Origin: an uncultured Planctomycetales bacterium
GTDB lineage: Bacteria; Planctomycetota; UBA1135
Length of the DNA stretch: 36,164 nt
Reading direction: 5' to 3'
NCBI GenBank assembly: GCA_964643675.1
Contig: CAZXTO010000002.1
Span: 1 to 36,164, forward strand
Made by a program: the position numbers and the translations under genes. Below the pieces are notes generated by a model. The model was not told where the DNA came from. It saw only the letters and a program-made list of their open reading frames with translations, and did no database searches. The first letter of the stretch is position 1. Every line of letters begins with the position of its first letter. This document shows positions 1 through 36,164 of the stretch, piece by piece.

Positions 1-301
1 CCATCGCCTCGGCGATGCCGAAGCCGTGGCCGGCGATTCGGCGCCGCAGGGCGAGGGTGGCCTCCCAGTCGAGGAAGCCGGCGATCTCCTCGGCTGCGCC
101 CGGCACTTGCAGGCTGTGGTCGGCCTCGGCGTAGTCGGGGCGCAGCACCACGTGGGCGGCGGCGAAGGCCAGGCGGCAGGGGGGCGGCGGGCCGCCGGCC
201 GCGGCGTCGAGTTCGCCCAGCTCGGCCCGGGCGGCGGTCAGCAGGCCGTCGTCGAGCCGGAGCGATTCCTCGCCGTGCAGCGCCAGGTCGACGACCGTCA
301 T
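1..301 (-). CDS. DUF993-like protein, 5' portion only (first 100 codons; continues past the left edge)
   Basis: Not in the ORF track because it is truncated. ATG at 301..299 overlaps the TGA of the upstream transporter gene (ATGA), and the frame stays open to position 2. My hand translation is MTVVDLALHGEESLRLDDGLLTAARAELGELDAAAGGPPPPCRLAFAAAHVVLRPDYAEADHSLQVPGAAEEIAGFLDWEATLALRRRIAGHGFGIAEAM. The AFAAAHVV ... DW(E/D)ATLA.RR ... G(F/L)G(I/V)AEAM pattern matches my recollection of DUF993 proteins. This is a family-level call from memory. Confidence 0.5.
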   Translation of the reverse strand, partial: MTVVDLALHGEESLRLDDGLLTAARAELGELDAAAGGPPPPCRLAFAAAHVVLRPDYAEADHSLQVPGAAEEIAGFLDWEATLALRRRIAGHGFGIAEAM

Positions 302-1713
302 CCGAGCAGCTTGTCGAAGAAGCCCGGGCCCTTGGTGATCGCGAACCAGGCCAGGAAAACGGTGATCGTCAGCGTCGCCAGCACCATGCCGCCGTACCAG
401 GCCGAGGCCTTGCCGCCGCGCGGCAGGTCCTGGCCCAGGTAGGCCTCGCTGCGCTGCAGCTTGAGGAAACCCAGATAGGCGACCGGCAGCAGCGCGCCGC
501 ACAGGATCGTGGTCGGCACCGCGATCCAGATCGCCATGTCGCTCCAGAACACCGCGCCGAGGACGCCGGGCGTCGGCAGCAGGCAGGCGAGCTTGTACTT
601 GGCGCTGCCCACCTTCCAGCCGAACATCTCGTTGCAGGCGAAACCGGCGCACAGCATGTGCAGGGCGATGGTCGACATCGCCATGCCGAGGATGCCGAGG
701 TCGAAGATGACGCGGCCGACGGTCTCGCCGACCACCGGCGCCAGCGCGCCGGCGGCCTCCACCGGCGACAGCCTCGCGCCGCTGAAGGGCGCGTCGCCGA
801 AGTGCAGCACGTTGGCGGTGGCGATGACCATCAGGCTGGTGGCCAGCAGGTAGGGCAGGAACATGCCGGCGCCGAGGTCGAACTTGGCCAGCCGCCGGTG
901 CTCGCGGCCCCAGCCTCGCGCCAGCAGCGAGTAGGGGTAGAGGAAGATCATGTTGACCCCGACCGCCGCCGCCAGGCCGCTGATCACCACCGCCAGGCCG
1001 GAGACCCCGCCTTCCCCTTCGGGGATCTCGAAGGCGAAGTAGCCCTTCAGCAGCGCCACCGGGTCGTGGATGCCGGTCTTCAGCACCACGAAGCCGAAGC
1101 ACAGCACGATGCCGTAGACCAGGATGCGCAGGCCGTTGTCGAAGACCTTGGTCCAGCGCGCCGAGGCGCCGAAGCCGACCACCACGATCACCGCCCAGGC
1201 CAGCACCAGGAAGCCGGCGGCGGTGCGGCCGATGCCGAGGCCGGCGACCTCGCCGATGTCCTCGATCACCGCGCCGGCCAGCGAGTACTGGGCGAAGTGC
1301 CACACGATCGAGGCGATCAGCGCGCCGACCGCCCAGCCGTAGGCGAAGAAGGGGCCGGCGTAGCGCTTCATCGCCGCGAAGGGCCGCTGCCCGGTCGACA
1401 GCGTCTGGTGCGCGACCGCCGCCATCATGATCACGCCGAGCAGCATCGCCACCGGCGCCACCCACAGCAGCCGGTAGCCGAAGGCGGCGCCGGCGAACAG
1501 CGAGCTGGCCGCGGTGCCGCCGCCCAGGGTGAGGGCGGCCTGCAGGTAGCCGGGCCCGCCGCGCTTGAGGAAGGCCCACCAGCGGGTGGTGGTGTGGGCG
1601 GCGTCCATCTCGACCAGCCAGGCGCGCTCGGCCTCGAGCGCATCCGGATCGGGCGCATCGACCATCGGCAGGCCGTGGATGGCGGAGTCGTCGGAAGGGT
1701 GCTGGTCGGCCAT
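298..1713 (-). CDS. NRAMP-family (divalent metal/proton symporter-like) integral membrane transporter, 471 aa
   Basis: ORF track. The protein has about 11 hydrophobic helices. The N-terminal GPGYLQAALTLGGGTAASSLFAGAAFGY block resembles the Nramp GPG(F/W)L signature region. Substrate cannot be assigned. It sits 50 nt downstream of the sulfatase gene on the same strand. Confidence 0.75.
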   Translation of the reverse strand: MADQHPSDDSAIHGLPMVDAPDPDALEAERAWLVEMDAAHTTTRWWAFLKRGGPGYLQAALTLGGGTAASSLFAGAAFGYRLLWVAPVAMLLGVIMMAAVAHQTLSTGQRPFAAMKRYAGPFFAYGWAVGALIASIVWHFAQYSLAGAVIEDIGEVAGLGIGRTAAGFLVLAWAVIVVVGFGASARWTKVFDNGLRILVYGIVLCFGFVVLKTGIHDPVALLKGYFAFEIPEGEGGVSGLAVVISGLAAAVGVNMIFLYPYSLLARGWGREHRRLAKFDLGAGMFLPYLLATSLMVIATANVLHFGDAPFSGARLSPVEAAGALAPVVGETVGRVIFDLGILGMAMSTIALHMLCAGFACNEMFGWKVGSAKYKLACLLPTPGVLGAVFWSDMAIWIAVPTTILCGALLPVAYLGFLKLQRSEAYLGQDLPRGGKASAWYGGMVLATLTITVFLAWFAITKGPGFFDKLLG

Positions 1714-1763
1714 GGAGGGCTGGATCGGGGAGAGACGATGAACCTGGCCCGATGGGCGCCGGT

Positions 1764-3617
1764 TCAGCCGTCGAGACCGGCATCGTAGAGCTTCCCCTTG
1801 CTTGCGGTCCGGGAACCGATCCTCATCAGCTCGACCTGATAGGGGCCGACCACGCCCTGATCCGTATGGAGGTCGAAGCGGAGATCGCGGAGACCATCAC
1901 GGAGGTAGACCGGGGCCACGACCAGGCCGGGAGATCCCGGCTCGACCTCCCATGAGGTAGCGGCCCCGTGCGTGCCGGGCATGACCACCCTCTGGACCGA
2001 GCACCCGGGTAGGAAACGGATCCGGATCTTGAAGGAACCGGCTTCCTGCACGCGCACCCGCCACTGGCCCTGCGAGTCCTTCGACCAGCCCCCGCCGCTC
2101 AGCTTGCGCCAGTCCTGCCTGGTGAGCACCACCTCCGGCGCCTCTGGCGCGCCGAGCACGATCGGCGGCGGCGCCCAGTTGTCTGGACGAGTCGTCGACA
2201 CGTCGTCGAACCACTGGTCGTAGGTCGCGCGCAGGGCGTCGACGACATCCGGTCGCTCGGCGGCGAGGTCGCGTTGCTCCAGCGGGTCCGCCGCCATGTC
2301 GTAGAGCTCGAAGCTCGGCTCGACCGCCTCCACCCCGGCGGCCTGCTCCTTGCCGAAGCCCGAGGCATTCAGCAGCTTCCAGCGCTGGGTGCGGAGCAGG
2401 AAGTGGTGATAGCGCACGCCGACATCCCCGCGGTGGGCCTGGATCACCACCGCGCGGTCGTTCCACTCGCCGCAGGCCCGCTCCAGCAGCGGCATCAGGC
2501 TCACCCCGTCGAGCTCCACCCCGGCCGGCGCCGGCACGCCGCAGGCCTCGAGGATGGTCGGCATCAGGTCGATGTTGGCGGCCACCGTCCCCCCGGCGGT
2601 GCCCGGGAGCAGCCGCGCCGGCCAGCGCGCCCACAGCGGCGAGCGCACGCCCCCTTCGTACACGTGGCTCTTCATGCCGCGCCGCCCGCCGACGTGGCGC
2701 CGCGTGTTCGGGCCGTTGTCGATCAGGAACAGCACCAGGGTGTTCTCCGCCGCTCCCATGTCCTCGAGCGCTGCCAGCAGCCGCCCCACGTTCTGGTCGA
2801 CGTTCTCGATCATGGCGAAGATCCGCGCCAGCCGATCGGCGTCGAAGTCCGTCGGCAGCGGGTGGCCAGCGGCTGGCGGCGCGAAGGCGGGGGAGAGGTC
2901 GCGGCCGCGGTACTTCTCCAGCAGCTCCGCCGGTACGTCGTGGAAGGGGCCGTGCGGGGCGTTGGTCGCCAGGTAGGCGAAGAAGGGCCGGCCGGAGGGG
3001 TGCTGCTCGCGCATCCACGCCATCGCCGCGTCGAAATAGACGTCGGTGCAGTAGCCCTCGGTCTCGACCCGCTCGCCGTTGTGGAACAGCACCGGGTCGG
3101 TGTACTTGCCCTCGCCCCCCTCGGGGTCGGCCGGCTGGCCGATGCCGCCGCCGCGGTGGACCAGCGACTCCTCGAAGCCCTGGTCCATCGCTCGCATCGG
3201 GAAGCAGTCGCCCAGGTGCCACTTGCCGAAGATGCCGGTGGCCCAGCCGGCGCCGCGCAAGGCCTCGGCGACCGTCACCTCGGCCGGGTCCATCATCGCC
3301 CGCCCGACCCAGGTGTCGAAGGCGCGGGTCCGCTGCGGGTAGCGGCCGGTCATCAGCGCCGCGCGGGTCGGCGTGCACACCGGGTGCACGTAGAAGCTCT
3401 CGAGGCGGCTCGAATCCCCGGCCAGGGCGTCCAGGGAGGGCGTGTCCAGCACCGGGTTGCCGTGGAAGCCGAAGTCGCCCCAGCCCTGATCGTCGGTCAT
3501 GATCAGCACGACGTTGGGCGGGGCCTGCCCGAGGTCGGCCTCCGCCGGAGCGGCGCCGCAGGAGCAGCAGAGCAGCAAGGCCAGGCGGAGCGGGAATCGG
3601 CGGCGCGGCGCGGGCAT
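1764..3617 (-). CDS. Secreted Cys-type sulfatase (arylsulfatase A family) with C-terminal beta-rich extension, 617 aa
   Basis: There is a signal peptide (RLALLLCCSCGAAPAEA). Sulfatase signatures are present: NVVLIMTDDQGWGD, the formylglycine motif VCTPTRAALMTGRYP (C-x-P-x-R), and GKWHLG. About 150 extra C-terminal residues follow the catalytic domain. Confidence 0.9.
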   Translation of the reverse strand: MPAPRRRFPLRLALLLCCSCGAAPAEADLGQAPPNVVLIMTDDQGWGDFGFHGNPVLDTPSLDALAGDSSRLESFYVHPVCTPTRAALMTGRYPQRTRAFDTWVGRAMMDPAEVTVAEALRGAGWATGIFGKWHLGDCFPMRAMDQGFEESLVHRGGGIGQPADPEGGEGKYTDPVLFHNGERVETEGYCTDVYFDAAMAWMREQHPSGRPFFAYLATNAPHGPFHDVPAELLEKYRGRDLSPAFAPPAAGHPLPTDFDADRLARIFAMIENVDQNVGRLLAALEDMGAAENTLVLFLIDNGPNTRRHVGGRRGMKSHVYEGGVRSPLWARWPARLLPGTAGGTVAANIDLMPTILEACGVPAPAGVELDGVSLMPLLERACGEWNDRAVVIQAHRGDVGVRYHHFLLRTQRWKLLNASGFGKEQAAGVEAVEPSFELYDMAADPLEQRDLAAERPDVVDALRATYDQWFDDVSTTRPDNWAPPPIVLGAPEAPEVVLTRQDWRKLSGGGWSKDSQGQWRVRVQEAGSFKIRIRFLPGCSVQRVVMPGTHGAATSWEVEPGSPGLVVAPVYLRDGLRDLRFDLHTDQGVVGPYQVELMRIGSRTASKGKLYDAGLDG

Positions 3618-3629
3618 CGCCCGATTCTA
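3618..3629 (-). promoter_or_regulatory. -10-like TAGAAT box 6 nt upstream of the sulfatase ATG (candidate leaderless promoter)
   Basis: The minus strand reads CCTAGAAT-CGGGCG-ATG, with TAGAAT the complement of 3624..3629. There is no Shine-Dalgarno sequence and no room for a leader. Confidence 0.35.
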
Positions 3630-3760
3630 GGCCGCCTGGGCAGCCGCGGAGGCCTTCGCCCCGGTCCCTAGAAGGGCTGCGCCGGCAGCTTCAGCCAGAA
3701 GGTGGTCCCCTCGGACTCCGTCGATTCGAAGCCGACCACGCCCTTCAGGTAGCGCTCGCC

Positions 3761-4852
3761 CTACAGCTTCATGCTGTAGGTGCCGAGGCCGCGGCCGGCG
3801 CCCTTGGTCGAGAAGGAGCGCTGGAAGACCTGCGCCTGGACCCGCTCCGTCATCACCTCGGGGTTGCTCACCCAGAAGCGGACGCCGTCGTCATCGGGCG
3901 CGGCTCCGACCTCCAGCTGATCGCCGGGGAAGCTGGCCTCGAGCGCGTTCTTCAGCATGTTGGTGAGCACGCGGCCCGCCAGGGCGTCATCGGTCGTGAG
4001 CATCGGCAGCTCCGGGGAGACCTGGAGCGCGATCCTCTTGCCCTCGGTCAGCGGGTGGTAGGCGAACTGGGTGTGCAGGGCCTCGATCATCGCGGCCGGC
4101 TGCACCGGGCCGATGCGGACCTCGAGTTCGCCGCGCTCCATCTGGAGCAGGGTCTGCTGCGACTGGATCACCTCGACCACCTGATGGGAGAGCAGCCGGG
4201 CGGTGTCGTCGAGCTCCATCCGCTCGGAGGGATCGTCCTCTTCCTGCCGCAGCTCGAGGCAGGAGGCGAGGCCGCCGCTCAGGTTGAGCAGGTCGTGGAA
4301 GAAGGTCCGCTCCAGCGCCTGGCGGCGCTTCTCGTCGGCGATGTCCTGGGCCACGACGAAGCTGTAGCGCCCGTACGGCGTCTCCAGCGGGGAGGCGTGG
4401 ATCCGGAGGTCCATCGAGCCGGCGTTCCCCGCCAGGGTCACGCGGCACTCCTCGGTGGCGGCGTGCCCGCACAAGCTGGTGAGGACCGCGCGGACCGCGT
4501 CGCAATGCGAGCAGGCGGAGGCGGTGCCGCAGCCGCCGACCTCGTCCTTGGCGTGCAGGCAGCTCAGGACCTCGCCCGGCCGCTTGCCCAGCACTTCGCT
4601 CGCGTCCTCGACGCCGAGCGCACCTGCTAGGGTCTGGTTGAAGTGGACGATCTGCCGGTTCTCGTCCAGGACCAGGATCAGCTGCGGCACCGCATCCAGG
4701 ATCTCGGTCTGCAGCAGGCCATCCTTCAGGAGCTCGGCGGAGTCCAGGATCTCGGCGGGGCCGGATCGCGCTGCGGAAGCGAAGCGGGTCGGATGCTGGG
4801 AGTTCATAGGAGCGGAGGTGCGGAATGCGGTCACCGAACGGAGGGTGTCCAT
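3761..4852 (-). CDS. PAS-type sensor histidine kinase, truncated by an in-frame TAG inside the ATPase domain (homology continues to 3668)
   Basis: H-box ERTFFHDLLN, N-box VLTNMLKNALEAS, and G-box FSTKGAGRGLGTYSMKL followed by stop. The next 30 in-frame codons (3760..3671) read GERYLKGVVGFESTESEGTTFWLKLPAQPF, which is the canonical end of a HATPase_c domain, and terminate at TAG 3668..3670. The N-terminal PAS-like region carries a Cys cluster. An alternative start is MNSQ, 15 codons downstream. No response regulator lies adjacent. Confidence 0.8.
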   Translation of the reverse strand: MDTLRSVTAFRTSAPMNSQHPTRFASAARSGPAEILDSAELLKDGLLQTEILDAVPQLILVLDENRQIVHFNQTLAGALGVEDASEVLGKRPGEVLSCLHAKDEVGGCGTASACSHCDAVRAVLTSLCGHAATEECRVTLAGNAGSMDLRIHASPLETPYGRYSFVVAQDIADEKRRQALERTFFHDLLNLSGGLASCLELRQEEDDPSERMELDDTARLLSHQVVEVIQSQQTLLQMERGELEVRIGPVQPAAMIEALHTQFAYHPLTEGKRIALQVSPELPMLTTDDALAGRVLTNMLKNALEASFPGDQLEVGAAPDDDGVRFWVSNPEVMTERVQAQVFQRSFSTKGAGRGLGTYSMKL

Positions 4853-4867
4853 CCCTCGATCGGCGAA

Positions 4868-4903
4868 CCGCGGGAAGGGCTTGAGCGGTTTCCCCTCCCG
4901 CGG
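4868..4903 (-). terminator. GC-rich hairpin between the frameshifted peptidase-like gene and the kinase gene
   Basis: Arms CCGCGGGAAGGG (4868..4879) and CCCCTCCCGCGG (4892..4903) are complementary with one mismatch, around a 12-nt loop. No U-tract follows, so the terminator function is uncertain. Confidence 0.25.
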
Positions 4904-4919
4904 CGCGCGGGTCGGCGGC

Positions 4920-7674
4920 TCAGCCGACCTCGGCCAGGAAGGCGTGGAAGGCGGCCTCGAGTTCGGCGAGGTCCGGATAGCCCAGCAGCTGCCAGTCGGT
5001 CGCCTCGAGCGTGCCTTCGTAGTACCCCTTCAGGTAGGCCCGCAGGCCGTCCCGCCCGGCTTCGCCGCCGCGGTTCATGAGGAAGAAGCAGAAGGCGCCG
5101 GCTTGGTCGTAGAAGATCGAGACCTCGGAGACCAGCCGGCTCTCCAGGGTGTACTTCAGGGACACCGGGATCTCGAAGCTGCCGCTCAGCTTGTGGAAGC
5201 CCCGCTTGTCGAGGGTCAGCAGCTTCTCCAGGGGCAGGAGCTGGTCGTCCTTGAGCAGCTGCGCGGTGACGTCCACCGAGGGCACGGTCGCGTCGTCGAG
5301 CTGGAGTCGGCCGCGGCCGAGCTCGACCGCCTGGTCCTCGATGAAGCGGGCGAAGCCCTCGACGATCCAGTAGCCAGGGGTGTCGAGGCTGAACACGTCC
5401 TCCCAGCCGCAGCGTTCGTTGAAGAACTGGTGGGTGAGCTCGTGGGCGAGGACCTGGTGGAGCTCGCGCGCGCCCTCGGAATCACTGGAGGAGTGCGGCA
5501 CGTAGAAGCGGGAGATGCGCTCCTTCGGCGTGTAGTGCCCCAGGGTCCAGCGCAGGGCGCTGGTCGCGAGCGGGTCGGGGGGCGCGCCCCCCGCCTGTTC
5601 GATGATCTCGTCCTCCGCCTCGTAGCTGCCGCGATTGGGGTGGATGCGGACCTGCATCGGCCCCTCGTGCTGGGCGGTGCGCGCCTCGGGGAACAGCTCG
5701 CTGAGGATCTGGATCGTGCCCTCGCCGTTGCTCAGGCAGGGGCCGAGGTCCTGCGGCGAGACGTCGCGCGTGAGCACGAGCAGGTTCCGGGTGCGCAGGG
5801 CGAAGCTGCCCTCGTTCCAGAAGGCGTCGCGTGCCTCGCGGAATTCCGCCTCTTCCTCGGCGAGGAAGTGGGCGTCGGCGGGCAGGATCTGGCGCAGCCA
5901 GTCCGGCCAGCGGCTGACGCGATCTGCGGACTGGCGGAAGGGGAAGGAGGCCGGGGTCCACTCCTGCAGCAGGGCGAGGTCGAGGCCGCGCCCCTCGTCG
6001 ATGCCCGCGGCGTCGGCGTGGAGCAGCGTGGCGGAGCGGGTGCGGCCCAGGTTGGCGCACCAGCTCGCCGCCTGCTGGAAGCGGTCGGCGATCCGGGTGA
6101 GGCCGCGCTGCTCCTCGCGGCGCAGCCGCTCCAGTTGGGCAGCGGCGTTGGCGGCCTTGCTGGCCTCCAGGCCGGAGGCCCGGCCGGCCCAGGCGTCGTG
6201 CCGATCCTGCGGCAGGCCGGCCGCGAGGGCCTCGGCCAGCAGGCGGCGGCACTCCTCGGGCTGCTTGGCCCGGCGGTAGGCGTCGAAGCGCTGCTCGAGC
6301 TCGTCGAAGCGCTCGCCTTGCAAGGCGGCGCGGACCGCGAGGTAGAAGTCGTGCTCGGCGGGCGCCTCGCCCAGGTCGCCGCGGGCCGATAACTCCTCGA
6401 GCGCGAGCGGGCTGAGCTCCTTCAGGTGGGCGGCCGGCGCCGCCGCCAGGATGCCGCCTTCGGCCGCCTCCCAACCGCGCAGCCGGTCGGCGGTCCAGGA
6501 GAGGATCGTGCCGTCGGCGAGCGGGATCATGCGCTCCTCTTCGGGGAGCTCCGGCAGGATCCACAGGATCCGGGCGCTCTCGAGGTCGACCGCGAAGTTG
6601 CCGGCGTAGACGACCTGGCGCGCGCGCGCCACCGCGCCGGGGCGGGCGCCCCCGGGGGAGCTCCTCGTCCCCGTGGGCGTAGCGGAACCTGCCGTCGGCC
6701 GATTGCAGGATCAGGTGCCCTTCCTGATCGAAGCCGACCAGCTGGCGCCGCCAGGGCACCGGAGCCTGGTCGATGGGGGACAGCGCCATGTCGCCGCGGC
6801 CGCCCACCAGGCAGGCCGGCAGCAGCTCCTCCGACCGGTCCACTCGCAGCGGCCGCTCGCCGTTCAGGTACCAGGAGCTCTGGGCCAGCGAGCCGACCAG
6901 GTCCTTGGGGAGGTGGAAGGGGACCACCAGGGAGCGCCGGTCGTGCTTGTCGTGGGTCATCAGGCCGCCGGAATAGAGGCCGCCTTCGGGATCCCACTCC
7001 TCGGCGTCGAGTTCGGGGCGGTCGAGCAGCAGCAGGCTGAGGATGTTGCCGCCGGCCGCGCCGACGCGGCCGGAGTGAGCCGAGCCGACCAGCGGGCCGA
7101 CGATCACGGGCCGGCCCTGGCCGCCCTCGATCTTGTCGATCACCCGCGCCTCCTCCAGGTGCACGGCGGTCAGGTGGCCGGAGGATTGGAGCAGGAGCAG
7201 GTGGCCGTCGAGAGCGACCGGCGTGCGGGAGGGCAGCGCGAGCTTCTTCTTGCGCAGCAGCTTGGTCTTCTTCAGCAGGTAGGTCCGGAGCTGCTCTCCG
7301 TCGAGCACGCCGACCAGGTTGTCCCAGACCACGAGCTGGCATTCCGGGTTGCCCTTGCCGAGCTTGGTCCGCGCGACCTTCTCGCCGCTGGCGGCGTCGA
7401 GCACCACCAGGTCGTGGCGGCTCTTGTCGGCGACCACCAGGAAGATGCGGCCGCCCCAGACCACCGGCTCGGAGAGCAGCGTGCCTGGCTCGGCGCTCCA
7501 GGCCTCGACCGGTTGCCCCGCCAGCGGCTCCAGGTCGACCGCGGAGCTGGCGGCCGGTCCGCCGAGGTTCTGGTTCCAGTAGCGAGAGCCCTCGTCCTGG
7601 GGGGTGGCGAGGAGCAGAAGGGGGGAGGCAAAGAGAAGGAGGATGGACAACATGACGATACCCGTCGATCGCAT
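4920..7674 (-). pseudogene. Secreted PQQ-like beta-propeller + helical linker + MA-type (HExxH, DUF1570/Peptidase_MA_2-like) metallopeptidase domain protein, split by a 1-nt frameshift (paralog A)
   Basis: The N-terminal half is the first ~340 codons of track ORF 5482..7674 and the C-terminal half is track ORF 4920..6632. Both halves align colinearly with the intact neighbour 7705..10371. Total length is 2755 nt, i.e. 3n+1. The frames switch near a C5G5 run at 6649..6658. After the switch the upstream frame becomes R/P-rich junk. The C-terminal domain carries LAHELTHQFF ... WIVEGFARF. The conserved start is probably ATG 7653 (MLSILLLFASPLLLLA), not 7674. Confidence 0.75.
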
Positions 7675-7678
7675 TCTA
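7654..7678 (-). promoter_or_regulatory. Conserved upstream leader with CTAGAAT box (paralog A copy)
   Basis: The minus strand reads CTCTAGAAT-GCGATCGACGGGTATCGTC-ATGTTGTCC. This closely matches the region upstream of paralog B (10372..10397). Confidence 0.3.
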
Positions 7679-7704
7679 GAGGGCCTCGCCGCACCGGATC
7701 GGCC

Positions 7705-10371
7705 TCAGCCCTCCACGCGCAGGAAGGAGAGGAAGGCCGCCTCGAGCTCCTCCAGGGAGGCGAAGCCGAAGTCCAGCCAGAAGTCGGACCGGCTGCGGCC
7801 TTCGTGGAAGTCGCGGCACAGCTCGAGCAGCTGCTTCGGGCCGTCCTCGCCGCAGCGGTTCCACAGGAAGAAGCACAGCGCCGCGCTCTGCTCGAGGCAG
7901 ACCCAATAGCCGGAGAGCAGGCGGTGGCGGAGTCTCCGCTTGGGGAAGACCGTGGCCCGGTGCTCCTGGTGCAGGCCGACCCGCTCGTTGCGGCTCACGC
8001 TCAGCACCAGCTCGAGGGGCAGCAGCTCGCCCAGCTCGAGCAGGCGGGCGCTGAGGTCGACCGGGCCGAGGCTCGGGTCGGCGAGGTCGCGGCCGGGTCG
8101 GCGCAGGTCCAGCTCCTGGCCCTCCACCAGGCGCGCCAGGCCGTCGAGCACCCACGACCCGGGCGCGTCGTTGCTGCCCCTCGAGCGCCAGCCGCTGCGC
8201 CGGTCCAGGACCAGGATGCCTGCCTCGAAGCTGATCGCATCGCGCAGCTCGCGGGCCTCGAGGTGCACCTCCTCGGCGGAAGGGACGTAGGCCAGGAGGA
8301 GCTCCTCGTCCCGGACCGTGGCGGCGATCCCCATTCCGGGCAAGCCCATCGAGCGGGCTTCGGCCAGGCAGGCGACCGGGTCGGCGTGCAGGCGGATCTC
8401 GATCGGGTCGGAGGCTTCCCCCTGCGGCAGCTCCAGCCAGGCGCGGTACTCCTGGATGGTGGCCTCGGTCGCGGAGAGGGCGTCCGCCGCCAGCTCCGGC
8501 TCGACGTCGAGGCAGAGCAGCAGGACGTTGTCGGTGCGCAGCGCCGCGAAGTCCTCTTCCCAGGGCGCGCTCCTCTCCTTCGCCAGCAACGGGTCCTCCG
8601 GATCCACGAAGCGGGCGCCGATCGGAGCCAGGGCCCGGCTCCAACGGATCCAGTCCGCGGCGGCTCCCTCGGCCTCGCGGCGCGGGAAGCCCGCCGGGAT
8701 CCAGGGGCGGACGCGCTCCAGCTCGGGTTCGCGGCCGGCGAGCTCGCTGGCTTCGAGGTGGAGCAGGGTGGCCACCCCAGGCATGCCCTGAGCGACGCAC
8801 CAGTCCTCGGCGCGCTGTTCGGCCACGGCCAGCTCCTCGCGGCGGCCGGCCTCGGCCGCCGCGAGCTTCTCCCGCTGCTTCTTGGCGCTGCTCTTGGTGT
8901 TCTGCGCCACCCCGGCCAAGGGGCGGAGCAGCTCCGCGAGCTGGTCGGCGGAGGCGCCGGCGGCGAGGGCTTCCTCGGCCAGGCGGTAGGCCTCGGAGAC
9001 CTGGCGGGCCTTGGCTGCGTCCTTCATCAGCTCGCCGAGCAGGGCGAGCCGGTCCTGCTGCAGGCTCCGGCGCCAGGCGAGCAGGACCTCGCGCGGAGAG
9101 GCCGGCCGCTCGAGGGCGGCGCTGGCGAAGCGGGCCTCGATCTCGCTCGGGGCGAGCGGGTCGGCCACGGCCAAGTCCGCGCCCTCGGCCCGCAGGCAGA
9201 TCAGGTCGCCGCGCGGGTCCAGGGTGAGCAACTCGCCGTCGGCGATCGGGATCCAGGGGCAGACGGTGTCGAACTCGGTGCGCCACAGCCGCTCCTCCTT
9301 CGCCAGGTCGATCGCCAGGCCGCCGCCGTAGAGCACCTCCCGCGCCCGGCTCAGGCGGACCTCGTCCGATCCGTCCGGCAAGGTGGGGAGGATGTCGAGC
9401 GGGGTGTTGTTGCCGCGGTCGTCCTGCCGCACGAAGCCGCCCTTCTCGTCGAAGCCGTACAGGTAGCCGCCCCAGCGCACCGGGTCCGGCTGCAGCAGGC
9501 TCATCATCGAGAGCGTGGCCAGGTCCACGACCAGGCCGGCGAACTGCCGCCCTTCGGCCTCGAAGGCGTTCGGGCCGCGCAGGTACCAGGTGGGCGTGGA
9601 CTTGCGCGGGTAGTCATCGGCGCCCGGCGGGGCGAAGGGCAGCACGGCGCAGTCCAGGTCCAGGGGGTCGCCGTCCATCTCGCCGCCGTTCACGACCTGG
9701 CAGGCCGGCTCCCACTCCTCGCCGAGCCGCGCCGGTTCCCACAGCCACAGCAGCAGGTCGGAGTTGCGCGAGCCCGGTCGGGTCTGCACCGCCACCGAGG
9801 CGACGCCGTGGTCGGAGACCGCCGGGCGGCCGAGTCCGGCGGCGACCCGGCCGAGCGGCTCGCCGTCGCGGAAGTCGATCGCCTGCAGCGCATTCGGGGC
9901 CTGGAGGTAGAGCAGCGGACCGTCCAGACAGGCGCGCGACTCGCCCTGCAGGCGCATCGACCAGTCGCGGCTGAAGCGGCCCTTGCGGAACAGGAAGCAG
10001 CGCAGCTGCTCCCGGTCCAGCACGCCGACCTGGCCGCCCCAGACCACCAGGCTGGCGCGGCGGATCTCCTTGTCGAGCTTGGTGTGGGCGAGGACCTCGC
10101 CGTCGCGGCTGTCGATCGCCAGCAGGGAGCGCTGTCCCTTCTCGGCGGTGACGATGAAGATCTCCCGCCCCCAGATCACCGGGTCGGACAGGACCGTGCC
10201 GAGCGGCCGGCGCCAGCGCTCGACCGGCCGGCCGGTCAGCGGCGCGACCGCGATGGTGGAGTCGCCCGCGGCGGTGCCGAGGTCCTGGTTCCAGTAGCGC
10301 TGGTCGAGCGCCTGCTGGGGTGCAGGGGCGGGGGGGAGGAAGCAAAGGGAAGCAAGGAGGAATGACAACAT
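7705..10371 (-). CDS. Secreted PQQ-like beta-propeller + helical linker + degenerate MA-peptidase-like domain protein, 888 aa (paralog B)
   Basis: Signal peptide MLSFLLASLCFLPPAPA, then RYWNQDLG (paralog A has RYWNQNLG). BamB/PQQ-like repeats follow (VIWGREIFIVT ... LLAIDSRDGEVL). The C-terminal domain is colinear with paralog A, but the HExxH position reads SFEAG and the downstream EG(F)A reads DGLA. Confidence 0.85.
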   Translation of the reverse strand: MLSFLLASLCFLPPAPAPQQALDQRYWNQDLGTAAGDSTIAVAPLTGRPVERWRRPLGTVLSDPVIWGREIFIVTAEKGQRSLLAIDSRDGEVLAHTKLDKEIRRASLVVWGGQVGVLDREQLRCFLFRKGRFSRDWSMRLQGESRACLDGPLLYLQAPNALQAIDFRDGEPLGRVAAGLGRPAVSDHGVASVAVQTRPGSRNSDLLLWLWEPARLGEEWEPACQVVNGGEMDGDPLDLDCAVLPFAPPGADDYPRKSTPTWYLRGPNAFEAEGRQFAGLVVDLATLSMMSLLQPDPVRWGGYLYGFDEKGGFVRQDDRGNNTPLDILPTLPDGSDEVRLSRAREVLYGGGLAIDLAKEERLWRTEFDTVCPWIPIADGELLTLDPRGDLICLRAEGADLAVADPLAPSEIEARFASAALERPASPREVLLAWRRSLQQDRLALLGELMKDAAKARQVSEAYRLAEEALAAGASADQLAELLRPLAGVAQNTKSSAKKQREKLAAAEAGRREELAVAEQRAEDWCVAQGMPGVATLLHLEASELAGREPELERVRPWIPAGFPRREAEGAAADWIRWSRALAPIGARFVDPEDPLLAKERSAPWEEDFAALRTDNVLLLCLDVEPELAADALSATEATIQEYRAWLELPQGEASDPIEIRLHADPVACLAEARSMGLPGMGIAATVRDEELLLAYVPSAEEVHLEARELRDAISFEAGILVLDRRSGWRSRGSNDAPGSWVLDGLARLVEGQELDLRRPGRDLADPSLGPVDLSARLLELGELLPLELVLSVSRNERVGLHQEHRATVFPKRRLRHRLLSGYWVCLEQSAALCFFLWNRCGEDGPKQLLELCRDFHEGRSRSDFWLDFGFASLEELEAAFLSFLRVEG

Positions 10372-10397
10372 GACGAATACCGTCGCCTAGCATTCTA
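10372..10397 (-). promoter_or_regulatory. Conserved upstream leader with CTAGAAT box (paralog B copy)
   Basis: The minus strand reads GCCTAGAAT-GCTAGGCGACGGTATTCGTC-ATGTTGTCA. The plus strand also forms GCCTAG-CATT-CTAGGC inverted arms. Confidence 0.3.
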
Positions 10398-10533
10398 GGC
10401 CTCCCTCCCGCACCGCCCGTGAACCTGAGCCGATCGACCGCATCGATCCATCGGGCCGCCTGGAAGCACCGATATCGCGGGCACCGCTCCCCGAATCTCG
10501 GCGACTGCTCTTGTGCCGCGCCGAGCGACGAGG

Positions 10534-11565
10534 ATGATGAACCCGCCGCCCGCGCCCATGCTCCTTGCCTGCCTCCTCCTCTCCGCCTGCGCGCTCGCGC
10601 CGCCGCAGGACCCCGAAGCTGCGGCGATCCGAGTCGCCGAACTGCCCGACGGAGGGCTCCGCCTCCAGGCGGGCGAGGCGCCGCTGCTGGTCTATCGCGC
10701 GCGCCAGGTTCCCCTGCCCGCCGGCTACCTCGAGCGGGTCGCCGAAGGCAATCGACGCTACGCCCGGCCGCGCAGCGGCTACCTGCACCCGCTCTACGGC
10801 CTCGACGGCGAGGAGCTGACCCTCGACTGGAGCCTCGACCACCCGCACCACCGCGGCATCTACTGGGCCTGGCCCGAGCTGCGGTGGGGCGAGCGGACCG
10901 GCGATCTGCACGCCTTGCAGGAGGTCTGGTCCCGGCCGGTGGGGGAGCCCAGCACCCGGACCGACCCGGCGACCGGCGCGGTCGTGCTGGCGGCCGACAA
11001 CCTCTGGTCGTGGCAGGACGGATCTCCGGTGGCCTTCGAGCGGGTGCAGATCACGGCCCACCCTCCTGAAGAGGACGGCGCTCGCGCGGTCGATCTCGCC
11101 TTGCGCTTCGAGGCGCTGGTCGACGAGCTGAGCCTGGCACGCCGCGGCACCGATCTCTACGGCGGCTTGAACCTGCGCTTGGCGCCGGTGGCGGACCTCG
11201 CGCTCGACCATCACCCGCCGACGGTGCCGATGGCCTGGCCGTCGAGCGCCTGGTCGAGCGCCACCGGGACCTGGCGCGGGGGAGAGCGCCGCACCACCTT
11301 GGCTGTGATCGAGCACCCCGCCAACCCGGACTTCCCGGGCGACTTCGTGAGCTACCCCGAGCTGCCCTGGTTCCAGCCGGCCTTCCCGCGCGCCGGCACC
11401 CGCTACGCCCTGCGGCGCGGCGAGCCCCTGCTCCTCCGCTACCGCCTCCGGATCTCCCCCGGGGAACCCGATCCCGGGGCCTTGGCCGACGCCTGCCTCG
11501 CCTTCGCCCTGCTCCCGGATCCCTTCGAGGCTCCGCCGCCCGCCAACGAGACCGAAGATCGATGA
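10534..11565 (+). CDS. DUF6807 (PmoA-like) family lipoprotein
   Basis: Lipobox LLLSAC after MMNPPPAPMLLAC. The family hallmark LDHPHHRGIYWAW is present. The track ORF begins at GTG 10513; I prefer ATG 10534/10537 because it gives a normal lipoprotein signal. The stop overlaps the next gene's start (ATGA at 11562..11565). Confidence 0.75.
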   Translation: MMNPPPAPMLLACLLLSACALAPPQDPEAAAIRVAELPDGGLRLQAGEAPLLVYRARQVPLPAGYLERVAEGNRRYARPRSGYLHPLYGLDGEELTLDWSLDHPHHRGIYWAWPELRWGERTGDLHALQEVWSRPVGEPSTRTDPATGAVVLAADNLWSWQDGSPVAFERVQITAHPPEEDGARAVDLALRFEALVDELSLARRGTDLYGGLNLRLAPVADLALDHHPPTVPMAWPSSAWSSATGTWRGGERRTTLAVIEHPANPDFPGDFVSYPELPWFQPAFPRAGTRYALRRGEPLLLRYRLRISPGEPDPGALADACLAFALLPDPFEAPPPANETEDR

Positions 11566-12884
11566 CCCACCCCACCCGACGCGAAGTCCTGATCAGCGGC
11601 GCCGCCGCCGCGATGAGCGCCCCGATCCTGCTGCCCTCCGCCGCCCTCGGCCGCCGCGGCCTCGCCGCCAACGACAAGATCGGCCTCGGCCTGATCGGCG
11701 CCGGCGGCATGGGATCGCACAACCTGCGCCAGTGCCTGGCCGACCCCGGCGCCGAGCTGGTCGCGGTGTGCGACGTGCAGCAGCACCGGGTCGACGCCTG
11801 GACGAAGGACCGCCCCGGCGTGAAGGGCTACCGCGATTACCGCGAGCTGCTCGCCGACCCCGCCATCGACGCCGTGATCATCGCCACGCCGCCGCACTGG
11901 CATTGCCTGCAGGCGGTCGAGGCTGCGGCCGCCGGCAAGCACGTCTACCTGCAGAAGCCGATGACCCTCTACCCGGCCGAGACCCTGGCGGTGCGCAACG
12001 CGATGCGGCGCCATGGGGTGGTGTGCCAGGTCGGCACCCAGATCCACCAGGCCGGCAACTACCGCCGCGTGGTCGACTGGGTGCGCTCGGGCAGGCTCGG
12101 TCCGGTCGGCCGCGTCGAGTGCTTCTGGGGCTGGAACATGGGCGCTGGCGGCATCGGCGTCGCGCCGCGGGAGGCGCCGCCGAAGGACATCGACTTCGAG
12201 CTGTGGCTCGGCCCGGCGCCGGCCTGCGACTACAACCGCCTGCTGGTGGCCGACGCCGCCATGCACTGCTCGTGGATGGCTTACTCCGGCGGCTGGACCC
12301 CCGGCATGGCGCCGCACCTGCTCGACCTGCCGGTGTGGGCCTTGGAGCTGGGCTTCCCCGAGCAGGTGAGCTGCTTCGGCGGCCGCTCGATCGTCGGCGG
12401 CGACGGCGACGCGCCCGACACCCAGGACATGATGTGGCGCTACCCAGGGCTGACGATGCGCTGGCACTTCAGCCAGTTCAACCACCACGGCTACGAGTTC
12501 GGCAGCGCGGTGCGGGCGCTCGGGGTCTACTTCCACGGCCTCAACGGCAGCCTGCGCACCAACTACGGCGAGCGCGAGGTCGTCGCCCAGCTCGAAGGCC
12601 TCGACCCCGCCGAGGAACCGGAAGCGCTGATCCCGCCCGGCGGCGTGCATGAGGTCGAGTGGCTCGACTGCATCCGCGACGGCGGCCAGCCGAGCTGCAA
12701 CGCCGACTACCACGCCAAGGTCGACCTCGCGATCACCCTGGGCAACCTCAGCTACGCGCTGGGCCGCACGATCCGCTTCGACCCGGTGAAGGAGGAGATC
12801 CTCGGCGACGAAGAGGCCGCGCGGCGGGCGGTGCCCGAGTACCGTGGGCCGTGGCGCTTCCCGGCGGAGTACCTCCGGAGCTGA
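11562..12884 (+). CDS. Tat-exported Gfo/Idh/MocA-family NAD(P)-dependent oxidoreductase, 440 aa
   Basis: Twin-arginine signal MTHPTRREVLISGAAAAMSAP. Rossmann motif IGLGLIGAGGMG. Also AVIIATPPHWH and HVYLQKPM. The gene is translationally coupled to the DUF6807 gene. Confidence 0.9.
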   Translation: MTHPTRREVLISGAAAAMSAPILLPSAALGRRGLAANDKIGLGLIGAGGMGSHNLRQCLADPGAELVAVCDVQQHRVDAWTKDRPGVKGYRDYRELLADPAIDAVIIATPPHWHCLQAVEAAAAGKHVYLQKPMTLYPAETLAVRNAMRRHGVVCQVGTQIHQAGNYRRVVDWVRSGRLGPVGRVECFWGWNMGAGGIGVAPREAPPKDIDFELWLGPAPACDYNRLLVADAAMHCSWMAYSGGWTPGMAPHLLDLPVWALELGFPEQVSCFGGRSIVGGDGDAPDTQDMMWRYPGLTMRWHFSQFNHHGYEFGSAVRALGVYFHGLNGSLRTNYGEREVVAQLEGLDPAEEPEALIPPGGVHEVEWLDCIRDGGQPSCNADYHAKVDLAITLGNLSYALGRTIRFDPVKEEILGDEEAARRAVPEYRGPWRFPAEYLRS

Positions 12885-12891
12885 ACCTGCC

Positions 12892-14343
12892 TCAGACCGT
12901 GTCCATCCGGTCGCGTCGCAGCTCGCGGATCTTCTTCGCTTCCTCCATCTCCCGGTAGTGCGGGTCGAGCGGGAAGCAGCCGCTCAGCATGCCGTGGCGC
13001 GGGCCGGTGGTGCAGTCGCTGAAGGTGCGGCACAGGCGCTTGGTCTGCAGCGGCTCGCCGCGCAGCAGGTGGAGCGGCAGCTCGGGGTAGGCCAGCATCA
13101 GGCGGCCGAAGCCGACCGAGTCGACGTGACCCTGACCGACCTCGTGCTCGGCCACGTGCGGGATGAACTCCTGCAGGTAGGTGTAGCCGGTGCCGACGAA
13201 GAACAGCCCCGGGAAGGCCGCCTTGCAGCGCCGCGCGGTGCGCACGTGGTCGGCCACCGACAAGAGCGGGTCCTCCGGCGGCTGGTAGCCGTCGCTGGGC
13301 GGGAAGGCCGCCGGCCGCTGCAGGTGCGGGCAGGTGTAGGGCGAGCCCATGGTCAGGTTGACCAGCTCGATGTCGAGCTCCTGCAGCAGGCGCAGGAAGG
13401 CGAAGGGCTCGTCCCAGGCGTGCTCGCGCGGATCCTGCTCGTCGACGCCGAAGCCGCTGGTGTAGGGCAGGTGCTGCTCCAGGCCGAGCGGCGCGCCGGC
13501 GCCGGTGTCTGGGTCTTCGCCGTGGGGGAAGACGTCGGCGATCGAGACCCGCACCCCGATCACCAGGCCGGGACAGGCGGCGCGGACCGCGTCGACGATC
13601 TCGCGGAACAGCCGCGTGCGGTTCTCGAAGCTGCCGCCGTAGTCGCCCTCGCGGGTGCGCGCGGCCATGAACTCGTGCAGCAGATATCCATGGCAGACCT
13701 TCACGTCGACGAAGTCGAAGCCGGCCTGCTGCGCCAGCTGGGCCGCCGCCACGTAGCGCTCGACGATGCCGGGCAGCTCCTCGTCCTGGATCAGCGCCGA
13801 GTCGTCGTTGATGCCGAGGCGCGGATCCAGCACCGGGTGACGGAAGGCGGTGCGCGGCGCCGCCCCCTCCGGAGTCGGCCGCGACCAGCGCCCGGAGTGG
13901 GTGAGCTGCAGGCCGACCACCAGGCCGGCGGTGCTCTCGCCGACCTCGTGGTGGCCGGCGACCACTTCCTCGCGGAGGGCGACCAGGCCGCCGAGCGCGT
14001 CCTCCTCGTCGTTGAGGTAGAGCTGGTGCGGGTTGGCGCGGCCGTCCTCCTGCACGGCGAAGGCCTCGCCGCCCCACACCAGCTTGCAGCCGCTGCGGCC
14101 GAAGTTGCGCCAGCGGCGCAGAGTGTGAGCGCTGGGCAGGCCGGCGGCGGTGCCGTCCCAGCCCTCCATCGGGTGGGCGCACAGGCGGTTGCCGAGCTTC
14201 AGGCCGGCGACCTCCGCGGGGCGCGCCAGCGGGCCATCCGGCCCCAGCACGTCGAGGGCGCAGTCGAGTTCGGGCGCCAGCCCGCGGTAGTAGGCGCGGA
14301 AGGCGGCGGCGTCGCGCAGCTTGGCGAGGTTCTGGTAGGCCAT
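12892..14343 (-). CDS. NADH:flavin oxidoreductase / Old Yellow Enzyme family protein, 483 aa
   Basis: The real start is MAYQNLAKL at 14343, 8 nt after the stop of the upstream gene. The track ORF's extra 121 codons overlap that gene and are R/P/A junk. OYE-type blocks are present: HPMEGW, LQLTHSGRW, FDFVDVKVCHGYLLHEF, GSFENRTR. A C-terminal 3-Cys segment resembles the Fe-S loop of 2,4-dienoyl-CoA reductase relatives. Confidence 0.85.
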   Translation of the reverse strand: MAYQNLAKLRDAAAFRAYYRGLAPELDCALDVLGPDGPLARPAEVAGLKLGNRLCAHPMEGWDGTAAGLPSAHTLRRWRNFGRSGCKLVWGGEAFAVQEDGRANPHQLYLNDEEDALGGLVALREEVVAGHHEVGESTAGLVVGLQLTHSGRWSRPTPEGAAPRTAFRHPVLDPRLGINDDSALIQDEELPGIVERYVAAAQLAQQAGFDFVDVKVCHGYLLHEFMAARTREGDYGGSFENRTRLFREIVDAVRAACPGLVIGVRVSIADVFPHGEDPDTGAGAPLGLEQHLPYTSGFGVDEQDPREHAWDEPFAFLRLLQELDIELVNLTMGSPYTCPHLQRPAAFPPSDGYQPPEDPLLSVADHVRTARRCKAAFPGLFFVGTGYTYLQEFIPHVAEHEVGQGHVDSVGFGRLMLAYPELPLHLLRGEPLQTKRLCRTFSDCTTGPRHGMLSGCFPLDPHYREMEEAKKIRELRRDRMDTV

Positions 14344-14351
14344 GAGGCGGC

Positions 14352-16835
14352 TCAGGGTAGCGGCCGCAGGCGGTGGAAGGCAGCCAAAGCGAGCGCGGTC
14401 CCGGCCGCCGGGCCGATGATCGGGTTGTCGGTGAAGCTGCCGTCCTGGTAGCGGGCGTTCAGGATGGCCTCCAGCAGCGGCCCGCGGTAGGCGACGCGCT
14501 GCTCGGCGGGCAGCCTCGCGACCGCGGCGGCGCAAGTGGCGTAGTCGAACATCAGGTAGTGCGAACCCTGCGCCTCGCGGCCGGCGTGCATCAGGCCCTT
14601 GCCCTGCTCCCGGCTCAGCTCCTCGAGGTGCTCCATGGCGATGTCGAGGCGCTCCCGCAGGTCCTCGAGGGTCTCGCGCCCGCCGGCGACCAGCGCGGTC
14701 GAGCACACCGGGCCGCGGCCGGCAGCGCCCGGTCGGCCGTTGCCGGTCTCGCGCGGGGCCTGGCCGGGCGAGGTCATGTACTCGAAGGTGCCGTTGGGGT
14801 TGCGCATCGCCTCGAGGCAGTCGAGGCCGGCGCGCGTGACGGCCGGCGGGAGCTCCACGCCGGCCTGCTCGGCGCGCAGGAGAGCGTGGAGCACGTAGGC
14901 CGTGGTGAAGCTGATCGACTGCGGCGCCGGCCGCGCTGCGCCTTCCAGCGAACCGCTCAGGTAGTAGCTCCAGCCGCCGCCGGGCTTCTGCTTGCCGGCG
15001 AGCTCGTCGGCGAGCGCGGCGGCGAGCTCGAGCAGGGCGGTCTCATCGCCGACTCCGGCGTCGACGCAGTCGAGCAGGAAGCCGAGCTCGGCCGCCTTGC
15101 TCCACGGCGTGTAGTCCATATAGAAGACCGGCGGCGTGCGCAGCAGCTCGCGCTCGCGGGCGGCGAACAGGAAGGCCAGCGCGCGCTCGGCGGCAGCGCC
15201 GGCGGGCGGATGCTGCTCGCGATAGGGCAGCAGCGCGCTGCCGGCGAGGGCGGTGTGGGCGATGCTGAACACGTCGTCGGTCACGTGGCGCATCCTGCTG
15301 AGCTCGGAGGGGCTGCCCCAGGAGCCGTCCTCCCGTTGGGAGCGCAGCAGCCAAGCCATCGCGCCGGCTTCGGCGCGCTGGGCCTCGGCCAAGGGCAGGG
15401 GCGCGGCCGGTTTCCAGGCCACGGCCGCGACGCGCTCCGGATCCGGCCAGGACAGGTCGGCGCCGAGGCCGGCTTCGAAGAAGGTGCTCTGGAGGAAGGC
15501 GGCGGCCTGCCAGGCCCAGCGGCTGTCGGGGCGATCGCGGGTCAAGCCGAGCCAGGCCGCGCGCGCGCCGTCGCCGTCGGCGGCCTGGAAGCGGCAGGCG
15601 CCGAGCAGGAAGCGGGCCTCGGCGACGTGCGAGGAAGCGGGCCGGGCGGCGATCAGCTCCCGGAGCAGGGCCTCGGCATCCGTCGAGCGGTCCATCCCGA
15701 TCAGGACCGTGGCCCGGACCACGGCGATGAGGTCGCGGAGCTCGTGCTCCTCCGCCCCGACGGCGGCGCCGGCCCGCGCCAGTTCGCGCAAGGCAGCCTC
15801 GCCGTTCATCGCGCGCCGGTGGGCCTTGGCTAGCTGGAGGGCGGAGCGGGCGCCGTCGCTGGGCGGCGCCTCCGCAGGCAACTCGATGTCGCCGGCGGCC
15901 AGGCCGCGCCGCAGAGCCGCCTCGAGGGTGAAGCTCTGGAGGTGGGAGTCAGCCGCCAGGATGCGGCCGTCGGGGTGGGCCACCAGCACCGCCTGGCCGA
16001 AGGTCGAGCCGCCCATGCCATAGACCTCGGCCGACCGGAACGGAGCTTCGGTGGCGCGGCTGAGCCGCAGCGGCACGAAGTGGGCGCGACCGAGCGCGAC
16101 CACCTCTTCGTCCATCAGCGGGCCGGAGATGACCGCGTCGCTCATCTCGAAGCCGGGGTAGAAGCGGGCGTAGAGCAGCACCAGCTTGCCCTGCTCCCGG
16201 GCGCGGGCTGCGGCGGTCTTCCAGTCGGGAGCCCAGTCCCACTCGCTGCCGCAGCGCGCGGCGAGGGCGCGGAGCTGCTGGTCCTCGGCGGCCTCGCCCT
16301 CGAGCGGGATCAGCGCGAAGCCGTCGAAGAACGGCGTAAACCCAGGAGTGAATTCCGCGAACTGCTCGGCCGGCGCGTGCTCCTGCAGGGTGTAGCGGTA
16401 GCCGTTCCCGACCAGGGCGTAGTGGCGGGCGCGGTACTCCACCCCTTCCGCCCGCGTCAGGAGCTCGACGCCCGGCGCCGCGCGGCCGGCGATCTGGCGC
16501 TCGATCCGTTCGATCCCGGAGTGCTGCTCCTGGCCGCTCAGGTTGGCGACCAGGGTCGCGCAATAATCCGAGGGGTCCTCCGGAGCGGTATTCGGCGCGA
16601 TCCGCAGCGTGAACTGGGCCGCGCCGCCGCCCTCGGCAGGCGCCAGGACCAGGGCGTACCCGCTGCCGGGCTCGCCCTGCTCCTGGAGGCTCCAGCCCTC
16701 GGGCACGGCCGGGAGCGCGAAGCCGGCGGCGGGGCGCCGCAGCGCGTCTTCGGCGGGCGGGGCGTCCTGGCCGACGGCGGCGCTGCCGAGGGAGAAGCAA
16801 GCCAGGGAGAGCAGCAGGGCAGGGAGAGAACGCAT
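14352..16835 (-). CDS. Secreted multidomain protein: thioredoxin-like fold without CxxC + helical repeats + prenyltransferase/squalene-oxidase (alpha-alpha toroid) repeats, 827 aa
   Basis: The start is MRSLPALLLSLACFSLGSAAVGQ at 16835. Track ORF residues 1-58 upstream have no signal-peptide logic. The QW-like repeat AMAWLLRSQREDGSWG and GKQKPGGGWSYY are typical of prenyltransferase-like repeats. KLVLLYARFYPGFEMSD looks like a thioredoxin-fold site lacking the cysteines. Confidence 0.75.
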   Translation of the reverse strand: MRSLPALLLSLACFSLGSAAVGQDAPPAEDALRRPAAGFALPAVPEGWSLQEQGEPGSGYALVLAPAEGGGAAQFTLRIAPNTAPEDPSDYCATLVANLSGQEQHSGIERIERQIAGRAAPGVELLTRAEGVEYRARHYALVGNGYRYTLQEHAPAEQFAEFTPGFTPFFDGFALIPLEGEAAEDQQLRALAARCGSEWDWAPDWKTAAARAREQGKLVLLYARFYPGFEMSDAVISGPLMDEEVVALGRAHFVPLRLSRATEAPFRSAEVYGMGGSTFGQAVLVAHPDGRILAADSHLQSFTLEAALRRGLAAGDIELPAEAPPSDGARSALQLAKAHRRAMNGEAALRELARAGAAVGAEEHELRDLIAVVRATVLIGMDRSTDAEALLRELIAARPASSHVAEARFLLGACRFQAADGDGARAAWLGLTRDRPDSRWAWQAAAFLQSTFFEAGLGADLSWPDPERVAAVAWKPAAPLPLAEAQRAEAGAMAWLLRSQREDGSWGSPSELSRMRHVTDDVFSIAHTALAGSALLPYREQHPPAGAAAERALAFLFAARERELLRTPPVFYMDYTPWSKAAELGFLLDCVDAGVGDETALLELAAALADELAGKQKPGGGWSYYLSGSLEGAARPAPQSISFTTAYVLHALLRAEQAGVELPPAVTRAGLDCLEAMRNPNGTFEYMTSPGQAPRETGNGRPGAAGRGPVCSTALVAGGRETLEDLRERLDIAMEHLEELSREQGKGLMHAGREAQGSHYLMFDYATCAAAVARLPAEQRVAYRGPLLEAILNARYQDGSFTDNPIIGPAAGTALALAAFHRLRPLP

Positions 16836-16905
16836 GATTCGACGAGCCAGCGACGTCAGAGTAACCGTGGCCCCCGCCGCCGGGGCCCCGATCGACCGCT
16901 TTCCG

Positions 16906-17802
16906 ATGAACACCGTTCCGCAACAATCTCGCCGCCGACCGTGGGGGTGGCTGCTCGGAATCGTCCTGCTGATGATCGCGCTCATCGCTGGGGTCTTGGT
17001 TGCCTCCATCCTGGATCGACGCGCTCAACACGAGGAGGCGGAGCGTCTTTGGAGTCGAGTGGAAGGGGAGTTGCACCGCCTCCCGGATCGGGGGACGGTC
17101 GATGTCGGGTTCGAAACCGCCTTCCCGGATCGGGAGGCCCTGCTCGATTGGGCGGCGCAGGGGCCAGGGAGTCGATCCGCGATCGCCCACAGTTTCTTCG
17201 GAACCGATCGCTCCACCTTCTTCGCACACCATGAGCTGTTGGACGAGCTGCTCGCGGAGCCAGGGCTCGGCCCTGAGGAACTGAAGGCGGTCGAACGCGC
17301 TGCCGGTGAATTCCGCAGGAGTGCCATCCTGATCGAGGTCCTCTCCTGCTGCCTCCTCGCCGACGACCTGCTGATCGCGGTCGATGAGGGGCGGTTGGAT
17401 CGAGAGCTGCTGGCCGATCTCGAGATCCTCCCGGAGCTGGAGGACATCCGCTTGGCCTTCCTGGTCGAGGCGGTGACCAGTTGGGAAGCCGTTCGGGACG
17501 CGGCCGCCTCGGCTGCCACGGGCGGCCAGGCGATTCCCTTCCTCGAAGACGACCTGGATGCCTTCCGACTCCACGTCGCCGAGCGGACGCTGGCGGCCGT
17601 TGATGCCGACGACTTCCTGCAGCTCAAGGAGACTCTCGCGGCCAGGGAGAACGACCTCGAGCGGAAGAGACGATCTCCCAGCTTCTGGACGATGTTGTTC
17701 GGTGACCAACTCCTGGATGGCCTCGTCCACGCGGAGTATGCCCGGGTGATCGAGCGGCTGATCGAGGCCCATCAGGCCTGGGAGGCCGGAATCGCCCATT
17801 GA
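16906..17802 (+). CDS. Hypothetical single-pass membrane-anchored protein, 298 aa
   Basis: ATG 16906 is in frame with track ORF 16609..17802 and is the first start clear of the divergent gene. MNTVPQQSRRRPWGWLLGIVLLMIALIAGVLVASIL is an N-in anchor, followed by an acidic helical domain. I recognise no family. The next gene starts 4 nt after its stop. Confidence 0.55.
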   Translation: MNTVPQQSRRRPWGWLLGIVLLMIALIAGVLVASILDRRAQHEEAERLWSRVEGELHRLPDRGTVDVGFETAFPDREALLDWAAQGPGSRSAIAHSFFGTDRSTFFAHHELLDELLAEPGLGPEELKAVERAAGEFRRSAILIEVLSCCLLADDLLIAVDEGRLDRELLADLEILPELEDIRLAFLVEAVTSWEAVRDAAASAATGGQAIPFLEDDLDAFRLHVAERTLAAVDADDFLQLKETLAARENDLERKRRSPSFWTMLFGDQLLDGLVHAEYARVIERLIEAHQAWEAGIAH

Positions 17803-17806
17803 TAGC

Positions 17807-20086
17807 ATGGCTCGAACCATGCTTGGAACCGCCCTCTTCCTCGCCCTGGGGGCTCAGGTCCCGGTCGCCGACGGCGCCGACCTCCTCCCCGTGTACCTCA
17901 GCGGGCGTTGGGGCCACGTCGATCTGGCAGGGGAGGCCGTCGCGCCCTTCCGTTACACGATGGCGCGGGCCTTCCGAGAGGGCTTGGCGGGGGTGCGCGA
18001 CGAGCAGGGTTGGCACTTCGTGCGGCCGGACGGCGCGCGGGCCTTCGAGGGGGACTTCGTGGCGGTGCGCGATTTCCGCGAAGGCCGGGCGGCGGCGGCG
18101 GTCGACACCGCGGACAAGGAGCGCTGGGGCCTCCTCGCCGCGGATGGTTCGTGGATCGGCGAGGGCCCGGTCTGGCTCGAGGTGGGGGATTTCGCGGAGG
18201 GGCTGGCCCCGGTGCGGGACGCGACCCGCGCCGGCTATCTCGACCTTGCCGGTGCCTTGGTGCGGAGCTGGCGCTTCGCCGGCGGCCTCCCTTCGGGCTA
18301 CCACGACGGCAAGGCGGCCCACGACGAGATCCGGATCGGCGTCGGGGTCGGCGGCGGCAGCACCGGCGTCGCCACCGACCGCGAAGGGGGCGTCCTGTTC
18401 GAGGTCGAGGGTGGGCTCCGTCGCCTGCCGCAGGGCTTCCTCCACGAGCACGCCGACGGTCGCGTGCGGCTGCTCGATGACTCCGGTCAGCCGGCCCACG
18501 AGGGTTGGTTCGACGCCGCGGTGCTCCCCGCCGAGCCGGGCCCGGTGCCGGTCCGCGCCGGCGAGTTCTGGGCCTACTTCGACCTCGCGCGCGGCGAGGT
18601 GGTCGGCGCCGGCTACACCGAGGCCTACGCCTTCTCCGGCGGCTTCGCCGCCGCCCGCGAGGGGGACGGTCCCTTCGGCTACCTCGGTCCGGACTTCCGC
18701 TGGCGAATCGAGCCCGCCTTCAGCCAGGCGGCCGACTTCCGCGACGGCCGCGGTCAGGTCAAGCTCGGCGACGAGGTGTGCTGGATCGACGAGGCCGGCG
18801 AGCTGATCTGGAACCCTCAGCTCGCGCCAGCGCAGGACTGGGAGCTCGCGATCGCCGACCTGCGGCGCGGCGAAGTGGTCGGGGAGCTCGAGGTCATGGG
18901 CAGCGATGAAGCCGAGCCGATCACGCTCGGCGAGGCGGTCGGGGTCTACCGCAACCGCCAGGCCGCCCTCATTCACGCCCGCACCCGCGCCGGCGCCGAG
19001 GTGGTGCTCGACGCCGGCGTCGACACCGAGCCCCACTTCGTCTACGCCTTCGACCTGTCCTGGTTCACCGTCGGGGTCCGCGCAGTCTTCGAGGACTTCC
19101 TGCTGGTCGAGGAGGACCTGCCGGCCGCCGCCCGCGCCGCCTTCTCCGGCGACGATCTGGCCGCCCTGCTCGAGGTCAACAACGAGCGCATCGCCCGCGA
19201 CCTGAGCCTGCACCGGATCCTGGTGCGCGACCTGCCGGCCGCCGAAGGCCGGCTGCGGGTCGACCCGCCCAAGTTCTACGACTGCCGGGTCCTGACCGGC
19301 GCCGCCCCGGTCGAGCTGCACCTGATCGGCCCCAGGGAGTCCCCGCCCGACCGCCCCGAGGACCTGCTGCCGGTGCCCTTCGACGACGGCAGCGGGGCGG
19401 TGAGCTATTGGAGCCCGGTGGACTTCGGCGCCGCCTTCGAGGGCGAGTTCGAGGAGGGGCGGCCCTACTCCGAGGGCCTCGCCGCGGTCCGGCGCGGCGG
19501 CCGCTTCGGCTTCATCGACCTCGAGGGCCGGATGGTGATCGAGCCGCGCTTCGCCAACACCTCCGCCTTCTCGGAGGGCTGGTGCGTGGTGGCCGACGCC
19601 GACACCGGCCTGCTCGGCTACGTCGACCGCGACGGCCGCCTGGCGCTGCCTTGCCGCTATCAGGCGGTCGGCGACTTCCATCAGGGCCGGGCGATGATCC
19701 GGCGCGACGGCGCGTGGGGCTTCCTCGGCCGCGACGGCGAGATCGCGATCACGCCGGCCTACCAGGCGGTCGGCCACTTCGCCTCCGGCCTGGCCCCCTT
19801 TCAGCTCGACGGCAAGGTCGGCTACCTCGGCCTCGACGGTGCCATCGTGGTGCCGGCGCAGTACCAGAGCGGCACCAGCCACGTCGAAGGCCTGGCCACC
19901 GCCGTGGCCGAGGACGGCACCCTGCACTACCTCGACGCCGCCGGCCGCAGCGTGATCTCCGGGCCGTGGAGCTTCGCCAGCGACTTCCTCGACGGCCTCG
20001 CCCTGGTCCAGGAGGCGGACACCCAGCGGTGGTCGCTGATCGACCGGGCCGGTGAGAAGCAGGCCACGGTGGTCGAGGTGGAGTAG
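17807..20086 (+). CDS. Secreted WG-repeat (KWG-type beta-repeat) protein with a central non-repeat insert, 759 aa
   Basis: A signal peptide is present. There are many W-G-(F/Y/L)-(I/L/V)-D..G units followed by F..(V/A).DF.EGLA, e.g. GRFGFIDLEGRMVIEPRFANTSAFSEGW and GAWGFLGRDGEIAITPAYQAVGHFASGLA. Residues ~340-510 lack the repeat. Confidence 0.85.
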   Translation: MARTMLGTALFLALGAQVPVADGADLLPVYLSGRWGHVDLAGEAVAPFRYTMARAFREGLAGVRDEQGWHFVRPDGARAFEGDFVAVRDFREGRAAAAVDTADKERWGLLAADGSWIGEGPVWLEVGDFAEGLAPVRDATRAGYLDLAGALVRSWRFAGGLPSGYHDGKAAHDEIRIGVGVGGGSTGVATDREGGVLFEVEGGLRRLPQGFLHEHADGRVRLLDDSGQPAHEGWFDAAVLPAEPGPVPVRAGEFWAYFDLARGEVVGAGYTEAYAFSGGFAAAREGDGPFGYLGPDFRWRIEPAFSQAADFRDGRGQVKLGDEVCWIDEAGELIWNPQLAPAQDWELAIADLRRGEVVGELEVMGSDEAEPITLGEAVGVYRNRQAALIHARTRAGAEVVLDAGVDTEPHFVYAFDLSWFTVGVRAVFEDFLLVEEDLPAAARAAFSGDDLAALLEVNNERIARDLSLHRILVRDLPAAEGRLRVDPPKFYDCRVLTGAAPVELHLIGPRESPPDRPEDLLPVPFDDGSGAVSYWSPVDFGAAFEGEFEEGRPYSEGLAAVRRGGRFGFIDLEGRMVIEPRFANTSAFSEGWCVVADADTGLLGYVDRDGRLALPCRYQAVGDFHQGRAMIRRDGAWGFLGRDGEIAITPAYQAVGHFASGLAPFQLDGKVGYLGLDGAIVVPAQYQSGTSHVEGLATAVAEDGTLHYLDAAGRSVISGPWSFASDFLDGLALVQEADTQRWSLIDRAGEKQATVVEVE

Positions 20087-20093
20087 CTCCACC
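20077..20093. terminator. Small hairpin over the WG-repeat gene stop at a convergent junction
   Basis: GGTGGAG-TAG-CTCCACC forms a 7-bp stem whose 3-nt loop is the TAG stop codon. It lies 11 nt from the stop of the convergent ceramidase-like gene. Weak evidence. Confidence 0.2.
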
Positions 20094-20103
20094 CGCGGCG
20101 CGA

Positions 20104-20877
20104 TCACCGAGCTGGCCGCTGGAGCGCTTCCTCCGGGTGAGCTGGAAGCGCGGCGAGGAAGGCGAATCCTGCCGCTCCCGCGAACAGGTGCTTCAAGGCG
20201 TGACCGGTGAGCGATCCCGGCAGGAGCTCCGCCAGCGGCCGGTCGAGCAGCTCGCAGGCCTTGGCCACCAGGTAGAGCGCCAGCATCAGCCACAGGGCGC
20301 CGCCCCGCAGCGTGCGGGGTGGCCAGCGCAGCAGGATCCAGGGCGTCATCAGGATCGGCAGGTACTGGACCAGCGCGTAGTAGCGCAGGTCGCCGGCTCC
20401 CGACGCCTCGCTGCGCACCCAGTGCAGGACGCTGAGCGCTCCGGCGGCGACCGCGATCGGCAGCAGCGCGCGGGCCAGCCGCGGCGCGAGGCAGTCGCCG
20501 ATCAGGGCGGTGAACAGCGCCATGAAGGCGATCGTCATCGGCAGCCGGTCCCAGGCCAGGCTGAGGTTGGTGGGGGCGTAGTGGTAGGCCCCCGAGCCGA
20601 CCCCGGTCAGGATCAGGCCGAGGAAGAACACCGCTTCGGTCGGCCGCGCCTGCCAGCCGCCGCCCCGGCCCAGCCGGGCCAGGCCGAGCAGGCCTGGCAG
20701 CACGAAGGCCAGGTTGGTGAGCACGTTGCCCGCGTGCGGGAGGCCCCAGAGTTCGCCGGTGGGGGCGAAGTCGTGGTAGGCCGGGTCCTGGGCCAGCGGC
20801 GGTAGGAGCTGCAGGATCGCCAGCGCCAGCACCCAGGGGAAGGCCAGGGTCCATCCGGCCAGCGCAGCCTTGCTCAT
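20104..20877 (-). CDS. Alkaline-ceramidase-like (CREST superfamily) 7-TM membrane hydrolase, 257 aa
   Basis: The start is MSKAALAGW at 20877, 11 nt after the sulfatase stop. The upstream 43 track codons are R-rich junk overlapping the sulfatase. There are seven hydrophobic segments. GSGAYHYAPTNLSLAWDRLPM and the C-terminal H-x3-H (GHALKHL) match my recollection of bacterial ceramidase-domain proteins. Confidence 0.6.
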   Translation of the reverse strand: MSKAALAGWTLAFPWVLALAILQLLPPLAQDPAYHDFAPTGELWGLPHAGNVLTNLAFVLPGLLGLARLGRGGGWQARPTEAVFFLGLILTGVGSGAYHYAPTNLSLAWDRLPMTIAFMALFTALIGDCLAPRLARALLPIAVAAGALSVLHWVRSEASGAGDLRYYALVQYLPILMTPWILLRWPPRTLRGGALWLMLALYLVAKACELLDRPLAELLPGSLTGHALKHLFAGAAGFAFLAALPAHPEEALQRPAR

Positions 20878-20888
20878 GCGGCGCCGCC

Positions 20889-22406
20889 TCAGCGGCCGGG
20901 GTAGTTCGGCCCCAGCAGGGTCGGCCCTTCGCGCACCGCTGGCGCGCCGTCCTCCACCCAGCCTTCGCCGCGGGGGGCGAGGTGCTCGGCCATCCGGCCG
21001 CGCCACTCCAACAGGACCTCGGCGTACTCCGGGTCAGCGGCGAGGTCCTTCGTCTCCTGCGGGTCGGTGGCCAGGTCGAAGAGCTGCTCCTTCCCCTCCG
21101 GCGCGAACCAGATGTACTTCCAGCGGGCGTCGGTCAGCGCGGTCCAGTTGTTGCCCTTCCAGTAGCAGGTGGAGTGCTCCAGATCGAGCAGCTGCCGCCA
21201 AGGGGGACCGGTGCCGCGCACCGGATCGAACAGGCTGCGACCCTCGACCGTCTCGGGGACCGGCGCGCCGGCGACGTCGAGGAAGGTGGGCAGCAGGTCG
21301 CGCAGCTCGACCAGCTCGGGGCGGGTCTGGCCGCGCTCGGCCTCGAGGACCTGCTCGCCCCAGGAGAGCAGCATCGGCACGCCGGCCGAACCCTCGTAGG
21401 CGTAGGTCTTCCGCCACAGGTGGTGATCTCCGAGCATGTCGCCGTGGTCCGAGGTGAACAGGATCACGGTGTGCTCGAGCATGCCGCGGCGCTCGAGGGT
21501 TCCGAGGATGCGGCCGACCTGCTCGTCGATGAAGGCGATGCTGGCGGCGTAGGCGCGGCGCGAGGCCTGGGTAGTCTCGGCGCCGAGCTTGTTGCGGGCG
21601 GCGTTCCATTGGTCGGGTTGGTGGAAGCTGCCGTGGTCGGCTTCGGACCACGGCCCGGCGGCGAAGCGCGGCAACGTCTCGGGGGCCACCGCGTCGAGGA
21701 GGCGCTGTGGCGGATCGTAGGGGCTGTGCGGGCGGGCGAAGCTGACCTTGAGGAAGAAGGGCTGGTCGCGGTCGTAGCCCTCGAGGAAGGCCACCGCGCG
21801 GTCGCCGGTCCAGCGGGTGGGGTGGAGGCGCTCGTCGAGCACGTAGGCCTTGGCCGGGTAGTCGTTCCAGCCGACCCCGGTGGCGTCGGGGTCGAGATCG
21901 GGCGCGGTCTCGCGGAACCAGCGTCGGTAGTCGGACTCGAAGTCTTCGCTCTGGACCCGCCCCGATTCGTCCAGCTCGGCGCCGCGGTAGCCGTGCAGGT
22001 TGCGCTGCGGGTGGAAGTGGTTCTTGCCGATCGCGTAGGGGTAGTAGCCGGCGGCGTCCATCAGCCGCGGCAGCTCGTGCGGGTACTCCGGCGCGACCCG
22101 CGAGTAGCCGAGCATGCCGTGCCCCCAGGGGGATTGGCCGGTCAGCACCGCCGCGCGGGCGGGGGTGCAGGAGGGCGTCGAGCTGTAGGCGCGGGCGAAG
22201 CGCACCCCTTCGGCGGCGAGGCGATCGAGGTTCGGGCTGTGGACCGCCGCGTTGCCCGCGCAGCCGAGGAAGTCGCCGCGCATCTGGTCCGCCATCAGGA
22301 ACAGGATGTGCGGGCGCTCGGGACCGGCGTCGGCGGTCGCCGGCGGCCCCTGGGCCGATTGGGCGACGGAGCAGGCCGCGAAGAGCAGGAGGAAGGCCGC
22401 GGGCAT
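20889..22406 (-). CDS. Secreted Cys-type sulfatase, 505 aa
   Basis: Signal peptide MPAAFLLLFAACSVAQS. Sulfatase blocks: HILFLMADQMRGD, SCTPARAAVLTGQSPWGHG (C-x-P-x-R), SDHGDMLGDH. Confidence 0.9.
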   Translation of the reverse strand: MPAAFLLLFAACSVAQSAQGPPATADAGPERPHILFLMADQMRGDFLGCAGNAAVHSPNLDRLAAEGVRFARAYSSTPSCTPARAAVLTGQSPWGHGMLGYSRVAPEYPHELPRLMDAAGYYPYAIGKNHFHPQRNLHGYRGAELDESGRVQSEDFESDYRRWFRETAPDLDPDATGVGWNDYPAKAYVLDERLHPTRWTGDRAVAFLEGYDRDQPFFLKVSFARPHSPYDPPQRLLDAVAPETLPRFAAGPWSEADHGSFHQPDQWNAARNKLGAETTQASRRAYAASIAFIDEQVGRILGTLERRGMLEHTVILFTSDHGDMLGDHHLWRKTYAYEGSAGVPMLLSWGEQVLEAERGQTRPELVELRDLLPTFLDVAGAPVPETVEGRSLFDPVRGTGPPWRQLLDLEHSTCYWKGNNWTALTDARWKYIWFAPEGKEQLFDLATDPQETKDLAADPEYAEVLLEWRGRMAEHLAPRGEGWVEDGAPAVREGPTLLGPNYPGR

Positions 22407-22460
22407 GGGACCAGCCTAACGGGCGCGGCAGCTAGGCTGTTGCTGCTAGGCTGACCGGCG
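22407..22460. promoter_or_regulatory. Divergent promoter region with three TAGGCT boxes
   Basis: The minus strand reads TAGGCT (complement of 22413..22418), then 6 nt, then ATG 22406. The plus strand has TAGGCT at 22433..22438 and at 22447..22452; the latter is followed by 8 nt and ATG 22461. GCTAGGCTG is directly repeated with a 14-nt period. Confidence 0.35.
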
Positions 22461-23327
22461 ATGCGGAGAGCGGGGTGGCTCTTGAGGTCGGTCTTCACGG
22501 TCGGCGTGATCGCAGTGTTGCTGGCTGCGGTGCTCGTGACCGATGCCTGTTCCCTCCGCGCGCGCAAGGCGGAGTTCGAGCGCGCCATGGGGCCGGTCCG
22601 TGACTACTGCGCCGACCATCGTGAGCTCGGCAGCGTCGACGCCCAGCTCCTCCACCCGGCCAGGTCGCTCGCGGACCTGCGGTCCTGGCCGGCCAGGTAC
22701 CCGCAGGTCCGGGTGAAGATCGTCGGCCACTGGGTCGGTCCCTTCGGGGAGCCGGAGTGGCTGGAGATGGTGGACTTCGTGAAGGAGCACTTCCGGTCCG
22801 GCCGACCGGAGGAGTCCGATGCGATCCTCGTGATGGAGATGGCCGCGGTCAGTCGGGAGTCCGGCGGCCTGCTGCCCTTGATGTGGTCCCGGATCCTGGA
22901 GGAGGCGGTCTTGGGGGCGATCCAGGAGGGCCGCCTGGTGCCCGCGGACTCCGCGACCTTCCAAGGATGGGCGACGCCGGCCGACCTCGCCGGAGCCATG
23001 GCGGGCGAGACCGTGGTCGGCGAGGAGATGGTGAAGGGGAGGACCGGGTGGCAGGAAGCGCTGCTCGAGCGCGAGACCTACCGGGCCTTGATTCGGAACG
23101 CCGACCTGGCCGCGCGATTGCTCCGGGAGGCGCGAACGGCCGCGGGAGTTCGGCGCGCGGTGGAGGAGCACGTCGCCGTGCACCCGCCGTGGGAGGAACC
23201 CTTCTGGTCTCGGCAGTTGCAGGCCGGCGTCGGTCCCGTGCCGCCTTCGAACGTCCTCGAGATGTGCGATCGCCTGGAGCAGCACGACCGGGCGTGGCGG
23301 GCGGTGCTGGGCCAAGGCGGCGACTAG
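22461..23327 (+). CDS. Hypothetical membrane-anchored protein, 288 aa
   Basis: ORF track. The N-terminal anchor is WLLRSVFTVGVIAVLLAAVLV, followed by a soluble domain with no family I recognise. GC-rich third positions are consistent with real coding. Confidence 0.55.
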   Translation: MRRAGWLLRSVFTVGVIAVLLAAVLVTDACSLRARKAEFERAMGPVRDYCADHRELGSVDAQLLHPARSLADLRSWPARYPQVRVKIVGHWVGPFGEPEWLEMVDFVKEHFRSGRPEESDAILVMEMAAVSRESGGLLPLMWSRILEEAVLGAIQEGRLVPADSATFQGWATPADLAGAMAGETVVGEEMVKGRTGWQEALLERETYRALIRNADLAARLLREARTAAGVRRAVEEHVAVHPPWEEPFWSRQLQAGVGPVPPSNVLEMCDRLEQHDRAWRAVLGQGGD

Positions 23328-23338
23328 GATCGGAGGGG

Positions 23339-26300
23339 ATGGCCTGCTGGCGCCTCCCGCTGCTCCTCTTCTGCTCCCTGCTCGCGGCCGCCGCGCCGGC
23401 GCAGGACGCCGCCCCGCGCCCCAACATCGTCCTGATCCTCAGCGACGACCAGGGCACGGTCGACCTGGGGGTCTGCGGCACCGAGGACGCGATCACGCCG
23501 CATCTCGACGCGCTCGCCTCGCGCGGGCTTCGCTTCACCCAGTTCTACGCCGCCTCGCCGATCTGCTCGCCGTCGCGCGCGGGGCTCCTGACCGGCCGCT
23601 ACCCGCACCGGGTCGGGGTGCCGGGCAACGTCTGGCCGGGCGGGCCGGGGCTGCGCGGGGACGAGACCACCCTCGCCGAGGTCTTCCGCGACGCCGGCTA
23701 CGCCACCGCGCTGTTCGGCAAGTGGCACCTCGGCAGCCGGCCGGGCGAGCGGCCCAACGACCAGGGCTTCGAGCGCTTCTTCGGCCACCACAAGGGCTGC
23801 ATCGACAACTGGTCGCACTTCTTCTACTGGAGCGGCCCGAACCGCCACGACCTGTGGCGCGACGAGGTGGAGGTCTGGGAGGAGGGCGCCCACTTCGGCG
23901 ACCTGATCGTGCGCGAGGCGCGCGCCTTCCTGCGCGAGCGCGCCGCCGCGGATGACGGCCGGCCCTTCCTGCTCTACCTGCCCTTCAACTCGCCGCACTA
24001 CCCGCTGCAAGGCAAGGCAGAGCATCGGGCCCTGTTCGCCGGCACGGAAGGCCCGCGCGCCGACTACCTGGCGCTGCTCGCCACCATGGACGCGCAGATC
24101 GGCGCCGTGCTCGGCGAGCTCGACGCGCTCGGTATGCGCGAGGACACGATCGTCGTGTTCCAGTCCGACCACGGGCACTCCACCGAGGAGCGCAGCTTCG
24201 GCGGCGGCGGCAGCGCGGGTCCCTACCGCGGGGCGAAGTTCAGCCTGTTCGAGGGCGGCATCCGGGTGCCGGCGATCCTGTCCTGGCCGGGGCGCCTGGC
24301 GGAGGGTGCGGTCACCGAGGAGCTCGGCCACGCGATGGACTGGCTGCCGACCCTGTGCGAGCTGGCCGGGGTGGCGCCGCCGCCCGAGCTCGACGGCCGC
24401 AGCCTGGTGCCGGTGATCCACGGCCGAGGCGTCCCGCCGACCCCGCGGCTGCTCCACTGGCAGGTCGGCGACCAGTGGGCGGTGCGCATCGGCGCCGAGA
24501 AGCTGATCCGCAACCCGCGCGACACCGACCGCAGCAAGCTGAAGGGAGCGGACGCGCGCTTCTTCGTGGATCTCGGCGCTGACCCGGGCGAGCGGCGGAA
24601 CCTCGCCGCCGATCAGGAGGACCTGGTCGAGGCCTTCACCGCCTTGCACCGGACCTGGCGCGAAGACGTCGATGGCTTGGAGCAGAAGGTGCTGTTCCTC
24701 GGCCTGGACGGGGTGCGGGCGGACGCGCTGCGGGCCGCGGACACGCCGCACCTGGACTCCCTGATCGCCGCCGGCGGCTTCACGGATCGGGCGCGCGGCG
24801 TGGGGATGAGCGGGCACAGCGGGCCGAATTGGGCCAGCCTGCTGACTGGGCTGGAGCCGTCGCGGCACGGCGTCTCCGCCAACGGCGACGACCCCGAAGA
24901 CCTGGGGGTCTTCCCACACCTGTTCCGGTTGGTGAAGCAGGCGCGCCCCGAGCTGCACACGGCGAGCTTCGCCAAGTGGACGCCGATCAACGCCGCGCTC
25001 ACCCCGGACGACGTCGCCGAGCTCGAGTTCTCGGCCGCCGACGGCTTCGAGGTGCCGCAGGAAGCCGTGGATGGCGACCCGGTGATCGCTGCCGAGGTCG
25101 CCCGTTTCCTGCGCGGCGAGGGCAAGCTGCCGCCGGCCGAACCGGACGTGGTGGTCGTGCACCTCGACCAGGTGGACGGCGCCGGCCACGCCCACGGCTA
25201 CCACCCCGAGCAGCCCGAGTACCTGGCCGCGATCGAGCGCGTCGACGCCTTGGTGGGCGAGATCCTGGCCGCGCTGCGTTCGCGGGAGGACGTGGAGCGC
25301 GGCCGCGAGCAGTGGCTGGTGCTCGTCACCACCGACCACGGCGGCTACGGCCGCGGCGGCCAGAACACCGGCCACTCGATCACCGGCGAGGAAGAGCAGG
25401 ACGAGGCGGTCCGCAGCACCTGGTGGATCCTGTCCGGCCCCACGGTCCCCGCCGGCGCCGAGCTGGGCGCTCCGCGGGCGGTGGACGCGGTGCCCACCAT
25501 GCTGCACCACCTGCGGGTGGACCCGGGCCGCTTCTCCCTCGATGGGCGGGTGGTGATCCCGGCCGCGCCCACCCCGACCGCCGCTCCCGCGTCGACGGGC
25601 GCCGCCCCGCCTGGTGGACCCGAGGCTCCGGCCGGTCCGCCGCCGCTGCGCTTCACCTTCACGCCGGTCGCAGGCATCGGCCCGGAGGCCGGGCTGATCC
25701 GGCGCGACCCCAGCGACGTCGTGGCGGTCGGTGACCGCCACCTGGTCTGGTACACCAAGCTGCGCCGGGGCATGCCGACCTACCCCGAGGGTTATGGCGG
25801 CGAGATCTGGTACGCCGAGTCGCGCGACGAAGGGCGGAGCTGGACCGAGCGCGGGCGCGCCCTCGGCCACGGTCCGGCGGGCGGCTTCGATGCCCACGGG
25901 GTCTTCACCCCGAACGTCCTGCAGCATGAGGGGAGCTGGTTCCTCTACTACACCGCGGTCGCCGAGGGCTTCACCAACGCCGAGGTCGCAGCGAGCGGTC
26001 GCACGGTGATCGCGGTCGCCCGCGCCGACTCGCCCGACGGCCCTTGGGTTCGTCCGCGGCGGCCGATCCTGGCGAGCCGATGGGAGCAGCCGGGGGCCTT
26101 CGACAGCTACCGCGTCGACGACGCCTGCCTGGCGGTTGGGGACGAGGGTGAGCTCCGCCTCTACTACAAGGGGCGCAGCGTCGCCGATGGGCGCTCGGGG
26201 CCGCGCCACACCCGCATGGGCCTGGCGACCGCCGCGTCGCCCGAGGGGCCTTTCCGCCGCGTGGGGCCGGGTCCGATCCAGGACTCCGGGCACGAGGTCC

Positions 26301-26572
26301 TGGTGTTCCCGCAAGGCGGCGCCTGGTGGAGCCTGGTCTCGCCGCACGGCCCGCGCGGCCGCAGCCTGCGCTTCAGCTTCGATGGAATGGACTTTGACCA
26401 GCACCTGTACCGCGCCATCGAGGGCCCGGCCCTGCGCGCGCCGGGCTTGTTCCGGCCGGAGCTGAGCGGCGGCCAGGCTCCGCTGCCCGGCGCGCCGCGC
26501 TGGGGCCTGCACATGTCAGGCTATGGCGGCGAGCCGGGTTTGGAGCGCTTCGAGCTGCAGGTGGCCGGCTAG
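23339..26572 (+). CDS. Secreted three-domain fusion: Cys-type sulfatase + type I phosphodiesterase/nucleotide pyrophosphatase (NPP)-like domain + Pro-rich linker + 5-bladed beta-propeller glycosidase-like (GH43/GH117-like) domain, 1077 aa
   Basis: The start is MACWRLPLLLFCSLLAAAAPA at 23339, preceded by GGAGGGG. The 194 upstream track codons overlap the previous gene out of frame.
- Domain 1: NIVLILSDDQG, ICSPSRAGLLTGRYPHR, SDHGHS.
- Domain 2: VLFLGLDGVRADAL, HSGPNWASLLTGLEPSRHGV, HLDQVDGAGHAHG, TTDHGG.
- Linker: PAAPTPTAAPASTGAAPPGGPEAPAGPPP.
- Domain 3: LIRRDPSDVVAVGDRHLVWYT, AESRDEGRSW, DDACLAV. Confidence 0.85.
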   Translation: MACWRLPLLLFCSLLAAAAPAQDAAPRPNIVLILSDDQGTVDLGVCGTEDAITPHLDALASRGLRFTQFYAASPICSPSRAGLLTGRYPHRVGVPGNVWPGGPGLRGDETTLAEVFRDAGYATALFGKWHLGSRPGERPNDQGFERFFGHHKGCIDNWSHFFYWSGPNRHDLWRDEVEVWEEGAHFGDLIVREARAFLRERAAADDGRPFLLYLPFNSPHYPLQGKAEHRALFAGTEGPRADYLALLATMDAQIGAVLGELDALGMREDTIVVFQSDHGHSTEERSFGGGGSAGPYRGAKFSLFEGGIRVPAILSWPGRLAEGAVTEELGHAMDWLPTLCELAGVAPPPELDGRSLVPVIHGRGVPPTPRLLHWQVGDQWAVRIGAEKLIRNPRDTDRSKLKGADARFFVDLGADPGERRNLAADQEDLVEAFTALHRTWREDVDGLEQKVLFLGLDGVRADALRAADTPHLDSLIAAGGFTDRARGVGMSGHSGPNWASLLTGLEPSRHGVSANGDDPEDLGVFPHLFRLVKQARPELHTASFAKWTPINAALTPDDVAELEFSAADGFEVPQEAVDGDPVIAAEVARFLRGEGKLPPAEPDVVVVHLDQVDGAGHAHGYHPEQPEYLAAIERVDALVGEILAALRSREDVERGREQWLVLVTTDHGGYGRGGQNTGHSITGEEEQDEAVRSTWWILSGPTVPAGAELGAPRAVDAVPTMLHHLRVDPGRFSLDGRVVIPAAPTPTAAPASTGAAPPGGPEAPAGPPPLRFTFTPVAGIGPEAGLIRRDPSDVVAVGDRHLVWYTKLRRGMPTYPEGYGGEIWYAESRDEGRSWTERGRALGHGPAGGFDAHGVFTPNVLQHEGSWFLYYTAVAEGFTNAEVAASGRTVIAVARADSPDGPWVRPRRPILASRWEQPGAFDSYRVDDACLAVGDEGELRLYYKGRSVADGRSGPRHTRMGLATAASPEGPFRRVGPGPIQDSGHEVLVFPQGGAWWSLVSPHGPRGRSLRFSFDGMDFDQHLYRAIEGPALRAPGLFRPELSGGQAPLPGAPRWGLHMSGYGGEPGLERFELQVAG

Positions 26573-26605
26573 GAGCCGGCCGCGCGCCTGCGGCGCCGCG
26601 GGGGA

Positions 26606-26647
26606 AATCGACGTCTGACCCCGAATTAATCGATGTCTGACCCCGAA
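26606..26647. repeat. 22-bp tandem duplication (20-nt cores, one mismatch) across the 3' end of the amidotransferase gene
   Basis: AATCGACGTCTGACCCCGAA (26606..26625) and AATCGATGTCTGACCCCGAA (26628..26647). The second copy encodes the last residues (ISGSDID). The TAA stop (26626..26628) sits at the junction of the two copies. Confidence 0.8.
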
Positions 26648-27354
26648 ATGGCGCGGAACTTCCTCAGCAGGCTGGCGGCCTTGAGGGACTCGCGGGTCGG
26701 TTCACCGAGCAGGCCGATGCGCTTGCGGCCGGCGACGGCCTCCTCGCGGTAGCACTCCTTGTAGCCGTTCATGACCGGGCCATCGATCTCGGGGTGGAAT
26801 TGCACGCCCCAGCAGCGGTCGGTGAAGCGGAGAGCGTGGTGGGGCTCGTAGGCGTTCTTGGCCAGGACCACGGCGCCGGGCGGCGGCTCCAGCACCGACT
26901 GGGCGTGGGTGGCCTGGGCGGCGAAGCTGGCGGGCAGGCTCGAGAACAGCGGATCCTCAGCCGCGGCCGGCAGCAGCTCGACCTCGACCGTGCCGAGCTC
27001 CATGCCATCGGGATGATCACCCACCACCCCGCCGAGGGCGGAGGCGATCAGCTGGTGGCCGAAGCAGATCCCGAACAGCGGCAGGCCGCGCTCGACCGCG
27101 TCCAGCACCCACTCCTCCAGCGCGCGCATCCATGGGCTGCGCGCGGTCACCATCTCGGGGGAGCCGGTGAGCACGGCGCCGGCGTAGCCGCTCGGGTACG
27201 GCAGGGCCTGGTCCAGATAGGGTGAGCACTCGGGAGAATCCCACTCCCACCAGCCGCCCGCGGCCCGGATCCAGTCGGCGAAGTCGCCGTAGCGCTCCCG
27301 GATCGGGTCCTTCGTCGTGCCGCAGTTCACGATCAGGATCGGCGGCAGCTTCAT
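26626..27354 (-). CDS. Class I glutamine amidotransferase-like protein (stand-alone GATase1), 242 aa
   Basis: The start is MKLPPILIV at 27354, overlapping the upstream lipoprotein stop (ATGA). It has the nucleophile elbow LPLFGICFGHQL and the His-Glu pair in VQFHPE. Track N-terminal extension rejected. Confidence 0.85.
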   Translation of the reverse strand: MKLPPILIVNCGTTKDPIRERYGDFADWIRAAGGWWEWDSPECSPYLDQALPYPSGYAGAVLTGSPEMVTARSPWMRALEEWVLDAVERGLPLFGICFGHQLIASALGGVVGDHPDGMELGTVEVELLPAAAEDPLFSSLPASFAAQATHAQSVLEPPPGAVVLAKNAYEPHHALRFTDRCWGVQFHPEIDGPVMNGYKECYREEAVAGRKRIGLLGEPTRESLKAASLLRKFRAISGSDID

Positions 27355-27752
27355 TCGCGCTCTCCGTCGCGGCCCTCCCCCTTCCCTTCTTCGATCACCT
27401 GCACCAGCCGCCACTCGGCGTCGAAGCGCAGCCGCAGCCGATGGGCGAGGGTCTCGCTGTCGCGCCAATTGAAGCTCAGAGACTGCCCGCGGGCGACCGG
27501 CACGCTGACGTTGAAGCCCTGGCCGTCGCCCTCGTCCCACGTCCAGGTCAGGATGGCGCCGTCGCCGTCCTCGGCGACCTCGGCGGGGGCGCCCAGGCGG
27601 TCGAGGGCTTCGGCCAGGGCGTCGCCGGGGGCCAGAGCGGCGACCTGCGCCGGCGGCGGCTCCTGGAACAGCCGGTGCTGGTTCAGGTTGAAGCTGACGC
27701 AGGCCGGGAGCAGCAGCAGCCCGGCCGCGCCGAGGAGAGGGAGGCGAAGCAC
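27351..27752 (-). CDS. Small lipoprotein, BamE/SmpA-OmlA-like, 133 aa
   Basis: Lipobox LLLPAC. It shares L.PG...(A/E)..(L/R)LGAPA.V.E with the upstream lipoprotein. Confidence 0.6.
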   Translation of the reverse strand: MLRLPLLGAAGLLLLPACVSFNLNQHRLFQEPPPAQVAALAPGDALAEALDRLGAPAEVAEDGDGAILTWTWDEGDGQGFNVSVPVARGQSLSFNWRDSETLAHRLRLRFDAEWRLVQVIEEGKGEGRDGERE

Positions 27753-27755
27753 GAG

Positions 27756-28130
27756 CTAGAACAGCGGGATGTCGTACTCGGCGTCGGCCGCCTGCAGGGT
27801 GCTGCCGTAGTGGGTGAGCACGTCGTTCTCGTCGAAGAAGACCCAGCAGCGGTCGGCCTGGATGTCGCGCCCGTGCAGGCCGAGCACCAGCAAGAACAGA
27901 CCCTCCTGCTTGTCCTGGACGTGTTCGTAGAGCCAGGCCGAGCGCTGGCCGAGCTCGACCACCTGGGCCGGGGCGCCGAGACGCTCGGCCACTTCGAGCG
28001 CGGTGGTGGTGCCAGGCTGGAGGCTGGCGATCCGCTCCGGATCGAGGGCCTGATTGGTGGTGGAGCGGCTCATGGCGCAGGCCGGCAGGGTGGCGAGGCC
28101 CAGGAGCAGCAGGAGTGCGGCGGAACGCAT
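27756..28130 (-). CDS. Small lipoprotein, BamE/SmpA-OmlA-like, 124 aa
   Basis: Lipobox ATLPAC. LQPGTTTALEVAERLGAPAQVVE resembles the SmpA/OmlA core. It is the first gene of a three-gene minus-strand operon. Confidence 0.6.
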   Translation of the reverse strand: MRSAALLLLLGLATLPACAMSRSTTNQALDPERIASLQPGTTTALEVAERLGAPAQVVELGQRSAWLYEHVQDKQEGLFLLVLGLHGRDIQADRCWVFFDENDVLTHYGSTLQAADAEYDIPLF

Positions 28131-28142
28131 GGGGATAGGGTA
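28131..28142 (-). promoter_or_regulatory. -10-like TACCCT box 6 nt upstream of the lipoprotein ATG
   Basis: The minus strand reads TACCCT-ATCCCC-ATG, with TACCCT the complement of 28137..28142. Confidence 0.3.
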
Positions 28143-28170
28143 GATCCGCCGCCCGGCCCCGGCTGCGATG

Positions 28171-28186
28171 GCTTGTTATAACAAGC
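28171..28186. promoter_or_regulatory. Perfect 16-bp palindrome GCTTGTTATAACAAGC (candidate operator) containing a TATAAC -10-like box 8 nt upstream of the sialidase ATG
   Basis: Read directly from the sequence: the site equals its own reverse complement. It is AT-rich in a very GC-rich background. TATAAC lies at 28177..28182, followed by 8 nt and ATG 28191. Confidence 0.5.
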
Positions 28187-28190
28187 GCCC

Positions 28191-31100
28191 ATGAAGCTCC
28201 TCCTGCCCCGCCTGATCGCGCTCCTGGTGGCCGCCGGGACGCTGGCCGCCCTCGCTCCGGGCCAGGCCACCCAGACCAGCTTCGAGGAGCTGCCCGCGGG
28301 CGCCTTCACCAGCCTCGAGGGCGCGCTCGGGGAGTGGCGCGCCGACCCGGGCGCGGCCGAGATCGACCCGGCCCACGCCGCCGACGGGAGCCAGTGCCTG
28401 CACCTCTTCGGCGGCGAGGAGAGCGTGGTGGAGCTGCGCCTGGCCGGCGGCGCGAGTCCGGTGCACGAGCTCAGCTTCCGAGCCGAGCGCTGGACCCGCC
28501 AAGGGCCGTTCCGGTTCCGCGTCGAGGTCCGGCGCGGCCGCAAGTGGGAGCAGGTCTACGACGGCGACGCCGAGATCCGGGTCGGCGGCTTCCTGGTGCG
28601 CCCGCGGATCCGGATCGACGGCCGCATCGACCGGCTGCGCTTCCGCTGCAGCTCCCCGCCCGGCAAGGGCGTGCTGATCGACGAGCTGCGGCTCGAGCCG
28701 CCCGGGCCGATGGAGCTGGTGCGGGCCGACGTGCTCCAGCCGGTGCTGCCGGTGTTGGTCGGCAACCGCGTCAACCCGGTGCTGCGGCTCGAGCTCGAGA
28801 CCCGCGGCAACCTGCGCCCGCTGGAGCTGAGCGAGGTCGTGGTCGATCTGCGCGGCACCACCCGGCCGCAGGACCTCGAGGCGGTCGAGCTCTACGCCGG
28901 CGGCGAGTCGCGGGAGCTCGGCTACCGCAGCCCCGGCGCGGAATTCGACGCCGAGCGACGATTCGGCGCCGCCCGGAAGCCGACGGCGGGCGCGGCCGAG
29001 GAGCTGCGTTTCCGCGGCCGCTTCCCCCTGCAACCCGGCCAGAACTGCTTCTGGCTGTCCGTGCGCCCGCGCCCCGACGCCGACCTGGACGGCCGCGTCG
29101 ACGCCGCGGTCCTGCGCCTGCGCCTCGCCGATGGCAGCTGGATCCTGCCGGCCGAGCCGCGGCCGCCCGAGTCGCAGCGCCTCGGCGTGGCCCTGCGCAA
29201 CGCCGGCGACGACGGCAGCGCCGCCTACCGCATCCCGGGGCTGGTCACGACCAAGGTCGGCACCCTGATCGCGGTCTACGACGCGCGCTGGAAGGGCTGG
29301 GGCGACCTGCCCGGCGACATCGACGTCGGCATGTCGCGCAGCACCGACGGCGGCCGCAGCTGGGAGCCGATGCGCATCATCCTGGACTGCGGCGACGACC
29401 CCGCCTTCCGCCACGACGGCGTCGGCGACCCGGCGGTGCTGGTCGACCGCCAGACCGGCACCATCTGGGTCATGGCGACCTGGAGCCACGGCGACCGCAG
29501 CTGGAACGGCTCCGGCCCCGGGCTGGAGCCGGTGGAGACCGGCCAGCTGCTGCTCACCCGCAGCGATGACGACGGCCTGAGCTGGTCCGATCCCATCAAC
29601 ATCACCCGGCAGGTGAAGGATCCGGCGTGGAGCTTCGTCCTCCAGGGGCCGGGCCGCGGCATCACCATGCGCGACGGCACCCTGGTCTTCCCGGGCGACG
29701 TCCGCCGCTCGCCCGAGGAAGGCAAAGTGCCGAGCGCGACCGTGATCTTCAGCCGCGACCACGGCGAGAGCTGGCAGATCGGCAGCCTGGCGCGGGAGAA
29801 CACCACCGAGTCAGCGGTGGTCGAGCTGGCCGACGGCGAGCTGATGCTCAACATGCGCGACAACCGCGGCGGCTCGCGCGCGGTGATGGTCTCGCCGGAT
29901 CTCGGCGCCACCTGGAGCGACCACCCCAGCACCCGCAGCCTGCTGCCGGAACCGGTCTGCATGGCGAGCCTGATCCACGTCGGCCGCGAACTCAGCGGCG
30001 AATCCGACGGCCGCTTGCTGTTCAGCAACCCCAGCGTGGACCGGGCCCCGCGGCGCCGCATGAGCGTGCAGCTCTCGAGCGACTCCGGCGCCAGCTGGCC
30101 GGTCGCCCAGCGCATCCTGCTCGACGAGGGTGCCTCCGCCGGCTATTCCTGCCTGACGATGATCGACGACCAGACTGTCGGCATCCTCTACGAGTCGAGC
30201 CGGGCCCAGCTCGCCTTCCAGCGCCTGGCTCTGCAGGACTTCGAGGCCGCGCTGCCCGCCGGCTACTCGATCCCGGTGATCGATCTCGACGCCGAGGGCG
30301 AGCGCCAGACCGTGGTCGACCGCGAAGAGGGGCAGTACCTCGGTCACCCGACCACCGTCCTGCTCGAGGACGGTCGCACCATGATCGCGGTCTACCCCAA
30401 GGGCCACGGCAAGGGCGCGATCGTGATGAAGCGCAGCGCCGACGGCGGCCGGACCTGGTCCGAGCGCTTGCCGGTGCCGGAGTCCTGGGCCACCTCCAAG
30501 GAGGTGCCGACGATCTACCGCGTGGTCGACGCCGCCGGCAAGAAGCGCCTGATCCTGTTCAGCGGCCTGTACCCGATCCGGATGGCGGTCAGCGAGGACG
30601 ACGGCGCCAGCTGGAGCGAGCTCGAGCCGATCGGCGACTACGGCGGCATCGTCGCCAACGCCGCCCTGACCGAGGTCGGCCCCGGCGAGTACCTGGCGTG
30701 GTTCCACGACGACGGCCGCTTCATCGGCGAGCGGCACGCGCCGCCCGAAGACGGCCACCGCTTCCACCTCTACCAGATCCGCTCCACCGACGGCGGGTTG
30801 AGCTGGAGCGCGCCCGAGGTGATCGCCAGCCACGAGGTCGCCCACCTGTGCGAGCCGGGCGTGGTGTGGTCGCCCGACGGCGAGACCATGGCGCTGCTGC
30901 TGCGCGAGAACAGCCGCCGGCTCAACAGCCACGTGGTCTTCAGCGGCGACCGCGGGCGCAGCTGGAGCGATCCGCGCGAGCTGCCGGCCGCCCTCACCGG
31001 CGACCGCCACACCGCGGTCCGGACCGCCGACGGCCGCCTCTTCATCAGCTTCCGCGACACCGCCCGCGCGAGCGACACCCAGGGCGACTGGTGCGCCTGG

Positions 31101-31322
31101 GTCGGGACCTGGGAGGACATCGTCGCCGGCCGCGAGGGGCAGTACCGCGTGCGCCTGAAGGACAACCAGCACCGCTGGGACTGCGCCTACCCGGGCGTGG
31201 TCCTGCTGCCCGACGACACCATCGTCACCACGACCTACGGGCACTGGGAGGAGGGGAAACAACCCTATGTCCTTTCGATCCGCCTGCGGCTGGCGGAAAT
31301 GGACGCGAAGTTGGGTCGATAG
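28191..31322 (+). CDS. Secreted exo-alpha-sialidase (GH33) with N-terminal carbohydrate-binding-like domains and a second C-terminal BNR/sialidase-like propeller, 1043 aa
   Basis: A signal peptide is present.
- First propeller: FRIP-type motif AAYRIPGL and Asp-boxes SRSTDGGRSW, SDDDGLSW, SRDHGESW, SPDLGATW, SSDSGASW. Candidate catalytic residues are GVGDPAV, ESAVVEL and AGYSCL.
- Residues ~700-1043: a second set of Asp-boxes (SADGGRTW, SEDDGASW, STDGGLSW, SGDRGRSW) with no RIP motif. Confidence 0.9.
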   Translation: MKLLLPRLIALLVAAGTLAALAPGQATQTSFEELPAGAFTSLEGALGEWRADPGAAEIDPAHAADGSQCLHLFGGEESVVELRLAGGASPVHELSFRAERWTRQGPFRFRVEVRRGRKWEQVYDGDAEIRVGGFLVRPRIRIDGRIDRLRFRCSSPPGKGVLIDELRLEPPGPMELVRADVLQPVLPVLVGNRVNPVLRLELETRGNLRPLELSEVVVDLRGTTRPQDLEAVELYAGGESRELGYRSPGAEFDAERRFGAARKPTAGAAEELRFRGRFPLQPGQNCFWLSVRPRPDADLDGRVDAAVLRLRLADGSWILPAEPRPPESQRLGVALRNAGDDGSAAYRIPGLVTTKVGTLIAVYDARWKGWGDLPGDIDVGMSRSTDGGRSWEPMRIILDCGDDPAFRHDGVGDPAVLVDRQTGTIWVMATWSHGDRSWNGSGPGLEPVETGQLLLTRSDDDGLSWSDPINITRQVKDPAWSFVLQGPGRGITMRDGTLVFPGDVRRSPEEGKVPSATVIFSRDHGESWQIGSLARENTTESAVVELADGELMLNMRDNRGGSRAVMVSPDLGATWSDHPSTRSLLPEPVCMASLIHVGRELSGESDGRLLFSNPSVDRAPRRRMSVQLSSDSGASWPVAQRILLDEGASAGYSCLTMIDDQTVGILYESSRAQLAFQRLALQDFEAALPAGYSIPVIDLDAEGERQTVVDREEGQYLGHPTTVLLEDGRTMIAVYPKGHGKGAIVMKRSADGGRTWSERLPVPESWATSKEVPTIYRVVDAAGKKRLILFSGLYPIRMAVSEDDGASWSELEPIGDYGGIVANAALTEVGPGEYLAWFHDDGRFIGERHAPPEDGHRFHLYQIRSTDGGLSWSAPEVIASHEVAHLCEPGVVWSPDGETMALLLRENSRRLNSHVVFSGDRGRSWSDPRELPAALTGDRHTAVRTADGRLFISFRDTARASDTQGDWCAWVGTWEDIVAGREGQYRVRLKDNQHRWDCAYPGVVLLPDDTIVTTTYGHWEEGKQPYVLSIRLRLAEMDAKLGR

Positions 31323-31379
31323 GCGGCGGACGCCCCTCTCCGGGCCCCGAAGCGTGGAGCCGGCGTGGGAATTCCATGG

Positions 31380-31385
31380 CATAAT
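31380..31385 (+). promoter_or_regulatory. -10-like CATAAT box upstream of the VTC operon
   Basis: CATAAT lies in an AT-rich patch (GGAATTCCATGGCATAATCAAGAGG). Seven nt downstream is ATG 31393, which opens a two-codon mini-ORF (ATG CCC TGA). The VTC gene ATG is at 31418. Confidence 0.35.
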
Positions 31386-31417
31386 CAAGAGGATGCCCTG
31401 ACGGGCAGGCTCCAGCC

Positions 31418-32179
31418 ATGGCAGCTCCTTGGGCCCTCGACCGGACCCTGCGGTCCCGGTATGAATGCAAGTACCTCATTTCAGAGGACTTGGCGCGGGA
31501 GATCCGTAAGTTCGCCCAGCCCTACGTGGAGCTGGACTACTTCTCGGCGCAGCAGCCGGACCACCGCTACGCGGTCCACAGCCTGTACCTCGACGGGCCC
31601 TCCCACGAGCTCTACGAGACCACTCGCCGGGGCCTGAAGAACCGCTTCAAGCTGCGCATCCGCGGCTATGACGCCAAGCCGGAGTCGCCGCTCTTCATCG
31701 AGGTGAAGAAGCGCGCCGACCGGGTGATCATGAAGCGGCGCGCGCTGGTCTCGCGGCCGGCGGCGCAGGCGCTGCTGAGCGGTCAGGCCATGCCCGAAGG
31801 CACCGACACCAGCCTGCGCGACTTCGCCGAATTCCGCGGCCTCGCGGCCCGCCTGGCGGCGAAGCCGGCGGTCTACGTCTCCTACCTGCGGGAGGCCTAC
31901 GAAGCCGGCGGCCCCGAGCCGGCCCGGATCACCTTCGACCGGAACCTCCACCACGCGGTGGTCGGCGCCGGCGCGCCCTTCGCCTTCGACCAGCTCGACT
32001 GGCGGCCGACGCCCTGCGAGGGCACGATCCTGGAGCTCAAGTACACCGACGCCTGCCCGCAGTGGATCGAGATGCTGATCGAGACCTTCCAGCTGGCTCG
32101 CCGCTCGGTCGCCAAGTACGTGATGTGCCTCGAAGAGGCGCTGCAGCGTTACCCGCACTCCAACGCCTTCCATGGATAG
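31418..32179 (+). CDS. VTC-domain (CYTH-like triphosphate tunnel, polyphosphate-polymerase-like) protein, 253 aa
   Basis: RYECKYLI (E-x-K on the first strand), NRFKLRIRGYD, LFIEVKKR and TILELKY resemble the charged tunnel-lining strands of VTC/CYTH domains. No TM segments are present. Confidence 0.85.
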   Translation: MAAPWALDRTLRSRYECKYLISEDLAREIRKFAQPYVELDYFSAQQPDHRYAVHSLYLDGPSHELYETTRRGLKNRFKLRIRGYDAKPESPLFIEVKKRADRVIMKRRALVSRPAAQALLSGQAMPEGTDTSLRDFAEFRGLAARLAAKPAVYVSYLREAYEAGGPEPARITFDRNLHHAVVGAGAPFAFDQLDWRPTPCEGTILELKYTDACPQWIEMLIETFQLARRSVAKYVMCLEEALQRYPHSNAFHG

Positions 32180-32876
32180 CCTCGACGGCCTGCTGCGGCT
32201 GTTCGCCCAAGGCGGCTCGACCACCCCGGCCTACACGCCGGAGGCGATGGCGCTGTCCTTGCTGCTGGCCTTCGTGATCGGGCAGTTCCTGGCCTGGGTC
32301 TACCTGCGCATCCACAGCGGCCTGTCCTACTCGCGGACCTTCACCCAGTCGCTGGTGCTGCTGACCATGGTCGTGGCGCTGGTGATGTTCGTGATCGGCA
32401 ACTCGATCGTCACCGCCTTCGGCCTGATCGGCGCGCTCGCGATCATCCGCTTCCGCAACGTCCTCAAGGACACGCGGGACACGGTGTTCGTGTTCTTCGC
32501 GCTGGTGATCGGCATGGCGATCGGCTCCCAGCGGCACCTGGCGGCGATCATCGGCGCGCTGGCGCTGGCCTTCGTCTCCTTCTACCTCCACTTCACCCGC
32601 TTCGGCTCGCTGTCGCCCTTCGACGGCCACCTCAACTGCCGCCTCAGCGGCGAGGGCCGCGACGCCGCCGACGGCGCCCTCTCCGGCGTGCTGCGCGCCC
32701 ACTGCCGCAGTGCCCGCCGGGTCTCGGTGCGCGAGGCCGGCGGCGGGGCCGAGTACGTCTACCAGGTGCGGCTGCGCGACCCCGGCCGCAGCGGCGACTT
32801 CGTGGCCGCGATCGAAGGCCTGGCCGGCATCGGCGAGGTCGGCCTGGTGCTGCGCGACGAGTACGCCGAGATCTGA
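32172..32876 (+). CDS. DUF4956-family multi-pass membrane protein with C-terminal soluble domain, 234 aa
   Basis: It overlaps the VTC gene by 8 nt. There are four to five hydrophobic helices. GLIGALAIIRFRNVLKDTRDTVFVFFALVIGMAIG matches my recollection of the DUF4956 core (..VRFR..IKD..D..F.F.....G...G). Confidence 0.8.
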   Translation: MDSLDGLLRLFAQGGSTTPAYTPEAMALSLLLAFVIGQFLAWVYLRIHSGLSYSRTFTQSLVLLTMVVALVMFVIGNSIVTAFGLIGALAIIRFRNVLKDTRDTVFVFFALVIGMAIGSQRHLAAIIGALALAFVSFYLHFTRFGSLSPFDGHLNCRLSGEGRDAADGALSGVLRAHCRSARRVSVREAGGGAEYVYQVRLRDPGRSGDFVAAIEGLAGIGEVGLVLRDEYAEI

Positions 32877-32879
32877 TCC

Positions 32880-34019
32880 GTGCGCAAGGTCCCCATCCCC
32901 CTCGGCCGTCGATTCGACGACTTCCGCCGCCGGGCGCTGCCGCTGGCGGTGTGGCTCGCGGCGGTCTTCGGCGTGGTCCAGCTGGTCCAGCTGCGCGGCA
33001 GCCAGGTGGAGTTCCTGGGCCTGGCCGAGGTCAGCGAGCTGGTGGTGACGGCCCCGGCCGACGGCACCATCGCCGAGCTGGCGGTCGAGCTCTACGACCC
33101 GGTCGCCTCCGGCCAGGTGCTGGCGGTCTTCGATCCCGAGCCGCTCAGCGCCCGGATCCGCACCTCCGCCGCCGAGGTCGAGCGCCTGGCGGCCGAGCGC
33201 GCCGCGGTGGCGGCCGAGCTGGCCTCCCAGGCCGAGGTGATCAGCAACGACTGGGAGAAGGACGCCCGCCGCTTCCAGGTCGACGCCGCCGACCTGCGGG
33301 TCGAGCTGCTGCAGGCGCGGGTCGAGCTCGAGGCCGACCGGGTCGAGCTGGAGCGGCGCCGGGTGGCCTACCAGCGGGCCCAGTCCCTGGTCGAGTCGGC
33401 GGTGCTGTCCGAGGCCGAGGCCGAGGACCTGCTGCTCGCCAGCGAGGTGGTGGCGGCTCGGATCGAGGCCACCGTTGAGCTGGTCGCGCGCTTGGAGCTG
33501 GAGCACGACGCCGCCCAGACTCGGGCTCGCGCCTTCCTGGCCGCGGCGCCCGAGGAGCTGGTGGTGGAGCCGCGCTTGGCCGCGCTGCAGCGCGCGGTCG
33601 AGGTCGAGGAGCTGCGCATCGCCGAGATCGAGCTGGCGCGGGCTGCGTTGGTGGTGCGCTCGCCGTCCACCGGCCGCGTAGGCGCGCTGCTGGCCAGCGC
33701 CGGGCGCACCGTGGTGCTCGGGCAGGGCCTGCTCTCCGTCACCCCTTCGGTGGGGGAGGCGGTGACCTTCTACCTGCCGCCGGCGGCCAGCCACCAGGTC
33801 GCGGTCGGCGACCGGGTGCAGGTCCACCGTCCGGGCGAGCGGCAGACCGCCGAGGGCGTGGTGGCCGTGCTGGCTCCCGCGGTCGCCGAGATCCCGGCCG
33901 CGCTGTGGCGCGACCCGGCGGTGCCCGAGTACGGCCGCGCGGTGCGGCTGAAGCCGCAGCCGGGCTTGAGCCTGGTGCCGGGCGAGCCGGTGCAGGTGGC
34001 CTTGGTCGAGCGCGGTTGA
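32880..34019 (+). CDS. HlyD-family membrane-fusion (periplasmic adaptor) protein, 379 aa
   Basis: The GTG start lies 3 nt after the DUF4956 stop. There is an N-terminal anchor LPLAVWLAAVFGVVQLVQL. Split lipoyl-like halves are VVTAPADGTIAELAVELYDPVASGQVLAVFD and LVVRSPSTGRVGALLASAGRTVVLGQGLLSV, flanking a long A/E/R/L coiled coil. A C-terminal beta-barrel-like region follows. Confidence 0.75.
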   Translation: MRKVPIPLGRRFDDFRRRALPLAVWLAAVFGVVQLVQLRGSQVEFLGLAEVSELVVTAPADGTIAELAVELYDPVASGQVLAVFDPEPLSARIRTSAAEVERLAAERAAVAAELASQAEVISNDWEKDARRFQVDAADLRVELLQARVELEADRVELERRRVAYQRAQSLVESAVLSEAEAEDLLLASEVVAARIEATVELVARLELEHDAAQTRARAFLAAAPEELVVEPRLAALQRAVEVEELRIAEIELARAALVVRSPSTGRVGALLASAGRTVVLGQGLLSVTPSVGEAVTFYLPPAASHQVAVGDRVQVHRPGERQTAEGVVAVLAPAVAEIPAALWRDPAVPEYGRAVRLKPQPGLSLVPGEPVQVALVERG

Positions 34020-34035
34020 GGCTTCGGGCTCAACC
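34014..34035. terminator. Hairpin spanning both stop codons of the convergent adaptor and CotH genes
   Basis: GGTTGAG (34014..34020) pairs with CTCAACC (34029..34035). An inner C-G pair closes a TTCG tetraloop (34023..34026). The hairpin contains TGA 34017..34019 and the complement of TGA at 34030..34032. Confidence 0.35.
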
Positions 34036-36164
34036 CACCGTCAGCGCCAGGCCGTTGGTGAAGCTGGCGCTGCCGACGTCATAGGCCTGGAGCCACACCG
34101 GCAGGCCGGCGGCGCCGGCGGGGATCGCGGCCTGGAAGCTGCTGCTGCCGGCCCAATCGGCGCCCTGGCTGCCGACCAGCTGGATCGGATCGCTGAGGGC
34201 GGCGGGGCCATAGATCGTGTTGGTAGGGCCGCCGCCGGTGGTCGAGTAGCCGAGGTGCTGCACTCCGCCGGGGGTGCCGCCGGCGACCACGAAGGTGGCG
34301 GTCGCCCCGGCCTCGAAGCCGCGCGCCACCAGCGCCGGGCCGGAGGTCGAGGCAGCCAGCAGGCCCTGGTCGTCCCACAGCGCCAGCGACTCGCCGGGGT
34401 TCAGGTTGCCGCTGTAGGGGCCGACCACCAGCAGGCCCTGGCCGCCGGAGGGGCCGGTGCCGCGCAGGCGGAACTCGGTCGGGTTCTCGACCGCGTAGAC
34501 CGAGCCGCCGGGCACGACCACGGTTCCGGCCGGGAACACGTAGTCCACCCCGCCGCTCAAGGACCAGCCGGACAGGTCGACCGCCTCGGCGCCTGAATTG
34601 ACCAGCTCGATGAACTCCTCCTCCTCGTTGCCGGAGATCGGGTTGTCGTCGATGTCGCCGAAGGAGACCAGCAGGGCGGCTGACTGCGCGCCGGGCACCA
34701 GGCCGGCGTGGGTCTGGTAGAGGTGGGTGCGCCGCACCGGCAGGTAGAGGCTCCGGATCCGTCCCACCGCGGTGGCGAAGTCGTAGCTACGGTTGCCGTA
34801 GTTGGGCACGCCCCACTTGGCCTGGTCCAGCGCCACGTCCGCGGCCATCTCGAGCTCGAACTGGTCCAGCCGCTGCTCGTAGCGCAGCTCGGCGGCGGGC
34901 GTGCCCGGCTCCTGCAGCTGCTGGTCCATCACCGTGCGCAGCCGGCGCAGGTACATCTGCTGGATCTCGGGGACGCGGTAGCAGGCGTCGATCAGGCGGT
35001 TCCAGTAGCCGTCGACCTTCTTGTGGTTGCGGTCGCCGAACAGCGGGTGGCTGTAGGGGTCGTCGTTGGCCCAGATGGTGTCGTTGAGCACGCCGCCGCT
35101 GAGGGTGTAGTTGCGGCCGACGGTCAGGTCCTTGTCCCAGGGCAGCATGCGCCACAGCTGGTCGCCGTCGCTGTCGCGGTAGAGGTAGTAGTTCTTGTGA
35201 ACGTGGTCGTTGTCGTGGATCAGCGAGGTGGCCGCCAGGTAGCTGATCACCTGCGGGAGGTCGACGTTGTCGAACAGGTAGTGCTCCAGCGCGGTGCCGC
35301 TGAGCTGGACGCCGGCGACCAGGTCGCCGAGGTCTTGGTTGCCCTCCCAGAGGCGGGTCTTCTTCTCCACCTCCCAGGTCGAGCTGGTCAGCGGGTTGAA
35401 CATCTTGTACAGCGCGCCCTCGGAGTCGTAGCCGTGGCGCTCGAGCAGCTCCTCGTCGACCTGCTCGACGAAGGCGGCGACGCTGAAGAAGGCGCCGTTC
35501 TGCTGGATCCGGGCCGGGAAGCTGATGCTGCCGGGGCAGCCGGCCTCGGCGTAGGTCTCGAAGCACAGCGGCTGGCGCACGAAGGCCTTGTCGCCGTAGG
35601 TGGAGTTGAGGTTGATCTCCTCGACGCGCCCCAGGGCCGGGTCGAACAGGAAGTGGTCGCCGCTGTTGAAGTCGAACTTGTAGCTCTTCTTGGGCCAGCC
35701 CAGCGAGCTGCCGCCGCGCAGGCGCACGTGCACGTTGTCGTAGAACTGGTCGAGGTGCCACAGCGCGCAGCGGGTTCCGCTGCTGGTGTTGGCGGCGTTG
35801 GGGTTCTGGACGAACCAGTGGAACACCGGCAGCTGGTTGTGCGCGCCCGGGTCGGCGACCATCGCGCCGAAGTACTCGGGCGAGTCGGTCGGGTCGAGGA
35901 ACTGCGGCGCGCGCCCCTGGGCCGACCCGGGCTCGTCGGCGGTCACGTACCAGCGCAGCATCCCGCCGGGGGCGGCGGTGCCGGCCGCGATCTGGCCGGT
36001 GTGCACGCCGTCGCCGGCGAAGAGGTCGGCGCCGAGGCCCTGGTCGTTCATGCCGGTCACGAAGGTGCTGCCGTAGCCGCTGCGGAAGTGCAGATTGAGG
36101 CTGCCGGTGGCGCCGAGGCCGCCGACCACCTCGGCGGTGACGGTGATCGCGTCGGCGGCGGTGG
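34030..36164 (-). CDS. CotH-family atypical protein kinase with lamin-tail domain (LTD) and C-terminal beta-rich domain; N-terminus lies beyond the right edge (at least 711 codons in window)
   Basis: CotH blocks are present: GWPKKSYKFDF, EINLNSTYGDKAFVRQ, LIHDNDHVHKNYYLYRDSDGDQLWRMLPWDKDLTVG. LTD-like block: EEEFIELVNSGAEAVDLSGWSLSGGVDYVFPAGTVVVPGGSVYAV. The frame is open from 36129 to the window edge (..TAADAITVTAE precedes the track's first residue), so the track's start is not the true start. Confidence 0.9.
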   Translation of the reverse strand, partial: TAADAITVTAEVVGGLGATGSLNLHFRSGYGSTFVTGMNDQGLGADLFAGDGVHTGQIAAGTAAPGGMLRWYVTADEPGSAQGRAPQFLDPTDSPEYFGAMVADPGAHNQLPVFHWFVQNPNAANTSSGTRCALWHLDQFYDNVHVRLRGGSSLGWPKKSYKFDFNSGDHFLFDPALGRVEEINLNSTYGDKAFVRQPLCFETYAEAGCPGSISFPARIQQNGAFFSVAAFVEQVDEELLERHGYDSEGALYKMFNPLTSSTWEVEKKTRLWEGNQDLGDLVAGVQLSGTALEHYLFDNVDLPQVISYLAATSLIHDNDHVHKNYYLYRDSDGDQLWRMLPWDKDLTVGRNYTLSGGVLNDTIWANDDPYSHPLFGDRNHKKVDGYWNRLIDACYRVPEIQQMYLRRLRTVMDQQLQEPGTPAAELRYEQRLDQFELEMAADVALDQAKWGVPNYGNRSYDFATAVGRIRSLYLPVRRTHLYQTHAGLVPGAQSAALLVSFGDIDDNPISGNEEEEFIELVNSGAEAVDLSGWSLSGGVDYVFPAGTVVVPGGSVYAVENPTEFRLRGTGPSGGQGLLVVGPYSGNLNPGESLALWDDQGLLAASTSGPALVARGFEAGATATFVVAGGTPGGVQHLGYSTTGGGPTNTIYGPAALSDPIQLVGSQGADWAGSSSFQAAIPAGAAGLPVWLQAYDVGSASFTNGLALTVG

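Follow-up and report, generated by a model that had tools for sequence, protein, structure and literature searches.

Bacterial polyphosphate (polyP) is ascribed to PPK1 and PPK2, both of which are cytoplasmic, and we know of no settled route by which the polymer gets to the bacterial surface or into the medium. In the eukaryotic VTC complex (Vtc4/Vtc1/Vtc2-3; 7ytj, 8i6v; catalytic domain 3g3q) a catalytic tunnel domain is paired with a 3-TM DUF202 channel, and the target is the vacuole lumen. The locus described here encodes a homologous tunnel domain in which the mapped residues are kept, likewise paired with a membrane protein, and we propose that it follows a similar logic of coupled synthesis and translocation. 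In contrast to the eukaryotic complex, the predicted polymerase is a separate soluble protein without SPX, its membrane partner is a five-TM, MgtC-like DUF4956 protein with an ACT-like domain, and the proposed target is the diderm envelope, by way of an adaptor and an outer-membrane factor (OMF).

Several other described systems resemble this locus in part. The EmrAB-TolC and MacAB-TolC pumps share with it an adaptor of the EmrA fold with a TM anchor and, in some relatives, a TolC-family OMF encoded downstream. However, the module contains no MFS, ABC or RND pump, its inner-membrane slot being occupied by DUF4956 and the predicted cytoplasmic polymerase, and its adaptor falls below every NCBIfam subfamily cutoff, in a family of its own. 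Sets of CotH, VTC and DUF4956 genes have been reported in Gram-positive bacteria (Firmicutes and Actinobacteria), including accessory genes next to pel operons (CotH, 'polyphosphate polymerase' and DUF4956, with or without DUF4832) and C. perfringens NELoc-2, and there the three families stand together as they do here. Those sets belong to monoderms, lie beside Pel polysaccharide genes and, as published, contain no adaptor or OMF, whereas the core here is VTC-DUF4956-adaptor, with CotH optional and no pel context. Synthase-dependent exopolymer secretion (cellulose Bcs, alginate, Pel, PNAG) embodies the same concept of a polymerase at the cytoplasmic face served by its own path through the entire envelope, but it has no homologous component; the polymer here would be inorganic, and the parts are of the MFP/TolC type rather than TPR/beta-barrel porins. 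Finally, MgtC, YhiD and SapB share with DUF4956 a five-TM N-terminal domain followed by an ACT-like C-terminal domain, while DUF4956 scores below the Pfam MgtC threshold and carries a distinctive RFRNxxKDTRD loop; to our knowledge, MgtC has no obligatory VTC-enzyme partner. Searches of the accessible literature found no description of a VTC-DUF4956-adaptor module and no assigned function for a bacterial VTC-type enzyme.

Organisation and conservation of the locus

The features lie at the right-hand end of the window (the whole stretch of 36,164 nucleotides that was analysed) and are listed in the table. The four reading frames and their spacing, as proposed in the first-pass annotation, were all reproduced from the sequence. 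The ATG of the DUF4956 gene (32172) lies upstream of the TAG of the VTC gene (32177-32179), giving an 8-nt overlap; the TGA of the DUF4956 gene (32874-32876) is separated from the GTG of the adaptor gene (32880) by the 3-nt gap TCC; and the adaptor stop (34017-34019) faces the stop of the convergent CotH gene (34030-32, minus strand) across a 10-nt spacer. All four frames are coding as judged by GC3 (0.91-0.97), and the assignments to VTC, DUF4956, HlyD-type adaptor and CotH plus LTD were each confirmed with Pfam.

Table. Features of the locus, with window coordinates.
Feature	Coordinates	Strand	Details
VTC-domain protein	31418..32179	+	253 aa, soluble; predicted polyphosphate polymerase; Pfam VTC
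DUF4956 inner-membrane protein	32172..32876	+	234 aa; predicted membrane partner or conduit; Pfam DUF4956
Periplasmic adaptor, EmrA/HlyD type, membrane-anchored	32880..34019	+	GTG start, 379 aa; HlyD_3 + Biotin_lipoyl
CotH-kinase + LTD protein, convergent	34030..>36164	-	runs past window end; Pfam CotH, LTD
7-bp inverted repeat over both stop codons	34014..34035	.	stem GGTTGAG/CTCAACC; probably incidental

A hairpin spanning both stop codons had also been singled out. The 7-bp stem is present, but its fold energy is like that of shuffled sequence (z = -0.41), no T-tract was found at the site, and it is not kept in the equivalent spacers of two related loci (L007 and L009). We therefore give it no weight.

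The order VTC, DUF4956, adaptor on one strand is found at 70 of 76 informative loci, these being, among 85 distinct loci overall, the ones whose downstream genomic sequence is long enough. Carriers include Planctomycetota, Acidobacteriota, Sumerlaeota, Balneolaceae and others, and a cultured species, Rohdeia mirabilis Pla163 (locus L039). The genes are tightly packed, with median gaps between HMM envelopes of 18 nt (VTC to DUF4956) and 16 nt (DUF4956 to adaptor) that never exceed 66 nt; no VTC-DUF4956 fusion was seen among the loci. Searches that began from the adaptor recovered the module in all six gene contexts, where the surrounding genes are otherwise unrelated, and in metagenomes at 15 of 15 informative loci (12 of 12 with full upstream sequence, plus three partial). 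Divergence between pairs of loci is correlated among the three proteins (r = 0.82-0.85), as would equally be expected from plain vertical co-inheritance. The synteny of VTC and DUF4956 anticipated by the first-pass annotation thus holds in relatives and extends to the adaptor. The same annotation had regarded an adaptor within the operon as unfamiliar; given the shared gene order and the result of the adaptor-first searches, it is a core component in this clade rather than an odd insertion. Taken together, the VTC, DUF4956 and adaptor genes very probably constitute one functional module.

The predicted polymerase and its candidate membrane partner

The VTC-domain protein matches Pfam VTC (PF09359) over residues 14-238 of 253 (1.4e-34; 120.1 bits against a cutoff of 23), and a profile built from 60 sequences matches the catalytic domain of yeast Vtc4 (E = 8e-16), scoring the polymerase Vtc4 above the non-catalytic Vtc2 and Vtc3. 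In the alignment, the tunnel residues fall on catalytic positions of Vtc4: R14, K18, R80, R82, E95 and K97 correspond to R196, K200, R264, R266, E279 and K281, and Y156, R158, R170, E206 and K208 to Y359, R361, R373, E426 and K428. None of these residues varies among 60 homologues, and across 70 distinct loci each is at least 95% conserved; the motifs previously picked out by eye (RYECKY, KLRIRGY, FIEVKKR and ILELKY) are present and contain invariant positions. No hydrophobic or TM segment was detected in the protein, in agreement with the earlier view that it lacks a membrane segment of its own, and Pfam searches of the module proteins gave no match to SPX or DUF202 domains. On the strength of its sequence, this soluble protein is a predicted polyP polymerase and would synthesise polyP; conserved tunnel residues are not proof of polymerase activity, and triphosphate-tunnel enzymes (the CYTH/TTM superfamily) are mostly hydrolases or cyclases.

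The DUF4956 protein has hydrophobic segments and matches its Pfam model (PF16316) with 1.1e-9 and 38.7 bits against a cutoff of 30.6, as do all 62 aligned homologues. It is the most conserved of the module proteins (mean identity 0.46, compared with 0.40 for VTC and 0.28 for the adaptor), and its basic loop, R93-F-R-N-x-x-K-D-T-R-D103, is invariant. The AF2 model (pLDDT 83.5) starts with an N-terminal helix, continues with five TM helices and ends in an ACT-like domain; helices are modelled at 23-47, 54-75, 79-97, 101-118 and 122-142, and residues 152-227 form a beta-alpha-beta-beta-alpha-beta fold. Foldseek searches with this model returned ACT-like domains only, including the MgtC C-terminal domain 2lqj, and no match to the VTC channel (7ytj, 8i6v). 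Pfam MgtC (PF02308) weakly matches 61 of the 62 homologues (best E = 2.5e-5), the score of the protein itself being below the gathering threshold (14.5 against 31.4 bits), and hhalign aligns DUF4956 with E. coli YhiD at 93.5% probability (E = 2.3e-7). DUF4956 is thus distantly homologous to MgtC/YhiD and ends in an ACT-like domain. As far as is known, members of the MgtC family are regulators rather than proven channels.

Descent of DUF4956 from a Vtc1-type (DUF202) channel was considered and rejected, in view of the MgtC/YhiD homology and the lack of a DUF202 or VTC-channel match. The suggestion that VTC and DUF4956 form a split counterpart of the eukaryotic polymerase and channel therefore survives as a functional analogy only and not as a statement of common descent with the Vtc1/Vtc4 channel.

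The adaptor and a proposed route across the envelope

The adaptor, a predicted membrane fusion protein (MFP), matches Pfam HlyD_3 (8.7e-12; 46.2 bits against a cutoff of 22.2) as well as Biotin_lipoyl, while none of the NCBIfam adaptor subfamily models (RND_mfp, EmrA, type I HlyD, MacA and DevB) comes close to its cutoff, with scores such as 52 against 95 and 46 against 391. Its family comprises some 933 clusters at 50% identity. At the loci analysed, its gene always sits directly 3' of DUF4956. The AF2 model (pLDDT 88.1) shows a lipoyl domain, an 86-residue helix in a long hairpin and a beta-barrel, with a TM helix at about 18-40 (18-38 by hydrophobicity), and the best Foldseek matches are EmrA (4tko, 2.6e-19), MacA and the EmrAB-TolC assemblies 8zal and 8zar. 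The model best matches an EmrA-like adaptor of the TolC-docking type with one TM anchor.

A TolC-family OMF gene directly follows the adaptor at 12 of 85 distinct loci (~14%) and also at L109, at distances of -45 to +67 nt (Pfam OEP, 3e-13 to 3e-24). In these loci the gene set from cytoplasm to outer membrane is complete. The proposal in the first-pass annotation that the system spans the envelope gains support from this gene and from the EmrA-like adaptor. No OMF gene was found within the present 36-kb window; the OMFs of classic pumps are often encoded away from the pump, as is E. coli tolC. We know of no polyanion transport through TolC-type ducts. Neither the surroundings of the module in the window nor clustering of flanking genes over the 85 distinct loci revealed a (recurrent) ABC, RND or MFS pump, which leaves DUF4956 as the sole candidate inner-membrane partner.

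We tentatively favour, as the best reading of these data, a polymerase-coupled tripartite polyP exporter, although our confidence in it falls a little short of even. At the cytoplasmic side of a DUF4956 oligomer, the VTC enzyme would build polyP from ATP, and the nascent chain would pass through DUF4956, with synthesis coupled to translocation as in the eukaryotic VTC complex. The long hairpin of the adaptor would dock onto a TolC-family OMF, encoded within the operon in some relatives and presumably elsewhere in the present organism. The polymer would thereby arrive at the cell surface or in the medium.

The same parts might instead export another kind of substrate, for instance a small molecule or phosphorylated compound, or a metal, with the VTC protein acting as an ATP, triphosphate or polyP hydrolase that energises or gates a DUF4956 transporter in place of the ATPase of an ABC pump. 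Such an arrangement would suit the MFP (and OMF) architecture typical of efflux pumps, the absence of another energising pump encoded nearby, the prevalence of phosphohydrolases among CYTH/TTM members and the small-ligand control suggested by the ACT-like domain. Nevertheless, we consider it unlikely, because the protein belongs to the VTC subfamily and not to generic CYTH (120 bits in Pfam), matches Vtc4 more strongly than it does Vtc2 or Vtc3, which are non-catalytic, and has a link to a CotH phosphotransferase that fits a phosphate polymer better; moreover, we know of no TTM-energised transporter.

Similarly improbable, in our estimation, is that the outer membrane is left uncrossed, the adaptor serving as a periplasmic scaffold in most carriers, including this one, while polyP is delivered only to the membrane or periplasm or the module regulates phosphate, Mg2+ or ATP homeostasis in the manner of MgtC. 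The kinship of DUF4956 with MgtC/YhiD points in this direction, as does the absence of an adjacent OMF from 86% of loci and from the present window, but the remote location of many classic-pump OMF genes weakens the latter point, and the long EmrA-type hairpin of the adaptor is of the kind used for tip-to-tip docking onto TolC. A preprint on S. intermedius suggests that polyP may remain cytoplasmic in Gram-positives; the adaptor, however, is near-universal at loci of diderm phyla, and the published Gram-positive sets list none.

The CotH neighbour and implications of the module

The convergent gene matches Pfam CotH (PF08757) with 8.6e-33 and 114.6 bits against a cutoff of 23.8, and LTD with 1.3e-11; in an alignment with B. 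cereus CotH (5jd9), its kinase motifs, HDNDHVHKNY and PWDKD, are matched. The fragment lacks about 181 N-terminal residues, which lie beyond the window end, and shares 70% identity with the orthologue at L009 over residues 182-894 of the latter. The N-terminus of that orthologue comprises a signal-peptide-like sequence, of the Sec type, and a first LTD, and a CotH paralogue at L012 also begins with a signal-peptide-like sequence.

The linkage of CotH to the module, put forward in the first-pass annotation, is real but optional. Of 85 distinct loci, 25 have CotH next to the module, in one of four arrangements, and CotH is present at about 35-45% of loci; it is absent from 55 of the 85 and from 23 of the 41 loci that have 4 kb of sequence on each side. 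Since it is missing from more than half of the loci and its position varies, CotH is a frequent but facultative accessory, outside the core. This frequent absence, the location of CotH on the opposite strand (so that it is not co-transcribed) and the non-significant shared hairpin would all be expected if CotH were a mere neighbour here, adjacent by chance or in a lineage-specific manner. We regard this as very unlikely, because unbiased clustering found CotH to be the only strongly recurrent neighbour family (33 of 85 groups), because four different arrangements argue for selection over inherited synteny, and because Firmicutes and Actinobacteria are reported to carry this pairing too.

Within the preferred reading as a polyP exporter, the putatively secreted CotH-LTD kinase may, speculatively, use the polymer once exported, or anchor it, in a compartment free of ATP. 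PolyP synthesis, polyP export and use of polyP by CotH are all predictions. In its boldest form, the proposal is of a further class of diderm tripartite machine, in which a VTC polymerase seated on an MgtC-like DUF4956 replaces the ABC, RND or MFS pump, polymerisation itself drives polyP outwards by way of an EmrA-like adaptor and then a TolC-like channel to the cell surface, and secreted CotH takes polyP instead of ATP as its phosphoryl donor; as a whole this is rather unlikely.

If polyP export is correct, the module would represent a third route to bacterial polyP and supply TolC-type systems with a new kind of inner-membrane component. It would also give DUF4956, and by extension MgtC-like proteins, a first functional context. 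PolyP would become a possible extracellular phosphate donor for secreted CotH kinases, an idea that is open to experiment. As a candidate for dedicated polyP synthesis and export the module is widespread, and its presence in the cultured R. mirabilis makes it testable.

Genes and surroundings in the window

Three plus-strand genes, encoding a VTC-domain protein, a DUF4956 protein and a HlyD-type adaptor, run towards a convergent CotH-LTD gene that is cut by the window end (see table). The VTC and DUF4956 genes overlap by 8 nt (ATGGATAG), a 3-nt gap precedes the adaptor, and a 10-nt spacer separates the adaptor from CotH; these positions and junctions are exactly those of the first-pass annotation. 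All four frames are coding by GC3 (0.91-0.97; window GC 72%), and the domain assignments made at first reading held, each passing the curated Pfam cutoff (E-values: VTC 1.4e-34; DUF4956 1.1e-9; HlyD_3 8.7e-12; CotH 8.6e-33; LTD 1.3e-11). The same reading had placed one hairpin over both stop codons. A 7-bp stem does cover them, but in fold energy it does not stand out from shuffled sequence (z = -0.41), it carries no T-run and relatives do not conserve it, and a bidirectional terminator was therefore ruled out. A scan that is uninformative for Planctomycetota found no sigma-70-like promoter 5' of the VTC gene.

Coordinates of the module genes and of other features discussed
Locus	Feature	Coordinates	Strand	Remarks
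Window	VTC-domain protein	31418..32179	+	253 aa
Window	DUF4956 protein	32172..32876	+	234 aa
Window	HlyD-type adaptor	32880..34019	+	GTG start, 379 aa
Window	Adaptor N-terminal tail	32880..32960		residues 1-27
Window	CotH-LTD	34030..>36164	-	710 aa inside window
Window	Stem over stop codons	34014-34035
Window	Sulfatase-GH43 ORF	22757..26572	+	1271 aa
Window	BNR sialidase-like ORF	28191..31322	+	1043 aa
Window	ORF, no Pfam match	4920..6632	-	570 aa
Window	ORF, no Pfam match	7705..10371	-	888 aa
Window	ORF, no Pfam match	14352..17009	-	885 aa
L007	CotH-LTD, upstream	3866..6286	+	co-directional, 806 aa
L007	CotH-LTD, downstream	9177..11864	-	convergent, 895 aa
L092	ABC exporter	9710..11908	-	convergent, directly after DUF4956
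L034	ORF, no Pfam match	8787..12110	+	1108 aa
L005	Second HlyD-like gene and following ORFs	260..5231	+
L058	DUF3616 protein	12374..13546	+
L046	DUF3616 protein	11658..12527	+

Elsewhere in the window lie genes for several sulfatases, a BNR sialidase-like protein with two domains, a GFO/IDH/MocA oxidoreductase, an Nramp transporter, a DUF6807 protein and a WG-repeat protein; the module is linked to no further phosphate-, polyP- or transport-related gene. PADLOC matched none of the four proteins to anti-phage defence, and for each of the three module proteins the nearest homologues come from MAGs labelled Planctomycetota. The BNR sialidase-like ORF (BNR_assoc_N and two propellers) lies directly 5' of the module; it was dropped as a member because its synteny reaches no further than L007 (1045 aa) and L009 (shorter, 372 aa), the two closest relatives. 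Further upstream, one ORF joins two Sulfatase stretches, a phosphodiesterase/metalloenzyme region and a GH43 segment, and is either an outsized multi-domain sulfatase-glycosidase fusion or several genes merged in a high-GC frame. Three long minus-strand ORFs have strong coding GC3 and no Pfam match at all.

Synteny of the module

Conservation of the gene order was examined from both ends of the module. Starting from adaptor homologues (69% to 31% identity), the order VTC, DUF4956, adaptor was found in all six distinct contexts, whose flanks are otherwise unrelated. Starting from VTC, a profile scan limited to a single genome for each species gave at least 579 relatives, the best 80 loci were analysed with our own HMMs, and with near-identical loci collapsed there are 85 distinct loci. 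Of these, 76 have at least 2 kb downstream, and in 70 of the 76 VTC is followed on its own strand by DUF4956 and the adaptor, with median gaps of 18 and 16 nt and a maximum of no more than 66 nt. Adjacency and gaps were measured by HMM envelope coordinates, since stop-to-stop ORFs over-extend upstream. In metagenomes, the adaptor profile found VTC and DUF4956 directly upstream in 12 of 12 loci with sufficient upstream sequence, and DUF4956 at the contig edge in three more. Carriers are labelled as Planctomycetota (Pirellulales, Phycisphaerae, Thermoguttaceae and, as a cultured member, Rohdeia mirabilis Pla163, with the module at about 1,192.8-1,195.5 kb of NZ_CP036290.1, locus L039) and, outside this phylum, as Acidobacteriota, Sumerlaeota, Balneolaceae, Myxococcales and Anaerolineales.

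The adaptor had been regarded as an unusual insertion into a VTC/DUF4956 operon. The forward and reciprocal scans show the reverse: synteny of VTC and DUF4956 is indeed conserved, and the adaptor is the rule and a core component. The three proteins have diverged in step (correlation of pairwise divergences, r = 0.82-0.85), which is consistent with inheritance as a unit and is no specific proof of interaction. Taken together, the three genes very probably form one functional unit.

In the six exceptions, VTC either stands as an orphan gene or has DUF4956 beside it without the adaptor. At one orphan (L034), which has CotH upstream, a single ORF without Pfam match replaces DUF4956 and the adaptor. 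At one of the two adaptor-less VTC-DUF4956 loci (L092), a fused ABC exporter (ABC_membrane and ABC_tran) adjoins DUF4956.

The three module proteins

As a single sequence the VTC protein retrieved nothing useful from the PDB, whereas a 60-sequence profile matched the catalytic domain of yeast Vtc4 (E = 8e-16), with the non-catalytic Vtc2 and Vtc3 scoring weaker. Read off the profile alignment (full-length numbering of 8i6v_E), the tunnel residues correspond as R14=R196, K18=K200, R80=R264, R82=R266, E95=E279, K97=K281, Y156=Y359, R158=R361, R170=R373, E206=E426, K208=K428 and K233=K455 or K458. All are invariant across the 60 sequences and at least 95% conserved over 70 distinct loci, so that the catalytic tunnel proposed at first reading aligns with that of Vtc4. 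Polymerase activity of Vtc4 reportedly depends on K200, R264/R266, K281 and E426. In the window protein Pfam finds neither an SPX nor a DUF202 domain, and a hydrophobic segment is lacking. Judged by these residues it looks catalytically competent, as a polymerase or as a hydrolase. Under the second option, a TTM hydrolase would energise the export of some other substrate, which we consider unlikely.

DUF4956 had been proposed as a counterpart of the VTC channel; common descent did not survive, which leaves an analogy of function. Its AlphaFold2 model (pLDDT 83.5) comprises an N-terminal helix, five TM helices (23-47, 54-75, 79-97, 101-118, 122-142) and a beta-alpha-beta-beta-alpha-beta C-terminal domain (152-227). 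Foldseek against the PDB matched the C-terminal domain alone, to ACT domains (Rel, PGDH) and the MgtC C-terminal domain (2lqj), and returned no VTC-complex chain; a Vtc1-like channel was ruled out on this result and on the lack of a DUF202 match. Sequence searches of the PDB gave nothing useful with the single sequence and no solved relative with a profile. A sub-threshold Pfam MgtC match recurs in 61 of 62 homologues, and hhalign of the family profile to E. coli YhiD (93.5% probability, E = 2.3e-7) spans TM3-TM5 and the C-terminal domain. On these grounds DUF4956 is a distant MgtC/YhiD-type protein and is unrelated to the Vtc1/Vtc4 channel. Of the three proteins it varies least (mean pairwise identity 0.46), with an invariant basic loop (R93-F-R-N-x-x-K-D-T-R-D103) plus H48, S52 and Y53. 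By the positive-inside rule and the cytoplasmic ACT-like domain, these residues should face the cytoplasm, where an anionic chain could plausibly dock on them or enter. No VTC-DUF4956 fusions were seen in the fetched loci or match lists. An S. intermedius preprint (bioRxiv) independently describes its DUF4956 protein as four TM helices plus an ACT domain, and in B. thetaiotaomicron the DUF4956 gene adjoins a DUF2490 gene, the two being co-regulated under iron limitation (BT3498-BT3499; PMC10434189).

The adaptor model (pLDDT 88.1) has an N-terminal TM helix (hydropathy 18-38), a lipoyl domain, a beta-barrel and a long hairpin built by an 86-residue helix; its top structural matches are EmrA (4tko, 2.6e-19), MacA and chains of EmrAB-TolC. 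It falls below cutoff for every NCBIfam adaptor subfamily model and represents a family of its own, with 933 clusters (50% identity, E <= 1e-30), nearly all of about 380 aa. HlyD-type adaptors have cytoplasmic tails able to contact substrate or pump. Ahead of the TM helix lies such a short tail, conserved among homologues (consensus IPIPLxRRxxxFRRxxLPLxVW, alignment A3), and by analogy it might contact VTC or the ACT-like domain. In the 31%-identity relative L005, the module is preceded at a distance of a few kb by a second, unrelated Biotin_lipoyl/HlyD-like gene, behind which come DUF6754 and three unannotated ORFs; these may encode a further system built around an adaptor, with a membrane partner of non-canonical type.

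CotH, the outer-membrane factor and a possible export route

When flanking ORFs of all loci were clustered without prior bias, only two families recurred, CotH/LTD and a TolC-family outer-membrane factor (OMF); across the 85 distinct loci no ABC, RND or MFS pump was recurrent. An iterated profile detected CotH at 36 loci, versus 12 by single-sequence search. Of the 85 distinct loci, 30 have it in their flanks (18 of 41 where both sides reach at least 4 kb), and in 25, some with two copies, it directly adjoins the module. Among its four arrangements, upstream co-directional is the commonest (16), ahead of downstream co-directional (5), with downstream convergent, the form seen in the window, and upstream divergent at 3 each. 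The 69%-identity relative L007 has its module bracketed by two different CotH-LTD genes. At 70% identity, the window fragment matches residues 182-894 of the L009 orthologue and thus lacks about 181 residues, which in L009 contain a signal peptide (MLRPLLVLLAVLGLAALAPAAPQAA) and the first LTD; a signal peptide likewise begins an upstream-type paralogue (L012). The kinase motifs line up with those of B. cereus CotH. From these counts, arrangements and signal peptides, CotH appears to be a genuine, facultative, secreted accessory. Its assignment to the system thus stands as recurrent linkage and fails as a constant feature. Whether its adjacency in the window is incidental is a question on CotH alone; we regard coincidence as very unlikely.

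The OMF (535-579 aa; Pfam OEP, 3e-13 to 3e-24) lies directly 3' of the adaptor and co-stranded in 12 of 85 distinct loci, with gaps of -45 to +67 nt. These are Phycisphaerae and Pirellulales loci; the metagenome locus L109 has the OMF too. In L058, L067 and L089 the full order is CotH-VTC-DUF4956-adaptor-OMF. Genes 3' of the OMF (DUF3616, radical-SAM/BATS, LeuRS, fumarase) are inconsistent between loci and not core. A DUF3616 gene follows the in-operon OMF in L058, where it overlaps the OMF stop codon, and in L046; a fifth or sixth member confined to some lineages is conceivable, at a recurrence too low to call. The 36,164-nt window has no TolC-family gene. The in-operon OMF argues most strongly for an assembly that spans the envelope, with DUF4956 probably in the inner-membrane slot. 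That polyP, or a regulatory function, stays at the inner membrane or periplasm seems improbable to us.

The first-pass observation is thus confirmed and its interpretation partly supported: the adaptor is general and an OMF sometimes completes the set, but DUF4956 is no VTC-type channel and CotH is optional. We hold polymerase-coupled polyP export tentatively, at a little under an even chance. In such a scheme polyP would be the product and DUF4956 the conduit, the adaptor would bridge to an OMF encoded elsewhere in the genome, and CotH would use or anchor the product. Accessory sets of CotH, "polyphosphate polymerase" and DUF4956 (with or without DUF4832) have been noted beside Gram-positive pel operons (bioRxiv 10.1101/768473; 10.1101/2024.04.20.589940) and in C. 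perfringens NELoc-2 (PMC11677781). Within the searchable literature, itself incomplete, no paper combined polyphosphate, VTC and HlyD, and work on DUF4956, CotH kinases, bacterial VTC and polyP export held no description of the module. The module combines two known kinds of machine, the VTC polymerase/translocase and the TolC-type tripartite exporter; to our knowledge this VTC-DUF4956-adaptor(-OMF) combination is undescribed, and it is directly testable.
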